From assembly GCA_964526165.1 (NCBI GenBank), contig CAZGKK010000001.1, positions 1 through 48,604 of the forward strand: 48,604 bases of DNA, given 5' to 3'. Each line of letters opens with the position of its first letter. Positions within the stretch are counted from its first letter, which is position 1. This stretch comes from an uncultured Candidatus Saccharibacteria bacterium (GTDB lineage Bacteria > Patescibacteriota > Dojkabacteria > SC72). Below, in pieces: positions 1 through 48,604 of the stretch. A model generated the notes under the pieces. The model did not search any database. It saw only the letters and a list, made by a program, of their open reading frames with translations, and had not been told where the DNA came from. The position numbers were made by a program, and so were the translations under genes.

Positions 1-190
1 GCATAGGACTATCTGTAACCCAAGATACTGTAAATGCACTATCGGTTACATTCGTAACTCTTACCTTGTATGGTCTAAACTTTACACCTCTATATACAGT
101 CCACCCTAGAAAACCTAACAGAAACAGCCCTGTTAAAACAAGAATACCCTTTGAAAGCATTCTTAATATCTTTGTTTTTTGCAAATTCAT
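1..190 (-). CDS. Partial CDS (N-terminus only, continues past window start): membrane-anchored protein with FN3-like beginning
   Basis: Not in the ORF track because it runs off the window. Minus-strand ATG at 188-190, open to position 1: MNLQKTKILRMLSKGILVLTGLFLLGFLGWTVYRGVKFRPYKVRVTNVTDSAFTVSWVTDSPM. One hydrophobic helix, then a VTNVTDSxFTVSW pattern typical of fibronectin-III-type beta-sandwich starts. Confidence 0.5.
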   Translation of the reverse strand, partial: MNLQKTKILRMLSKGILVLTGLFLLGFLGWTVYRGVKFRPYKVRVTNVTDSAFTVSWVTDSPM

Positions 191-207
191 ATACCGAAAG
201 GTAAGGT

Positions 208-223
208 TATATATATATATATA
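208..223. repeat. (TA)8 dinucleotide microsatellite in a divergent intergenic region
   Basis: Read directly: tatatatatatatata at 208-223, 18 nt upstream of the minus-strand ATG at 188-190. Confidence 0.9.
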
Positions 224-330
224 AAACAAAATATCTCAATATATGTCAAGGATTCCAACCTTTAATGAATTCTTAACACTTGAATTCTAGAATATAGATA
301 AAATTGAAATATTGAAAAAAATACTCTCCT

Positions 331-645
331 ATGTTAAACTTATGTTCAACATATATGAAAATAAATAAATATACAAAAATAAATCTAAGAGATTTCAGAC
401 ATAATCTTACACAGCTTAAAGATTCCATGGTGGAAGGTGAAGTTTATCGTGTTTACGAGAAAGGTACTCCTCTTGCATATATCATTCCAGAAGGATATGA
501 CATTGATTTAGATATTGAGCAAGAAAAAAGGGCAAAAGCTTTCAAAGATTCCCTCTCAATGCCAACTGGGAGGATAGAAAGACCAAGTAATTTTGAAGCA
601 GACAGAGAAATCAAAAAAATAATTCTAGAAAAATACAAGAAATGA
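331..645 (+). CDS. Phd/YefM-like type II antitoxin (start may be the ATG at 355)
   Basis: Small ORF overlapping the downstream PIN gene by 4 nt (ATGA at 642-645). INLRDFRHNLTQLKDSMVEGEVYRVYEKGTPLAYIIP resembles the N-terminal fold pattern of Phd/YefM antitoxins, followed by an acidic/charged tail. Confidence 0.6.
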   Translation: MLNLCSTYMKINKYTKINLRDFRHNLTQLKDSMVEGEVYRVYEKGTPLAYIIPEGYDIDLDIEQEKRAKAFKDSLSMPTGRIERPSNFEADREIKKIILEKYKK

Positions 646-1061
646 AAAAAGTATTTCTTGATACAAACATATTAATTGATCTTGTAGATAATAAAGATTT
701 AGATATTACAGGAATAGATAAGATATTTGATCAATCTCCCTATCCTAGAATATACATATCAGCACTATCCGTTCCTCTTACTTTTTATGCCTGCAAAATA
801 AAGATTGGAAGTCTAAAATATATGAAACTAAAAAAGATACTAGATTCTATGGACATACTTCCTCTTACAGATAATATAATATTTAATGCCTTGGAATATT
901 CAAACACACCTGACTATGAAGATACCCTTCAATACTTAACAGCAATAGAAAGCGATTGTAACTACATTCTGACAAGAGACAAGAAAGATTTCTCAAAAAT
1001 CCAAAAAATTATTCCTTCAAAAACACAAATGATTTACCACATTTCCCAAATGAACCAATAG
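642..1061 (+). CDS. vapC: PIN-domain toxin (VapC-like ribonuclease)
   Basis: 139 aa. N-terminal MKKVFLDTNILIDL with the conserved acidic Asp, and a C-terminal LTRDKKDF pattern. Translationally coupled to the upstream small antitoxin ORF. Confidence 0.75.
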   Translation: MKKVFLDTNILIDLVDNKDLDITGIDKIFDQSPYPRIYISALSVPLTFYACKIKIGSLKYMKLKKILDSMDILPLTDNIIFNALEYSNTPDYEDTLQYLTAIESDCNYILTRDKKDFSKIQKIIPSKTQMIYHISQMNQ

Positions 1062-1077
1062 TAGGATATAATTAGAT

Positions 1078-1815
1078 ATGCAAAAATTCTTTATCAAGCA
1101 CAAACTTTCAGTAGATGACATCACTCACCTTCCGGATTCGGATAGCCGAAATATAATTGAGAAGGGGGAGCTTGGTATTGAAGACTACATAGAAATAGAA
1201 ACATACGAAAGAAAATTCCTTGCTCAGATTACAGATATACATACAAATTCTATTGAGATTCATATTCAAGAAGATTTAGGAGAAAGAGAATCTGACTTTG
1301 TTCCAAGCATTACAATCATTCAATCTTTAAGTAATGATTCCAAATTTAACTATTTCATCGAAAAGAGTGTAGAGATTGGTATTGAGAAGATAATACCAAT
1401 TGAATCAAAATATTCTCTTAAAAGTAAAAACAAAGCAATAAGAGATACAGGTTTTTGGAATAAACTTGTTAGAGATGCAACCGAACAATCAAGAAACATT
1501 TTTCCAACAATCATTGAAAGACCAATATATCTTAAAGAAATTAGTAAATACAAATTTGAAAAAAATTCGATAAAAATATGTCTTGCAACTGAGGTAGATT
1601 CATCAAAACACCTAGACGAATATATACAAAACAAAAACCTTAAAGTCCCAATATATATTGCAATTGGACCTGAAAAAGGATGGGATATTACAGATATTGA
1701 TATTTTTCAAAAAAATAAATTTGATTTTGTAAGATTAAGAGGAAATATTCTTCGTACAGAAACAACTGGGTTAGTAATTGGGAGTATTTTAAAATTTTTG
1801 AAAGGTGAAATATGA
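1078..1815 (+). CDS. rsmE: 16S rRNA (uracil1498-N3)-methyltransferase RsmE
   Basis: 245 aa. IAIGPEKGW (the IGPEGG-type motif) and a C-terminal LRGNILRTETTGLV, both typical of the RsmE/SPOUT family. Confidence 0.8.
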   Translation: MQKFFIKHKLSVDDITHLPDSDSRNIIEKGELGIEDYIEIETYERKFLAQITDIHTNSIEIHIQEDLGERESDFVPSITIIQSLSNDSKFNYFIEKSVEIGIEKIIPIESKYSLKSKNKAIRDTGFWNKLVRDATEQSRNIFPTIIERPIYLKEISKYKFEKNSIKICLATEVDSSKHLDEYIQNKNLKVPIYIAIGPEKGWDITDIDIFQKNKFDFVRLRGNILRTETTGLVIGSILKFLKGEI

Positions 1816-2843
1816 AGAAAAGAAAAAGAACAAGTTACAAAGGAAGAAGAGAAGCTTTCACTAACAGACCTGTAAAAGACAGATTCTATACAAAAGAAGA
1901 TGTTTTTGTATCAAGAATGGCAAGCATTCTAATGGTTCCCAAAGGAAAGATTCCTGGGATATTTTCTCAAAGACCAATTACAACTATTCGATTAAATTCT
2001 CTTAAAGGTGATTTAGAAGAAACAAAAATGGAATTGCTGGGAAAGGGGTATGATTTACAAGAAATACCCTGGTCTAAAGATACATATTTTGTAATGAATA
2101 AGGATAAGGCAGAAATATCACAAACAGAGATGTATACAGAAGGGAAATACTACATTCAAAATCTTTCGAGCATTTTAGCAACTTTGGTACTAGACCCAAA
2201 AGAAAAAGAGACTATTTTAGACCTTTGTGCAGCTCCTGGAAGTAAAACAACTCATATAGCCGATGTAACAAGAAACAAGGCGACTGTTATTGCAAACGAT
2301 ATTGATATGGGAAGAATTTCAGATCTACAAAGCGTTGTTGATCAATTTGGTGCTAAAGTAAAAGTAACACTAAGTGATGGGAAAGATTTTGGGAAGAAAT
2401 ACCCTGTATATTTTGACAAAGTATTACTTGATGCCCCCTGTAGTGGTGAAGGCTTAATATATTTCAGAAATGGAGACCCTCTTCGATTTTGGAGTATGGA
2501 TAAAGTTAAAAGAAGTATGTTTGAACAGAAAGAATTGATTGAGTCTGCTTTTAAATCTTTAAAGCATGGGAAATATATGGTCTACTCTACTTGTACTTTA
2601 GAACCTGAAGAGAATGAGGGTGTTTTAACACATCTTTTGAAAACATTTCCAAATGCGAAGATTGAAAAAGTTAAAATAAAAGATGAAATTCTTAAAAGTA
2701 TGCCAGTATTGAGACATTCTCTAACATCCGGAATTACAAAATGGAGTGGCAACCTTTATGACAAACAAGTTAGAAATGCAATTAGAGTTATCCCTAATAA
2801 AATGATGATGGGTTTCTTCATAGCAAAGATTTCAAAGGAATAA
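1812..2843 (+). CDS. NOL1/NOP2/Sun-family RNA cytosine-C5 methyltransferase (RsmB/RsmF-like)
   Basis: 343 aa. SAM motif LDLCAAPGSKTTHIA, catalytic DAPCSGEG and YSTCTLEPEENE motifs. 4-nt overlap with rsmE. Confidence 0.85.
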   Translation: MKKRKRTSYKGRREAFTNRPVKDRFYTKEDVFVSRMASILMVPKGKIPGIFSQRPITTIRLNSLKGDLEETKMELLGKGYDLQEIPWSKDTYFVMNKDKAEISQTEMYTEGKYYIQNLSSILATLVLDPKEKETILDLCAAPGSKTTHIADVTRNKATVIANDIDMGRISDLQSVVDQFGAKVKVTLSDGKDFGKKYPVYFDKVLLDAPCSGEGLIYFRNGDPLRFWSMDKVKRSMFEQKELIESAFKSLKHGKYMVYSTCTLEPEENEGVLTHLLKTFPNAKIEKVKIKDEILKSMPVLRHSLTSGITKWSGNLYDKQVRNAIRVIPNKMMMGFFIAKISKE

Positions 2844-2887
2844 CGAATATTCATTAGATTGCCTTCTGCACTGGTAGATAGAACAAA

Positions 2888-2916
2888 GCAGACCTAATTG
2901 TTTAAATTAGATCTGC
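2888..2916. terminator. Hairpin between convergent genes (likely pnp terminator, possibly bidirectional)
   Basis: GCAGACCTAATT (2888-2899) pairs with AATTAGATCTGC (2905-2916): 12 bp with 1 mismatch and a 5-nt loop. On the minus strand it is followed by TTTGTTCT and lies 19 nt after the pnp stop. Confidence 0.6.
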
Positions 2917-2934
2917 CTTCGCTTAAAGAGTAAA

Positions 2935-5013
2935 TTACTTTACCCCTTTGATGCTTAACTTTATTTTTCCCTGCGGGTCGATGCCTACTATCTTTACTTT
3001 GATGATATCGCCCTCGTTAACAAACTTCCTAACATCTTTTACAAATTCATCTGCCATTTCAGAAACATGGAGTAAACCTGCAACATTTGGGGCAATGTCT
3101 ACAAAGGCTCCATAAGGCATAATTGATGCAACTTTTCCTTCATAAATTTCGCCCATAACTGGAACGAAGTTGTACCCGCCTATTGCTTTTGCTGCAAGAT
3201 CAATAGCCTCTTTTGATGAACTATATATATTTACAGTCCCATCTTCTTCTATTTCAATCTCTGCTCCTGTTCTCTCAGAAAGCTCTCTTATATTTTTTCC
3301 TCCTGGACCAATTATTTCACCAATCTTGTCTACAGGGACTTTTATCTGAACAACTCTAGGTGCATATTGAGACATTTCTTCTCTTGGTTGAGCAATTGCT
3401 TCTTTAATTTTTGCAATTACTAATTTTCTTGCGTCCTTGGACTGTGCAAATGTTTGTTTTACTATCTCCATACTCAAACCCTTTGTCTTTGTATCCATCT
3501 GAACTGCTGTAACTCCACTATCTGTTCCGGTAATTTTGAAATCCATATCTCCATAGAAATCTTCAACTCCTTGCATATCTGTAAGAACTTTAAATTCACC
3601 ATTCTCTCCTGTCACTAATCCACAAGCTATTCCTCCAACAACATCCTTAATTGGGACCCCAGAGGCCATCAAAGCCATAGAAGAACCACATGCGGAAGCC
3701 ATTGAGCTAGAACCATTTTCTCCTTGAATCTCACTCATTAAAAGCATTGTATATGGGAAATCAGCTTCTGAAGGAATTACTGGCCAAAGAGCTTTCTCAG
3801 CCAACATACCGTGACCTATTGCTCTCCTACTTGGCATTAATTTGACTCTATCTACATCTCCATATGCAAATGGTAAATCATTATAAAAATGCATGTATCT
3901 TTGCTCTCTTTCACCTTCCATGTCGTCAACTAGCCGAACATCTCTCATACTTCCTAATGTTGCGATTGTGAGAACCTGGGTTACTCCTCTGGTAAACAAA
4001 GCAGATCCATGAACTCTTGGAAGCAAATCAACTTCAGTTGCCATTTCTCTAACCTCTGTGATACCTCTTCCATCAACTCTCTTATTCTCTTCTAATACAA
4101 TCTTTCTGAGCATTTTCTTTTGAAGTTTCTCGTATGCCTCACTTATTGCTGCTTTAGAATGTTTTCCTTCTAATTTTGTAAACAACTCTTCCCTGCTAGC
4201 TTCGTGAAGTTTTGGGTCCCCTGATTCCAAATTCTTTCTTGTAGTTTCAGCTCCTAACAATTCTTCAACAGCAGCAACAACATCCTCTGCTAAACCAGCA
4301 GAAACATATGCCTTCTCCTTTGCCTCAAGCAATTTAACAAACTCCTCTTGTGGTTTAATCCAATCCTTCATCATACCTAAGGATTTCTCCATAGCTTCAA
4401 GTATTTTTTCCTCCAAAACTATATGTGCTCCAGCGTCAATCATTGTAAATACCTCACCATCTCCGGCGACAACAAAGTTCATCCTCTCTTCTTCTGAAGT
4501 CAAATCCATAGCTTTAAGTAAAGAGACAACTTCGTCTTCTTTTAGACCTACTCTAACAGCACCTATTGGTCCTTCAAAAGGAGCAAATGAATTCATCAAA
4601 GCAACAGAAGTTGCATTAATTGCCAAAATTGCAGGGTCATTCTCACCATCGTAAGACATTACTGTTACAATGACACTAACTTCATCTCTGTAGTCATGTG
4701 GAAATCTTGGTCTAATTGCCCTATCTATCATCCTCGCTTTCAAAATAGCATCATCACTTGGGAATCTTTCTCTTTTAACAAATCTAGATCCATTTATTTT
4801 CCCTGATGCATAGAATTTTTCAATATATTCAACTGAAAGAGGAAAATAGTCACTATCTCCTTCTGATTTCTTTGTATTAACATTCACAGTTATTACTGTA
4901 TCTCCCATTCTTGCGAGAATTGAAGATTGAGATTTCAATGCAAGTTTTCCCGTTTCAAAGGAACACTTCCTACCATCTATCTCAAATTCGTGTTTAATTT
5001 CTTTAAACAACAT
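2935..5013 (-). CDS. pnp: Polyribonucleotide nucleotidyltransferase (PNPase)
   Basis: 692 aa. Duplicated RNase PH-like core, KH (GPGGKNIRELSERTGAEI) and S1 (GEIYEGKVASIMPYGAFVD) C-terminal domains. Sits directly downstream of rpsO, the canonical pairing. Confidence 0.95.
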   Translation of the reverse strand: MLFKEIKHEFEIDGRKCSFETGKLALKSQSSILARMGDTVITVNVNTKKSEGDSDYFPLSVEYIEKFYASGKINGSRFVKRERFPSDDAILKARMIDRAIRPRFPHDYRDEVSVIVTVMSYDGENDPAILAINATSVALMNSFAPFEGPIGAVRVGLKEDEVVSLLKAMDLTSEEERMNFVVAGDGEVFTMIDAGAHIVLEEKILEAMEKSLGMMKDWIKPQEEFVKLLEAKEKAYVSAGLAEDVVAAVEELLGAETTRKNLESGDPKLHEASREELFTKLEGKHSKAAISEAYEKLQKKMLRKIVLEENKRVDGRGITEVREMATEVDLLPRVHGSALFTRGVTQVLTIATLGSMRDVRLVDDMEGEREQRYMHFYNDLPFAYGDVDRVKLMPSRRAIGHGMLAEKALWPVIPSEADFPYTMLLMSEIQGENGSSSMASACGSSMALMASGVPIKDVVGGIACGLVTGENGEFKVLTDMQGVEDFYGDMDFKITGTDSGVTAVQMDTKTKGLSMEIVKQTFAQSKDARKLVIAKIKEAIAQPREEMSQYAPRVVQIKVPVDKIGEIIGPGGKNIRELSERTGAEIEIEEDGTVNIYSSSKEAIDLAAKAIGGYNFVPVMGEIYEGKVASIMPYGAFVDIAPNVAGLLHVSEMADEFVKDVRKFVNEGDIIKVKIVGIDPQGKIKLSIKGVK

Positions 5014-5111
5014 TATTTTATTTATTTAATTTAGTTACAAAAATTTTTAGCCAAAAAAGGCTAATGTATTTTAATGGGAAAGTTATTACAAAGGAAGAGG
5101 TAAAGAAAAAG

Positions 5112-5375
5112 CTATATTTTAAGCTTCTTCGCTAAGGTCGTATACCTTTCCTCTTCATTATCTTTTAGATACTGAAGCAATCTCCTTCTTTTTCCAACCA
5201 TTTGGAGTAAACCTCTTCTAGAATGATTATCTTTTTTATGAAGTTTTAAGTGCTCACTTAACTCTTGAATCTGTTTGCTTAACAATGCTACCTGAACTTC
5301 AGGGGAACCCGTATCACCTTCGTGAAGGGCAAACTTCTTAACAATTTGTGCTTTTTCTTCTGTATTTAGTGCCAT
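5112..5375 (-). CDS. rpsO: 30S ribosomal protein S15
   Basis: 87 aa. [17 protein letters not shown] and [29 protein letters not shown] are S15 hallmarks. Confidence 0.95.
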
Positions 5376-5476
5376 ATATTAACACGTTATCATTATATAA
5401 AAATAATTACAAGGGATTCTCCTGTCCGTGCATTGAATATTTTACAATACCTATAGGTCTTCTGTCAATAAGAAAC

Positions 5477-6901
5477 TTACAATATTGGCTTGTCTTCATC
5501 AGCTTCAGAGTGACTTTCAACTTTCTTCTTTCCAAAAAATTCAATCGCTGATCTTAACTCCTCTTTGTCTTTTGCATATTCTTCAAGAGGAATCTTCTGT
5601 TCCCAAGCTTCATATGACTGTAATACAGCCTTTGCTCCAGCCTTTGTCCCCATTGGATGAGAGTGAACTCCACCACCCATTGTTGTAATGAAATCAACAG
5701 TCCCGACAATATCCAAAAATTTACCTAGCAACACTGGATTCAACCCCCCCGAGATAATTGGGGCCATTTTCTTTACAATTCTCCAATAGCCAATATCTGA
5801 GTAATCTTGCCCTTCAGCTTCCTTCTTAATTGCATCAGCTAAATCTAAATCTTTTTCAGGAATCTCTGACCATATCTGATTAAAGAAGTCTCCTTTTGAA
5901 TACAATCGCAATGCGTGATTTACCGCCATGACATCCTCCTTTGGAGAACCCGCCATTTTACCTACTCCAGCAGTTCCTGTATGAATTCCAGATGCACCCG
6001 CCAACCTTGCAAATTTAGTTAATACTGGGACATTAAAACCAAAAGGGGCTTCATCTCTAGTAAAGGCTCCGTGTCCTGCCCTGTGGAAGTGTAAAAATAC
6101 TTCAGGATAGTGCCTTCTAATTGTTTGTACCGCTGTCCAGCCAGATGTTATACCATCAACTAAAAAAGCATAACTTCCGGGTTTCATATTGGATTTGATA
6201 TGCTCTGCCCTCTTTAACATCGTATCGTAATCTGCGGAGGATATATTAAAAGAGTGAACTTTTGTTTTTCCAGTTTCTTGCTCCACCCTATCCATTGCCA
6301 TTCTTACATCTACAACCATTTTTTCAAATGGGCAGAAGTCTTGATCTGCTTGTGGCTCATCATTCTTAACAAAGTCACCGCCACCAGACCAAAAATCGTA
6401 ACAAAGTTCTGCATATTCAGGAGATGTTAGACCTATTTTTGGTTTAATAATGGTACCTAGTACAGGTCTTTTCCCAATATTTAGATATTTTCTCATGTCA
6501 TCAATTGTGTAGTTTGGTCCGTCGTAATGAACGAGCATTTGTGGAGGAAAATAGACATCAAGGAGTTTGCAAATTTTTACATCACTCATACCAAGAACAT
6601 TGCCAACTAAAAAAGTTAGGATATTTTGTACATTCCCTCCGGAATCAAATATTCTCCAAGGATATGCTATCCAAGCCAAATTTTGAGTTTCATCGATTCG
6701 GTATACTACCGCGTTTAAGCTTTCTGAAAAAGGTGTGGAGGTCCCAATTTTTACATTTGAACCAGTTGAAGACTCAGCTGCAACTTCACTTGCGACATCT
6801 TCCAAAGAGACACCCTCATTACCTTTGATTCGAAAAACAGCTAAGAGATATTGTCCATTAAAAACATTGGGATTACCAATCTGAATATATTGTTTTTGCA
6901 T
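5477..6901 (-). CDS. rbcL: RuBisCO large subunit, form II/III- or III-like (no small subunit)
   Basis: 474 aa. Active-site motifs are all present: IIKPKIGL, GGDFVKNDE (carbamylated Lys and Mg ligands), HFHRAGHG, GIHTGT and MGGGVHSHP. No rbcS, PRK or carboxysome genes are nearby. Confidence 0.9.
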   Translation of the reverse strand: MQKQYIQIGNPNVFNGQYLLAVFRIKGNEGVSLEDVASEVAAESSTGSNVKIGTSTPFSESLNAVVYRIDETQNLAWIAYPWRIFDSGGNVQNILTFLVGNVLGMSDVKICKLLDVYFPPQMLVHYDGPNYTIDDMRKYLNIGKRPVLGTIIKPKIGLTSPEYAELCYDFWSGGGDFVKNDEPQADQDFCPFEKMVVDVRMAMDRVEQETGKTKVHSFNISSADYDTMLKRAEHIKSNMKPGSYAFLVDGITSGWTAVQTIRRHYPEVFLHFHRAGHGAFTRDEAPFGFNVPVLTKFARLAGASGIHTGTAGVGKMAGSPKEDVMAVNHALRLYSKGDFFNQIWSEIPEKDLDLADAIKKEAEGQDYSDIGYWRIVKKMAPIISGGLNPVLLGKFLDIVGTVDFITTMGGGVHSHPMGTKAGAKAVLQSYEAWEQKIPLEEYAKDKEELRSAIEFFGKKKVESHSEADEDKPIL

Positions 6902-6948
6902 ATTTTTGGCAGTTTAATTTTATCTATTAAGAATACAGCATCTAAAGT

Positions 6949-6968
6949 ACCAGGTCCATACCTCTTCC
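6949..6968. repeat. Inverted partial copy of the 7.1-kb repeat core, 47-67 nt upstream of the rbcL start
   Basis: Plus strand ACCAGGTCCATACCTCTTCC (6949-6968) is an imperfect reverse complement of GAGGTGAGGTTTGAACCTGGT (7127-7147 and 7221-7241). Confidence 0.8.
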
Positions 6969-7086
6969 TTGTAAATAAAGATTTAACAATTCCAAACCGT
7001 TGCCCAGTACAAAGTTTTTTCAAGTTCAAGCCACTGCCTTATCTAACAATTCTTCCTCAGAAAAACGCTTCGGTCAAGGGAGTCGC

Positions 7087-7242
7087 ATTAGAATGCAATT
7101 TTCTACATATTAACAGATGATGAACTGAGGTGAGGTTTGAACCTGGTCCTTTAGAAGAAAGGCGAGGTCTAGGAAGTTGTATTAGAATGCAATTTCCAAC
7201 ATATTAACAGATGATGAACTGAGGTGAGGTTTGAACCTGGTC
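7087..7242. repeat. Two direct copies of a 62-nt element (7087-7148, 7181-7242) separated by a 32-nt spacer, in the infB-rbcL intergenic region
   Basis: Read directly. attagaatgcaattTTCTACatattaacagatgatgaactgaggtgaggtttgaacctggtc versus the same sequence with TCCAAC: 2 mismatches in 62, period 94 nt. The second copy ends 1 nt before the infB stop codon. The spacer contains the hairpin CCTTT-agaag-AAAGG (7148-7162). Confidence 0.9.
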
Positions 7243-7243
7243 T

Positions 7244-8800
7244 CTATTGAACTCTCTTGTAGCAGTAAATTCCATCTCCCTCTTTTGCTTCTATTTGGTC
7301 GAGCAACTGAATCCCACACTCAAAACCATTTTTAACCTCATTAACCTGATCCTTGTTAATTCGAATACTCTTAATCTTACTCTCTCCAACAATCTCATCA
7401 TTTCTAACAATATATACCTTGCAATCCCTTTTAAGAATTCCTTTCTCTACCTTGCTACCATATATCGTAGTACCATCAGAAAGTGTAAAAATGGCTTTAA
7501 TTAGTGCATTACCAATCTCTTCTTCTGATTCTGAAGGCAAAGACATAGCTACAAGAGCTTCTTTAATTTCTTCAAAAATCTTGTAAATGATATCATAGTT
7601 CTTCACCAACACTCTGTTTTTCTTAGCATAATCGGCAACACCCGCTTCAGTCGGAACCTCAAAACCCAAAACAATTGCCTTCGAAAGCATAGCAAACTCA
7701 ACATCCTTTAAGGTAATGCTACCTACTCCGGAATCTAAAATTTTAACAGTATACTCATCTTCAACTATCTTATTTAAAGTGTTCTTAATTGCTTCAAGAG
7801 AACCCTCTGAAGAACTTTTAACAATAACATTCAATGTTCCACCTTCATCTTCTTTCTTTTCAGTACCTGCGAAAAAATCTTCTATACTTAACTCACCAAT
7901 TTCTTCAACTTCTTTATCAGTTTTCTCAAACACCTGCTCCAAAATTTTCTTATCATTTTTTTCTAAAATGTAGCCCTCAGTTCCTAACTCTAACAAATTT
8001 GAGAGTCCAATTATTTTCCCGCCACATCCACATTCAAGAAGACAGAGATTTCCACCATCCTCAGTTATTAAACCTTTAATTTTTTCAATATATAATTTCT
8101 CGTCAAGTTTGTAACCAAACCAATTCCCCTGACACAAGGAGCCTTGGACTAAAACAGTTGAGGAGATATTACCTTTAAAATTGTCTTTTACAGATTCAAG
8201 AATAAAAATTTTTCCTAAAATACCTTTTGGTAATTCAATATCTTTTCTCAATCCTTCAACTTCAGCGACTAAAAGAATCAAATCTAAAAGTTCATTTATT
8301 CCAGAACCTGTTCTTCCTGACACTTCAATTACAGGAATATTTCCACCAAGCCCCTCAAGCTGCAATCCATTATTTACAATGTCTCTCTTCACCTTTTCTA
8401 AATCAATGTTTGGAAGGTCGGTTTTGTTGATGACAACAATGGGCTTGACTGTGGATTTCTTAATAATTTCTATTGATTCTTTTGTTTGAGGTTGAACCCC
8501 ATCGTTTGCAGCAACAATTAGTAATACAATGTCAGCAATTGAGCCACCCCTTGATCTCATTAAATCAAAAGCTTCATGTCCTGGAGTGTCAACAAATGTA
8601 ATTGATTGATTCTTAGCGGATAATTGAACTGTAAAAACTGACACTTTCTGAGTAATACCACCAGCTTCTGAACTTTGCACATCAGCTTCTCGTATCCTAT
8701 CTAGAATAGTTGTTTTCCCATGGTCAACATGGCCAAGTATCGTGACGACAGGTGTCCTTGCCTTACATTCTTTAGTTGTACTTTTAGTACTTTTGACCAT
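7244..8800 (-). CDS. infB: Translation initiation factor IF-2 (compact form)
   Basis: 518 aa. The G domain starts at about residue 17 ([24 protein letters not shown]). Immediately downstream of nusA. Confidence 0.95.
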
Positions 8801-8821
8801 TTAACTAATATTTTCTCAAAA

Positions 8822-10009
8822 TTATTCTTCTTTTGAACTCTCATCTTCTTTTGTTTTTTTTACTTTTTTCTTTTTTACTTCCTCCGTGACTTCCTCTTTT
8901 TTTTCTTCGATAACTTCTTCCCTTGTTTCAACCTGCTCTTTATTTTTTTCATTTTCGATTGCTTCAGGATCTGAAGGAACAATATCTATCTTGTAACCAG
9001 TCAATTTCCATGCGAGCCTAACATTTTGCCCTTCTCTCCCGATAGCTAAGGAAAGTTGATCGTTTGGTACAATAACAGTTGCTGTATCATCAACAATTCT
9101 TACATCATCTATCTTTGCAGGACTCAATGAGTTTGCAATGAATTTCTCTGGGTCATCATCCCATTCTATGATATCAATCTTTTCCTCTCCAAGTTCATTC
9201 ATTACATTTGCAATCCTGACTCCTCTTTGACCAACACATGACCCAATTGGATCAACACCTTCTTGATGAGAAACCACTGCGACCTTACTTCTTGAACCTG
9301 CTTCTCTTGCAATAGCTTTTACTTCAAGAACTCCAGATTCAATTTCTGGAACCTCTAATTTAAACAAACCGATTAAAAAATTTGGATCGGCTCTTGATAC
9401 CACCATCTGAGAATCAACAATATCTTTAAGTAATACTTTGTATCTATCACCCAATCTGTAAAATTCATTTGAAATCTGTTCCTCGAGTGGCATATATGCA
9501 GTCGCTTTCCCGACTTCAAAGATAACTTGGCCTCTTTGCATTCTCTGCATTAAAGCTGTATATATCTCGCCAACCTTATCACTATATTCACTAATCACAG
9601 CTTCCTTTTCTGATTCTCTTATCTTCTGTAAAATTACCTGCTTTGCTGTCTGCGCTGCAATTCTTCCAAAATCCTCTGAAGGCATCTCTATTTGAACGGA
9701 ATCTCCAACTTCAACACTAGGAGAAATCATCTCTGCCTCGGATAATGAAATTTCTTTCTCTGAATTCTTAACCTTCTTAACAACCTCTTTGCTTGCAATT
9801 AATTTAAACTCTCCACTTTCTCTGTTTAATTCAACAGACCAGTTAGAAAGCTCATCTTCCTCAGGAACTTCCAGTCCATATTTCTCTTTTTTGTAAGCAA
9901 CTAGAATTGCTTCTTCCAAAGCAACAAAAATCTCTTCTTTATCTATTCCTCTTTCAGCAGAAATCTGATTGATTGCCGCTATAAATTCCGATGTCATTGA
10001 CATATTCAA
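8822..10009 (-). CDS. nusA: Transcription termination/antitermination factor NusA
   Basis: 395 aa. N-terminal domain, S1-like segment and KH repeats (GSCVGQRGVRI, GREGQNVRLAWKLTGYKIDI), plus a charged K/E tail. nusA-infB synteny. Confidence 0.95.
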   Translation of the reverse strand: MNMSMTSEFIAAINQISAERGIDKEEIFVALEEAILVAYKKEKYGLEVPEEDELSNWSVELNRESGEFKLIASKEVVKKVKNSEKEISLSEAEMISPSVEVGDSVQIEMPSEDFGRIAAQTAKQVILQKIRESEKEAVISEYSDKVGEIYTALMQRMQRGQVIFEVGKATAYMPLEEQISNEFYRLGDRYKVLLKDIVDSQMVVSRADPNFLIGLFKLEVPEIESGVLEVKAIAREAGSRSKVAVVSHQEGVDPIGSCVGQRGVRIANVMNELGEEKIDIIEWDDDPEKFIANSLSPAKIDDVRIVDDTATVIVPNDQLSLAIGREGQNVRLAWKLTGYKIDIVPSDPEAIENEKNKEQVETREEVIEEKKEEVTEEVKKKKVKKTKEDESSKEE

Positions 10010-10105
10010 AATAATTACAAATATTATCTAATACTGTATTTTACTGCTTTAATACAGAAAATACCAATTTAACTTAAAGAAAATAATATCTACTAAATAA
10101 TTGGT

Positions 10106-10132
10106 AAAAAAAAGGTGAGTTTTAACCTCACC
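10106..10132 (-). terminator. Rho-independent terminator downstream of dnaJ
   Basis: Minus strand reads GGTGAG-gttaaaa-CTCACC followed by TTTTTTTT (plus-strand A-run 10106-10113, stems at 10114-10119 and 10127-10132). Confidence 0.75.
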
Positions 10133-10216
10133 CTTTCCTTTGTATTACTTTCCAACGTAAGTATAGCATAAATATGGAAAAAATCAAAGAAAGAAAAACA
10201 GGCTAGATTCTACATT

Positions 10217-11308
10217 CTACTCGGATCCTTCGCGCAAGGATTCCCAAGTTTCCTTTTCATCTTTTGAGAGCTTTGTTGGAATATCAATATTCACTCTAAC
10301 ATAATGATCTCCTCTAGATTTCTCAGAATTTAGCACTGGAGCACCCTTCCCTCTTAATCTGAAAATGGTTCCTGGTTGAGTCCCTTTTGGAACTTTTAAT
10401 TTTACATCTTCGTAAATAGTTTTTACTGGAATTGTATCTCCAAGAACTGCAGTGTAAACTGGGATAGAAATTTCAGAATAAATATCGTTTCCTCTCCTTT
10501 CAAATATTGTTGAAGTCTCGACTTCAATTTCGATGTACAAATCTCCAACGACACCACCATTCCTTCCAGCATTTCCTCCACCCCTAAATCTTAAAACCAT
10601 TCCATCGTATGCCCCTGCTGGTACTTTAATGGTAAAATTCTCTTCTACACTATTCACTCCAGTTCCTCCACATTTTGGACAAGGCTCTTCAACTATTTCT
10701 CCAGTACCATTACAATTTTGGCAAGTACCCATCATTGCCATTTGACCAAATATGGTGTTTCTAACCTGTTGTTGCTGGCCCGTTCCCTTACAAACTGGGC
10801 ACTCCTTCTTTCTCCCTGACTTGCTTCCAGTACCTTCACACTTCTCACATTTTTCCTCTCTTCGAATCTTTATTTTAAAATCACCACCCTTCATTGCCTC
10901 GTCAAAAGAAAGCTTAATTCTGTAACGAATATCTGAACCAATATCTTGTCTAGGTCCCCTCTGTCCACCGAAATCAAATCCAAAACCACCACCTGCGCCT
11001 CCAAAAAAGGTGCTAAATATGTCGCCCATATCAAATGGGGCGCCTCCGAAGTCAGAATATCCACTTGAAGTCCCAGGATTAAAACCTGCTGTTCCTGCAT
11101 GACCGTATTGGTCATATGCTGAACGCTTTGAATCATCGGAAAGTATTTCGTATGCTTCTTGAATCTCTTTAAACTTATCCTCGGCATCTGATTCTTTATT
11201 CACATCCGGATGATATTTCTTCACCAAATTCCTGTAAGCTTTTTTAATCTCAGAAGCAGACGCTTTCTTTTCTATACCCAAAATTTCGTAGTAATCTCTT
11301 TTTTCCAT
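10217..11308 (-). CDS. dnaJ: Molecular chaperone DnaJ (start taken at MEKRDYYEILG; the ORF track extends to 11332)
   Basis: J domain with HPD (KKYHPDVN), a G/F-rich linker and four CxxCxGxG zinc motifs (CEKCEGTG, CPVCKGTG, CQNCNGTG, CPKCGGTG). Confidence 0.95.
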   Translation of the reverse strand: MEKRDYYEILGIEKKASASEIKKAYRNLVKKYHPDVNKESDAEDKFKEIQEAYEILSDDSKRSAYDQYGHAGTAGFNPGTSSGYSDFGGAPFDMGDIFSTFFGGAGGGFGFDFGGQRGPRQDIGSDIRYRIKLSFDEAMKGGDFKIKIRREEKCEKCEGTGSKSGRKKECPVCKGTGQQQQVRNTIFGQMAMMGTCQNCNGTGEIVEEPCPKCGGTGVNSVEENFTIKVPAGAYDGMVLRFRGGGNAGRNGGVVGDLYIEIEVETSTIFERRGNDIYSEISIPVYTAVLGDTIPVKTIYEDVKLKVPKGTQPGTIFRLRGKGAPVLNSEKSRGDHYVRVNIDIPTKLSKDEKETWESLREGSE

Positions 11309-11386
11309 AACCCAATATTTTAGCAAACTCATTTACTAATTGCCAGCCCTGTTTCTCATTTCAACTAAATCTGCTAATATGTTCTT

Positions 11387-12178
11387 ATGCAGAATACCTG
11401 GAATATCGATACTGAAAATACAAAAAAAGTGAAACGGACAAAAACCTTTATTTCTCTTTTTCTGGCCTTCGGCGGACTAGCTGTTATTGCAAGCCAAGTT
11501 ATTCCCCTTTTGGGTTCATACATAGATGGTGTAATTGCTCAAAAAAGAGTTGATATCAAAGTAGAACCTGTTCCAGAATCATACAAAAAATATATTGAAG
11601 ATGAATTTGCTTACTACGACCCAGGGATGAGTTACTTTGCAAATCTTTCTGAACAAATCGGAGTGTTGGGGGTTTCTACAACCTACAATTCCGCAACCAA
11701 AACTCAGAAAGCTATAAAGGTTGATACTTCGTATAAAAAGGATATGTACATTACAATTAGAAGCATAGGAATAAACAGGATTAAAATATCTTCGAACGTT
11801 GAAAGTGCAGATGAAAAAGTTTACAACCAATTTCTTAAAAGCGGGGTTGCCCATTTCAAAGGAACTCCTATACCGGGAGATGGAGGAAATTCCTTTATCT
11901 ACGGACATAGTGCGGTTGAGGCATTTTTCCGAAGACATCAAGATTATCCTGAAACGATTTTTTCGAGACTGGATGGTATAGATATTGGTCAAGATGTAGA
12001 AATTGAAAAGGATGGGCAACTATTAAGATATGTCGTACGAAGTAAAAAAATTGTTGATCCAACTGATTTTACAGTATTACAAACTAATCGTGACAAAGAA
12101 AATGTTACTCTAATGACATGTTGGCCCCTTGGTATCGGGACAAAAAGATTAATTGTTACTGCCGAAAGAAAGATTTAA
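11387..12178 (+). CDS. Sortase-family transpeptidase
   Basis: 263 aa. N-terminal TM anchor, catalytic His context FIYGHS, TLMTCWP (TLxTC Cys motif) and a downstream Arg (TKRLIVTAE). Confidence 0.8.
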   Translation: MQNTWNIDTENTKKVKRTKTFISLFLAFGGLAVIASQVIPLLGSYIDGVIAQKRVDIKVEPVPESYKKYIEDEFAYYDPGMSYFANLSEQIGVLGVSTTYNSATKTQKAIKVDTSYKKDMYITIRSIGINRIKISSNVESADEKVYNQFLKSGVAHFKGTPIPGDGGNSFIYGHSAVEAFFRRHQDYPETIFSRLDGIDIGQDVEIEKDGQLLRYVVRSKKIVDPTDFTVLQTNRDKENVTLMTCWPLGIGTKRLIVTAERKI

Positions 12179-12195
12179 TTTTAACAAAACGTAAA

Positions 12196-13590
12196 ATGAA
12201 TATTCCAGAGATATTAAAGGATAAAAAGAAATTACCACTCATAATCGCAGGTGGTGCACTATTACTAATATTAATTTTAGTAATGGTTCTTTTAATCGCT
12301 AAAAAACCAACAAATGGACCTTCAGATCCTGATTCTAATTCAGAAGATGGTGGCAATACAAACAATCCAACAACCTCAGGAGAATTAGTATATTGGGGGC
12401 TTTGGGAGTCAGAGGAAGTAATGGCAAACCTAATTAAAGAATTCGAAGATGCAAATCCCGGAGTTACAGTCAAATATTCAGCCCAAACTTTCTTGGATTA
12501 CGAATCAAGGCTCTACAAGAGATTGTTACAAACGACAGAAACCAATGAACCAGCCCCAGACATTGTTAGGATACACAACACATGGCTTCCAAAATTTGAA
12601 TCCTTACTCTCTAAACTCCCTAGCAATATCATGTCTAGAGACGAATATTCAGAGAAATTCTATCCCACAGCACTATCTGATTTTACCGGAAAAGATCAAA
12701 GCTCAATCTATGCGGTTCCTCTTGAGATAGATGGCCTTATGGTCTTTTATAACAAGCAACTTCTAAGCGAACAAGACGTTTCCGAACCACCTGTAGATTG
12801 GGATAAATTTTTAAATTTAGCACGGAAATTAACTAAAAGAGATTCAAGTGGACGAATTACACAGGCTGGTTTAGCTATAGGTTCTTCAAATAATGTGTTA
12901 CATTCTTCTGAGATACTACTAGCACTTCTACTTCAGGAAGAATTTGACCTTTTGGATAGTACAAGAACAAAAATTTCTCTTAACAACGACAATGCAAAAA
13001 GCGTCTTCACTCAATATACCAATTTCGCAATAGGAAACAATGCTGTTTGGTCCCCCGATTCAAGAAGTGATCTCAATTTGTTCTACTCTGGAAAGCTAGC
13101 AATGATGATAGCTCCAAGTTGGAGAGTTTTTGATATAATTAAATCTAATCCAAAAATAGAATTTGGAACTGCACCATTCCCAAAACTTCCAGCTAACGAC
13201 AATGAAGTCTACTACTCTACTTACTGGGGAGAGGCTGTTAATAAGAAATCTCAAAATACAGAACTCGCCTGGAAATTTGTTAAATTCCTTTCTGAAAAAG
13301 AGCAACAATTACAAATGTATTCCGATGCTGCAACCATAGGAGAAAGAGCTTTTGGAGAACCTTACTCACTTAAGGAATTAAACGCGGAATTAAAGGGTAA
13401 AGCATATGTTGATGCTATTGCCAAAATGGCTCCGTACATGAGAAGCTTTCAACTAGGAGAGGAAGATTTTGTAAGAAAAGCCCTTGAAGAGGCAGTTACA
13501 CAAATCTTAAATGAAAACAAAAGTGTAGAGACAGCCTTGAAGGAAGCAGAAACTACAATTAATACAAAACTTGCACAATCAAACAAATAA
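12196..13590 (+). CDS. ABC-transporter-type extracellular solute-binding protein, membrane-anchored (orphan)
   Basis: The ATG at 12196 (MNIPEILKDKKKLP) is preferred over the track start at 12118, which overlaps sortase. One TM, a low-complexity linker, then family-1 SBP-like features (VYWGLWE, NPGVTVKY, IYAVPLEIDGLMVFYNK). No permease or ATPase genes are adjacent. Confidence 0.7.
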   Translation: MNIPEILKDKKKLPLIIAGGALLLILILVMVLLIAKKPTNGPSDPDSNSEDGGNTNNPTTSGELVYWGLWESEEVMANLIKEFEDANPGVTVKYSAQTFLDYESRLYKRLLQTTETNEPAPDIVRIHNTWLPKFESLLSKLPSNIMSRDEYSEKFYPTALSDFTGKDQSSIYAVPLEIDGLMVFYNKQLLSEQDVSEPPVDWDKFLNLARKLTKRDSSGRITQAGLAIGSSNNVLHSSEILLALLLQEEFDLLDSTRTKISLNNDNAKSVFTQYTNFAIGNNAVWSPDSRSDLNLFYSGKLAMMIAPSWRVFDIIKSNPKIEFGTAPFPKLPANDNEVYYSTYWGEAVNKKSQNTELAWKFVKFLSEKEQQLQMYSDAATIGERAFGEPYSLKELNAELKGKAYVDAIAKMAPYMRSFQLGEEDFVRKALEEAVTQILNENKSVETALKEAETTINTKLAQSNK

Positions 13591-13607
13591 ACAGTATTAT
13601 ATATTTA

Positions 13608-15965
13608 ATGCCTAGGAAGTATACAGCAAAAAAAAATAAGAAGAGTTTTTTTCTGATTGCCAGCCTTTTCCTTTTTCTTTCGTTACCCTTGGTATCATAT
13701 ACCTTGTTAGAGAGAAATTTGGATACAAGGAGTAAGGCCTTTGATAGATTAGAATTGAGTGACCAAAATCCTTGCATCATTTCTCTTCCCAATGTAAATC
13801 CCTACACTCTCGAGGTGGGAAAAAGTGTAAGAATTCAGGTAGATGCAAAATACACAAACTCCGGAATTCAAAAGCTTAATATTATGGATTCCACAGGAAA
13901 GGATATATATTCCGAAGAATTTCCCAATGCTCCTCTTCAAATTGGAACTAGTTTTGCATTTACTCCAAGCAAATCTGGAACAGTAGATTTGTTAGGGACA
14001 ATTGAGAAAACTGGAGGTGGAAGTGCGGCCTGTAAGATAAGTAGCCCATATGACATAAAAGGAATTAGGGCAATTGCAAATAATGCCTCACCAGAGTTTA
14101 CTTCACAAGCAAAAGACTCAACACCCGGACAAGACATCAAGACAGGTGTTCAATACGAATACAAGTTAACCGCCGAAGATGCTGACAAGGATAGGATTAA
14201 TTACTATTACTCATTCACCCCAAGAGCTGATTGGTTGAAAGCAGTAATCATAGAAGATGGTTCAAGTGGAAGGCTTTCAGTTACTTTTAGGGGGACAACA
14301 GATAAACCGGCTAGTTACCTTGCGCATGTTGTAATCCACGATGGTTACAGTATGCATGTACGAACCCAGTCTTGGGTGATTAGTGTTAGCCCTGCCGAAA
14401 ATGACATGCCAATCCTCAGAATCATTGACCCAATCTCAGCAATTAGAGTCGATTCTGGTGAGAATTTTGACGCTTCGTGGAACGTCTCAGATTTGAACCA
14501 TGTTTCAAAATTTCAACTTTACATGGCAAAGAATCCCTCAGATGAGGGGTCGTGGGTAAAAGTTGGAAACGATTTGGAGTACAACGTTAGCAAGGCTGCC
14601 GTTGAAACTAAAGGACTCCCTTCTGGAACTTACAAGCTTGTAATTAAAGCAACTGACAATCAAACTCCTCCTAAATCAGGAATTGGTGTGTCTCCAGAGA
14701 TCATAGTATCAAAACTTTCAGACAAGGATAAGGAAACAGATGATGAGATTGTTCTCCCAGAAGCACAGGTAATAAATATGTCGCCCGATTCTCAAGATCT
14801 AATCTCAAACAGCAGGGTTACAATAAAGGGAACCATAATAGCTAGTGAGGATGCAAAAATTAATGAGGGTTCGATTGTTTTCAAAATAGATGACAATAAT
14901 ATTACAAATGAAATAAAAATAAATAAAATTTCTGAGAGAGAATATACATTAATATACCAACCCTCAAAAGATTTGGAAGATGGAACTCACAAGGCCGAAA
15001 TTTCATTTTCAGATACTAAAGAGAAGGAGGGTTCTAAATCTTGGGAGTTTACAATCAATTCAAATGCCTATGATAACTCAGAGGTGTATGTGATTTTTGG
15101 AAAAGAAATTAGTAAAAGAACTATGCTCATAGTTGGGATAGGATTTCTACTAATAATTTTAGCAATCTGTGTCCCACTATTGATTTCTTTAATTTGGGGT
15201 ACAAACAAGAAAAAAGAGACTACGACTCTGTACACTTCAAGAAATATCCCAGATGCTACTGAATTTGAGAATCAAGCGTACATACCACCTATTGTAGATG
15301 TTAATATCCGAGATAAGGTTGAAGATATTGAAACTGAATTATCTTCCGATGATTCAGAAATGTATTCTGTGGCGAAATTTGATGAGGAGATTCAAGATGA
15401 TGAGGTAAAAAATGAATTTGATGTAGAGGAGCCTGAGACAAAGATTGAGGAAGATAAAAAATATGAGTTTGAAAAGGAGGTTACAATTAAACCTGAATCA
15501 GAAATAGAGATTGAAGAACCAGTATTTGCTCCAGAGGTCTTTAAAACCGAAAAAGTAGATGAAGGACCTAAATTAGAAGTTGAGACCGAAGTAGAGGTTG
15601 ATGAACCAGTATTTGCTCCAAAAGTCTTTAAGCCTGATGTTAAAGAAGAAGAAATAACAGTTGAGCCTACAAAAGTTATAGAAGAATCAGTCGTTCCGGT
15701 CGAAGGAGAGACAGAACTCCCAGAATTTGTCTCAGTTGAACCTTCTGAAGATCAAGAATTAATTGAACCTGAGGCTACAACTATTCCAGAAGAAGCACCC
15801 ACAACTGAAGTCCAAACTGTTCCTGAAACACAAGAAATTAATCCACCTGCAGAGATAGAGGAACCTGAAGCCCCAGATCCTTCAATATTTCAACAAATAG
15901 CATCACAGATTGAATCACAAACAAGTGAAGAGAATTCAACTACAAATGATGAAACCAATCAGTAG
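13608..15965 (+). CDS. Large bitopic surface protein: Ig/cadherin-like ectodomains, a TM, and an acidic repeat-containing tail
   Basis: 785 aa. N-terminal signal-anchor and a putative-Ig/dystroglycan-cadherin-like segment (YEYKLTAEDADKDRINYYYSFTPRADWL). Internal TM MLIVGIGFLLIILAICVPLLISLIW is followed by KKK. The roughly 250-aa E/P/V-rich tail contains a repeated EPVFAP(E/K)VFK unit (30-nt copies at 15516 and 15603). Confidence 0.6.
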   Translation: MPRKYTAKKNKKSFFLIASLFLFLSLPLVSYTLLERNLDTRSKAFDRLELSDQNPCIISLPNVNPYTLEVGKSVRIQVDAKYTNSGIQKLNIMDSTGKDIYSEEFPNAPLQIGTSFAFTPSKSGTVDLLGTIEKTGGGSAACKISSPYDIKGIRAIANNASPEFTSQAKDSTPGQDIKTGVQYEYKLTAEDADKDRINYYYSFTPRADWLKAVIIEDGSSGRLSVTFRGTTDKPASYLAHVVIHDGYSMHVRTQSWVISVSPAENDMPILRIIDPISAIRVDSGENFDASWNVSDLNHVSKFQLYMAKNPSDEGSWVKVGNDLEYNVSKAAVETKGLPSGTYKLVIKATDNQTPPKSGIGVSPEIIVSKLSDKDKETDDEIVLPEAQVINMSPDSQDLISNSRVTIKGTIIASEDAKINEGSIVFKIDDNNITNEIKINKISEREYTLIYQPSKDLEDGTHKAEISFSDTKEKEGSKSWEFTINSNAYDNSEVYVIFGKEISKRTMLIVGIGFLLIILAICVPLLISLIWGTNKKKETTTLYTSRNIPDATEFENQAYIPPIVDVNIRDKVEDIETELSSDDSEMYSVAKFDEEIQDDEVKNEFDVEEPETKIEEDKKYEFEKEVTIKPESEIEIEEPVFAPEVFKTEKVDEGPKLEVETEVEVDEPVFAPKVFKPDVKEEEITVEPTKVIEESVVPVEGETELPEFVSVEPSEDQELIEPEATTIPEEAPTTEVQTVPETQEINPPAEIEEPEAPDPSIFQQIASQIESQTSEENSTTNDETNQ

Positions 15966-15986
15966 TTAGTATATAATACACCCAAT

Positions 15987-17777
15987 ATGGAAAATCTCTC
16001 GTATAAAGAAATATGTAAAAAATATCTTGATTTTTTTGAAAAGAATGGACATGCAGTAATTCCAAGTGCTCCACTATTACCGGAAAACGATCCATCCGTG
16101 CTGTTTGTGAATGCTGGTATGTTTCCCTTAATACCATTTTTGAAAGGAGAAACTCACCCAAAAGGAAAAAGATTGGCAAACATACAAAGATGTATCAGGA
16201 CTGGAGATATTGATGAAGTAGGAGATAATTTCCACTGCACCGCCTTTACTATGCTCGGTAATTGGTCTTTAAATGACTACTTCAAAAAAAAAGCGATTAA
16301 TATGACTGTCACATTCTTTTTGGACGAACTTGGTTTAGATATTAACAATATATATGCCTCTGTATTTGCAGGAGATAAGGATGCTCCTAGAGATACAGAA
16401 TCCATAGAGGTTTGGGAAGATATATTTTTGAAGCATGGTATTAAAGCAAAAGTTGGTTTGGGAGAAAGAATTCAACCAAACGGAAAGAAAGAAAACTGGT
16501 GGGGGCTTGAATCTGGAGGACCATGCGGACCAGATTCTGAAATTTTTTACGATACTGGAAAACAGAAGTGTTGTGAAAATTGCAATGTTACATGTAACTG
16601 TGGAAAATTTGTAGAGATTGGTAACAATGTATTTATGGAATATCAAAAAAAAGGAAATTCCATAATGCCCCTAGGAATGCACAATGTGGATTTTGGAGGT
16701 GGGCCAGAGAGATTAGCCGCCCTTTTACAAGGAGTAGAAAGCGTATATGACACAGATGTTTACAAGCCAATAATGAACAAGATAAAAGAAATTTCCAAAA
16801 TTCAAGAAATCAAATCCCAAAGAATTATCGTTGATCATATAAAAGCAGCCACATGGATTATCATGGATGGCGTTACCCCATCTAGAACAGAACAAGGATA
16901 TATATTAAGAAGACTTATTCGAAGAGCTGTAAGACATGGAAAGAAATTGGGAATAGAGAATGCATTCTGTAAAGAGATTGCAGGTATTGCAATAGAACAA
17001 TTCAGGACAATCTGGGATGCCCTGGATACGAACAGGAACCCAATTCTTTCAACCATAGAGACAGAAGAGGAAAAATTCAACAAAACACTTGAAAAAGGCT
17101 TAAAGGAATTAGATAAAATGGTTGAAAAGAAAAAAATTCTTGATGGGAAAGATGCTTTTCTACTTTACGAAACATATGGACTTCCACTCGAATTAACAGA
17201 AGAAATTCTGTCTGAAAAGAATCTCCCACTTAAAGAAAGAAACTTTTTCTACGAATCAGAAAAGATGCATCAAGAAAAATCAAGGACAGCATCCAAAGGA
17301 CTTTTCAAAGGTGGACTTGCAGACAATTCAGAAATGTCAACCAAATATCACACTACTTCGCACTTGCTCCTTACTGCTTTAAGAAAGGTCTTGGGAGAGC
17401 ATGTTTACCAAAAAGGTAGCAATATTACTCCTGAAAGACTTAGATTAGATTTCCCAAATGAATCAAAACTTACCCCAGAGCAGATTAAAGAGGTTGAGGA
17501 TATCGTAAATGAACAAATAAAAAAAGAATTAGATGTAACATTTGTCGAAAAAGAGAAGCAAGAGGCTCTTAAGCTAGTTCCTTTTGCTGCTTTTTCAGAA
17601 AAGTACGCAGACACAGTTAAAGTTTACTATGTAGGACCTAAAGACAATCCATTTTCAATTGAAATTTGCAATGGTCCTCACATCAGCAATACAAGAGAAT
17701 TGGGAAGATTCAAAATTATTAAGCAAGAAAATATCGGAGCTGGCATAAAAAGAATTAAGGCAGTTTTAACAAATTGA
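15987..17777 (+). CDS. alaS: Alanine--tRNA ligase (compact, no C-Ala domain)
   Basis: 596 aa. N-terminal class II core (FVNAGMFP, RCIRTGDID, LGNWS). Editing-domain zinc motifs HTTSHLL and CNGPH lie close to the C-terminus. Confidence 0.9.
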   Translation: MENLSYKEICKKYLDFFEKNGHAVIPSAPLLPENDPSVLFVNAGMFPLIPFLKGETHPKGKRLANIQRCIRTGDIDEVGDNFHCTAFTMLGNWSLNDYFKKKAINMTVTFFLDELGLDINNIYASVFAGDKDAPRDTESIEVWEDIFLKHGIKAKVGLGERIQPNGKKENWWGLESGGPCGPDSEIFYDTGKQKCCENCNVTCNCGKFVEIGNNVFMEYQKKGNSIMPLGMHNVDFGGGPERLAALLQGVESVYDTDVYKPIMNKIKEISKIQEIKSQRIIVDHIKAATWIIMDGVTPSRTEQGYILRRLIRRAVRHGKKLGIENAFCKEIAGIAIEQFRTIWDALDTNRNPILSTIETEEEKFNKTLEKGLKELDKMVEKKKILDGKDAFLLYETYGLPLELTEEILSEKNLPLKERNFFYESEKMHQEKSRTASKGLFKGGLADNSEMSTKYHTTSHLLLTALRKVLGEHVYQKGSNITPERLRLDFPNESKLTPEQIKEVEDIVNEQIKKELDVTFVEKEKQEALKLVPFAAFSEKYADTVKVYYVGPKDNPFSIEICNGPHISNTRELGRFKIIKQENIGAGIKRIKAVLTN

Positions 17778-17782
17778 TTTAT

Positions 17783-18229
17783 ATGAATAAAGAAGTAGAA
17801 TATCCTATACTAGCTATAGACTATGGCGACATACATTATGGAATATCTGTATCTGACAACAAAGGTATACTCGCACAACCATTAGACACAATTTCAATCA
17901 CCCAAAACAGAAATCTTAATGATATCCTTTTAGAAATTTTGTCTGTAGTGAAAGAATATAAAGTAAAAACAATTTTGGTTGGCTTACCCCAAGAGTTTAC
18001 TGAGAAACATAGAAGAACAACTTCAAAAATCCAAAAATTTATTTCTAAACTAATTGGAATGACAGAAATACCCGTAGTTACTTGCGATGAAAGTTTCTCT
18101 ACAACTAGAGCACAGAATATGCTAACATCAACAGGACAAAATACTAAAAAAAGCAGAGGGAAAATTAACAGTATCGCTGCAACAGTATTCTTACAAGATT
18201 TTTTAAATTCAAACAATAATAACAAATGA
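17783..18229 (+). CDS. ruvX: YqgF/RuvX putative pre-16S rRNA nuclease / Holliday junction resolvase-like
   Basis: ATG at 17783 (the track start at 17774 is TTG). ILAIDYGDIHYGISVSD and LVGLPQ motifs of the YqgF family. Confidence 0.85.
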   Translation: MNKEVEYPILAIDYGDIHYGISVSDNKGILAQPLDTISITQNRNLNDILLEILSVVKEYKVKTILVGLPQEFTEKHRRTTSKIQKFISKLIGMTEIPVVTCDESFSTTRAQNMLTSTGQNTKKSRGKINSIAATVFLQDFLNSNNNNK

Positions 18230-19239
18230 ATACAAAGAAAATTTCTTCTTTAGCAAAATTTGTTCTGATTTTCTTTGCAGTAGCAGTGATATTAATATTC
18301 ATAGTATTCAACAGCTACAAGAATGCTTTAAAGACTTCAAACTCAGACAATACTGATACCGTTTCATTCGAAATTAAAGAAGGCACATCTGTAGATCAAA
18401 TATTAAATGATTTGATTGGATCAAATCTGTTGAATAAGAGCCATCTTTACTTTACAAAGGCATACTTAAAATTCAATAAACTGGGAGACAAGATCCAGGC
18501 AGGTAATTACCAAATACCTCAGAACCTGACAATTGAGGAGCTAATCAAGACCCTCCAAAGTGCAAAAGATCAAGATATTTGGGTAACAATCCCAGAAGGT
18601 TTACGTAAAGATGAAATTGCAAATATCTTAGAGATAGAGTTAGGGAAATACGAGACAACAGAGTTCTCAAAGGAGGAATTTTTAGCAAAAACAGAAGATC
18701 CTGAATATATTAATCAATTGGAATTACCCATAGAAACAAACAATTTAGAGGGTTTCCTTTTCCCAGACAAATATGCCCTTTCACCAAACAGTACCACAGA
18801 TTCAGTTATTGTCCGACTCATTGAGAATTTCAAAACCAAGGTAACTGAGGAAATTAAGTATGAAGATATTATAATGGCAAGTATTGTCGAGAGAGAAGGG
18901 AACAATGGAGAAGACAGACCAATTATCGCCGGAATACTCCTGAAGAGGATTAGGGAGGGCTGGCTTATTCAGGCAGATGCCACTCTACTTTACTTAACAA
19001 AAGACTGGAAACACATTATCACAATTCAAGATAAAGAAAATGATAATCCTTATAACAGCTACAAAAAAGCTGGACTTCCACCCACTCCTATTTGCAATCC
19101 AGGCTTACAGGCTATTAATGCAACAATTAATCCAGAAGAGTCCCCATACTATTACTATATCCATGACAATGATGGTATTGTTAGATATGCTACGACACTT
19201 GAACAGCATAGCCAGAATGTTGCTAAATATTTAAGATAA
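18226..19239 (+). CDS. mltG: Endolytic murein transglycosylase MltG (YceG-like)
   Basis: 337 aa. N-terminal TM, ASIVEREG, and YNSYKKAGLPPTPICNPG typical of the YceG/MltG family. Confidence 0.9.
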   Translation: MNTKKISSLAKFVLIFFAVAVILIFIVFNSYKNALKTSNSDNTDTVSFEIKEGTSVDQILNDLIGSNLLNKSHLYFTKAYLKFNKLGDKIQAGNYQIPQNLTIEELIKTLQSAKDQDIWVTIPEGLRKDEIANILEIELGKYETTEFSKEEFLAKTEDPEYINQLELPIETNNLEGFLFPDKYALSPNSTTDSVIVRLIENFKTKVTEEIKYEDIIMASIVEREGNNGEDRPIIAGILLKRIREGWLIQADATLLYLTKDWKHIITIQDKENDNPYNSYKKAGLPPTPICNPGLQAINATINPEESPYYYYIHDNDGIVRYATTLEQHSQNVAKYLR

Positions 19240-19252
19240 TTCTGCTCCAAAG

Positions 19253-20737
19253 ATGTTACTTGACATTGACTTAACTAGTGGGGATTTGCAAAAAACACCT
19301 CCCCAAAGGGCTCCAACAAATCAAGCACCAAGGATTCCGTCAAATTCCCTACCAGAACAAAATAATCCTGCCCCTTTTTCAAAACCAAAGAAGAAAAAGA
19401 TTTGGCCAAGAATACTGTTGTTTACACTCGTAGCTATTGCGTTAGGAGCAACAGGATATTTTTTTTACAAAAGTTCCCAAATTTCCAAAGAAGTTGGATT
19501 CAAATTTGACATCGGGAATGTTATTACAACAAAAAAACCCGAATTAAAAAAGGATACCTCTGGAAAACATACGAATGTCCTTCTTGTTGGTGTGGATAGT
19601 AGAGAAAGCAATTTCATTTCCAACACTGATACTATTTTAGTTGCTTCTTACAATCACGAGACAAAGGATATTACTATGGTTTCAATCCCAAGAGATTTCT
19701 ATGTTGTCGTTGACCCTAAGGTAAAATGGTACGGAAGAATAAATACAATATACCCAAGTGCAGAGAGTAAGAAAGAGGGAGAAGGATTTCCTGCCCTATT
19801 AAATACAATCAAAGATGTCACAAATCTTGAAATTCAATACTATGCCATGGTTGATTTTAAGGCTTTTGTAGAGATAGTGGATCAACTAGGAGGATTAAGC
19901 ATTAATGTAGAAAACAGTTTCGTTGACAACGCATACCCTAGTGGTAATAAATACAAAACAATCAAATTTACTGCAGGTCCACAAGAGATGGATGGGGAAA
20001 CTGCTCTTGAGTATTCAAGATCAAGGCATTCATTACAGAACAATGAGGGTTCTGACTACGCAAGAGCAAGAAGACAACAGAAAGTAATAGTTGCGATTCA
20101 AGAAAAAATTGCTCAGAGTGATACCCTCAAAGACCCCAAAGCAATCATGGGAATATTTTCATCCTTAGTAAACAATATAAAAATTTCCGAATTCACTATA
20201 ACGGATATTCAAGCAGGATTAGATATTTTAGATGAATTCAAAACTAGTAATGGCAAAACAAATTCCTTTGTCCTAGACCCAAATGCAGGAGATGGGACAT
20301 TAATTGAAGTAAAGAAAATGGAAAATGGAGCTTTCGCTATTGGACCAGTAGAAGGTTTCGGAATTTATAAAAGAATTCATCAATATGTAAATCTTATAAC
20401 TACAAACCCAAGACTCTATTCTGAAGACCCTTCGATTTACCTCTACGATATAGGAATGGGTGCTATGGCAATAAACGCATTGGTAAAACAGATGAGAACC
20501 GATTTCCCTTACATCAATATCATAATTTCTTACCCTCTTTACTTAGGGAAGGAAGGTAACTATGTATATTCAAACGAAGAAGGACATGCAGAGTCAATTG
20601 CTCAATTCTCAAAATATCTAGAAACAGACAAAAATAGTGCCCCTGATTTTCTTGAGCCTAAACTCTCTCCAACAGGCGTAATAATCTTACTAGGTGTTAA
20701 ACCTACAACCCAACAAGATAACGAAAGTGAAATATAA
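19253..20737 (+). CDS. LytR-CpsA-Psr (LCP) family cell-envelope transferase
   Basis: 494 aa. TM anchor, then NVLLVGVDSRE, DTILVASYN, VSIPRD, RSRH and RQQ motifs of LCP proteins. Confidence 0.85.
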   Translation: MLLDIDLTSGDLQKTPPQRAPTNQAPRIPSNSLPEQNNPAPFSKPKKKKIWPRILLFTLVAIALGATGYFFYKSSQISKEVGFKFDIGNVITTKKPELKKDTSGKHTNVLLVGVDSRESNFISNTDTILVASYNHETKDITMVSIPRDFYVVVDPKVKWYGRINTIYPSAESKKEGEGFPALLNTIKDVTNLEIQYYAMVDFKAFVEIVDQLGGLSINVENSFVDNAYPSGNKYKTIKFTAGPQEMDGETALEYSRSRHSLQNNEGSDYARARRQQKVIVAIQEKIAQSDTLKDPKAIMGIFSSLVNNIKISEFTITDIQAGLDILDEFKTSNGKTNSFVLDPNAGDGTLIEVKKMENGAFAIGPVEGFGIYKRIHQYVNLITTNPRLYSEDPSIYLYDIGMGAMAINALVKQMRTDFPYINIIISYPLYLGKEGNYVYSNEEGHAESIAQFSKYLETDKNSAPDFLEPKLSPTGVIILLGVKPTTQQDNESEI

Positions 20738-21665
20738 ACTATATCATGGACAATCAGACTACTTGTCTTTACAATCTGCCCACAAATATATAGACAAGGA
20801 GAAGAAGGAGACCAATATTAAGGTTCTTGTTTTAAATGCAGATACATTAACTCCTCAACAAATAATTGACGTTCTTTCTTCTCAAGACCTTTTCTCAACA
20901 AAAAGACTTCTCTTTTTCAAAAGGCTTTACAAAAACAAAAACAAGGATGCCTTTCTTTCTGAATTTACTACAATACTTAAAAATAGTAAGTCTAATGATA
21001 TTGTTATTTTATGGGAAGATCAAAAGATAAAAGCAAATACAAAGTACTTCAAGTTCTTTAATGAGACCAAATCTCTAGAAGAAGCATTGAAACTCGACAA
21101 AAGGAGTTTCTTCCCTTGGTTAAGAAAAGAAATCGAAGAGCAGAATCTGGAAATTGAAAAAGATGCAATCAGATTACTTGCAGAGAGAATAAACTATGAC
21201 CCTGAAAGATGTTCAAATGAACTGAAGAAGCTTAAATTAATAGTAAAAGATAATAAAATTACAATCTCAGATGTAGAATTACTAATATCTGATACGCTAG
21301 AAAAGGACATCTGGAATCTAATCGACTCAATCAACAAGAAAGATAACATTCAAAGTACGAATATCCTTGAAAGATTGATGGTTCAAAATATCGACTCAAA
21401 TTACATAATCTCAATGCTTGCAAGAAATCTTAGATTAATTGCTCAAACAAAATATTTACTTGAAGAGAGTGCAACAACTTCAAATATCGCAAAAACACTT
21501 AAAATTCCTCCTTTCACCGTACCTTTACTCATAAAATCTTCCAAAGAGTATTCTGAGAGTAAAATCAAAATGCTTTATACTAAAATGTCCAATCTAGATT
21601 ACCAAATAAAGAAGGGGTTGATAAATCCAGACCTGGGAATCACTCTTCTCTCTTCAATACTGTAA
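20694..21665 (+). CDS. holA: DNA polymerase III delta subunit (HolA)-like; start uncertain (GTG at 20727 is an alternative)
   Basis: About 320 aa. General delta-subunit layout (LYHGQSDYL near the N-terminus, NELKKLKL, LARNLRLI). Weak motif-level recognition only. Confidence 0.55.
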   Translation: MLNLQPNKITKVKYKLYHGQSDYLSLQSAHKYIDKEKKETNIKVLVLNADTLTPQQIIDVLSSQDLFSTKRLLFFKRLYKNKNKDAFLSEFTTILKNSKSNDIVILWEDQKIKANTKYFKFFNETKSLEEALKLDKRSFFPWLRKEIEEQNLEIEKDAIRLLAERINYDPERCSNELKKLKLIVKDNKITISDVELLISDTLEKDIWNLIDSINKKDNIQSTNILERLMVQNIDSNYIISMLARNLRLIAQTKYLLEESATTSNIAKTLKIPPFTVPLLIKSSKEYSESKIKMLYTKMSNLDYQIKKGLINPDLGITLLSSIL

Positions 21666-21672
21666 TCATTTA

Positions 21673-21701
21673 TTGACAGTCTTAGATTATTAACATAAAC
21701 T
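21673..21701 (+). promoter_or_regulatory. Sigma70-like promoter for the 21741 surface-protein gene
   Basis: TTGACA (21673-21678), 17-nt spacer, TAAACT (21696-21701). Confidence 0.4.
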
Positions 21702-21740
21702 CTAAGAAGGCAAATGCTTTAACTTTTGCCTATCCAAAAT

Positions 21741-23522
21741 ATGGAAGAGGTCAGAAGAGTAACCACAACAAAAAAGAGTAACCGGTTAGTTAACACACTA
21801 TTAATTGTTGCTGGGGCTTTAGGATTGGCTTTAATCCTAGTGGCCATATATTTCTACATGATTAAACCCAACACACAGAAACCGCAAGTCACATCAAAAG
21901 TTTGTGTGTGTTACTATGTTGACCCAGCTGTTACCACTGAGTGTGGAGATCCAAGGAAAGGATTTCTTTTCAAAGAGGTAACTACGCAAGGGGATACTTC
22001 ATGTCAAAGTCAGTGTCAAACAAGCTCATTATCTATGACTGACATTGAGAGTAACACAAAGCAAGAGCTTTTCTTGTCCTGTTCTATGTCCAGTATTCAA
22101 GATACAAGATGTACCGAAATGACAATTTTGAACAAAGCCGGAAAAATTGTTGTTGGGAATATACCTGAAGATGAAGAAATTACTGTGGAAGCCAAATTTG
22201 ACAAGAAATATGAGAATCCAACATTCAAAATCAACAATACTAACGAAGAGCCAGATTCTATATCTGATGATGGCCTTAGTATAAAGAAAAAATTCTCGTC
22301 ATTTAAGACAACTACTCTTGATATTGTTGCAACTGCTGACGGAGAAGACGGAGAACCTATTAATTCGCCACTTTGTAAAAGATTAATTGAGGTAGAACAG
22401 AAAGGACAATCGTCCGTTACGGGTCTACTACTATCTAAAAGAAACACAGAAACTACTACAAAGATTTCTGAGGCCATCCTTAGGATATCAAATGTTACAG
22501 ATGCAAATGATATAAAGATTAGTTTCTCTTTTGACAATGAAGATTTCGCAGAATTAAGTATGATGAAAGGTTTTTCTCTCGATACTTCAAGAGGTGAATT
22601 CTCCATTATTGAACAAGATTTGTACAATTCAGAGAACTTTGTAGATGCAGTAAGTTTCTCCCAATTAGATGGATATATTGGAGAGCTTACTGTGAAAACG
22701 GAAATTTCAAGATTAGGTGCTTCTCTTGGAAGCGCCGAAGCAACAATTACATTTGACGAGCCTGAGACTGAACCAGAGGAACCAGAAGAACCAGAGGAAC
22801 CGGAAGAACCAGAGGAACCGGAAGAACCATTAGAATCGAATTTCTCAATTACAACTACAACCAACCTCACTTGTATTGAAAGAGTTGAACCAAATAATAC
22901 GATAATCTTTACTGTTAATATCAAAAACAATTCAACAATTTCTCAAAGTGTTTTAGGGATTACAGATAAATTACCCCTCGGTTTTACATATATTGCAGAC
23001 TCAACAAAAATCAATAACATAAGCATGTCAGATAGAAACTACTTAACGACTGAGCAAGTAGGTGAGACAACAGAGCTTGTATGGGAAACAGCTGATGGTT
23101 GGTCTATTGATTCAAACCAATCTTTAGTAATTGTTTTCCAAGCTATTGCTGGACCAAATGCACTCACCGGAGAAAACCAAAACGAAGTTGTAATTGAACC
23201 TGCTCAAGTTCCAACTGACCCAGCGACATTAAGAGCATCTTCAGCAGTGACTGTCTCTCAAAACTGTAATCCAACAGATGAGACTGAACAAACACCTGAA
23301 ACGGGAATCTTTGATGAAATAGCAATCCAAATTGGAGCCGGAATACTTGTCATTCTTGTAGGTTGGTACATACACTCAAAACCATTTGGACAATTACTTG
23401 CAAAAAAGGTAGTAAATTCTGGAGTTTTCCATGGAGCTGAAATGACATCTTGGAAATTATTCAAACCAAAGAAATACTTCGAAGAGATTACGATTAAGAA
23501 AATAAAGAAGAAAGGAAGTTAG
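21741..23522 (+). CDS. Surface protein with (PEE)n linker, DUF11-like repeat domain and C-terminal TM (the track start at 21726 is TTG)
   Basis: N-terminal TM (LVNTLLIVAGALGLALILVAIYFYMI) and a Cys-rich segment. PEEPEEPEEPEEPEEPEEP linker. DUF11-like block (ITDKLPLGFTYIADSTKIN). TPETG is followed by the hydrophobic helix IAIQIGAGILVILVGWYIH. Confidence 0.6.
   Translation: MEEVRRVTTTKKSNRLVNTLLIVAGALGLALILVAIYFYMIKPNTQKPQVTSKVCVCYYVDPAVTTECGDPRKGFLFKEVTTQGDTSCQSQCQTSSLSMTDIESNTKQELFLSCSMSSIQDTRCTEMTILNKAGKIVVGNIPEDEEITVEAKFDKKYENPTFKINNTNEEPDSISDDGLSIKKKFSSFKTTTLDIVATADGEDGEPINSPLCKRLIEVEQKGQSSVTGLLLSKRNTETTTKISEAILRISNVTDANDIKISFSFDNEDFAELSMMKGFSLDTSRGEFSIIEQDLYNSENFVDAVSFSQLDGYIGELTVKTEISRLGASLGSAEATITFDEPETEPEEPEEPEEPEEPEEPEEPLESNFSITTTTNLTCIERVEPNNTIIFTVNIKNNSTISQSVLGITDKLPLGFTYIADSTKINNISMSDRNYLTTEQVGETTELVWETADGWSIDSNQSLVIVFQAIAGPNALTGENQNEVVIEPAQVPTDPATLRASSAVTVSQNCNPTDETEQTPETGIFDEIAIQIGAGILVILVGWYIHSKPFGQLLAKKVVNSGVFHGAEMTSWKLFKPKKYFEEITIKKIKKKGS
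22761..22829 (+). repeat. In-frame 9-nt (gaaccagag/gaaccggaa) tandem repeat encoding (PEE)n
   Basis: Read directly in the 22761-22829 interval; encodes EPETEPEEPEEPEEPEEPEEPEEP. Confidence 0.85.
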
Positions 23523-23926
23523 AGATTCATCAAAACGAACTCTAATGGTCTCCCGCCATTACCGAAACCTTGTCCGTTTGAATTAATCAAATAGTAATAC
23601 CTCTCCTTTGTCAAAAGCTTTTCGAGTACAACTTCATGACTTTGACTCCTGTACCCCGAAACGAAATCAAGACCAACCTTATCCAAACTCTCCCTGTTAA
23701 ATCCATATTGAACAAAACCCATACATTTTCCTTTTGTTTCCCAAGTAATCTTTGCACTAAACTCCTCTACCCCCTTAGAAACAAAAAGATTATAAGGAGT
23801 ACAATCACCTTGGGAAACAAACAAAGAGTCGAAACCACCAACATTTTTCTTGAAAAGTAGAAAAATTGAAGATGATACTAAGATAACAACTAAACCAATT
23901 ATTATACTAAAAATTTTCTTGCTCAT
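23519..23926 (-). CDS. Hypothetical membrane-anchored protein (FN3-like)
   Basis: 135 aa. N-terminal TM, then FSAKITWETKGKCMGFVQYG, resembling the beta-sandwich start seen in the partial ORF at 1-190. Confidence 0.45.
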   Translation of the reverse strand: MSKKIFSIIIGLVVILVSSSIFLLFKKNVGGFDSLFVSQGDCTPYNLFVSKGVEEFSAKITWETKGKCMGFVQYGFNRESLDKVGLDFVSGYRSQSHEVVLEKLLTKERYYYLINSNGQGFGNGGRPLEFVLMNL

Positions 23927-24365
23927 TTCTCTCTTCTACTATAATATAACTTTTTTCTTGAGATGAATTATACCCATCCGAGACTCTAAGAGTGAAACTA
24001 ACCGTACCTGCCACATCGGGAACGCCCTGTACAATATCGTCCTTGACATAAAGCCAATCAGGAGAATCAACAAGCTCAAGTACTAATTCGGACTCCTCAT
24101 TATCTAAATCTACCAACCTCGGTATATATTGATACATGTCTCCTACAGCTATTAGAATTGGTGCTTGAGAGAGGATATATGGGATACCTTCACTCTTGGC
24201 ATCAACATTCTCCTCGACTATGCTATCCTGCACTCCTAGAATTGCTTGCTCTTTTGGACGATTTAGAAACATATATACCGAAGCGAAGCTCAACATAAAA
24301 AGGACAACCAAGGAACTCAGTACTATCTTAATCTCCCTACTCTTTTGCATAATAAAGAATACCAC
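23907..24365 (-). CDS. Hypothetical membrane-anchored protein with putative Ig (dystroglycan/cadherin-like) domain
   Basis: 152 aa. TM anchor, then YQYIPRLVDLDNEESELVLELVDSPDWLYV...GVPDVAGTVSFTLRVSDGYNS. This is the same domain type as in the 13608 protein. Confidence 0.5.
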   Translation of the reverse strand: MVFFIMQKSREIKIVLSSLVVLFMLSFASVYMFLNRPKEQAILGVQDSIVEENVDAKSEGIPYILSQAPILIAVGDMYQYIPRLVDLDNEESELVLELVDSPDWLYVKDDIVQGVPDVAGTVSFTLRVSDGYNSSQEKSYIIVEERNEQENF

Positions 24366-24443
24366 AAAAAAGATTGTTTACAAACAAGAAAAATATAGCT
24401 ATAATACCCTGAATAGCAATAATAATTATATATTTATACAGAA

Positions 24444-24740
24444 ATGCCAAATTTAAAAACATCTATCAAAGACTTACGAAAGAGCCAAAGGAGAGAGACA
24501 ATAAACAACAGGCTTAGAAACAGAGTCAAAAGAGTTACAAAAAAACATGCCAATTTAGTCAAACAGGGAAACAAGGAAGAAGTAAAAAAGAATCTAATCA
24601 ATGTTTACAAGATCCTTGATAAAGCTGCAAAGAAGAATGTTATAAAAAAAGGTAAAGCTGATAGGTTAAAATCAAGACTTACCAAAAATTTAAACAAACT
24701 AGCCCAAGATAATGTCAAAACTTCTAAAAAGGATTCTTAA
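24444..24740 (+). CDS. rpsT: 30S ribosomal protein S20
   Basis: 98 aa. MPNLKTSIKDLRKSQRRETINNRLRNRVK and the basic helical composition are typical of S20. Confidence 0.9.
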   Translation: MPNLKTSIKDLRKSQRRETINNRLRNRVKRVTKKHANLVKQGNKEEVKKNLINVYKILDKAAKKNVIKKGKADRLKSRLTKNLNKLAQDNVKTSKKDS

Positions 24741-25260
24741 AATTTCAGTTTGGCCTGCTGTTTTAATGATTGCAGGAAAACTTTTAGGAATTATTATTGC
24801 AAATATTGCTTACAAGTTAGATTTTTTCATTGACAACCAAATTCAAGGTATTTTTTCCATCCAGCTCTACTATACTGATACGGCAACAACACTACTTGTA
24901 AACTCTGTATCGAACCTTTTTATGATAATCATTTTAGCAGTACCCACTATTTACTTCATCATCAAAACTTCAATATATCAATCAACTCTTCAAAATCCTA
25001 GAACCATAGTAAAAATTACGAAATTGAATGTACTAAGTTGGATAACAAAAAATGACACATCATTCCTCCTTATTTTTGTTTGGTGCTCGTTCCTTCTAGT
25101 AGCTTCATTAATCATTATTGCTCAAAGTATTCAAGGAATTTCATACTCATGGATCGGAGGACTCTCTGCTGTGTTAGCAATATTCTCAATATGGGGAACT
25201 ATAAAGACATATGAATTGGAAATTGATAAAATATATCCAAAAGAGAAGGAGCTATATTAA
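24712..25260 (+). CDS. Hypothetical polytopic membrane protein (start uncertain; overlaps rpsT by 29 nt)
   Basis: 182 aa with about 4-5 hydrophobic helices. No recognisable motif. Confidence 0.45.
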   Translation: MSKLLKRILKISVWPAVLMIAGKLLGIIIANIAYKLDFFIDNQIQGIFSIQLYYTDTATTLLVNSVSNLFMIIILAVPTIYFIIKTSIYQSTLQNPRTIVKITKLNVLSWITKNDTSFLLIFVWCSFLLVASLIIIAQSIQGISYSWIGGLSAVLAIFSIWGTIKTYELEIDKIYPKEKELY

Positions 25261-25808
25261 TGAAAAAACAAAACTTACTACCACAAATTGTCGAACCTTT
25301 TGCCATAGTTGTATTGCTAGCTTTCTTCATTGTCCCAACCCTTACTGTGATTAATCTCTCACCAATAACAAAGGAAGTAAAAAAAGAGAATGTACTTGGT
25401 GTAAACACATTTAGTTCAAATATCGATGTAAGAGACTTAGGAGGTTTCCATGAAATTATTAAGGGAGAAAGTCTATCTAAGACAAACGAGAGTGAGTATT
25501 TGTACAAAACAACAATACATAGAAGAGATAATTTAAAAACATATTCGAAACCAATTCTTCAGATTCAAAACAATGGTTTTTCACCAGTAGTCCTCTCATT
25601 CTACGGCTATACAGATAGTAGAACTGATACAAAGGTTACACTCAAAATCGGAAGAAATTCATATCTACTAAGAGATGAGAATGGTCAATTATATCATCAA
25701 GATTTTTTCCTAGAACCAACATCTAATACAACAGTCTACTTATATCTTGAGAACAGTAATAGGATACTTTTTTCTGAAAACTTTGAGATGGAGCTGTCTA
25801 TTAAGTAA
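25260..25808 (+). CDS. Hypothetical secreted/anchored protein
   Basis: 182 aa. N-terminal hydrophobic segment (FAIVVLLAFFIVPTL). TAATG coupling to the upstream ORF. Confidence 0.45.
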   Translation: MKKQNLLPQIVEPFAIVVLLAFFIVPTLTVINLSPITKEVKKENVLGVNTFSSNIDVRDLGGFHEIIKGESLSKTNESEYLYKTTIHRRDNLKTYSKPILQIQNNGFSPVVLSFYGYTDSRTDTKVTLKIGRNSYLLRDENGQLYHQDFFLEPTSNTTVYLYLENSNRILFSENFEMELSIK

Positions 25809-25855
25809 GAACCTTTCTTTAAAGAAGAAAACAATTACCCTTGTCGAATAAAATA

Positions 25856-25881
25856 CCTATACAAAAAGCTTTTTGTATAGG
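25856..25881. promoter_or_regulatory. Perfect 26-bp palindrome abutting a TATAAT box upstream of lepA
   Basis: CCTATACAAAAAGCTTTTTGTATAGG equals its own reverse complement. TATAAT at 25883-25888; lepA ATG at 25896. Confidence 0.5.
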
Positions 25882-25895
25882 GTATAATCTAAGAT

Positions 25896-27722
25896 ATGTC
25901 AAAATATACTTCACTAGATAAAATCAGAAATTTCTCGATTATCGCCCATATTGACCATGGCAAATCTACCTTGGCAGATAGAATGCTCGAGGCTGTACAC
26001 AATAAAAATATTGAGAGAAAGAAAAAAACAAGATTACTAGATAGGCTTGACCTTGAGCAGGAAAAGGGTATTACTATAAAACTTCAGGCTTGTAAGATGG
26101 CATGGAAAGGATATGAACTTAATCTCATTGATACTCCAGGACATGTAGATTTCTCGTATGAAGTATCTAGATCTTTAGCTGCATGCGAATCTGCACTTCT
26201 TCTGGTTGATGCAAGTCAAGGGATACAAGCTCAAACAATTTCAAACACAAAAAAAGCACTCGATTTGGGATTAAAACTCATACCTGTACTTAACAAGATT
26301 GATTTACCAAATATAAATATTGAGGAAAGAGAGAAAGAAATTGAGGCTCTTTTAGGTTTTTCAAAAGATGAGATAATCAAAGTCTCTGGAAAAACAGGAG
26401 AGAATGTAAATCTACTTCTGGATAGAATTATTCAACAATCCCCTCCTCCTTCAGGAGACAAGAATAAACCCTTGAGGGCTTTGGTGTTTGATTCCTTTTA
26501 CGATGAACATAGGGGTGTAGTCATTGCAGTAAGGATCTTTGATGGTGAATATACCTACTCTCCCGGGAAAACAGAAGAGCTTTTCATGATACAAAGAAAA
26601 CAGTTTTTTAGGCCAACAGAAATTGGCATATTTAACCCCGATCTTGAAGAGATAGAGAAATTAAGCGCTGGAGAGGTTGGATATATTGCTACTGGAATGA
26701 AGGATATTAGTTTCTTTACAGTAGGGGATACAATATCAAACAATAAGGACACTGCTCCACTTGAAGGATACCAGATACCAAAACCAAATATGTATGCTAC
26801 TTTCTTCCCAACAGATTCCGAAGATTACGAAAATCTAAAAATTGCACTTACAAAACTCTCCTTGAATGATGCCTCCCTCTCTTTTACTAATCAAAGATCA
26901 AATCTACTTGGTTCTGGTTTCCGTTGCGGTTTCTTAGGATTGCTGCATATGGAAATAGTACAGGAAAGGTTAGAAAGAGAGTACGACATTGATTTGATTG
27001 TTACTGCACCAACCGTTGAGTATCAGATTACAAAAACTGATGGGAACGAAATGACGATTCAGACCGCCCAAGAGTTACCAGATCCTGCACAGATTAAAGA
27101 GATAAGGGAGCCATGGGTCAGAGCTGAAATCATGACTCCTGAGAAATACTTAGGCGATTTAATGTCTCTTTGCCAATTAAAAAGAGGTGAGTATGTAAAC
27201 ACTATTTATCTCAACTCAAACTCAGGTGATATTCAATTAAAAGACCAATATATAGTTCTTGAATATGATATGCCCCTTGTATCTTTAATCTCCAACTTCT
27301 TTGACCAAATGAAAAATATATCTAGTGGTTATGCTTCTATGGAATATGAATTTATTGATTATTTCCCCACAGATATAGTTGAAGTATCAATACTAGTAAA
27401 TCATGAAGAAGTCTCCGTATTAAATTTTCTTGAAGTTAGAGAGTTGGCAAGATCAAAGGCTGTTAAACTTCTTGAGGTTATGAAGGATGTTATACCAAGA
27501 CAACAATTCTCTATCCCTTTGCAAGCAGCAATTAATGCAACAATTATTGCGCGAGAAGACGTAAAAGCCTTTAGGAAAGATGTCACTGCAAAACTCTACG
27601 GTGGCGACTACTCAAGAAAGAAAAAATTGCTTGAGAAACAAAAAAAGGGAAAGAAAAGATTAAAACAAATCGGACAGGTAAGCATTCCTCAAGATGCATT
27701 CTTAGCTATACTCAAAACATAA
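25896..27722 (+). CDS. lepA: Elongation factor 4 (LepA)
   Basis: 608 aa. AHIDHGKST, DTPGHVDF, NKIDL, and the LepA-specific C-terminal domain ending GKKRLKQIGQVSIPQDAFLAIL. Confidence 0.95.
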   Translation: MSKYTSLDKIRNFSIIAHIDHGKSTLADRMLEAVHNKNIERKKKTRLLDRLDLEQEKGITIKLQACKMAWKGYELNLIDTPGHVDFSYEVSRSLAACESALLLVDASQGIQAQTISNTKKALDLGLKLIPVLNKIDLPNINIEEREKEIEALLGFSKDEIIKVSGKTGENVNLLLDRIIQQSPPPSGDKNKPLRALVFDSFYDEHRGVVIAVRIFDGEYTYSPGKTEELFMIQRKQFFRPTEIGIFNPDLEEIEKLSAGEVGYIATGMKDISFFTVGDTISNNKDTAPLEGYQIPKPNMYATFFPTDSEDYENLKIALTKLSLNDASLSFTNQRSNLLGSGFRCGFLGLLHMEIVQERLEREYDIDLIVTAPTVEYQITKTDGNEMTIQTAQELPDPAQIKEIREPWVRAEIMTPEKYLGDLMSLCQLKRGEYVNTIYLNSNSGDIQLKDQYIVLEYDMPLVSLISNFFDQMKNISSGYASMEYEFIDYFPTDIVEVSILVNHEEVSVLNFLEVRELARSKAVKLLEVMKDVIPRQQFSIPLQAAINATIIAREDVKAFRKDVTAKLYGGDYSRKKKLLEKQKKGKKRLKQIGQVSIPQDAFLAILKT

Positions 27723-28774
27723 TGATTAAGAAAATTAAGCTCATAAATTTTAGAAGGTTTGAAAGCTTTGAAATAAATATTGAGAAAGATATCATAGTTT
27801 TTCATGGTGACAATGCCGTAGGAAAAAGTACAATATTAGAAGCTATCTATGTTCTTTCAAATGGGAAATCTCCCTGGGCAACATCTGATGAGTATATACT
27901 TACAGAACAGTCCGAAGAAGACAAATACTGCAGAATTGAAATTACTACAAAGGAAGATGAAGAAAAAGTCTACTCATACTACAAAACTCCAAATAGAAGA
28001 ATATTAAAAATTAATGAAAAAAATGTTCCTTTAAACAGATTTTTCGCAGAGAATGCTGCAACGATATTCAATCCAGAAAAAATTGAAATACTGATGATAT
28101 CACCAAGTAAAAGAAGAGAATTCTTAGACGAAATTCTTTCTACCTTAGACTATGAATATGTTGAGATAATGAAACGGTTTCGAAAAGTACTTAAACAGAG
28201 AAATGCATATCTAAAAAAATTAGCAAAACAATTCTACGAGAGAGGAGTAATCGCTAGAAATGATCCTCAGCTCGTTTTCTGGACAAGAGAATTTTTGAAA
28301 GAAGCGAATAGAATTCAAGCGATGAGAAAAAGTTTGTCCGAAAAACTTAAAACTAAAGATTTGAAAATAGAATATATCAAATCAAATGGAGAGATTGCAT
28401 TGGAAGATTCCCTTGAGAATTCAACTAAAAGAGATATCGCAACAGGATACACAAATGTTGGTCCACACAGAGATGACTGGCAATTAATAAACGGAAAAGA
28501 TATTAAGAAATATGGATCAAGAGGAGAAAAAAGACTTTCTATTGGGAAACTAATATTCGAAACTCAGAAAATTATGAAGAGGGAACTTGGATACTACCCT
28601 ATTCTTCTACTTGATGATATAGCTTCTGAGCTGGATGAGAAAAACACAGCGAGCATTTTTGATCCAAAAATATTAAACAAACAACAAACCTTTATAACTA
28701 TCATTAATTACAAGAATCTTCCAAAAGATGTTTTAGAAAAAGCGCAATTAATTGATTTGAATCAATTAGATTAA
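27722..28774 (+). CDS. recF: DNA replication and repair protein RecF
   Basis: 350 aa. Walker A GDNAVGKSTILEAI, the GPHRDD motif and Walker B LLLDDIASELD. Start overlaps the lepA stop by 1 nt. Confidence 0.85.
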   Translation: MIKKIKLINFRRFESFEINIEKDIIVFHGDNAVGKSTILEAIYVLSNGKSPWATSDEYILTEQSEEDKYCRIEITTKEDEEKVYSYYKTPNRRILKINEKNVPLNRFFAENAATIFNPEKIEILMISPSKRREFLDEILSTLDYEYVEIMKRFRKVLKQRNAYLKKLAKQFYERGVIARNDPQLVFWTREFLKEANRIQAMRKSLSEKLKTKDLKIEYIKSNGEIALEDSLENSTKRDIATGYTNVGPHRDDWQLINGKDIKKYGSRGEKRLSIGKLIFETQKIMKRELGYYPILLLDDIASELDEKNTASIFDPKILNKQQTFITIINYKNLPKDVLEKAQLIDLNQLD

Positions 28775-29548
28775 CTTTAAGGTGTCCGAATACTCCTCAA
28801 TTTTTTTTGCTTTAAAGTCCTTAGGGAAAAATTCTATCTTCCCGATTTTAGAATTCCTCCTTAATCTTCTTATTTCAGGTTTGTGATTACTCAAGATCAT
28901 GAAAAGGACTTGAGAAAAGTAAAACATTTTATCTAATATTAGGAAAATTAGATTTGAACTTTTCTGAGGTTCGATATCTGTCTTCAATAAATCTTTCCTA
29001 ACACCATATTTATGGATTAACCATTTGTTCTCAAAGTATATGTAATGAAGATAATCGTTATTATATATTGGCTTCATGAACATCAGCTCATGAAAGTTAA
29101 AGATATCATCCTCAAGATGCAAGCCTCTCTCTTCAGAAACAAAATTCAAGCAAATCTTATCCTTAGATTCTCTATGTCTTTTGGCCCGAATTTTATTATG
29201 AAATAAATTTTTAATAGATACTACTCCCCTGTAAAGCCACATACTGTTGTTTTTCACAACCACATATACATCAATATCATCCTCTTCTCTTGCAAAACCT
29301 GCCCCAACCGAACCCGTTACAGCAATGAATTTAACTAAGTTTAAGGCTAGGAGTGAGGAAATATTTTGTTTGGCAATATCAAGTTTTTTTTCAACAAATT
29401 TATTTCTATTCCTCTTCGGAATATTTTTACTCATTTCAGCCTCATTTTTCTTAAGGTACCTATTCCCCCATATCCTCACAATATCGTCTTTTGAAAGGGA
29501 TAAATTCATTAAAGAACGGAATTTTTTTAATTGGATATATTTTTCCAC
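28766..29548 (-). CDS. Pol-beta-superfamily nucleotidyltransferase-domain protein, function unknown
   Basis: 260 aa. AVTGSVGAGFAREEDDIDVYVV fits the GS...DxD minimal NTase motif. The remainder is helical with no recognised domain. Confidence 0.5.
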   Translation of the reverse strand: MEKYIQLKKFRSLMNLSLSKDDIVRIWGNRYLKKNEAEMSKNIPKRNRNKFVEKKLDIAKQNISSLLALNLVKFIAVTGSVGAGFAREEDDIDVYVVVKNNSMWLYRGVVSIKNLFHNKIRAKRHRESKDKICLNFVSEERGLHLEDDIFNFHELMFMKPIYNNDYLHYIYFENKWLIHKYGVRKDLLKTDIEPQKSSNLIFLILDKMFYFSQVLFMILSNHKPEIRRLRRNSKIGKIEFFPKDFKAKKIEEYSDTLKLI

Positions 29549-29627
29549 TCTCTATTATATATTATTTGTCATGAGTACTAATAATATCTTTAATTATCTG
29601 TTAAACTGTAGTATATAATTACTGCCT

Positions 29628-30458
29628 ATGAAGCAACACGCAATACCTCAAAATGTATTAGATGTAGAGTTCAAGCTTTTTACTAAGTTTACACTTAAAG
29701 AATTTGCCTATTTAGCTATTGGTGTTGGTTTAGGAGGCTTAATACTCTACCTAACAGTAGGTGGACACATCCCTGGACTAATAGGTATTCCCTTTTTCAT
29801 TCTCTCATCTTTAGCAGGAATCTTCCTTTCTTTGGTTCCAATTAATGACCAACCTGCTGACAAATTTATACAAAACTACATCAAAGCCATTACAAGTCCA
29901 ACGCAAAGAGCATGGATTAGTAAAAAAGACCCTCAAAATCGTGCAAAACCGGGGGTCAAACCTTCGGAGGATGGAAAGTTGATTGCTAAAGATTCAAAAG
30001 AGAAAAAAAAGAGAATCATAGGAGCTCAACCAGTAAAACCTACATTTGAAGAGCCTGTTTCAATAATCCAAGAAGAGATTGATAAGGAGCTGGATGCACT
30101 GGAAAATTCTGAACCAAAAAGTTTCAACCCTTCTAATATATTTATAACTGAAGACAATATCTCTCAGTATCAATTTAACGCCAAGGGTTTTGAAAATCTG
30201 CCTGGCAATATTAATCTTTGGCTTTGTACAAAAGAATTTAAACCCATATCTAACATTGTAGCCTCATTGAAAGATGAAAAAGGGAATTTACTTTACGCAA
30301 ACAAGACCGGAAGTAATGGATATTTCTTAACTAATAAAAAATGGAGTCCCGGAAGATATTCAGTTGAATTCTCAAGTGAAGAATTCAATATACCAACTGT
30401 AAGCATATTCTTAAGTGGGAAAGAGAATAATTTGCCAATTAAAATAACAGCAATTTAA
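29628..30458 (+). CDS. PrgI-like (VirB3-type) membrane protein with C-terminal beta-sandwich extension
   Basis: 276 aa. IPQNVLDVEFKLFTKFTLKEFAYLAIGVG, two TM helices and QPADKFIQNYIKAITSPTQRAW match the PrgI-family layout. The tail (GNLLYANKTGSNGYFLTNKKWSPGRYSVEF) looks like a carboxypeptidase-regulatory-like fold. Confidence 0.6.
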   Translation: MKQHAIPQNVLDVEFKLFTKFTLKEFAYLAIGVGLGGLILYLTVGGHIPGLIGIPFFILSSLAGIFLSLVPINDQPADKFIQNYIKAITSPTQRAWISKKDPQNRAKPGVKPSEDGKLIAKDSKEKKKRIIGAQPVKPTFEEPVSIIQEEIDKELDALENSEPKSFNPSNIFITEDNISQYQFNAKGFENLPGNINLWLCTKEFKPISNIVASLKDEKGNLLYANKTGSNGYFLTNKKWSPGRYSVEFSSEEFNIPTVSIFLSGKENNLPIKITAI

Positions 30459-30459
30459 T

Positions 30460-31098
30460 ATGGATAGAAATGCAAGAGCAAGAGCGACAGCTTCAACACA
30501 GGATCATATTGCTATCAGAGATATTAGAGATGATTTAATCATCAACAGAAATGGGAGTGTGGCAATGGTAATACAAACTTCTGCCATTAACTTTGACTTA
30601 CTTGCAGAATATGAACAAGACAATAAAATCCTAGCATTTGCAGGACTTTTGAATTCTTTGAACTTCAGAATTCAAATTATGATTAGGACTAAAAGAATTG
30701 ATATTACAAACTACATTACATATCTTCAAGCACAAGAGAAACAGGCTATGAGTGAAGGTCTTAAAAAACAACTTCAAATCTATACCAAATTTGTAAAGAA
30801 TTTAATAGTTCAAAACGATGTTTTAGACAAAAGTTTCTTCATTGTAGTACCTTATCATACAGGCTCCATTGTACCAAACACCTCAATTCTTAAAGGAAAA
30901 CAAACTAAAGAGGAGGAACAAAAGAACCAAAACGTACAAACAGAACAATTAGTTGAGAAAGCAAAAATATTCCTCTATCCTAAAAGAGATCATATTCTTA
31001 AGCAATTAGGAAGAATGGGCCTATTTGGACATCAATTAACAACAAAGGAGTTAATTACCGAATTTTACACTGTATATAATCCAGAGGAAGAATCATAA
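30460..31098 (+). CDS. Hypothetical protein of the PrgI/VirB4 operon
   Basis: 212 aa, soluble, translationally coupled on both sides. IAIRDIRDDLIINRNGSVAMVIQTSAINFDLLAEYEQ loosely resembles the start of VirB4/TraC N-domains (weak, by eye). Confidence 0.45.
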   Translation: MDRNARARATASTQDHIAIRDIRDDLIINRNGSVAMVIQTSAINFDLLAEYEQDNKILAFAGLLNSLNFRIQIMIRTKRIDITNYITYLQAQEKQAMSEGLKKQLQIYTKFVKNLIVQNDVLDKSFFIVVPYHTGSIVPNTSILKGKQTKEEEQKNQNVQTEQLVEKAKIFLYPKRDHILKQLGRMGLFGHQLTTKELITEFYTVYNPEEES

Positions 31099-33536
31099 TG
31101 GATAACGAGATAACTAAAAATATAAATAAGATTGAGAGCAAAACAAATGTCTTACTTGAAGAAAAGGCTTCACAACTACATTCTTTTGATCAAAGGTACT
31201 CTACTTTTAAAGAGAATGTGAAGGTAGAACCCCCTAAACCCAAAAAAGAAGTGCCTTTAGTGGAAAAATTTGCAGACCCTAACGAGGAAGCAGAAAAAAA
31301 CAAAAAGATTAATCCCTTGTTTAAAATTCTTGATAATCTGAAAGGCAAGAAAACAACAAAGAGTGTCAAGGATGAGGGGCCACAAGAGGTTATCACAGAA
31401 GAACCAATTAATATTGGAGAAACTCTTGGAGTAGATTCAAATATGCACGTAGAAGATTTATTAGCTCCAATAGATATGGAAGTCGATTTTAATCACCTAG
31501 AGATGGGGGGATACTTTTTTAGAACTCTCTTTGTAAGTGGATACCCTCGTTTTGTTGGTCCTAACTGGCTTTCACCAATAATCAATTTTGAACATTCCTT
31601 AAGGATAAGTACTTTCTATTACCCTGTTGACTCAAAAAGTATTCTTGACAAATTAAGAAAAAAAATCGGAGAGATGGAGGCTACTCTTTACACACAGATG
31701 GAAGACAGGAAGGTCATTGACCCAACTCTTAAGGTTGCATTGTCCGATGCTCAAATGCTTCAAGATTCAATAGCAGAAGGCACCGAAAAATTCTTCCATT
31801 TCTCCATGTACATTACTCTTTATGCAAAGGATAAAGATCAGTTGGAAAAAATATCTAGAAATGTAATCTCAACCTTCGCTGCTATTAATGCCACAGCCAA
31901 ACCAGCAACTCTTCAACAGGAGGATGCCTTTTTGAGTACACAACCAAGAGGAATTGACAACCTATACATCACAAGAAATATGGATACTACTTCCTTGGCT
32001 ACGACATTTCCTTTTGTAACATCAGAATTAACTATGGATCATGGAATTATGTATGGATTAAATATGCACAACAAAAGTTTAGTAGTATTTGACCGTTTTG
32101 AATTAGAAAACGCTAACTCCGTAATATTCGCAAAGTCAGGAGCAGGTAAAAGTTACTTTGTTAAACTCGAAGCCATAAGAAGTTTAATGCTTGGAACAGA
32201 AATAATTATAATCGACCCTGAAAGAGAATATGATAATCTGGCAAAAGCTGTAAATGGGGCATATATCTCATTCTCCCAAGACAAAGGACACAAGATGAAT
32301 CCCTTTGAACTTTCTGGAGTAACAGAAGAGGGAGATGATGAATTAAGAATGAAACTGCTAGCACTTCACGGATTTTTTAAAGTCTTATTTGATGAAGTTA
32401 CTAATATTGAAGAATCAATCCTTGATAGGGCACTAATTCTTACCTATCGAGAAAAAGGAATAACTTTTGACCCAATAACCCAAACAAAACCTGCTCCTCT
32501 ACTTGAAGACTTATACAAAGTATTGAAGGGTATGGCGGAGACAGAAGCCCATGGATTAGCACGAAGATTAGAAAAATACATAATTGGAAGTGGAGCTGGA
32601 GTATTTAATGAGGCTAGTAATTTTGAAATAAACAATCCATTTACAGTCTTTAGTGTTAGAGATCTTCAAGAAGAACTGAAACCATTAGCTATGTACCTTA
32701 TGCTTGATTTCATTTGGACAAGAATTAGAAAAGATAAAAGAAGGAGAATATTAATTGTTGATGAAGCATGGTATATGATGCAATCAGAAGATTCTGCTAA
32801 ATTTATGTATTCTATTGCTAAAAGAGCAAGAAAATACTATTTGGGTCTTTCAACAATAACCCAAGATGTTGCTGACTTCTTAGGTAATGAAATGGGCCGT
32901 GCAATTATCTCAAACTCATCTGTTCAAGTTCTAATGAAACAGAGCCCGTCCGCTGTTGATTTACTACAAAAAGTTTTTAATTTATCAGATGGAGAAAGAA
33001 ACTACCTCCTTAACTGTGACAAAGGACAAGGTCTGTTCTTTGCTGGTCAAAATCATGTAGGGATACAAGTTCTTTCAAGCGTTGCAGAGCATGAGATTAT
33101 TACCTCCGACCCTAGAGACTTGGAGAAATTAAAACTCAGAGAAGGAGTAACCGATACAAGAACAATCGAGGAACTTGCTCAAATATTTGATCCTCCAGCA
33201 GTTCAACAACCAATGAGAGATGGTAACAATAGCAGAGAAAGTGAAATAATTACTGGAGCAATTGAAAAAAAGGAAAAACAAAGGCTTCTTCTTCAAGATG
33301 AGAGAATCCAATATCAAGAAGAACTTGAGAAAAGGCTTGCAGAGCAAGAAAAAATCATTAATCCAGACAAATACAAGAATCAAGATACTTTCATTGACCA
33401 ATTAAATCAACAAACACTTACCGGACAGGTCCTTTCATCTAGAAAAGGTATTCAACGAGATAGAAAGCATTTAACACCTCAGGGAGTTGTGGAAAGTTAC
33501 CCTGAAGAAAGTAACGAGAACAATGAGTCTATTTAG
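31098..33536 (+). CDS. VirB4/TraC-like type IV secretion ATPase
   Basis: 812 aa. VirB4-type N-domain (GGYFFRTLFVSGYPRFVGPNWL), Walker A FAKSGAGKSYFVK, Walker B RRILIVDEAWYMM, LSTITQDVADF and GQGLFFAG motifs, and a charged coiled C-terminal extension. Confidence 0.8.
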   Translation: MDNEITKNINKIESKTNVLLEEKASQLHSFDQRYSTFKENVKVEPPKPKKEVPLVEKFADPNEEAEKNKKINPLFKILDNLKGKKTTKSVKDEGPQEVITEEPINIGETLGVDSNMHVEDLLAPIDMEVDFNHLEMGGYFFRTLFVSGYPRFVGPNWLSPIINFEHSLRISTFYYPVDSKSILDKLRKKIGEMEATLYTQMEDRKVIDPTLKVALSDAQMLQDSIAEGTEKFFHFSMYITLYAKDKDQLEKISRNVISTFAAINATAKPATLQQEDAFLSTQPRGIDNLYITRNMDTTSLATTFPFVTSELTMDHGIMYGLNMHNKSLVVFDRFELENANSVIFAKSGAGKSYFVKLEAIRSLMLGTEIIIIDPEREYDNLAKAVNGAYISFSQDKGHKMNPFELSGVTEEGDDELRMKLLALHGFFKVLFDEVTNIEESILDRALILTYREKGITFDPITQTKPAPLLEDLYKVLKGMAETEAHGLARRLEKYIIGSGAGVFNEASNFEINNPFTVFSVRDLQEELKPLAMYLMLDFIWTRIRKDKRRRILIVDEAWYMMQSEDSAKFMYSIAKRARKYYLGLSTITQDVADFLGNEMGRAIISNSSVQVLMKQSPSAVDLLQKVFNLSDGERNYLLNCDKGQGLFFAGQNHVGIQVLSSVAEHEIITSDPRDLEKLKLREGVTDTRTIEELAQIFDPPAVQQPMRDGNNSRESEIITGAIEKKEKQRLLLQDERIQYQEELEKRLAEQEKIINPDKYKNQDTFIDQLNQQTLTGQVLSSRKGIQRDRKHLTPQGVVESYPEESNENNESI

Positions 33537-33774
33537 TAAAAATGATAAAAAAGAAGAACCAGTAACACCGATTAGAGAAGAATTATATCTTGTAACAAAA
33601 GCTGTAGATACTACTACACTGCCAAAGGATATTTTATCTTCTGATTTCGAACAGTTAACTAAAGCAGAAGAAAAAAACAAATACAGAACTAATATCGCAA
33701 AATCTATTAGGAATCCTCAAATCTCCAGAGCCGTATCTGCTTTAAAATTAAGAAATCCTTTTAAGGGTGTTTAA
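33523..33774 (+). CDS. Small hydrophilic hypothetical protein (last gene of the operon)
   Basis: 83 aa from the ATG at 33523 (the track start at 33487 is TTG). Overlaps the VirB4-like stop by 14 nt. No motifs. Confidence 0.35.
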   Translation: MSLFSKNDKKEEPVTPIREELYLVTKAVDTTTLPKDILSSDFEQLTKAEEKNKYRTNIAKSIRNPQISRAVSALKLRNPFKGV

Positions 33775-34961
33775 CTCAAAGGTCCCTGATCTACATTAAT
33801 AAATTCTGAGAGATTATCTCTTGTTATCATTATCGGTGTAGGAATACCTTCCACTATTTTTCTTGCTGCACTTCTAATTATTGTTCCAATGTTTCTTTCT
33901 AATTGTCTAATACCAGCATCAAAACCAACGGGTCTAATTACTGAAATCCATACATCGTCTGCAATATTGATTTGGTCTGTAGTTAAATTGTACTCTTCCA
34001 AAACCTCAGGAAGGATATATTGTTTTGCAATTACTTCTTTTTCTCCATCTGAATAACTAGTAAATCTGATAACCTCCACTCTATCCAACAATGCTGCTGA
34101 AAGACCCCCCAGGTTGTTTGCAGTACATATGAACATAACCTTTGATAAATCAATTGGATGATCAATATAGTGATCAACAAAAGAAGCATTCTGCTCTGGA
34201 TCTAATACTTCAAGAAGCGTTGCCATTACATCGTTTAGTAGACCTGCATTTCCACTAGATTTCTCGATTTCATCTAAAAGAATTACGGGATTCATCGTAC
34301 CACATCGAATTAAGGATTTTACAATTTGTCCTGGTTCTCCATCTAAGGAATATCTTGGGGTACCCCTCAGAGTTCTTACATCACCTATTGCACCTAAAGA
34401 TACTCTAGCAAACTTCCTGTTTAATGAATTCGCGATTGATTTGGCGATACTAGTTTTACCTACACCTTGTAATCCTAAAAAGAGAAACACAGGGGTTGAA
34501 ACATGATGTACCGTGTTTACCTTTGGAAGTTCTCTTTGGAGTAAATCTACATCGTTTTGCATTTGGAGCTGCGTTGGGATACTTTCTCTGGAGAGATTAT
34601 TTCCATGCTTAAGCTGCATTGATGCTAGGTAATCAAGAATAAGATTTTTTACAGATTCCATACCATGATGGCTTGAATCCATTATTTTTTTAGCTTCTGA
34701 GATATCTAGACTATCTTCTGAATATGTTGTCCAAGGGATTCTTACTATCCAGTCAATATATTTACTAACAGTCTCGAACTCATTACTGTATCCACCCATT
34801 CGAACCATCCTTTTTAAACGATTGATTGACTGAATACATTCCCCCTTTAAAGTATGCGGGGCTGACGAAGCGAGTAATTTGTTTTCTAAAGTAAGTATCT
34901 CGCTAACACTCTCATCAACTGCTGTATCTACTAAATTGTTGTTTTGAAAATCCATATACAT
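33771..34961 (-). CDS. Lon-family AAA+ ATPase module without protease domain
   Basis: 396 aa. YIDWIVRIPW, Walker A GLQGVGKTSIAKSIA, Walker B VILLDEIEK, LLEVLDPEQNASFVDHYIDHPIDLSKVMFICTAN, LLDRVEVIRF and GIRQLERNI are near-canonical Lon AAA+ motifs. The ORF stops where the Ser-Lys protease domain normally begins. Confidence 0.8.
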   Translation of the reverse strand: MYMDFQNNNLVDTAVDESVSEILTLENKLLASSAPHTLKGECIQSINRLKRMVRMGGYSNEFETVSKYIDWIVRIPWTTYSEDSLDISEAKKIMDSSHHGMESVKNLILDYLASMQLKHGNNLSRESIPTQLQMQNDVDLLQRELPKVNTVHHVSTPVFLFLGLQGVGKTSIAKSIANSLNRKFARVSLGAIGDVRTLRGTPRYSLDGEPGQIVKSLIRCGTMNPVILLDEIEKSSGNAGLLNDVMATLLEVLDPEQNASFVDHYIDHPIDLSKVMFICTANNLGGLSAALLDRVEVIRFTSYSDGEKEVIAKQYILPEVLEEYNLTTDQINIADDVWISVIRPVGFDAGIRQLERNIGTIIRSAARKIVEGIPTPIMITRDNLSEFINVDQGPLS

Positions 34962-35054
34962 ATTAAGTGTATATACTAGTAAAAATTAAGTCAACGATTA
35001 CAAAAAAAATGATTGATTCTTCCTATTAAATAGGAATTTTTAGACGTTACTACT

Positions 35055-35083
35055 TTGACATCACTTCAATACCATGATAATCT
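35055..35083 (+). promoter_or_regulatory. Sigma70-like promoter for the 35113 gene
   Basis: TTGACA (35055-35060), 17-nt spacer, TAATCT (35078-35083). Preceded by the hairpin TTCCTAT-taa-ATAGGAA plus TTTTT at 35020-35041. Confidence 0.45.
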
Positions 35084-35112
35084 TTTATTAGATAATTTAA
35101 ACTGCCTTTTAA

Positions 35113-36732
35113 ATGAAAAAATTTACTTTGTTTTTTTCAATTCTTTTTCTTTTTTTATTTACAACAAAGTCTTTTGCAGCAGATGTAAAACTGATTGACA
35201 ACTCAACCTTAAACGAAAAATTGATAACGGTCTCAATAGATACCCAAGAGCAGTCAACAGAGAATGTAAAAATTGTTCTCAACTATTCTCCCGAAGTTAC
35301 AATTACGAAGATTAACGAATCTGAGTTGAATTGCTCTACATTCTCTTCAATATATACTGGGAACACAGCAGAAATAACTTGTGCCTTATCGTCATCTCAA
35401 AATGTTAATGGAAAACTTGCAGAAATTATCTTTACTTCAACCTCTGAAAAGTATGCTTTTGTAGTAGATAAGACTCAATCTCAAATTGGAGAGTTGACTA
35501 TTGATAATGTAGTAGATTTAGGTCAGCTTAATGCAGAAGGGACAATAACTGATGGCGATACAACGACTGGGACCGATGAAAACCCAATAGAGACGACTGA
35601 GGGAAATCAGCCAGCAACCGCACCAAGTACAATATCGACAACACAAAAAGAGACTACCAGCTTTATGTCCTTTCTTCCATACATACTTTTAGGAGCTGCA
35701 GGAATATTTCTAATAGCAATTATTGTTCTTTTAATAACAAAAAAGAAAGATGATATAACTCCAAATACGTTACAAACTCCTGCACAAATACCACAGCAAC
35801 CTGCTGTCCCTCCATTAATTAACCCTCAACCACAAGAAGTAACACAGACACAAAATGAGAGTATGCAAGGAAATGTTTCAAATGTTGAGACAAAACCTAC
35901 TTTGGAACAACTGGTTACCCAATCTCCAGACGTATCGAGCTCTACGGTACCGATGATGCCTACAACACAGACAACTAATACCCCAAAAGAAGAAGAGCTT
36001 TCTGATTTGGAAGCCTTGCTAGTAAGTGAGAATCCAAGTCTTAATACAGTACCTCAAGAGCCAGTAATTGAACCCCCCGCAGAACCGAACACTCAGCCTG
36101 CATCCCAGACTTCTCAAAATTTACCTCCTATTGAGAATACGGATACAAATTTGGGATATACTGCAAATATATCTACAGGTGGCCTTCCTGAGGTAGGTTC
36201 AACATCTCCATTGGAACCCTCTTACCAAGTTTCTCCAGATCTTGGATCAATCGAGCAACCTATTGTAGAGCCAGCAATCTCTGAAGCTCCCGTGGTTGGT
36301 ATGACTACAACAAACCCCATGCCCGAAGTTACCCCAGCAGAAATGGACATGAATACTCCTGTTAGCACCCCACTGAACAACTCCTTCGCACAAGTAAATG
36401 CCGAACCCACACTTACTCAACCCACTGAGAATTCTACACCAGAAATAATTGATACCCCAACAGGAATGGACATGAATACTCCTGTTAGCACCCCACTGAA
36501 CAACTCCTTCGCACAAGTAAATGCCGAACCCACACTTACTCAACCCACTGAGAATTCTACACCAGAGATAATTGATACAGGATTAGAGGTTGATCTGCAA
36601 AGCATAATAAATCAAGAAATTAGTAGCATCCCATTAAACTCTACTCCAACAAACACTGAACCACAGAATCCAGTAACACCAATGAACCCAATCAATACAA
36701 CTGAGCCAACAAATCCAGTGAGTCCCATTTAG
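35113..36732 (+). CDS. Bitopic surface protein: signal peptide, cohesin-like domain, TM, long P/T/Q-rich tail
   Basis: 539 aa. Signal peptide MKKFTLFFSILFLFLFTTKSFA and a cohesin-like N-domain (KIVLNYSPEVTITKI...GKLAEIIFTS). TM FLPYILLGAAGIFLIAIIVLLI followed by TKKKDD. About 330 aa of low-complexity tail with a 41-aa tandem duplication. Confidence 0.6.
   Translation: MKKFTLFFSILFLFLFTTKSFAADVKLIDNSTLNEKLITVSIDTQEQSTENVKIVLNYSPEVTITKINESELNCSTFSSIYTGNTAEITCALSSSQNVNGKLAEIIFTSTSEKYAFVVDKTQSQIGELTIDNVVDLGQLNAEGTITDGDTTTGTDENPIETTEGNQPATAPSTISTTQKETTSFMSFLPYILLGAAGIFLIAIIVLLITKKKDDITPNTLQTPAQIPQQPAVPPLINPQPQEVTQTQNESMQGNVSNVETKPTLEQLVTQSPDVSSSTVPMMPTTQTTNTPKEEELSDLEALLVSENPSLNTVPQEPVIEPPAEPNTQPASQTSQNLPPIENTDTNLGYTANISTGGLPEVGSTSPLEPSYQVSPDLGSIEQPIVEPAISEAPVVGMTTTNPMPEVTPAEMDMNTPVSTPLNNSFAQVNAEPTLTQPTENSTPEIIDTPTGMDMNTPVSTPLNNSFAQVNAEPTLTQPTENSTPEIIDTGLEVDLQSIINQEISSIPLNSTPTNTEPQNPVTPMNPINTTEPTNPVSPI
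36343..36579 (+). repeat. Near-perfect 123-nt in-frame tandem duplication inside the 35113 CDS
   Basis: atggacatgaatactcctgttagc... starts at 36343 and again at 36466. It encodes MDMNTPVSTPLNNSFAQVNAEPTLTQPTENSTPEIIDT twice. One synonymous difference was seen (gaa/gag in PEII). Confidence 0.9.
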
Positions 36733-36738
36733 GAAAAA

Positions 36739-37299
36739 TTAAAAATTTTTCCACATCTGACTAGCCTTTACTTTGGTATCCCCAGTATACTTACTGTTTA
36801 ATTTGTTGCTTCCATACGGCTTGTTAGATGGAGAATCTAATTCTTCAAAAGCTATCTGAGCTACCTTCATCCCTTCGTATATCTTTATTGACAAAGGAGA
36901 AGTATTAACCAATTCCAGAGTAAGCCTTAATTTATTTCCCGGATCTAAGAAACCTGCTGTCGCATGAATGAGTAGTCCTATCCTAGCAAGAGAACTTTTT
37001 CCTTCTAATCTACCAACATGTCTGGAATCTACTCCCGTAATTTCTTTTACATTAGCTAATGCAAATTGCCCTGGTTTGAGAACAAACGATCCCCCCTCTT
37101 CAATCTCAATCTCCTCCATTAAATGTTCAACGCTCTTTTTTACATCAATGATATTTCTTTTGTCTTCCTTGAAAATCATAAAATATCTATCCAAGTGCAA
37201 ATCATACGAAGCAGGCTGAAGATTCTCTTCCAAAAAAGGTTCTATACTAATTTCTTTAGTCTCTAAAGATTTCTTAATACTTGTATCTGAAAGAATCAT
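36739..37299 (-). CDS. dcd: dCTP deaminase (possibly the bifunctional dCTP deaminase/dUTPase type)
   Basis: 186 aa. MILSDTSIKK start, LQPASYDL and GRLEGKSSLARIGLLIH motifs of the Dcd/dUTPase superfamily. Confidence 0.88.
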   Translation of the reverse strand: MILSDTSIKKSLETKEISIEPFLEENLQPASYDLHLDRYFMIFKEDKRNIIDVKKSVEHLMEEIEIEEGGSFVLKPGQFALANVKEITGVDSRHVGRLEGKSSLARIGLLIHATAGFLDPGNKLRLTLELVNTSPLSIKIYEGMKVAQIAFEELDSPSNKPYGSNKLNSKYTGDTKVKASQMWKNF

Positions 37300-37331
37300 G
37301 CAAAATTTAACTTATCTTATCTCAAATTTAT

Positions 37332-38927
37332 CTACGACCTATCAACAAACTCAGCTTTAGAATCTATTTTGGGGCACTTAATTCTTTTTTGCAAACCATT
37401 CCAAATCGGGTCTCTCATATTCAAATTCCTTAACCATTCATAGACTAACACTCGATATGCAATATGCCCACCATTTCTTACACGCAAGTTAATTACATAC
37501 TGCAAATCGTCATAGGAACCGTACATGATATATTTTGTGGAGTGAGCATGTGGTAATAGATATTTTGTATACTCATCGCAAACTTCATTAGAAAGAAATT
37601 CTTTGGCTTTTGCTCTCCAAGCTTTAATCATTGAGTATGTCTCACTCAGTGTATTCTTGTATTCTCTCTTTAATTCCTTGAGCTGAGGAATATCTAAATA
37701 GTTACAAAGATAGAAACACTCGTCATCTCTTCTATCTAACTCCTGATCCATATCTATCTCATCGTGTAAAAGCGGAATAAATCGTTCTAAGCTCCTATGC
37801 CTATTCAAATCTTTTAAGGTACCTAAAGTAGCAAATCCTTCAATTTTAACTGCTCCGCTTTGAGCTATGTTTCCAATTGTCTTGTGTTGATTATGTTTTT
37901 CAGCAAGTATTTCTCCAATATATTCCTGATCTTCTTCATCAAAATTGTATTCCTTCTCTGAACCTAAAGGATTCAACAAAGCTTCATAATGAGATATTAA
38001 CCCTTCTGTAAAATCTGTGGCATAGGAAACATTTACAGAACTCCCCTCACTCTCAGGAATTGCTATTATTTGCCTTCTATTTAAATCTTTTTTGAGATGG
38101 TTAAGTATCTCCCTTGTTGAATTTCCTCTACTACTATTTGATTCTGTATGTCGTATAAGGTTATCTGCTTCTCGGATATATCCCCTAGCATCCAGGCTTG
38201 ACTCCCCAAGAAGGTTCAAAGCTAATTCAGCAATTTCATTATCGATTACACTTTCACTACCAAAAAGATAACCAATGAAATCTGACCACGCTCTGGCAGA
38301 CATAACCAAGGCATCACTTGTACTCAAACCTACTGGAAGTAAATATTTTGCAACATCAAAAGACCTAGCCTTTAAGGAGGATATCTCTTGGGCACTTTCT
38401 TCATTTATTTTAAAGAATTTTGATAATTCTTCCTTAGTTAATTTAAGAAGTCTTTTGTAATCTGCTAATTGCTTAAATATAATACTCTCATACTCTTTTC
38501 TTATAGATTGATTGCTACAAATCTCATTTGGAATTTTTATGAAATTTGGATCAGAGAAATCCTGATACCTAGTTGACCTTTCTTGTCCTGCTATTACCGG
38601 ATTTATGTAGAAGAATTTCATAGCTGTTATTATCGGAATATTTTCAATACATACAAAAAGCTCTGCCATATCACCCACAGATTTGTGTCCATATCCTGAA
38701 AATATTTTTTCTAATCTTTCCGAAGCATCTGTTCCATTGTTTATTATTTCAGAAGCTATGTCTAGAATAGAATCTGAAGACCTACTATACCTTGCACCTA
38801 GATATGCGTTAATTGCGGGCTGTTTTACATTACAGTTTTGTAACAGAGAGTGAACTATCATCTTGTTCCATGATGATTCCGACTTAACCGTAGCGATATT
38901 TAAATCTTTTCTAAAAATCAATTTCAT
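37332..38927 (-). CDS. ThyX-like (Thy1 family) flavin-dependent thymidylate synthase, long form
   Basis: 531 aa. GHKSVGDMAELFVCIENIPIITAMKFF...AGQERSTRY resembles the ThyX core. RHR occurs only later (LNRHRSLERF). C-terminal LRVRNGGHIAYRVLVYEWL fits the ThyX tail. Context is dcd upstream-of-stop neighbour, glyA and folD. Confidence 0.55.
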   Translation of the reverse strand: MKLIFRKDLNIATVKSESSWNKMIVHSLLQNCNVKQPAINAYLGARYSRSSDSILDIASEIINNGTDASERLEKIFSGYGHKSVGDMAELFVCIENIPIITAMKFFYINPVIAGQERSTRYQDFSDPNFIKIPNEICSNQSIRKEYESIIFKQLADYKRLLKLTKEELSKFFKINEESAQEISSLKARSFDVAKYLLPVGLSTSDALVMSARAWSDFIGYLFGSESVIDNEIAELALNLLGESSLDARGYIREADNLIRHTESNSSRGNSTREILNHLKKDLNRRQIIAIPESEGSSVNVSYATDFTEGLISHYEALLNPLGSEKEYNFDEEDQEYIGEILAEKHNQHKTIGNIAQSGAVKIEGFATLGTLKDLNRHRSLERFIPLLHDEIDMDQELDRRDDECFYLCNYLDIPQLKELKREYKNTLSETYSMIKAWRAKAKEFLSNEVCDEYTKYLLPHAHSTKYIMYGSYDDLQYVINLRVRNGGHIAYRVLVYEWLRNLNMRDPIWNGLQKRIKCPKIDSKAEFVDRS

Positions 38928-38932
38928 ATTTA

Positions 38933-40159
38933 TTAAATTCCTGGAATTTTAAATTCTTTTGTAAAATCCTTTATCTCATTCTTAACCTTTGTATAATCTT
39001 CATCGTTCTTACATTCTTTAAGTACCTTGTTGATAAAATTGGCAACTATCTCCATTTCTTTTTCTTTCATCCCCCTTGTAGTCAATGCTGGAGTTCCTAT
39101 TCTAATTCCCGAGGGATCCCAAGGCTTTCTGCTGTCATTAGGAATTGCATTCTTGTTTACTGTAATACCAACCGTATCGAGTATGTCACCTGCTTCTTTA
39201 CCAGATATCCCTACAGACGAAAACACATCCACCAAAAACATGTGATTGTCTGTACCTCCAGATATTATTTTGAAACCCAATTTTGTTAAAGAGTCAGATA
39301 ATTGTTTAGCATTTAATACAACCTGATTAGAGTATTTCTTAAAGTCTTCGGTACTTGCCTCTTTCAAAGCAACTGCGATACCAGCTGTTGTATGATTGTG
39401 TGGCCCACCCTGTAAACCCGGAAAGATTGCTTTGTCTATTCTCTCTGCAAAGTCTTTTTTACACATAATCATCGCTCCTCTTGGGCCTCTAAGTGTCTTG
39501 TGGGTTGTAGTAGTAACTACATCTGCGTAAGGTACTGGCGAAGGATATACCCCACCAGCTATTAATCCTGCAACATGTGCGATATCTGCAACAAAAAACG
39601 CCCCAATCTCATCTGCAATTTTTCTAAATTGTGCCCAATCAACTATCCTTGAATATGCAGAAAAGCCCGCCCATATTAATTTGGGTTTGAATTCTTTTGC
39701 AATTTTCCTTACTTCGTCATAATCGATATACCCTGCTTCATTTACACCGTAGTTTATAGAATTGTAAAATCTTCCAGAAAACGAGACTTTAAAACCATGT
39801 GTAAGATGCCCACCGGCATCTAATGACATTCCTAGAACTCTATCTCCAGTTTCTATTAATGCAAAATATACTGCAAGGTTAGCCGGAGAGCCAGAATATG
39901 GCTGAACATTTGCATGTTCTACTTTGAAAAGATTTCTAGCCCTTCCAATTGCTTCTCTCTCTATACCATCAATATATTCATTTCCATTGTAATACCTTTT
40001 ACCTGGATACCCTTCTGAATATTTATTCGTCAGAATCGAACCCATGCATTGAAGGACCTCTTCAGAAACATAGTTCTCAGATGCAATTAATTCCAAACCT
40101 TCAAGTTGTCTTTTCTTCTCTTTTTGTATTAAATCGAAAATCTTACTGTCTTGAAGCAT
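38933..40159 (-). CDS. glyA: Serine hydroxymethyltransferase
   Basis: 408 aa. LIASENY, and the PLP-lysine motif TTTTHKTLRGPRG. Confidence 0.95.
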   Translation of the reverse strand: MLQDSKIFDLIQKEKKRQLEGLELIASENYVSEEVLQCMGSILTNKYSEGYPGKRYYNGNEYIDGIEREAIGRARNLFKVEHANVQPYSGSPANLAVYFALIETGDRVLGMSLDAGGHLTHGFKVSFSGRFYNSINYGVNEAGYIDYDEVRKIAKEFKPKLIWAGFSAYSRIVDWAQFRKIADEIGAFFVADIAHVAGLIAGGVYPSPVPYADVVTTTTHKTLRGPRGAMIMCKKDFAERIDKAIFPGLQGGPHNHTTAGIAVALKEASTEDFKKYSNQVVLNAKQLSDSLTKLGFKIISGGTDNHMFLVDVFSSVGISGKEAGDILDTVGITVNKNAIPNDSRKPWDPSGIRIGTPALTTRGMKEKEMEIVANFINKVLKECKNDEDYTKVKNEIKDFTKEFKIPGI

Positions 40160-41000
40160 ACTTGTAGCAATTCATCAAATTAAGCATTAAACAAGCGATT
40201 GTCATTGGTCCAACACCTCCTGGTACAGGAGTGATATATGAAGGGATTCCCATTATAGCATCCCAATCTACATCACCAACTAATTTCCCAGTCTCAGAAT
40301 GTTTGTTTGAACCTACATCAATTAGAACACATTCATTTTTCAAGAAATCGGCTTTAACAAATTGGGCTCTCCCTACAGCAGTAATCAAGATATCGGCACT
40401 TCTTGAGACTTCTTCAACACCTACAGTGTGAGAATTACATAGAGTTACAGTAGCATTTTTTTCAAGAAGAAGTGCTGCCAAGGGTTTCCCTACTATTGTA
40501 CTAGAACCAAGTATTACAACTCTTTTCCCAAATATTTTAATGTTGTAGGCTTCTAGAAGTTTTATTATTCCAAGAGGAGTTGCTGGAGGGATAGCTGAAG
40601 GATCCTTTTGAAAAAGTTTTCCTAAATTCGTTGGTGCCAAACCATCGACATCCTTATTAGGAGAGATGCTCTCAAGAACTAGATGTCTGTCGATATGCTC
40701 AGGAAGTGGCAATTGAATCATAAAACCGTCTACATTAGAATCCTTGTTTAGAGAGTCAACAAGATTAACAATATCCAATGTGTTTACAGTATTCTCAAGA
40801 TGGTGAACCTTAACTTCAAGACCAAGATTTCTTGCAACTTTTTCTTTCATTCCAACATATTTGACACTTCCATAGTCATCACCGACCAAGATAACATCCA
40901 GCCTTGGATTTTTCCCCCCCTCATTCTTGATATTCTGAATATCAAAAGATATCTTATTTAAAATTTCTTTTGACATTTCTGTTCCATTCAATATCTCCAT
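40143..41000 (-). CDS. folD: Bifunctional methylenetetrahydrofolate dehydrogenase/cyclohydrolase
   Basis: 285 aa. YVGMKEK, QLPLP, VVILGSSTIVGKPLAALL and PVPGGVGPMT motifs. Confidence 0.95.
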   Translation of the reverse strand: MEILNGTEMSKEILNKISFDIQNIKNEGGKNPRLDVILVGDDYGSVKYVGMKEKVARNLGLEVKVHHLENTVNTLDIVNLVDSLNKDSNVDGFMIQLPLPEHIDRHLVLESISPNKDVDGLAPTNLGKLFQKDPSAIPPATPLGIIKLLEAYNIKIFGKRVVILGSSTIVGKPLAALLLEKNATVTLCNSHTVGVEEVSRSADILITAVGRAQFVKADFLKNECVLIDVGSNKHSETGKLVGDVDWDAIMGIPSYITPVPGGVGPMTIACLMLNLMNCYKYASRQ

Positions 41001-41017
41001 TGATATTTATTTACAAT

Positions 41018-42838
41018 TTAATCATTACTATTACTTTGCTCTATATACTCCTCGTACAAAAATCCTTTTTTCTTCAACAATTCACTCCAACTTCCTGATT
41101 CTACTATCTTTCCAGCTTTAAAGTAATATATCCTGTCGAATTTGCTAAGCAAAGCTACACTCCGAGTAAGATATATCAGTGATTTTTCTTTACCTAAGAA
41201 TTTAAAAATATTTGTAAGAATCTTTTCCGCCGAGATATCATCAATATATGTAAAGGACTCATCCATAATAAAGATATTTTTATTTCTGTACAACATTCTA
41301 GCAATTGCGAGCCTTTGCCAGTAAGCAGGAGAAAGATCTTTCCCAGAAGGAAATGTCTTTCCTAAAATACTTGAATCCTCTACATTGATGACCTTCTTGA
41401 ACTTATTTACACTAGAAAAGTTTACCACTGTATCGTAAAGCTCCATATCTACTTTCTTTCTTTGCCCTGATATTACGATATTCTCCATCAGACTAAAGTG
41501 GTAATTTATGTAATCTTGAAAAATAATAGCCAACTTTTTCTTTAATTCTCCCCTGTTTAATTCTTTAGTTGGTATATCATTGAGCAAGTACTCTCCCTCT
41601 TCAACTCCGTAAAGACCTGTAAGAATTTTAACAGCAGTACTCTTTCCTGAACCATCCCCACCAAAGAAGGCAACTTTTTCTCCTGGTTCTATAACTAAAT
41701 TTAGATTGTCAAGAACGATAGTTTCGGGTTCATCTGGATATGCGAATGAAAGCTTCTTAAATTCTAATTTTGGAGTTCCCTTCGAAAGTTTTTTCTCCCC
41801 ATGGTAAATATCTCCAAAACCCTGAAATTCAATAAGGTCAAAGAACTTATCAATATATCCTAAGTTAGTTGAAACTAAAGAAAGCGAGTTAAAAATATCC
41901 GTAATACTTGTATGTGCAACTTCTACATAGTCATAAAGAGCCTTAAAAGTACCAAAGGATAATTTCTTCGTAATAGATACAGCAAGTACATAGATTATAT
42001 ATGAATATTTCAGAAGGTGACTAAAAACTCCAAAAATGGATTTTGTCTTGTAGAAATGAAATTGATTCTTGTAATACCCTGCTAGGTACTCATCATACTC
42101 CTCAACATATCTTCTTTTAAGAAAATTGTAAATATTGTTTACTCTTAATTCCAAAAAGTTACTAATTGTTAATGCTAAGTTTTGGACATAGGCTAAGAAT
42201 CTTAATTTCCCAACAGATTCATCAAGATAATTCCTTATACCTCCTCTTCTGTAATGTATAGCTAATGCTTCCGGAATTACAAAAATGACTAAAAGAACAA
42301 CAGAAGGACCAACATATCCAGCAAGAATGATTACAGCAGAAACTAGCCTTACAATATTACTCAGGATAATGGAGAAGTTATCATATACATCAACTATTCT
42401 TCCGATAGAAAATGAAGGTGCAAATGCTAACATGTCTTGAAATTCCTTTTTCTCGACATCCTGCAGGTTGGAATTAGCTACTTTTGAAATCATCATAGCC
42501 TGAGATTCGCTCCAAACCTTTTCGTAGATTACAGTGTACAAATATGAGCGAAACTGAGTACTAATATGCTTTACGACCCAGAGGAGAAAAATAATCATTA
42601 AAAACTTGAATGAGTCCGAGGTTAGAAAAAGTCTGAAATCAAATCCATTCCAATTAAGTAGGATGTCTGTGGTCGCATCAATGAATTTACCTAAAATCTT
42701 GATTCCGTATATCTCGGAAGCTGTTGAGATGATGAATAAGAAATCTCTGGATACAGAAACAACCGTATATTTCCCATATACAAAGGATAATACTTTTTTT
42801 AAGGTTGAATACTTTTTTACTAACTTTTCCCAGAACAT
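41018..42838 (-). CDS. ABC exporter, fused permease-ATPase (MsbA-like), with atypical signature and H-loop
   Basis: 606 aa. Six-helix TMD, then Walker A GGDGSGKST and Walker B IFIMDES. The signature position reads LSPAYWQ instead of LSGGQ, and the H-loop position reads YLTRS instead of xAHRL. Confidence 0.8.
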   Translation of the reverse strand: MFWEKLVKKYSTLKKVLSFVYGKYTVVSVSRDFLFIISTASEIYGIKILGKFIDATTDILLNWNGFDFRLFLTSDSFKFLMIIFLLWVVKHISTQFRSYLYTVIYEKVWSESQAMMISKVANSNLQDVEKKEFQDMLAFAPSFSIGRIVDVYDNFSIILSNIVRLVSAVIILAGYVGPSVVLLVIFVIPEALAIHYRRGGIRNYLDESVGKLRFLAYVQNLALTISNFLELRVNNIYNFLKRRYVEEYDEYLAGYYKNQFHFYKTKSIFGVFSHLLKYSYIIYVLAVSITKKLSFGTFKALYDYVEVAHTSITDIFNSLSLVSTNLGYIDKFFDLIEFQGFGDIYHGEKKLSKGTPKLEFKKLSFAYPDEPETIVLDNLNLVIEPGEKVAFFGGDGSGKSTAVKILTGLYGVEEGEYLLNDIPTKELNRGELKKKLAIIFQDYINYHFSLMENIVISGQRKKVDMELYDTVVNFSSVNKFKKVINVEDSSILGKTFPSGKDLSPAYWQRLAIARMLYRNKNIFIMDESFTYIDDISAEKILTNIFKFLGKEKSLIYLTRSVALLSKFDRIYYFKAGKIVESGSWSELLKKKGFLYEEYIEQSNSND

Positions 42839-42873
42839 ATAGGATATAATAACACGATAGGAAGGAAGATAGA

Positions 42874-43332
42874 ATGCGAGATAATAAATATTTAGAAAAT
42901 CTTTTGTGGGACTTGTGGGATAATAATTTTTGTGATGTCCCTAGAAAAAACTTGGTTGTAATTAAATTCGGGAAATACTCGAAAAGGCAGTTAGGGAGTA
43001 TTAAAATTGCGAATGGAAGAACTAAAATTAAAAGTCTAATTCATAAGAAAGAGGATGAGTTGGATGTTCAGGATGATAAGAGTATTACAGTAATTACATT
43101 GACTAGATATTTTCAATACGAGGTAGTACCAGAGTTTGTTATTAGGGCAACAATAGCTCACGAGCTTTGCCATTATACTCATGGTTTTCAATCACCTTTA
43201 GAGAAGAAATTTGACAAGCCACACCAGGGAAATATCATAAACAAAGAATTAGCAAAGAGAGATTTACTTGAGGAACAAGAAGCTGCAGATGAGTGGTTAA
43301 AGGAAAACTGGGTTAATATTGTTTTTAGATAG
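42874..43332 (+). CDS. SprT-like zinc metalloprotease-domain protein
   Basis: 152 aa. HExxH in IAHELCHYTHG, with a preceding beta-rich region as in the SprT-like family. One of the few genes here with an AGGAAGGA Shine-Dalgarno. Confidence 0.55.
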   Translation: MRDNKYLENLLWDLWDNNFCDVPRKNLVVIKFGKYSKRQLGSIKIANGRTKIKSLIHKKEDELDVQDDKSITVITLTRYFQYEVVPEFVIRATIAHELCHYTHGFQSPLEKKFDKPHQGNIINKELAKRDLLEEQEAADEWLKENWVNIVFR

Positions 43333-43361
43333 AAAAAGGGACTCTTTCGAGCCCCATTTTT
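43333..43361. terminator. Bidirectional rho-independent terminator between the SprT-like gene and groEL
   Basis: AAAAA-GGGACTC-tttc-GAGCCCC-ATTTTT: stems at 43338-43344 and 43349-43355 (1 mismatch), flanked by an A-run and a T-run. Confidence 0.75.
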
Positions 43362-43378
43362 CATGCCTTACGTAAACA

Positions 43379-45019
<1,641 letters not shown>

Positions 45020-45029
45020 TTAATCTAGG

Positions 45030-45329
45030 TTATCTAATAATTGCAAGAATATCTCCAACATCTAGTAAGAGATATTTCTGTCCATCAACTTCTAATTCGT
45101 CTGGTGAATATTTTTTAAAGTAAATCCTATCTCCAACCTTTACGTTAAAATCAATTTCCTTGCCTTTTACTTTTCCTTCCCCAAGCTTAACTACTACACC
45201 TGTCTCGGGCTTTTGATCTTCTGTAGATGAAGGTGGAAGAATTAATCCCCCTGTTGTCTTTTCATCAACTTTATCAGGAAATACAAGAACACGTTTGCCA
45301 ATAGGCGAAATTTTTATATCTTTTGTCAT
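45030..45329 (-). CDS. groES: Co-chaperonin GroES
   Basis: 99 aa. PIGKRVLV, mobile-loop TTGGLILP and GDRIYFKKY. Immediately upstream of groEL. Confidence 0.95.
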   Translation of the reverse strand: MTKDIKISPIGKRVLVFPDKVDEKTTGGLILPPSSTEDQKPETGVVVKLGEGKVKGKEIDFNVKVGDRIYFKKYSPDELEVDGQKYLLLDVGDILAIIR

Positions 45330-45336
45330 TTTTGTT

Positions 45337-45363
45337 CTAGCAGATAAATTTAGCGATTGCTAA
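45337..45363 (-). promoter_or_regulatory. Degenerate CIRCE-like inverted repeat (putative HrcA operator) in the groES leader
   Basis: Minus strand reads TTAGCAATC-N9-ATCTGCTAG against the CIRCE consensus TTAGCACTC-N9-GAGTGCTAA (8/9 and 5/9 matches, correct 9-nt spacing). It begins immediately after the -10 box. Confidence 0.4.
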
Positions 45364-45392
45364 TTGTAACACATACTACACAAGAATTTCAA
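45363..45392 (-). promoter_or_regulatory. Sigma70-like promoter of groES-groEL
   Basis: Minus strand: TTGAAA (plus coordinates 45387-45392), 18-nt spacer, TACAAT (45363-45368). Confidence 0.45.
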
Positions 45393-45442
45393 GACTAGAA
45401 GAGGGGGGGAAACTTCTCATTAAAAATATTATTTCGTTTGAA

Positions 45443-46042
45443 CTAGAAACCTCCCTTTAGAACAACTGAGTCCTTAAGTAAATCAATATTCTTTATTGTT
45501 TTACCTAAAAATCCGTTTTCCACTACCAATAGTAGTGCATCGCTAATACCTTTATTTATTTTCTCCAAAACCCCTTTTGAGAATATCTCGGGCACTTTGA
45601 AATCTCCTACATACAAATTTCTTGAATACAGCTCTGCTGTCTCTCTACTATCCTTGTGAATATCAACTGCGAACCATGGTAATTGTAAAAATTCAAATTT
45701 TGAATGTATATATATTTTCCATACTCCACTTCCAGATTCAAGACAAAGATCTTGAATGTTACCACCAGAAACAGTAGACAGTGAATCTTTCAATAGAAAA
45801 AGCATCTCTTTTTTTGTAAAGGTAACAAATTCTGAAAAAATATCTGACAAAACGAAATTCTTTATCTTTTCTAATATATTCATATCACTTTGGACAGAAA
45901 CCACCTCTTCATCAGAAGTACAAATTATATTTTCATTCTTTACAAAATCCTTTTCCCAAGATGAATACCGAAAGAAAACATATCCCAAAAAAAGAACAAA
46001 TAATACAAAAATTGCTAGAAAGAAATACAGTACTTTTTTCAT
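45443..46042 (-). CDS. Hypothetical membrane-anchored protein
   Basis: 199 aa. N-terminal TM (VLYFFLAIFVLFVLFLGYVFF). No recognised motif. Sits 2 nt downstream of murJ. Confidence 0.45.
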   Translation of the reverse strand: MKKVLYFFLAIFVLFVLFLGYVFFRYSSWEKDFVKNENIICTSDEEVVSVQSDMNILEKIKNFVLSDIFSEFVTFTKKEMLFLLKDSLSTVSGGNIQDLCLESGSGVWKIYIHSKFEFLQLPWFAVDIHKDSRETAELYSRNLYVGDFKVPEIFSKGVLEKINKGISDALLLVVENGFLGKTIKNIDLLKDSVVLKGGF

Positions 46043-46044
46043 AG

Positions 46045-47847
46045 TTAGAATTTTTTAAATATCTTTTTCCAATAATACACAATCTTTTCCTCAAAAAACT
46101 CAATCTCTTTAATTCCAAAAATCTTTGCTCCTAGCCAATATGAAAGAAGACCATATGAAGAAGTTGCTATGGTCAAGATAATGATAGAAATTGTTCTAGA
46201 GGTATCGAGCTTGAAATCGAACAATCTAAAGACTAGATACATCCCAAAGGACATTAATCCTGCATTTAGAAGTTTTGAAAACATCGGCTTAAGTGTGTCT
46301 TTCATAGAAAATACTTTGGTTTTTTTGTTTAGAATTGCCATAAGGATAAATATCTCAACAAAAGCCGCAATGCTAAGGCTTAATGACAAACCACCAACAG
46401 CCATATCTGAAGTTCCCCTTGTTGTACACCAAACTAAAATGTCCCTAAAGAATGATTTAATCACTTCAAACAAACCGTTACCATTTGCAGTGGAAATTTG
46501 ATGGCCAATTTGTTGAAGAATTGGTCTCCAATCGTAATAATGGCTGAAGAAATTTGTCAGAAGGAATGCAAAGGCAATATTAACAAATATTCCAATACCC
46601 AGGGCTAACAAGGGAAGCCAAGTAGACTTAAGGGCGTAAAATGCTCTAAGTAAAATTTGCGACAATGTCTGTCCAAGAATGGCAAAAGAAAGAAGAGCTA
46701 AACACCAAGCAGTGAGAAGTGTTGCTCTCCAGTCAAATTCTCCTACTCCGTAAACTAATCTAACAATTGGAAGTCGAAGAATCATTAATATCGCTACTAA
46801 AGGCAGAACCAAGAAAAGAGCCTGATGCAATGCTTTGTTAAGTATACCTTTGAATTCCTCTGGCTCATCAGCACTTTCTGATAGCTCTGGAAGAACGGCT
46901 TGTGCGATCGCACTTCCAATAATATTCACTGGGAAAAGATACAAACTTAAAGCAAATTTATATGAACTTAACGCTCCAGCCTCTAAAGAAAAACTAATAA
47001 TGGTGTTAACAATAACATTAATTTGCTCTCCTAAAGTTGAGAGCATCTTAGGTACAGCCAACTTCAATGCCTTCCAAATCTTTTGATCTTGAATAGCATT
47101 AACAAACCCCTTTATAGACATCCTGACTTTTTCTACAAAGTATTTCTTCAGAGAAGGAATTTGTATTAAGAAATGAAGAAGGGACCCTAACAATGCAGAT
47201 AGAGCAATGCCAGTTACATCCATTTTAAGAATTACAACAAAAAAAATTGGTCCCAATACCATTGCAAAGTTATATATCAAAGGAGCTAGTGAGGTGACAA
47301 AAAATTGCCTTCGCGCTTGAAGATAACCAGTAACGATTGTGCTAATCCCGAGTAATACTGGTGAAATCATCATTATTCTTGTAAGTTTTACAAACAATTC
47401 AAGATCATTTGGAGTTATCCTATTTGAGAAATTTGAAATATTTTGAAGAAAATCAGAGTTAATGAGAAATCTTGATATCTGGGGTGTAAATGCAAACAAA
47501 ATTAAAGCGATAAATACTACCAACGAACTGACTGCGATCATCAAGTTAACAAAGAATTTGTTTAATTCCTTTTCCCCATCACTTCTAAAGACTCCTGAGA
47601 AAAGAGGTATTATTGCGGCATTTAATGAGCCCGCAATAATTATCATAAATAATGTATCCGGGATAGTGAAAGCAGCCCAAAAGATATCTAATTCATGGGT
47701 AGCACCAAAGAGTTGTGCAATTATTCTTAACTTTAGAAAACCTAATATCTTCGTTAGAAAGAGTAGGACCATCATGGCGTAAATGCTATTCCTTTTTTTC
47801 ACAACTTCAGCCATAAATATTCTACTTAAATATGTGCCTAATATCAT
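46045..47847 (-). CDS. murJ: Lipid II flippase MurJ (MviN family)
   Basis: 600 aa, about 14 TM helices. N-terminal KILGFLKLRIIAQLFGATHELDIFWAAFTIPD is typical of MurJ. Confidence 0.85.
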   Translation of the reverse strand: MILGTYLSRIFMAEVVKKRNSIYAMMVLLFLTKILGFLKLRIIAQLFGATHELDIFWAAFTIPDTLFMIIIAGSLNAAIIPLFSGVFRSDGEKELNKFFVNLMIAVSSLVVFIALILFAFTPQISRFLINSDFLQNISNFSNRITPNDLELFVKLTRIMMISPVLLGISTIVTGYLQARRQFFVTSLAPLIYNFAMVLGPIFFVVILKMDVTGIALSALLGSLLHFLIQIPSLKKYFVEKVRMSIKGFVNAIQDQKIWKALKLAVPKMLSTLGEQINVIVNTIISFSLEAGALSSYKFALSLYLFPVNIIGSAIAQAVLPELSESADEPEEFKGILNKALHQALFLVLPLVAILMILRLPIVRLVYGVGEFDWRATLLTAWCLALLSFAILGQTLSQILLRAFYALKSTWLPLLALGIGIFVNIAFAFLLTNFFSHYYDWRPILQQIGHQISTANGNGLFEVIKSFFRDILVWCTTRGTSDMAVGGLSLSLSIAAFVEIFILMAILNKKTKVFSMKDTLKPMFSKLLNAGLMSFGMYLVFRLFDFKLDTSRTISIIILTIATSSYGLLSYWLGAKIFGIKEIEFFEEKIVYYWKKIFKKF

Positions 47848-47928
47848 ATTCTATCGAGAGATATTAATCAATTCCAATAAGCATTAATTATTTAACCAAT
47901 AATTAATAGATTATAGGTATGCTTCATT

Positions 47929-48604
47929 ATGAATATCCTTGATTTGTTTTTTCCTAAATCTTGCACCATCTGTTCTAAACAAGGAGAATATATTTGTAAG
48001 GAGTGTAAAAAATTATTTAAAAGAACACTCCCAGAGTGTTACATCTGTAGAAAAATTTCTCCACAATATCTTACTCATAATTACTGTAAAAGGGAGTTTT
48101 CATTAGATTCGGTAATTGTATTATGGGAATATAACGAACTTAGCTCAACCATACTAAAGAAGTATAAGTACGGAGGAGTATATGATGTTAGGATTACTCT
48201 TTCGAATATAGTTAGGGAGAGGTTAAGGGAGATAATAAATAACTTAACAATATGTAGAAACTCCCTTGTTTGTCCAGTACCTATTTCAAGGGGAAGATTA
48301 AGGGAGAGAGGCTTTAACCAAACAGAAGAATTAGGAAAGATAGTGGCACAGGAATTTCATTGTCTTTATTCTAAAGATCTAATTGCGAAAAAAGACAGTG
48401 ACAATACACATCAATCCTTACTGGACAAGGAAGAAAGATTAAGTCACAAAGAGCATTTTTATATTCTTAATGTTGAATTGTTAAATTCCCTTTCAGAAAT
48501 AATAATTGTTGACGATGTAATTACTACTGGTTCTACTTTAGAACAGATCACAAAATGTATTAAGAAAGTAGTTCCCAAGATGTCCGTAAAATCAATATGT
48601 ATAT
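47929..48604 (+). CDS. comF: ComF-family protein (ComFC/amidophosphoribosyltransferase-like), 3' end beyond the window
   Basis: Not in the ORF track because it is open at the window end. ATG at 47929. N-terminal zinc-finger cysteines (CTIC...CKEC...CYIC) and the PRTase motif IIIVDDVITTGSTL near 48500-48545. Confidence 0.75.
   Translation, partial: MNILDLFFPKSCTICSKQGEYICKECKKLFKRTLPECYICRKISPQYLTHNYCKREFSLDSVIVLWEYNELSSTILKKYKYGGVYDVRITLSNIVRERLREIINNLTICRNSLVCPVPISRGRLRERGFNQTEELGKIVAQEFHCLYSKDLIAKKDSDNTHQSLLDKEERLSHKEHFYILNVELLNSLSEIIIVDDVITTGSTLEQITKCIKKVVPKMSVKSICI

Follow-up and report, generated by a model that had tools for sequence, protein, structure and literature searches.

In a Candidatus Dojkabacteria (CPR) genome, the position of the RuBisCO gene beside ribosomal and RNA-decay genes appears to result from a single insertion, specific to the lineage, into a gap whose genes are often swapped, and not to reflect membership of a functional operon. 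We assign a probability of about 0.8 to the reading that the gene encodes an active-type RuBisCO of AMP salvage, that it was inserted a single time in one subclade, that it and rpsO belong to separate transcription units and that its adjacency to the gene for polynucleotide phosphorylase (PNPase) is incidental. The source genome, G000, has a size of about 0.6 Mb and a minimal metabolism, and its assembly is a draft of 52 contigs that is 89.6% complete. The window, that is, the whole stretch of DNA analyzed, covers 48,604 nt of it. On the minus strand, dnaJ, nusA, infB, the RuBisCO gene (rbcL, 474 aa), rpsO and pnp follow in this order, the last five on the same strand with short gaps (Table 1). 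Pfam matches of the reading frame and its flanking genes bore out the position between infB and rpsO given in the initial annotation.

Table 1. Features of the RuBisCO locus, in window positions
Feature	Position	Strand	Basis or remark
dnaJ	10217-11332	-	flanking gene call
nusA	8822..10009	-	Pfam NusA_N, KH_5
infB	7244..8800	-	518-aa short IF-2; Pfam GTP_EFTU + IF-2; last gene ahead of the insertion site
Tandem intergenic repeat, two copies (7059-7148 and 7153-7242)	7059..7242	-	copies 87% identical
rbcL promoter-like site, TGGACC-17 nt-TATTCT	6930..6958	-	ends 28 nt ahead of the ATG
Form II/III RuBisCO large subunit, ATG start, 474 aa	5477..6901	-	Pfam
rpsO promoter-like site, TTGACA-18 nt-TAAAAT	5439..5468	-	consensus scan, 11/12 matches
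Ribosomal S15 autoregulatory leader	5319..5429	-	Rfam RF00114; overlaps the rpsO start
rpsO (ribosomal protein S15)	5112..5375	-	Pfam Ribosomal_S15, E 2.3e-34
Terminator-like hairpin, rpsO/pnp gap	5047..5064	-	scan; consensus match only
pnp (polynucleotide phosphorylase)	2935..5013	-	Pfam RNase_PH x2, PNPase, KH, S1

The reading frame matched RuBisCO_large_N (PF02788, E 6.8e-28) and RuBisCO_large (PF00016, E 1.6e-87), the latter being the only such match in G000. The form was assigned by ranking scores against solved structures and by NCBIfam cut-offs, not from a form I-IV reference tree. The 474-aa protein scored 891 bits against PDB entry 9DYP, 666 against 8VGS and 646 against 5MAC from Methanococcoides burtonii; the scores were 315 bits for form II, 229 for form III and about 180 for form I. 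It passed the NCBIfam model NF010002 (541 bits vs. a cut-off of 489) and scored far under the cut-offs of the form III models. A further criterion was an insert, about 29 aa long, that lies between the loop-6 lysine and the SGG motif and is absent from forms II and III: over residues ~345-380 the protein aligned to 5MAC without gaps, and its Pfam and form II alignments broke at ~345.

The catalytic and substrate-contact set (K175, K177, K201, D203, E204, H294, R295, H298, H327, K334, S379, G381, G403/404, E60 and N123 in spinach numbering) was placed through its motifs and through alignment with 5MAC and 9DYP. The protein contains KPK (K153, K155), DFVKNDE (K179, D181, E182), HFHRAGH (H273, R274, H277), GIHTG (H307), GKMAG with the loop-6 lysine (K315), SGG (384-386; S384, G386), GGG (409-411), ESSTG (E43) and VGNV (N101), among which we located every motif that the initial annotation had named. 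The sole departure seen was Ser48, a conservative change from the Thr of 5MAC and 8VGS (T65 in spinach) that is common to the crystallized homolog 9DYP. The score ranking, the cut-offs and the full set of motifs support a catalytically intact form II/III enzyme, as had been proposed; from its sequence, the gene encodes an active-type RuBisCO with predicted carboxylase function. The search of the 89.6%-complete assembly for a small subunit (RuBisCO_small, PF00101) gave no match. The PDB entries 9DYP and 9DYR, deposited as 'ribulose-1,5-bisphosphate carboxylase', are 80% identical to the protein over 469 residues and share with it the length class, the form II/III insert, the catalytic motifs and the Ser at the T65-equivalent position, but differ in 20% of the sequence and in the C-terminal tail; our literature search found no paper on 9DYP. 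The M. burtonii enzyme, 59% identical, has all catalytic residues in common and no gaps from the loop-6 lysine to SGG, but it comes from an archaeal host, carries Thr at the T65-equivalent position and is encoded in another genomic context.

A role in nucleotide or ribose salvage, which the initial annotation had put forward, is the one expected for a form II/III RuBisCO. The accompanying statement that the gene has no pathway partners stood for the window, where no e2b2, deoA, phosphoribulokinase (PRK) or small-subunit gene was found, but failed for the genome as a whole. An e2b2 homolog (C30:4821-5768) adjoins an AMP phosphorylase (deoA) homolog, which starts at C30:5786-6793, reaches the contig end and continues at C36:1-483. 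The former matched Pfam IF-2B (E 1.3e-52); its best NCBIfam match was TIGR00511, at 169 bits where the cut-off is 314, and MtnA-type models scored nearly equally; the adjacency of deoA favors its identification as e2b2. The AMP phosphorylase homolog best matched TIGR03327; its full-length ortholog in G013 scored 457 bits against a cut-off of 535 and passed TIGR02645 and NF003338. Because phosphoglycerate kinase (PGK) was found in none of the 23 genomes of the genus, RuBisCO is the only visible source of 3-phosphoglycerate (3-PGA). G000 has genes for pyruvate kinase and an iPGM-like protein. Enolase went undetected in its 89.6%-complete assembly; 19 of its 22 genus mates have it.

We infer that RuBisCO performs the last committed step of the AMP (pentose-bisphosphate) route of nucleotide salvage. 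AMP phosphorylase would split a nucleoside monophosphate into the base and ribose-1,5-bisphosphate, the e2b2 isomerase would convert the latter to ribulose-1,5-bisphosphate, and RuBisCO would turn this and CO2 into two 3-PGA, from which phosphoglycerate mutase, enolase and pyruvate kinase would produce pyruvate with a gain of ATP. The same metabolic picture of a form II/III RuBisCO with the AMP pathway was published for WS6/Dojkabacteria (PMC5113843, PMC9868632). The form II/III RuBisCOs of Dojkabacteria (WS6) and other CPR bacteria (Wrighton 2016, PMC5113843; Jaffe 2019, PMC6389311) resemble ours in phylum, enzyme form, partner genes, a truncated glycolysis that leads from PGA to pyruvate, and a patchy, transfer-shaped distribution of RuBisCO forms; the main texts of these two papers do not mention the infB/rpsO position or an RNase neighbor of e2b2-deoA. 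The pathway of Thermococcus kodakarensis (Sato 2007; Aono 2015; both as cited by PMC6389311) uses the same three enzyme families from NMP through ribose-1,5-bisphosphate and ribulose-1,5-bisphosphate to two 3-PGA, but its RuBisCO is of form III, whereas the enzyme studied here is of form II/III and comes from a PGK-less bacterium. Enzyme and pathway are already described for Dojkabacteria, and their finding alone adds little.

The position of the gene had been described as the slot of rbfA and truB. In the classical E. coli-type arrangement, the order is nusA-infB-rbfA-truB-rpsO-pnp. However, rbfA was found in none of the 61 genomes of the class, and truB, present in 51 of the 61, is far from infB (e.g. 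at 470 kb vs. 106 kb in G019), which rules out that RuBisCO displaced the two genes. An infB ortholog occurs in 58 of 61 relatives. In 11 close relatives the direct neighbor of infB is rpsO, and deeper relatives have a divergent DHH/NrnA-like gene (370-470 aa) at the site instead. This gap gene was considered as rbfA/truB or as a RuBisCO and rejected, single sequences giving no Pfam hit and their profile giving DHH/DHHA1. An rbfA-truB slot does not exist in the Dojkabacteria lineage of the source genome. With the E. coli-type arrangement the locus shares nusA-infB upstream and rpsO-pnp downstream, a predicted promoter and S15 leader of rpsO's own and the hairpin between rpsO and pnp; it differs in that the class is without detected rbfA, has truB elsewhere and ancestrally had the DHH/NrnA-like gene or nothing in the gap. 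Other cargo 3' of infB comprises hsdM (G039), two unknowns of 475 and 1171 aa (G004) and a 196-aa membrane-type protein (G036).

All 12 carriers of the insertion have rbcL adjoining infB. Six further genomes of the genus (G019, G013, G020, G017, G016 and G010), which come from independent records and of which one is a single contig of 748,838 bp, likewise have infB-rbcL-rpsO-pnp; three carriers (G005, G007 and G011) have infB-rbcL-groES-groEL, in place of rpsO-pnp. In a tree of NusA and InfB, the 10 sampled infB-rbcL genomes formed one clade (SH-aLRT 93), and its sister, G002, and the successive outgroups have infB directly beside rpsO. In the RuBisCO tree, the 12 infB-linked sequences also grouped in a single clade (SH-aLRT 90), whose inner topology matched, and its sister is the RuBisCO of G036, a member of another genus with the gene at another locus. 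The flanking-gene tree and the RuBisCO tree both point to a single insertion, in the common ancestor of 12 genomes that make up a subclade within one genus. The inserted piece was rbcL with ~45 nt of the sequence upstream of it, the target was the ~100-bp spacer that separates the infB stop codon from the rpsO promoter, and rbcL was inherited vertically afterwards. Elsewhere in Dojkabacteria, form II/III RuBisCO genes neighbor PRPP synthetase, an EF-G-like GTPase, MgsA, a Na/Ca exchanger, peptidases and others. The G036 RuBisCO locus was also sought as an 'empty site' in G000, where only its PRPP synthetase has a homolog.

Upstream of rbcL, 8 of 11 carriers have the pattern T(A/G)GAC(C/A/T)-17-TAT(T/C)CT at a constant distance from the ATG, and 10 of 11 have the -10-like hexamer, each hexamer agreeing with the sigma-70 consensus at 4 of 6 positions; this conserved promoter-like site probably serves rbcL. 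The promoter-like site of rpsO starts 9 nt past the rbcL stop codon and is conserved in 12 relatives, and it, like the S15 leader (RF00114, 41.8 bits vs. a gathering score of 39.5, E 4e-7), is kept whether rbcL or infB is the upstream gene. These signals predict a promoter and an S15 autoregulatory leader that belong to rpsO itself. A consensus scan found no terminator-like site in the infB-rbcL or rbcL-rpsO gaps. The infB-rbcL spacer is otherwise variable (~70 to ~490 bp), with repeats or MITE-like elements in it. In G000, a 94-nt repeat begins directly after the infB stop codon; it has relatives on C7 (three tandem copies, 91-nt period), C2 and C27, is absent from the infB-rbcL spacers of related genomes and folds as RNA no better than shuffled sequences (z +0.4 to +0.7). 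These repeats are strain-specific filler of the spacer. A conserved structured leader or riboswitch before rbcL was considered and rejected: Rfam (E<=1) gave only the S15 leader over the locus, the repeats and the proximal 144 nt fold like shuffles, and the repeats are a dispersed family missing from the relatives' spacers. Thus rbcL would be read mainly from its own modest promoter, with read-through from nusA-infB possible, rpsO-pnp would be a separate S15-autoregulated unit, and the adjacency of rbcL to the PNPase gene would be incidental.

Could the position be under selection? RuBisCO would then be co-transcribed with nusA-infB, and perhaps with rpsO-pnp, and salvage would be tuned to translation and RNA turnover with PNPase products feeding it, much as the initial annotation envisaged. 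We consider this unlikely, though the five genes share a strand and short gaps, the adjacency of infB and rbcL persists in every carrier, and the pathway consumes RNA-derived nucleotides (PMC5113843). Without a terminator-like site behind infB or behind rbcL, read-through from nusA-infB is a possible counterpoint to separate units; the persistence of infB-rbcL could reflect selection or recency. Against these points stand the conserved promoter-like site and S15 leader of rpsO, the promoter-like site of rbcL's own, the loss of the rpsO-pnp link in three of 12 carriers, the limitation of the arrangement to one subclade, unrelated cargo at the site in other genomes and unrelated neighbors of RuBisCO in other Dojkabacteria. 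The separate signals of rpsO and rbcL, together with groES-groEL in three members, mean that a selected coupling to PNPase is not supported. Moreover, PNPase releases nucleoside diphosphates, not the monophosphates that are the substrates of AMP phosphorylase, and e2b2 and deoA lie at another locus, beside a beta-CASP RNase.

The insertion of an active enzyme for salvage has also to be weighed against readings that we regard as still less probable. An inactive or re-purposed RuBisCO-like protein is very improbable: the protein has Ser at a substrate-contact position that is Thr in other enzymes, and a WS6 RuBisCO was assayed without detectable activity (PMC5113843), but the WS6 protein was without catalytic residues, the full set of which is present here, the same Ser occurs in the 80% identical 9DYP, a deposited carboxylase, and RuBisCO-like (form IV) models scored 98-160 bits against cut-offs of 409-700. 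We attach hardly any weight to Calvin-cycle autotrophy, because, even if form II/III enzymes fix CO2 and can complement a RuBisCO-deletion phototroph (PMC5113843), PRK was not found anywhere in the 89.6%-complete assembly, PGK is missing throughout the genus set, and the genome is small with a minimal metabolism. An assembly or binning artefact, conceivable in a draft of this many contigs, is equally negligible given the identical order in six independent genus records, one of them a single contig, and a G+C content over the gene (0.36-0.37) that is the same as in its flanks.

A gene-order link to RNA decay lies outside the window. Throughout the class, a gene for a TTHA0252-type beta-CASP 5'-3' exoribonuclease stands immediately upstream of e2b2-deoA; in G000 it occupies C30:3422-4813. 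Together with the gene for a CCA-adding enzyme, these genes form a cluster that sometimes encloses RuBisCO, as in families f2 and f5. Our literature search found no paper tying AMP phosphorylase to beta-CASP. This cluster is a better gene-order link to RNA decay than the infB-rpsO-pnp locus, and it is the more useful by-product of the analysis. We suggest, tentatively and with more doubt than confidence, that the RuBisCO/AMP pathway of Dojkabacteria may be a dedicated RNA-catabolic module, in which 5'-NMPs from beta-CASP would pass through AMP phosphorylase and RuBisCO to yield ATP, and that this subclade may have re-acquired RuBisCO on its own behind infB. If so, the general idea of the initial annotation would be right, by way of another RNase and another locus, and read-through from nusA-infB could tie the RuBisCO level to growth.

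Taken together, these data indicate that the classical rbfA-truB slot is not to be assumed in CPR genomes, that foreign or relocated genes have repeatedly settled in the gap behind infB in the Dojkabacteria phylum, and that a location next to housekeeping genes says little about what a gene does when genomes are so small and rearranging. The partner cluster offers a concrete, testable link between RNA breakdown and a RuBisCO-based gain of energy in these organisms.

Pfam searches identified all genes of the minus-strand series nusA, infB, rbcL, rpsO and pnp, in the order given by the initial annotation. Contig C1, which the window spans completely, comes from a draft genome of 579,764 bp (G000; 52 contigs, 89.6% complete).

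Features of the rbcL locus and of the loci compared with it (no prefix, window; C, other contigs of the same genome; L, loci fetched from related genomes)
Feature	Position	Strand	Basis or remark
dnaJ	10217-11332	-	Pfam
nusA	8822-10009	-	Pfam
infB (518 aa)	7244-8800	-	Pfam
Two tandem 94-nt repeats	7059-7242		infB-rbcL spacer
rbcL (474-aa ORF)	5477-6901	-	Both RuBisCO large-subunit domains (Pfam)
TTGACA-18-TAAAAT	5468-5439		Promoter-like, upstream of rpsO
S15 leader	5319-5429		Rfam, 41.8 bits vs 39.5
rpsO	5112-5375	-	Pfam
Hairpin	5047-5064		Terminator-like; separates rpsO and pnp
pnp	2935-5013	-	Pfam
Long hairpin, 15 pairs	2885-2919		3' of pnp, at convergent junction with rsmB
groES-groEL	43406-45329	-	
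Four-gene cluster	C30:1920-6793 + C36:1-483		CCA-adding-enzyme-type nucleotidyltransferase, beta-CASP RNase, e2b2, deoA
e2b2 candidate	C30:4821-5768		IF-2B family
Relatives of the 94-nt repeats	C7:19510-19790, C2:~22855-22894, C27:~1710-1745		
infB-rpsO gap gene	L062:4071-5234, L066:4720-5943, L067:4671-5999 + 11 more		Alignment A1
HsdM	L065:4341-5924		After infB, G039
Two large proteins	L046:3991-8926		After infB, G004; no Pfam match
Small membrane-type protein	L055:4219-4809		After infB, G036
infB-rbcL-groES-groEL	L053:4148-7619, L039, L054		G005, G007, G011
RuBisCO beside PRPP synthetase	L013:2901-3917		G036
Inverted-repeat element	L074:4053-4239, L077:4096-4332		infB-rbcL spacers, G019 and G016

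Among solved structures, the rbcL protein matched 9DYP/9DYR (891 bits), 8VGS (666) and 5MAC (646) best, against ~315 bits for form II, ~229 for form III and ~180 for form I enzymes. Counted on alignments, it was 80% identical to 9DYP and 59% identical to 5MAC, the form II/III enzyme of Methanococcoides burtonii. The insert characteristic of form II/III (residues ~345-380) aligned gaplessly to 5MAC, and the Pfam and form II alignments were interrupted there. The protein passed NCBIfam NF010002 (541 vs a cut-off of 489) and fell below the cut-offs of the form III model (343 vs 497) and of the RuBisCO-like models (98-160 bits vs 409-700). The set of catalytic motifs was complete, the sole conservative difference being Ser48 at the position of spinach T65, which 9DYP shares. 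Judged by score rankings and the insert, the rbcL product is a form II/III RuBisCO, predicted to be catalytically intact as first proposed. The assignment is right and already known: form II/III RuBisCO has been described from Dojkabacteria/WS6 in association with AMP phosphorylase and ribose-1,5-bisphosphate (R15P) isomerase, upper glycolysis being absent and RNA-derived ribose being proposed as fuel (PMC5113843; PMC6389311; PMC9868632). PMC5113843 and PMC6389311 are both silent on infB, ribosomal-protein genes and synteny at the rbcL site. The nearest public loci, with proteins 79-89% identical, were labelled Candidatus Dojkabacteria, except for one labelled Saccharibacteria.

The genome contained one RuBisCO_large match, rbcL itself. 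Phosphoribulokinase and the RuBisCO small subunit, said at first to be missing from the 48 kb, were found nowhere in G000. The same remark about pathway partners held for the window but not for the genome, where the best match of an IF-2B-family protein (e2b2) was the R15P isomerase model TIGR00511, and a homologue of AMP phosphorylase (deoA) began 17 nt further on, reached the end of C30 and resumed on C36; judging from relatives, the two pieces are contiguous. Pyruvate kinase and an iPGM-like gene were present. Enolase was absent from the draft, but 19 of 22 genus mates have it, and since enolase and truB are both missing here but found in most relatives, they probably lie in the unassembled 10%. 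Phosphoglycerate kinase was not found in any of the 23 genomes of the genus (G000-G022), which leaves RuBisCO as the sole evident supplier of 3-PGA to a stub pathway from PGA to pyruvate, in agreement with the published picture.

RuBisCO had been thought to occupy an rbfA-truB slot. There is no such slot: a class-wide sample of 61 genomes yielded no rbfA, and truB, present in 51 of them, was remote from infB. We retrieved the sequence that follows infB in 40 relatives for comparison with the window proteins. In 11 relatives (five of the same genus, six from other genera of the family) rpsO-pnp followed infB by ~100 bp. Deeper families carried one conserved gene of 370-470 aa between infB and rpsO. 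As a single sequence it had no Pfam match; its profile matched DHH/DHHA1 phosphodiesterases and NrnA nanoRNases (5O1U, E 2.5e-20; 8IU7, E 2.4e-10). Only 2 of 14 members matched Pfam DHH, and most seem to have a degenerate DHH motif at the N terminus. G000 contained a canonical DHH paralogue, on C6, but no orthologue. Other cargo behind infB included a type I restriction-modification methylase, two large proteins and a small membrane-type protein.

In a NusA+InfB tree of 41 genomes, those 10 in which RuBisCO directly follows infB grouped as one clade (SH-aLRT 93), nested among infB-rpsO-adjacent lineages with G002 as sister. In a second tree, built from 35 form II/III proteins, the 12 infB-linked genes were likewise monophyletic (SH-aLRT 90), and their inner groupings matched; sister to them was a gene of G036, from a different genus, located ~72 kb from infB. 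These data indicate that RuBisCO arrived behind infB by one insertion. In G036, whose RuBisCO is the closest outside the subclade (81% identical), the gene is convergent with that for PRPP synthetase, likewise a ribose-phosphate enzyme. Three other genus members carry a different form II/III lineage placed elsewhere in the genome, and in several the sole RuBisCO is ~33% identical. This pattern agrees with the patchy, transfer-shaped distribution of RuBisCO forms described by Jaffe et al. (PMC6389311).

The promoter-like site upstream of rpsO starts 9 nt past the rbcL stop codon. In a 12-genome alignment this site and the S15 leader were conserved with either rbcL or infB upstream, placing the insertion between the infB stop and the rpsO promoter and suggesting that rpsO-pnp retained its own control afterwards. 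The final ~45 nt before rbcL were conserved among carriers, and 8 of 11 genomes had a promoter-like T(A/G)GACN-17-TAT(T/C)CT 27-30 nt before the rbcL ATG. The remaining spacer varied from ~70 to ~490 bp, with an additional small ORF in G017. In G019 and G016 it held a ~190 bp element bounded by inverted repeats and dispersed in these genomes (21 and 11 matches, respectively), whose right end provides TAGACC, the -35-like hexamer of the promoter-like site before rbcL. The tandem repeats of the G000 spacer belong to a 91-94-nt intergenic family occurring in pairs or triplets with a common CCTAGACC-type motif, and were absent from the relatives' infB-rbcL spacers. RNA of the two G000 repeats and of the proximal 144 nt of this spacer folded no better than shuffled sequence. 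No terminator-like site was found between infB and rbcL, so read-through from infB is possible.

The initial annotation also held that RuBisCO may be co-expressed with translation and PNPase RNA-decay genes. In three sister genomes (G005, G007 and G011), rbcL is followed by groES-groEL in place of rpsO-pnp; in the window, groES-groEL lie 38 kb distant on the rbcL strand. Form II/III genes elsewhere in the class have unrelated neighbours. PNPase yields NDPs; AMP phosphorylase uses NMPs. Because the link is not kept, the neighbours are unrelated, the cargo is swapped and PNPase makes NDPs, we read the position beside rpsO-pnp as incidental. Neither the slot nor the co-expression is supported by these comparisons.

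The e2b2 and deoA genes lie outside the window in a same-strand cluster of four, with gaps of 65, 7 and 17 nt. Its beta-CASP protein most resembled TTHA0252 of Thermus thermophilus (E 7e-88), an RNase for which 5'-3' exonuclease activity has been described (PMC4229858). The cluster is conserved across the Dojkabacteria class (L085-L134): each of the 29 family loci with a flank extending to the beta-CASP position showed the order beta-CASP, e2b2, deoA, and the beta-CASP gene abuts the e2b2/RuBisCO/deoA block in 16 of 20 loci from other sampled groups. In families f2 and f5, the RuBisCO of those genomes, 36-37% identical and of another form, is located within the cluster. PMC5113843 and PMC6389311 do not mention an RNase neighbour of e2b2-deoA, and our literature search found no paper pairing AMP phosphorylase with beta-CASP. 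Digestion of RNA by a 5'-3' exoribonuclease would supply the AMP pathway with its substrates, 5'-NMPs, and the cluster seems a better link of RuBisCO to RNA decay than adjacency to pnp. That RuBisCO serves to break down nucleotides derived from RNA is, as a general idea, already published; it gains support here from the C30 cluster, and the PNPase route does not.

Follow-up and report, generated by a model that had tools for sequence, protein, structure and literature searches.

The window (the whole stretch of DNA analysed, 48,604 nt) belongs to genome G000, a draft of 579,764 bases in 52 contigs with a completeness of 89.6% and approximately 35% G+C. The genes of the region are read on the minus strand in the order dnaJ, nusA, infB, RuBisCO large-subunit homologue ('rbcL'), Rfam S15 leader, rpsO and pnp. 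The 'rbcL' gene lies in a nusA-infB-RuBisCO-rpsO-pnp block, and the genome is bacterial, not that of a plastid. For one protein of this genome, the closest homologues that carry a name are from 'candidate division WS6'. The spacer between infB and the RuBisCO gene covers positions 6902-7243 and is 342 nt long.

The RuBisCO homologue follows infB directly and takes the place usual for rbfA and truB. The same adjacency was found in all eight same-genus genomes (8/8) in which the locus of the RuBisCO orthologue reached infB. Other members of the genus carry instead only a RuBisCO-like protein, 31-35% identical. The orthologues of two relatives, G013 (L013) and G036 (L025), contain one in-frame TAG each, which could reflect a pseudogene, a sequencing error or recoding. 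The S15 leader match (5319-5429, minus strand; 41.8 bits against a gathering score of 39.5) covers the start of rpsO and lies directly 3' of the RuBisCO gene.

Two 62-nt direct copies reported in the spacer by an earlier note, at 7087-7148 and 7181-7242, are present and differ by 2 mismatches (TTTTCTACA and TTTCCAACA). The full direct repeat is longer than that: two 90-nt units (Table 1) follow each other with a period of 94, and the near-identical 62 nt (60/62) form the 3' part of each unit. The 32 nt between the copies (7149-7180) and the CCTTT (7148-7152) and AAAGG (7158-7162) motifs described for them were confirmed by sequence. Unit 2 consists of a head, GAGGTCTAGGAA, followed by TAGAATGCAAT, ATTAACAGATGATGAAC and the core GAGGTGAGGTTTGAACCTGGTC. 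As had been noted, it adjoins the infB stop: the second copy ends at 7242, one nucleotide away from the stop codon.

The inverted copy of the core near the RuBisCO gene also proved real, and longer than claimed: positions 6941-6964 pair with 7132-7155 over 24 nt with 88% complementarity, that is, 22/24 pairs when one G-U on the minus-strand RNA is counted. A second pairing joins 6949-6964 to 7226-7241 (16 nt, 88% complementary). In each of the two pairings, one of the non-Watson-Crick positions can pair as G-U in the minus-strand RNA, whereas the plus strand has a C·A mismatch there. The 16-mer ACCAGGTYCAWACCTC occurs three times in the window, compared with 0.06 occurrences expected from shuffles. 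The 12-mer pair described at 6981-6992 and 7041-7052 exists, with an 11/12 match, but its significance does not hold: by our estimate about 0.4 such pairs are expected in 342 nt, and several unrelated repeats are equally long.

Taken together, an inverted arm, a non-conserved spacer and two tandem units of about 94 nt (7059-7242) fill nearly the whole intergenic region.

Table 1. Features of the infB-RuBisCO intergenic region and the adjoining genes (window positions).
Feature	Position	Strand	Description and evidence
infB	7244..8800	-	518 aa, upstream gene; stop codon 7244-7246 (CTA on the plus strand) abuts unit 2
Direct unit 2 ('R arm', RAYT 3'-end type)	7153..7242	+	nhmmer E 1e-21; aligned with 17 other arms
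CCTTT-AGAAG-AAAGG small hairpin	7148..7162		unit junction; not kept in tandem arrays elsewhere (C7 and C2 compared)
Direct unit 1 ('R arm')	7059..7148	+	nhmmer E 1.9e-22; 87% identical to unit 2 over 90 nt
Central doublet spacer	6989..7058		differs between loci; contains the second 12-mer, 7041-7052 (chance level)
Inverted partial copy ('L arm', RAYT 5'-flank type)	6941..6988	-	nhmmer match 6988-6944, minus strand, E 0.001
Promoter-like block near RuBisCO	6902..6958	-	spacer comparison and nine-genome alignment; putative promoter function
RuBisCO large-subunit homologue ('rbcL')	5477..6901	-	474 aa, downstream gene; ATG 6899-6901

In a search of the source genome itself, contigs C7, C2 and C27 proved to carry this sequence as well. 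When the 579,764-base draft was searched with fuzzy patterns and with an nhmmer profile built from the unit, 17 arms were identified at 7 loci, all of them between ORFs, and the core 14-mers are among the commonest non-simple 14-mers of the genome. Six of the loci, including the window (C1), share one layout: an inverted partial arm, a non-conserved spacer of about 45-170 nt and one to three direct units. The units, of about 91-96 nt, are arranged head to tail, with one at C5, C16 and C37, two at C1 and C2 and three at C7.

The genes next to these loci are unrelated and include RuBisCO, a YebC-like gene, a MutS-like gene, an 88-aa ORF and a probable translational GTPase with the motif AHVDHGKT. 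Three loci (C1, C7 and C2) have co-directional flanking genes, two (C16 and C37) have divergent ones and one (C5) has convergent ones. Since the neighbours are unrelated and occur in all orientations, the leader of one gene cannot explain the repeat.

Within the units of the window a palindrome inside a single arm is weak, consisting only of AGGTT-TG-AACCT. An 8-bp hairpin, GGGTGAGG-N6-CCTCACCC, is found in only some arms: it is present in the 5' flank of the transposase gene described below and in the L arm of C5, and degraded to about 6 bp in the R arm of C16. In E. coli-type REPs a conserved GTAG-type tetranucleotide adjoins the palindrome. No conserved tetranucleotide of this type was found beside the palindrome in the alignment of 18 arms.

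At the seventh locus, on C27, the repeat flanks a gene. An ORF at 1173-1691 on the minus strand, coding for 172 aa, is bordered by inverted copies of the repeat core; the flanks form a 31-nt inverted repeat and were matched by nhmmer at 1222-1161(-) and 1710-1754(+). The protein matches Pfam Y1_Tnp over its full length (E 3e-10) and contains the HUH motif (NHYHF) and the tyrosine motif YIKHNP (within SYIKHNP).

The best NCBIfam model for this protein is REP_Tyr_transpos (NF047646), with 54 bits, under the equivalog cut-off of 80. Three RAYT-like paralogues are present in the genome, 34-47% identical to one another and each with different inverted flanks; NF047646 is the best-scoring family for all three, with 54.2, 33.9 and 75.7 bits, all below 80. 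The IS200 model NF033573 gave no match to the C27 protein and 16.4 bits for the C32 paralogue (cut-off, 55). More distant homologues of the C27 protein are labelled 'REP element-mobilizing transposase RayT' in their source. No relative with a solved structure was found by sequence at E ≤ 1. The other two RAYT-like genes are located at C2 6690-7136(-) and C32 4618-5025(-), with flanks of the GTCTGGCCTAGGCCTTCCCCTC type and the AACCTGTCCCAACTCTGTCCC type, respectively. The C32-type flank is also dispersed, occurring on C18 and twice on C25.

The last codons of the C27 gene (..MDEQMITQGEV-stop) overlap its 3' flank. The direct units at C1, C7 and C2 align best to this 3' end, with 63-67% identity, and include the ..DEQM..GEV-stop codons; the direct units retain the last 11 or so codons of the transposase gene. 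The conserved TGATGAA of the units is thus explained as inherited RAYT C-terminal coding sequence. The inverted arms, in turn, resemble the 5' flank of the gene. Judged from these alignments, the doublets are both ends of the transposase cassette minus the gene.

These findings identify the repeat as the footprint of a mobile element and not as a dedicated RuBisCO control RNA. The infB-RuBisCO spacer most probably (we estimate about 80%) holds a non-autonomous REP/REPIN-like, RAYT-associated element in which one arm has been tandemly duplicated. This is the possibility that the earlier note had put second, a dispersed REP/MITE-like repeat: the sequence is not specific to this locus, five other loci have the same architecture, and the same repeat flanks a RAYT-like gene. 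The long-range pairing corresponds to the complementarity between arms expected of an inverted REP doublet, and there are two alternative pairing partners because one arm has been duplicated in tandem.

The two arm types correspond to the two inverted flanks of the RAYT-like HUH/Y1 transposase gene on C27. A mechanism can be proposed from what is known of REP/RAYT and IS200/IS605 systems. In single-stranded DNA the arms would take a hairpin form that the Y1 transposase recognises, and copies would enter permissive intergenic sites, presumably mobilised in trans by the C27 protein. The second unit of about 94 nt arose by local tandem duplication of one arm. Copies at different loci are only 50-70% identical in the alignment, so that recent mobility is no more than a possibility. 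Some doublets appear to be orthologous and old: one doublet is located upstream of the same gene (start ATGAATGGACAATTGAGA.. / ATGAGTGGACAGTTGAAA..) both in G000 (C37 547-752) and in G019 (349805-350019, L072), and is therefore shared by the two species.

When 40 relatives were searched directly with the unit as DNA, no convincing copies were found, only two matches of 23-28 nt (E 0.0066). The family diverges too fast for DNA searches across genomes, and flanks were therefore searched one by one within single genomes. Counting G000, 20 of 23 same-genus genomes contain RAYT-like genes, with one to five distinct paralogues in each, at differing loci in differing species.

The flanks of these genes share a common design in G002, G007, G011, G016, G017 and G019, a G+C-rich palindrome followed by GTTxAT...ATTTAAT, and their sequences are specific to each of these genomes. 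Searched within its own genome, the RAYT flank was found at one extra site in G002, at about eight sites in G007 and at at least 15 sites in the closed genome G019, where several are intergenic inverted doublets about 180 nt apart. With G000, a genome-specific pairing of flank and repeat was thus seen in four genomes. The C27-type gene is syntenic in G000 and G002 (dnaX-RAYT-ybaB-recR), with 63% amino acid identity between the two proteins and 76-83% for the neighbours. This fits vertical inheritance of a single-copy gene.

The orthologous sites in related genomes were found both empty and occupied. The infB-RuBisCO spacer is 63-94 nt long and free of the repeat in 5/8 same-genus genomes. In G016 it measures 256 nt and contains, directly after the infB stop, a doublet of the type that flanks the RAYT gene of G016 itself. 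In G006 an unlike insert of 240 nt is present, and in G017 (L014) the spacer is about 490 nt long with an apparent small ORF (start ATGCAAGAAGTTTTTTATGG...) where the repeat element would be. Among the relatives, G013 is the closest by RuBisCO identity (89%); it gave no RAYT match, and its sites are empty.

Other sites gave the same picture. The spacer upstream of yebC is short and lacks such a repeat in six relatives, whereas in G000 it contains the array of three units and in G016 a doublet of that genome's own type. Upstream of mutS, a whole RAYT cassette is found in G017 and G019 (589 nt between conserved flanks), while G000 has a 324-nt doublet of a sequence type unlike that cassette. This variation at orthologous sites indicates that elements come and go, reusing the same few intergenic sites.

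The pattern at mutS, a whole cassette in relatives and only a doublet in G000, could also be due to loss in place. A full RAYT cassette would once have been located between infB and RuBisCO, and its gene would have been deleted, leaving the flanks, which were never mobilised in trans. The R units with their RAYT 3' coding sequence, the likeness of the L arm to the RAYT 5' flank and the differing loci of RAYT-like genes in differing species all agree with such a history. We consider it unlikely for the locus studied here, because six short doublets of the same layout would require six parallel, precise deletions, and tblastn of the central spacers found no transposase remnant beyond the C-terminal codons. 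In addition, the mutS-site doublet of G000 and the cassette in G017 and G019 differ in sequence type, and G019 contains many doublets and only three RAYT-like genes. Some doublets may nevertheless be relics of lost cassettes formed in situ and not copies mobilised in trans.

The spacer was also analysed as RNA. The minus-strand RNA folded with z = -1.88 relative to shuffles and the plus strand with z = -1.77, both marginal; the inner doublet folded as DNA gave z = -2.85. The long-range helix is present in the minimum-free-energy folds, and the closing helix in both DNA and RNA folds. Thus the helix proposed earlier is real, but its stability lies barely beyond that of shuffled sequences on either strand.

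With gathering scores, the Rfam scan of the window detected only the S15 leader mentioned above. A permissive scan of 6850-7300 returned only matches with E > 3, some of them to C/D-box snoRNA models. The C/D-box or k-turn look of TGATGA...CTGA was rejected as an indication of such an RNA, as these are the inherited RAYT C-terminus codons. A tRNA or tmRNA origin was likewise rejected, ARAGORN having found none in the window. No terminator-like site was predicted.

Across nine genomes, with or without an insert, conservation of the spacer is confined to the 50 nt or so that precede the RuBisCO ATG. The conserved block consists of TGGACC (reverse complement of 6953-6958), 17 nt and TATTCT (reverse complement of 6930-6935); an alternative -10 of the leaderless type, TAAACT (reverse complement of 6911-6916), is located 9 nt before the ATG. 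T(A/G)GACC-N17-TATTCT was found in 6/9 RuBisCO spacers and TATTCT in 8/9. As this promoter-like block lies 3' of the repeats, RuBisCO very probably has its own promoter, and only read-through from infB would bring the repeats into RNA.

These results leave little room for the structured leader that had first been proposed, a locus-specific RuBisCO riboregulator or attenuator in which the downstream segment pairs with either upstream copy in mutually exclusive helices. Both alternative helices do exist in the sequence. However, the repeat is dispersed over seven loci with unrelated genes, not confined to one gene or regulon, and it is not conserved in orthologous leaders, five of the eight spacers being empty. 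The spacer matches no Rfam family, its fold is marginal and the promoter-like block lies downstream of the repeats. Two of the three observations by which the earlier note would have its leader refuted, dispersed copies and a lack of conservation in relatives, have thus been made, and the third, fold stability, is borderline. We regard a riboregulator as highly improbable.

In G000 the -35-like hexamer TGGACC lies inside the core of the L arm, and the element may therefore have replaced or supplied this hexamer. A wider role of this kind can be imagined, with the palindromic core (AGGTCTAGACCT / AGGTTTGAACCT) acting as a regulator binding site or a portable -35 before several genes. The spacing of T(A/G)GACC and TATTCT in the RuBisCO spacers is consistent with it, as is a TTGACC-17-AAGAAT match at 7077-7049 on the minus strand. 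Promoter-like matches are, however, no commoner than in shuffles (5 versus 3.6 ± 2.3), the conserved, promoter-like extended -10 of the yebC and mutS loci is not part of the arm, and neither the flanking of the transposase genes nor the convergent locus C5 would be explained. A promoter or operator module is thus a poor candidate for the origin of the repeat.

Conserved sequences were also noted upstream of other genes. The mutS-like gene is preceded by a conserved TGGTATACT, resembling an extended -10, at G000 C2 ~22660-22700 and in G019 and G017 (L040, L041). It ends 7 nt before the ATG, which suggests a leaderless transcript. Upstream of yebC the conserved sequence is TGTTAGAAT.

The location of the array next to infB raises the question of a co-opted cis-acting hairpin in infB read-through transcripts, which might serve as a 3' stabiliser of the infB mRNA, as an attenuator or insulator or, given that the repeat begins 1 nt after the stop codon, as a brake on termination of infB translation. 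Such cis-acting effects have been described for REPs in E. coli. At all three co-directional loci (C1, C7 and C2) the array of R units lies right against the stop codon of the gene upstream, and the doublet of G016 has the same position 3' of infB. The long-range helix (22/24 or 15/16 pairs) appears in the minus-strand minimum-free-energy fold, and its two wobble positions are G-U on that strand and C·A on the plus strand.

Against such a role, the plus strand folds equally well, no terminator-like site was predicted, the element is absent from 5/8 orthologous spacers, and it also occurs in divergent and convergent spacers, where this role cannot apply. The placement at stop codons could be accounted for solely by the small number of permissive sites in compact genomes. 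A cis-acting function thus seems rather doubtful as an explanation of the repeat; effects on infB or RuBisCO expression are possible as local side effects of the mobile element.

REPINs are doublets of REP sequences that form hairpins and are associated with REP-associated tyrosine transposases, RAYTs (Bertels & Rainey, PMC3116915, PMC3337134; bioRxiv 10.1101/2021.07.10.451892). [quoted passage not shown] The elements described here share with this system the extragenic inverted doublets with complementary ends (also at C2, C5, C7, C16 and C37), the transposase gene of about 500 bp, of the HUH/Y1 type, flanked by the same repeat in inverted orientation, and the single-copy state of each distinct RAYT with a repeat type of its own. 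Tandem arrangements occur in both, and the synteny of one RAYT in two species is a further likeness, again consistent with vertical inheritance.

Several features differ. The arms are recognisable over about 45-90 nt, in contrast to about 20-35 nt for REPs, and one of them includes the 3' end of the transposase ORF. Copies at different loci have also diverged more strongly than in textbook REPINs (50-70% identity). The doublets span 200-300 nt, compared with 89 bp for the REPIN example of P. fluorescens SBW25. The copy number is low, with approximately seven loci in the draft and not the tens to hundreds of classical REPINs. A single arm, and not a whole REPIN, was tandemly duplicated; the transposases score under the NCBIfam RAYT equivalog cut-off; and the host is not a proteobacterium but a CPR bacterium (Dojkabacteria/WS6-type) with a genome of about 0.6 Mb.

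Other known systems were also compared. The transposase belongs to the same superfamily (Pfam Y1_Tnp) as those of IS200/IS605 elements, whose MITE-like derivatives are likewise short, non-autonomous and made from element ends, with a presumed hairpin-based single-strand mechanism. Unlike IS200/IS605, each flank repeats the other in inverted orientation, the IS200 model leaves the C27 protein unmatched and gives its paralogue 16 bits, and the paralogues are divergent single-copy genes instead of several near-identical copies. The clustering of units in one intergenic region by gene ends is reminiscent of E. coli BIMEs, in which REP orientation alternates and short linker motifs are found. The cluster in the window consists instead of a head-to-tail duplication of an arm of about 94 nt with a single inverted partner.

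The element is therefore of a known kind, REPIN/RAYT-like, and what is new is a member in a CPR lineage. No paper clearly linking RAYTs or REPINs with Patescibacteria was found in the literature searched. In this lineage, genomes of 0.6-0.8 Mb contain one to five RAYT-like genes each, every one with its own hairpin-repeat family, which bears on the persistence of such replicators under extreme genome reduction. Notably, the same intergenic sites are occupied repeatedly, in one species or another, by repeats of different types. The elements should be useful for intergenic annotation of CPR genomes and as strain markers, and their recognition removes a false lead, as no RuBisCO-specific riboregulator is located here.

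A bolder suggestion, for which we would claim only a slim chance, is that ultra-small Dojkabacteria genomes keep several co-evolving lineages of RAYTs and REP doublets at a few recurrent intergenic sites, after infB and upstream of yebC and of mutS, with the arms co-opted as gene-boundary elements. Such arms might, for example, end or stabilise the infB message or supply the -35 hexamer of the RuBisCO promoter. If this were true, a 'selfish' repeat would have become a component of gene-expression architecture in an otherwise minimal genome.

Two further observations concern the sites themselves. An insert of another kind, 0.6-1.1 kb long and with a small ORF, was found upstream of yebC at L086 (G011), L089 (G006) and L091 (G004); it bears a CCCCATAGT(A/G)TGGTATAATAT motif, with the variant CTCCATAGCAAGATATAATAT in G004, and the L089 sequence includes a run of N. 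At the repeat junction of the window (7244-7252), infB of G000 ends in ..KRVQ-stop, compared with ..YKKV-stop in its relatives, and has one extra codon.

What the first reader, a model, noticed from the sequence alone, without database searches (positions are those of the whole stretch)
29628..33774. Minimal, chromosomally embedded PrgI-like / unknown / VirB4-like ATPase / small-ORF operon with no other T4SS or mobility genes
Seen: four translationally coupled genes (gaps or overlaps of +1, -1 and -14 nt). The first has a PrgI/VirB3-type layout. The third is an 812-aa VirB4/TraC-type ATPase with intact Walker A and B. Not seen in this window: VirB6-like channel, VirD4 coupling protein, relaxase, pilin, VirB1 hydrolase, integrase, or flanking tRNA or direct repeats. 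The neighbours are housekeeping genes (lepA-recF on one side, the dcd/thyX/glyA/folD operon a few kb away). Established: VirB3 and VirB4 form the conserved inner-membrane energising core of type IV secretion and conjugation systems. Inference: this is a pared-down T4SS-derived machine rather than a conjugative element. Candidate roles are DNA uptake (recF and comF are also in the window) or delivery and uptake of material at a host-cell interface in an episymbiont. The 212-aa middle protein and the 83-aa tail protein have no assignable function and would be the novel components.
Basis: partly seen in the sequence, partly recalled or inferred. Interest (0 to 1): 0.7.

Follow-up and report, generated by a model that had tools for sequence, protein, structure and literature searches.

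The report
Known Patescibacteria type IV secretion core
This four-gene operon is the Candidatus Dojkabacteria copy of the chromosomal type IV secretion core (PrgI/VirB3, TrsD, VirB4) already catalogued across Patescibacteria, so it is real and probably important to the cell, but it is not a new kind of system.

Summary
Four co-directional, translationally coupled genes lie at 29628-33774, and the window contains no tRNA, flanking repeat, relaxase, coupling protein, VirB6, pilin or hydrolase.

- **Gene 1** is a PrgI/VirB3 protein (Pfam above threshold). It carries an extra C-terminal transthyretin/CnaB-like beta-sandwich.
- **Gene 2**, the "unknown" 212-aa protein, is TrsD-like. It corresponds to the N-terminal domain of a full-length VirB4, so genes 2 and 3 together make a split VirB4.
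- **Gene 3** is a CD1110-family VirB4 ATPase (NCBIfam above its curated cutoff).
- **Gene 4** (83 aa) is a real gene under purifying selection. It always overlaps the VirB4 stop codon. Its family is tiny (23 cluster representatives among 1.84 billion proteins) and was seen only in these loci. Its function is unknown.

The cassette and its lepA-recF/Lon flanks are collinear in every informative locus from 80 related genomes. TrsD and VirB4 are about as conserved as LepA. It is therefore vertically inherited core genome, not an ICE remnant.

The PrgI-TrsD-VirB4 triad, its chromosomal location and its lack of a relaxase were described for Patescibacteria, Dojkabacteria included, in 2025. Homologous genes are essential in Southlakia. 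Whether the system is truly "minimal" cannot be judged from one window.

The parts
29549..29627 (.). 79-bp AT-rich intergenic region between the divergent nucleotidyltransferase gene and the first gene of the operon. It is the presumed promoter region.
   Evidence: Position only. The consensus promoter scan was no better than shuffled sequence. This assignment is inferred, not shown.
29628..30458 (+). PrgI/VirB3-like membrane protein, 276 aa
   Evidence: Pfam PF12666 scores 32.3 bits, above the gathering score of 27. There are two hydrophobic helices at about residues 26-44 and 50-69. Homologues are named 'PrgI family protein' by NCBI. dN/dS is 0.08-0.14.
29643..29909 (+). PrgI domain (residues 6-94): a transmembrane hairpin followed by the conserved motif PINDQxADxFIxNYxxAITxPTQRxW
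   Evidence: Pfam match. This is the most conserved part of the protein in alignment A2. The AF2 model shows helices 9-44, 50-69 and 77-89.
30135..30455 (+). C-terminal beta-sandwich domain (residues 170-276), transthyretin/CnaB/SdrD-B-like, joined to the PrgI domain by a variable lysine-rich linker
   Evidence: AF2 pLDDT is about 88-93. The best Foldseek PDB matches are SdrD B domains, the carboxypeptidase D transthyretin-like domain and CnaB2, at E 7e-5 to 1e-3. There are weak Pfam SdrD_B and CarboxypepD_reg matches. The domain is present in all 66 full-length homologues found in the related loci (256-370 aa). It is absent from the PrgI proteins of Pontibacillus (116 aa) and C. botulinum (132 aa).
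30460..31098 (+). TrsD-like protein, 212 aa, soluble. It is the stand-alone counterpart of the VirB4 N-terminal domain.
   Evidence: NCBIfam TrsD/TraD NF041427, E 2.4e-6. It also matches positions 101-269 of the 894-position VirB4_plasma model (E 8e-6), while the ATPase matches positions 270-892 of the same model. hhalign places it on residues 24-199 of C. botulinum VirB4. The top 14 Foldseek PDB hits are all TrwK/VirB4. It is 28% identical over 209 aa to the gene directly upstream of the Pontibacillus VirB4. Median identity across related loci is 71%.
31098..33536 (+). VirB4-family ATPase, 812 aa (CD1110 / MPF-FATA type). It lacks the canonical N-terminal domain and has low-complexity N- and C-terminal tails.
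   Evidence: NF045971 scores 390.5 bits, above the cutoff of 325. PDB 4ag5 (Thermoanaerobacter VirB4 C-terminal domain) matches at E 6e-49. The best plasmid relatives are from monoderm bacteria, at no more than 38% identity.
32130..32153 (+). Walker A motif AKSGAGKS (residues 345-352)
32748..32765 (+). Walker B motif ILIVDE (residues 551-556)
33523..33774 (+). orf4: an 83-aa hydrophilic, basic small protein with conserved YLVT..VD and AEEK motifs and a conserved C-terminal AL+L.NPFKG[VYI] tail. Its function is unknown.
   Evidence: It is present in 62 related loci. In nearly all of them (all but two with truncated reading frames) it overlaps the VirB4 stop codon, by 8-71 nt. dN/dS is 0.09-0.25 outside the overlaps. 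It has no transmembrane segment and its last 25 residues carry a net charge of +6. It has no Pfam or NCBIfam match. Only 23 cluster representatives, 49-94 aa long, were found among 1.84 billion proteins, and none is fused to a larger protein.

Best explanation
The operon encodes the cytoplasmic-membrane energising core of the Patescibacteria-type type IV secretion system, in a Candidatus Dojkabacteria (WS6) chromosome. This system is a chromosomal, relaxase-less descendant of the conjugation machinery of monoderm bacteria (MPF-FATA).

Proposed mechanism:
- PrgI/VirB3 sits in the membrane as a two-helix hairpin.
- Its conserved cytoplasmic segment binds TrsD, which is the VirB4 N-terminal domain expressed as a separate polypeptide.
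- TrsD docks the VirB4 ATPase, which lacks that N-terminal domain, at the membrane.
- ATP hydrolysis by the VirB4 oligomer then drives assembly of, and/or transport through, a channel and possibly a pilus. Those other parts would be encoded elsewhere or be too divergent to recognise.
- The likely role is exchange of macromolecules with a host cell rather than conjugation.

Two features specific to this lineage are added. One is a beta-sandwich domain fused to PrgI, probably cytoplasmic by the positive-inside rule. The other is an 83-aa basic protein translationally coupled to VirB4.

Shown here: the gene identities, the split-VirB4 relationship, vertical inheritance and strong purifying selection. 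Inferred: the protein-protein contacts, the existence of the remaining parts, the substrate and the host-interface role.
For: - **Identities.** PrgI is above the Pfam threshold. VirB4 of the CD1110 family is above the NCBIfam cutoff, and TrsD/TraD matches at E 2.4e-6.
- **Split VirB4.** TrsD and the ATPase map to complementary parts of one VirB4 model, positions 101-269 and 270-892. TrsD aligns to residues 24-199 of C. botulinum VirB4 while the ATPase aligns from residue 210. The top 14 Foldseek hits for TrsD are all R388 TrwK/VirB4.
- **Same order in a monoderm replicon.** The order PrgI-like, TrsD-like, short VirB4 occurs in a Pontibacillus megaplasmid, with 28% and 38% identity for TrsD and VirB4.
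- **Vertical inheritance.** The four genes are collinear in 57 of 57 loci. recF lies upstream and Lon downstream in 56 of 56 loci, drawn from 80 species-level genomes labelled mostly Dojkabacteria/WS6.
- **Constraint.** Median identity is 71% for TrsD and 70% for VirB4, against 75% for LepA and 54% for RecF. dN/dS is 0.03-0.25.
- **No mobility signs.** There is no tRNA, repeat, integrase or relaxase.
- **Literature.** VirB4 was found in 2,417 of 3,035 Patescibacteria genomes and forms a monophyletic clade nested in MPF-FATA. TrsD is its most abundant partner, and PrgI/VirB3 is common. Relaxases are nearly absent. The preprint names Dojkabacteria among the lineages with the system (PMC12102498; 10.1101/2025.01.22.634366). 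The T4SS cluster is essential for epibiotic growth of Southlakia epibionticum (PMC10633639).
Against: - No channel (VirB6), pilin, VirB8, peptidoglycan hydrolase or coupling protein was found in this 48.6-kb window, nor within about 6 kb of virB4 in the 80 related genomes. A complete apparatus is therefore assumed, not shown.
- The TrsD match (27.5 bits) is far below NCBI's curated cutoff of 200. The hhalign probability is only 7%.
- The TrsD structure model is of low confidence (pLDDT 59.6), and its TM-scores to VirB4 are 0.28-0.37.
- A PDB profile search with TrsD found nothing.
- No VirB4 phylogeny was run, so membership of the monophyletic Patescibacteria clade is not directly shown.
- No Dojkabacteria isolate or expression data were examined.
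Confidence: 0.8

Rival explanations
1. In Dojkabacteria the four genes form a truly self-sufficient, pared-down machine with no VirB6 channel, pilus or coupling protein. The lineage-specific parts (orf4 and the PrgI beta-sandwich) would stand in for the missing components.
For: No other T4SS family was detected in the window or in the roughly 6-kb flanks of 80 related genomes, where the neighbours are the same housekeeping genes. Two lineage-specific additions are tightly linked to the core. The literature notes that VirB6 is scarce or undetectable in some classes (PMC12102498).
Against: VirB3 and VirB4 alone have no known way to form a pore across the membrane. Neither TrsD, VirB4 nor orf4 has a transmembrane segment. 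In Patescibacteria the pilins, T4CP homologues and other parts are frequently encoded far from virB4 or are too divergent for HMMs (PMC12102498). Only about 7% of a genome of roughly 0.7 Mb was inspected.
Confidence: 0.1
2. The core powers DNA uptake, in the manner of the archaeal Ced system or the Helicobacter ComB system, and cooperates with the competence and recombination genes nearby.
For: recF lies two genes upstream in 56 of 56 loci. A comF gene is present in the window. In the ABY1 class, T4SS loci often include comF, recG and radA (PMC12102498). There is a weak CedB match at 57 bits.
Against: The CedB score is far below its cutoff of 700 and far below the conjugative VirB4 score of 390. 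recF belongs to the lepA-recF unit and is separated from the operon by an oppositely oriented gene. comF is 14 kb away, beyond many housekeeping genes. The whole region is syntenic, so proximity carries little information. In Southlakia, deleting comEC abolishes competence but not viability, whereas the T4SS is essential (PMC12857230).
Confidence: 0.07
3. It is a decaying remnant of an integrated conjugative element, or an unrelated HerA/FtsK-type or defence ATPase module (for example MADS-like).
For: DUF87/HerA and AAA_10 Pfam matches. PADLOC mad8 matches the P-loop domain at 81 bits. The set of T4SS genes is incomplete.
Against: The cassette sits at the same chromosomal position in every informative locus from 80 species-level genomes. 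The reading frames and motifs are intact, dN/dS is 0.03-0.25, and conservation is LepA-like. Composition shows no shift. There is no tRNA, repeat or integrase. The VirB4-specific model scores 390 bits against 81 for mad8. No other defence-system partner was detected.
Confidence: 0.03

Closest known systems
Patescibacteria (CPR) chromosomal T4SS, e.g. Southlakia epibionticum SEML1_0006-0019 (Wang et al. 2023, PMC10633639; Quinonero-Coronel et al. 2025, PMC12102498)
   Same: PrgI/VirB3, TrsD and an MPF-FATA-type VirB4 are encoded together on the chromosome of a reduced-genome CPR bacterium, with no relaxase. The genes are highly conserved. The 2025 preprint explicitly lists Dojkabacteria as carrying this system.
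   Different: The Southlakia cluster also contains an essential VirB2-like pilin array, VirB6 and peptidoglycan hydrolases next to virB4. None of these lies near virB4 here. The locus here sits beside lepA-recF rather than dnaA/dnaN. The PrgI protein here has an extra beta-sandwich domain, and an 83-aa coupled gene follows virB4. Neither feature is mentioned in those papers.
Conjugative MPF-FATA T4SSs of Gram-positive plasmids and ICEs (pGO1/pSK41 trsC-trsD-trsE, pIP501, CTn2 CD1110 family; C. botulinum pCDC3875 examined here)
   Same: The gene order is the same: VirB3-like, then TrsD or a VirB4-N-domain protein, then VirB4. The VirB4 protein passes the CD1110-family cutoff. It is 30% identical to the pCDC3875 VirB4 over 593 aa.
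   Different: Those systems are mobile. They carry VirD4, VirB6, an SLT hydrolase and a relaxase next to virB4. Their PrgI proteins are about 116-132 aa and have no C-terminal domain. CD1110-type VirB4 keeps its own N-terminal domain.
Pontibacillus sp. ALD_SL1 megaplasmid cluster (NZ_CP062975.1, 351-361 kb)
   Same: It holds the closest homologues outside the Patescibacteria that were found: TrsD-like at 28% over 209 aa and a short 621-aa VirB4 at 38% over 586 aa. The order is PrgI-like, TrsD-like, VirB4. The replicon is typed as non-mobilizable.
   Different: It also has a pilin-like gene (Mbov_0395 family), a 779-aa polytopic protein and a large peptidoglycan endopeptidase in the same cluster. 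Its TrsD-like protein has an N-terminal transmembrane helix. It has no orf4 homologue.
R388 VirB3-VirB4 inner-membrane complex (PDB 7O41, 8RTB, 8RTD)
   Same: It gives the structural template for the proposed mechanism. VirB3 binds the VirB4 N-terminal domain and anchors the ATPase at the membrane (role as summarised in PMC12102498). The TrsD model's best PDB matches are these VirB4 chains.
   Different: It is a diderm system with a single-chain VirB4. Sequence similarity to the ATPase here is marginal (E about 5e-4).
Archaeal Ced DNA-import system (CedB)
   Same: It is a VirB4-related ATPase that has been co-opted for a role other than conjugation.
   Different: The match is only 57 bits against a cutoff of 700. 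No CedA-like partners were found.

Membership tests
Patescibacteria-type T4SS (PMC12102498) | VirB4 homologue of the monoderm MPF-FATA type | tested here: met
   NF045971 CD1110-family VirB4 scores 390.5 bits against a cutoff of 325. PDB 4ag5 matches at E 6e-49. The best plasmid relatives are all from monoderm bacteria.
Patescibacteria-type T4SS (PMC12102498) | VirB4 falls inside the monophyletic Patescibacteria clade | not tested
   No phylogeny with reference VirB4 sets was run, because VirB4 sequences from other CPR classes were not retrievable here. Indirect support: the host lineage is Dojkabacteria, which the authors list as carrying the system.
Patescibacteria-type T4SS (PMC12102498) | TrsD homologue encoded next to virB4 | tested here: met
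   NF041427 TrsD/TraD at E 2.4e-6, with mapping complementary to the ATPase on a full-length VirB4 model. The gene lies directly upstream of virB4 with a 1-nt overlap. Caveat: 27.5 bits is below NCBI's subfamily cutoff of 200.
Patescibacteria-type T4SS (PMC12102498) | PrgI/VirB3 homologue associated with virB4 | tested here: met
   PF12666 scores 32.3 bits, above the gathering score of 27. It is the first gene of the operon.
Patescibacteria-type T4SS (PMC12102498) | Chromosomal, vertically inherited, no relaxase nearby | tested here: met
   Synteny holds in 56-57 of 56-57 informative loci. No relaxase, integrase or tRNA was found.
Patescibacteria-type T4SS (PMC12102498) | VirB2-like pilins and/or VirB6 (widespread but not universal; often near virB4) | tested here: not met
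   None was found among the window's ORFs or its intergenic small ORFs. Genome-wide presence cannot be tested with these tools.
Patescibacteria-type T4SS (PMC12102498) | Required for epibiotic growth | not testable with these tools
   This is known only for Southlakia (PMC10633639). Here there is only an indirect indication: LepA-like conservation and low dN/dS.
Conjugative element (ICE or plasmid MPF-FATA T4SS) | Relaxase and type IV coupling protein linked to the mating-pair-formation genes | tested here: not met
   No MOB relaxase or VirD4/TcpA family match was found in the window.
Conjugative element (ICE or plasmid MPF-FATA T4SS) | Mobile-element boundaries and patchy distribution (integrase, tRNA or direct repeats, compositional shift) | tested here: not met
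   There are no tRNAs and no flanking repeats. GC content is even at about 0.32-0.36. The flanks are identical in related genomes.
VirB4 ATPase family | Intact Walker A and Walker B motifs in a VirB4-type P-loop domain | tested here: met
   AKSGAGKS at 345-352 and ILIVDE at 551-556. PF19044 matches at E 1e-26.
VirB4 ATPase family | N-terminal domain that binds VirB3 at the membrane | tested here: inconclusive
   The domain is absent from the 812-aa chain, which aligns only from model position 181 of 752 (CD1110) or 270 of 894 (VirB4_plasma). It appears to be supplied by TrsD. The physical interaction was not tested.
DNA-import T4SS-like systems (Ced, ComB) | CedB-type ATPase with CedA partners, or a ComB2-10 set | tested here: not met
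   CedB scores 57 bits against a cutoff of 700. No partner families were found in the window.
HerA/FtsK or MADS defence ATPases | Best match to HerA/FtsK or defence models, with the cognate partner genes | tested here: not met
   DUF87 scores 32 bits and mad8 81 bits, against 390 bits for VirB4. The other five proteins tested had no relevant PADLOC match.

The most novel reading that the evidence does not exclude
Dojkabacteria may run a remodelled T4SS in which lineage-specific parts take over roles of missing canonical components. One such part is the 83-aa basic-tailed protein coupled to VirB4, which has a conserved C-terminal AL+L.NPFKG motif and a net charge of +6 over its last 25 residues. 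It could act as a substrate-recruiting adaptor that replaces a coupling protein, or it could itself be a secreted substrate that carries a positively charged C-terminal signal. The other part is the transthyretin-like domain fused to PrgI, which could be an added docking platform.
Probability: 0.12. Interest if true: 0.55.

Novelty: already known. Interest (0 to 1): 0.25.

Why it matters
The Patescibacteria T4SS is one of the few machines shown to be essential for the epibiotic lifestyle of these ultrasmall bacteria. Its substrate and its direction of transport are still unknown.

This locus adds nothing new in kind. It does offer a clean, stripped-down and extremely conserved example:
- PrgI, TrsD, VirB4 and one small coupled gene, with no nearby accessory genes.
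- It shows clearly that VirB4 is split into TrsD plus an ATPase.
- It flags two additions restricted to these Dojkabacteria-like genomes (orf4 and the PrgI beta-sandwich) that could be tested as adaptors or substrates.

For the genome scan, the main value is to reclassify an apparent novelty as a described system.

Tried and rejected
- **Structure prediction with diverse alignments.** The TrsD model therefore had to use a shallow alignment of sequences at least 70% identical, and it came out with low confidence.
- **TrsD against PDB sequences.** A profile search found nothing, even at E 10.
- **Pfam for TrsD and orf4.** No match, even at E 10. Close TrsD homologues carry a precomputed PF26593.2 tag. 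That family is not in the local Pfam copy, and a literature search for the accession found nothing, so its name is unverified and was not used.
- **hhalign of TrsD against C. botulinum VirB4.** It gave the expected region but only 7% probability. I treat this as supporting evidence, not decisive.
- **Promoter and terminator scan.** It was no better than shuffled sequence.
- **Supplementary tables of PMC12102498.** They are truncated in the held copy, so counts of VirB6, VirB2 and T4CP for Dojkabacteria could not be read.
- **orf4 against small genes downstream of VirB4 in pCDC3875 and Pontibacillus.** No homology. The pCDC3875 92-aa protein is a membrane protein, and Pontibacillus has none.
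- **Extra DNA between orf4 and Lon in six distant loci.** In L071, the one inspected, it is an ABC transporter, not a T4SS part.
- **Defence-system reading.** PADLOC gave only a P-loop match to mad8.
- **ICE-remnant reading.** Rejected on synteny and selection.

Full report
**Observation**

The junctions are TAA-T-ATG, TAATG and a 14-nt overlap, so translational coupling is plausible throughout.

Pfam places PrgI (PF12666, 32.3 bits against a gathering score of 27) on residues 6-94 of the first protein. It places TraG-P-loop, AAA_10 and DUF87 domains on the third protein. Walker A (AKSGAGKS, 345-352) and Walker B (ILIVDE, 551-556) are intact.

I scanned every ORF of at least 100 aa in the window with Pfam. 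Those without a Pfam assignment also went through NCBIfam, and I read the intergenic small ORFs, which turned out to be rpsO, rpsT and groES. Nothing resembling VirB6, VirD4, a relaxase, a pilin, VirB1 or an integrase was found. ARAGORN finds no tRNA in the window. Repeats around the cassette are short chance matches. GC content is flat.

**Source organism**

A scan of one genome per species returned 80 loci whose VirB4 is 62-84% identical to the query. Most are labelled Candidatus Dojkabacteria or candidate division WS6; many others carry a generic 'uncultured Candidatus Saccharibacteria' label but show the same synteny. The window's RuBisCO, sortase and small-genome gene content fit a CPR bacterium.

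**Mobile element or core genome?**

I ran tblastn with the window's proteins against the 80 loci.
- The order PrgI, TrsD, VirB4, orf4 is collinear in 57 of 57 loci that contain all four genes.
- recF lies upstream and the convergent Lon-like gene downstream in 56 of 56 loci.
- Median identity is 71% for the middle protein and 70% for VirB4, compared with 75% for LepA, 54% for RecF and 67% for Dcd.
- Synonymous sites are saturated, and dN/dS is 0.03-0.14 for the first three genes.

This is vertically inherited and strongly constrained core genome. It is not an ICE remnant.

**The ATPase**

NCBIfam's equivalog model 'VirB4-like conjugal transfer ATPase, CD1110 family' scores 390.5 bits, above its cutoff of 325. 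TraC, VirB4/CagE and TrbE models score lower, and CedB scores only 57 bits. The best solved structure by sequence is the Thermoanaerobacter VirB4 C-terminal domain (4ag5, E 6e-49). The best plasmid relatives are from Streptomyces, Bacillales and Clostridia, at up to 38% identity. PADLOC gives only a P-loop-level match to mad8 at 81 bits.

**The 'unknown' middle protein**

It matches NCBIfam TrsD/TraD (E 2.4e-6). It also matches positions 101-269 of the 894-position mycoplasma VirB4 model (E 8e-6), while the ATPase matches positions 270-892 of the same model. In the CD1110 model the ATPase starts only at position 181 of 752. The two proteins are therefore complementary pieces of one VirB4.

Independent checks agree, each of them modest on its own:
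- BLAST and hhalign place the protein on residues 24-199 of the full-length C. botulinum pCDC3875 VirB4, whereas the ATPase aligns from residue 210.
- A low-confidence AF2 model (pLDDT 59.6) still returns R388 TrwK/VirB4 chains as its top 14 of 350,542 PDB chains (E 4e-3 to 0.13, TM 0.28-0.37).
- tblastn finds a 28%-identical homologue (209 aa; pairwise E 1e-24) directly upstream of a short 621-aa VirB4 (38% identical) in a Pontibacillus megaplasmid. Priestia and Miltoncostaea replicons show the same arrangement.

The literature already says that TrsD is remotely homologous to the VirB4 N-terminus and is the most abundant partner of VirB4 in Patescibacteria (PMC12102498). The middle protein is therefore assignable and is not novel.

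**The first protein**

Beyond the PrgI domain it has a variable lysine-rich linker and a well-predicted C-terminal beta-sandwich (residues 170-276, pLDDT about 90). The closest folds are SdrD B domains, the transthyretin-like domain of carboxypeptidase D, and CnaB2. All 66 full-length homologues from the related loci (256-370 aa) carry this extension. The PrgI proteins of Pontibacillus (116 aa) and C. botulinum (132 aa) do not. The protein has only two hydrophobic helices, and the sequence after the second helix is strongly basic. By the positive-inside rule the domain is therefore most likely cytoplasmic, but this is an inference.

**The fourth gene**

It is a real gene. Homologues are present in 62 loci, and nearly all of them overlap the VirB4 stop codon, by 8-71 nt. 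They share conserved YLVT..VD and AEEK motifs and a conserved C-terminal AL+L.NPFKG[VYI] tail. dN/dS is 0.09-0.25 outside the overlaps. The protein has no transmembrane segment and a basic tail. It has no Pfam or NCBIfam family.

A profile search of 1.84 billion cluster representatives found only 23 proteins at E <= 0.001. All are 49-94 aa long, and none is fused to a larger protein. The gene therefore belongs to a very small family that I saw only in these Dojkabacteria-like loci. It is tightly linked to VirB4, its function is unknown, and it is the only truly unassigned component.

**Comparison with what is known**

Quinonero-Coronel et al. (2025) found VirB4 in 2,417 of 3,035 Patescibacteria genomes. 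Nearly all fall in a monophyletic clade nested in MPF-FATA. The commonest partners are TrsD, PrgI/VirB3, VirB2-like pilins and, less often, VirB6. The system is chromosomal and almost never has a relaxase. The preprint version names Dojkabacteria among the lineages that carry it.

Wang et al. (2023) showed that the T4SS cluster of Southlakia epibionticum is essential for epibiotic growth, and they noted that it lacks coupling and relaxase proteins. A 2025 review calls these systems unique among monoderms. NCBI already names the close homologues 'PrgI family protein'. The cassette is thus an instance of a described system.

**Most likely mechanism**

PrgI anchors TrsD, the VirB4 N-domain supplied in trans. 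TrsD in turn docks the VirB4 ATPase at the membrane, as VirB3 does with the VirB4 N-terminal domain in the R388 structure. The ATPase then powers a translocon whose other parts are encoded elsewhere or are too divergent to detect. The gene identities, the split, the inheritance pattern and the selective constraint are shown here. The contacts, the remaining parts, the substrate and the host-interface role are inferred from the Southlakia work and from T4SS structural biology.

The 'minimal self-sufficient machine' reading cannot be excluded from one window, but it lacks any membrane channel. The DNA-uptake reading has no specific support. recF is in a different transcription unit, comF is 14 kb away, and the whole region is syntenic, so adjacency carries little information.

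**Verdict**

The system is already known. The residual points of interest are the small orf4 family and the PrgI-fused beta-sandwich, neither of which I found described.

Noticed in passing
window 33771-34961 (-): A 396-aa Lon-like protein that has only the AAA+ module and the Lon lid (TIGR00763 positions 256-567 of 795). It has no Lon_C protease domain and no Lon N-terminal domain. It converges on orf4 with a 4-nt overlap, and it occupies this position in 74 of 80 related loci.
   Followed up: partly
window 35113-36732 (+): A 539-aa protein with a signal peptide, a central transmembrane helix, and a long Pro/Thr/Gln-rich tail that contains a tandem repeat of about 38 aa (MDMNTPVSTPLNNSFAQVNAEPTLTQPTENSTPEIIDT). 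It has no family match and is weakly conserved in 28 loci. It may be a surface or adhesion protein.
   Followed up: no
window 28766-29548 (-): A 260-aa Pol-beta-type nucleotidyltransferase (weak Pfam matches). It overlaps the recF 3' end by 9 nt and is transcribed divergently from the T4SS operon across a 79-bp gap. It holds this position in 54 related loci. Whether it is linked to the operon is unknown.
   Followed up: no
window 24712-25260 and 25260-25808 (+): Two translationally coupled 182-aa proteins of unknown function. The first has about four transmembrane helices; the second has an N-terminal transmembrane helix and a beta-rich domain. They lie upstream of lepA and are conserved in part of the related loci. 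They have no Pfam or NCBIfam match.
   Followed up: no
window 5477-6901 (-): A RuBisCO large-subunit homologue (Pfam E 1.6e-87) in an otherwise reduced genome. From my own knowledge, this is consistent with the form II/III nucleotide-salvage RuBisCO reported in CPR lineages.
   Followed up: no
window 37332-38927 (-): An unusually long (531-aa) ThyX with two Thy1 stretches, in a dcd-thyX-glyA-folD block.
   Followed up: no
window 47929-48603 (+), runs off the end: A partial ComF/ComFC gene (TIGR00201, E 2.4e-22) with CxxC zinc-finger motifs and the phosphoribosyltransferase motif. It lies about 14 kb from the cassette.
   Followed up: yes
window 11387-12178, 13608-15965, 21726-23522 (+): A sortase and two large surface-type proteins. 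One is 785 aa with a Big_7 domain, a transmembrane helix and an acidic tail. The other is 598 aa with a DUF11 repeat, a PEEPEE linker and a C-terminal transmembrane helix. These are candidate host-adhesion proteins.
   Followed up: no
L082 (Pontibacillus sp. ALD_SL1 megaplasmid NZ_CP062975.1), locus 5279-14832: A relaxase-less T4SS-like cluster on a replicon typed as non-mobilizable, next to flagellar and chemotaxis genes. Its genes are a pilin-like protein (Mbov_0395 family), a 779-aa polytopic protein, a 116-aa PrgI-like protein, a 274-aa TrsD-like protein, a 621-aa VirB4 and a peptidoglycan endopeptidase. These are the closest relatives outside the Patescibacteria found for the window's TrsD and VirB4.
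   Followed up: partly
L081 (C. botulinum pCDC3875), locus 4366-5352: The 328-aa hypothetical protein between PrgI and VirB4 visibly resembles the region around residues 180-250 of the adjacent full-length VirB4 in the sequences printed. This suggests a duplicated VirB4 N-terminal half.
   Followed up: no
window 331-1061 (+): A Phd/YefM-like antitoxin and a PIN-domain toxin, forming a pair with a 4-nt overlap.
   Followed up: no
homologues of window 30460-31098 (P0002 and others): Close TrsD homologues carry a precomputed Pfam tag, PF26593.2. That accession is absent from the local Pfam copy, so the same proteins give no Pfam hit here, even at E 10. The name of the family could not be verified.
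   Followed up: partly
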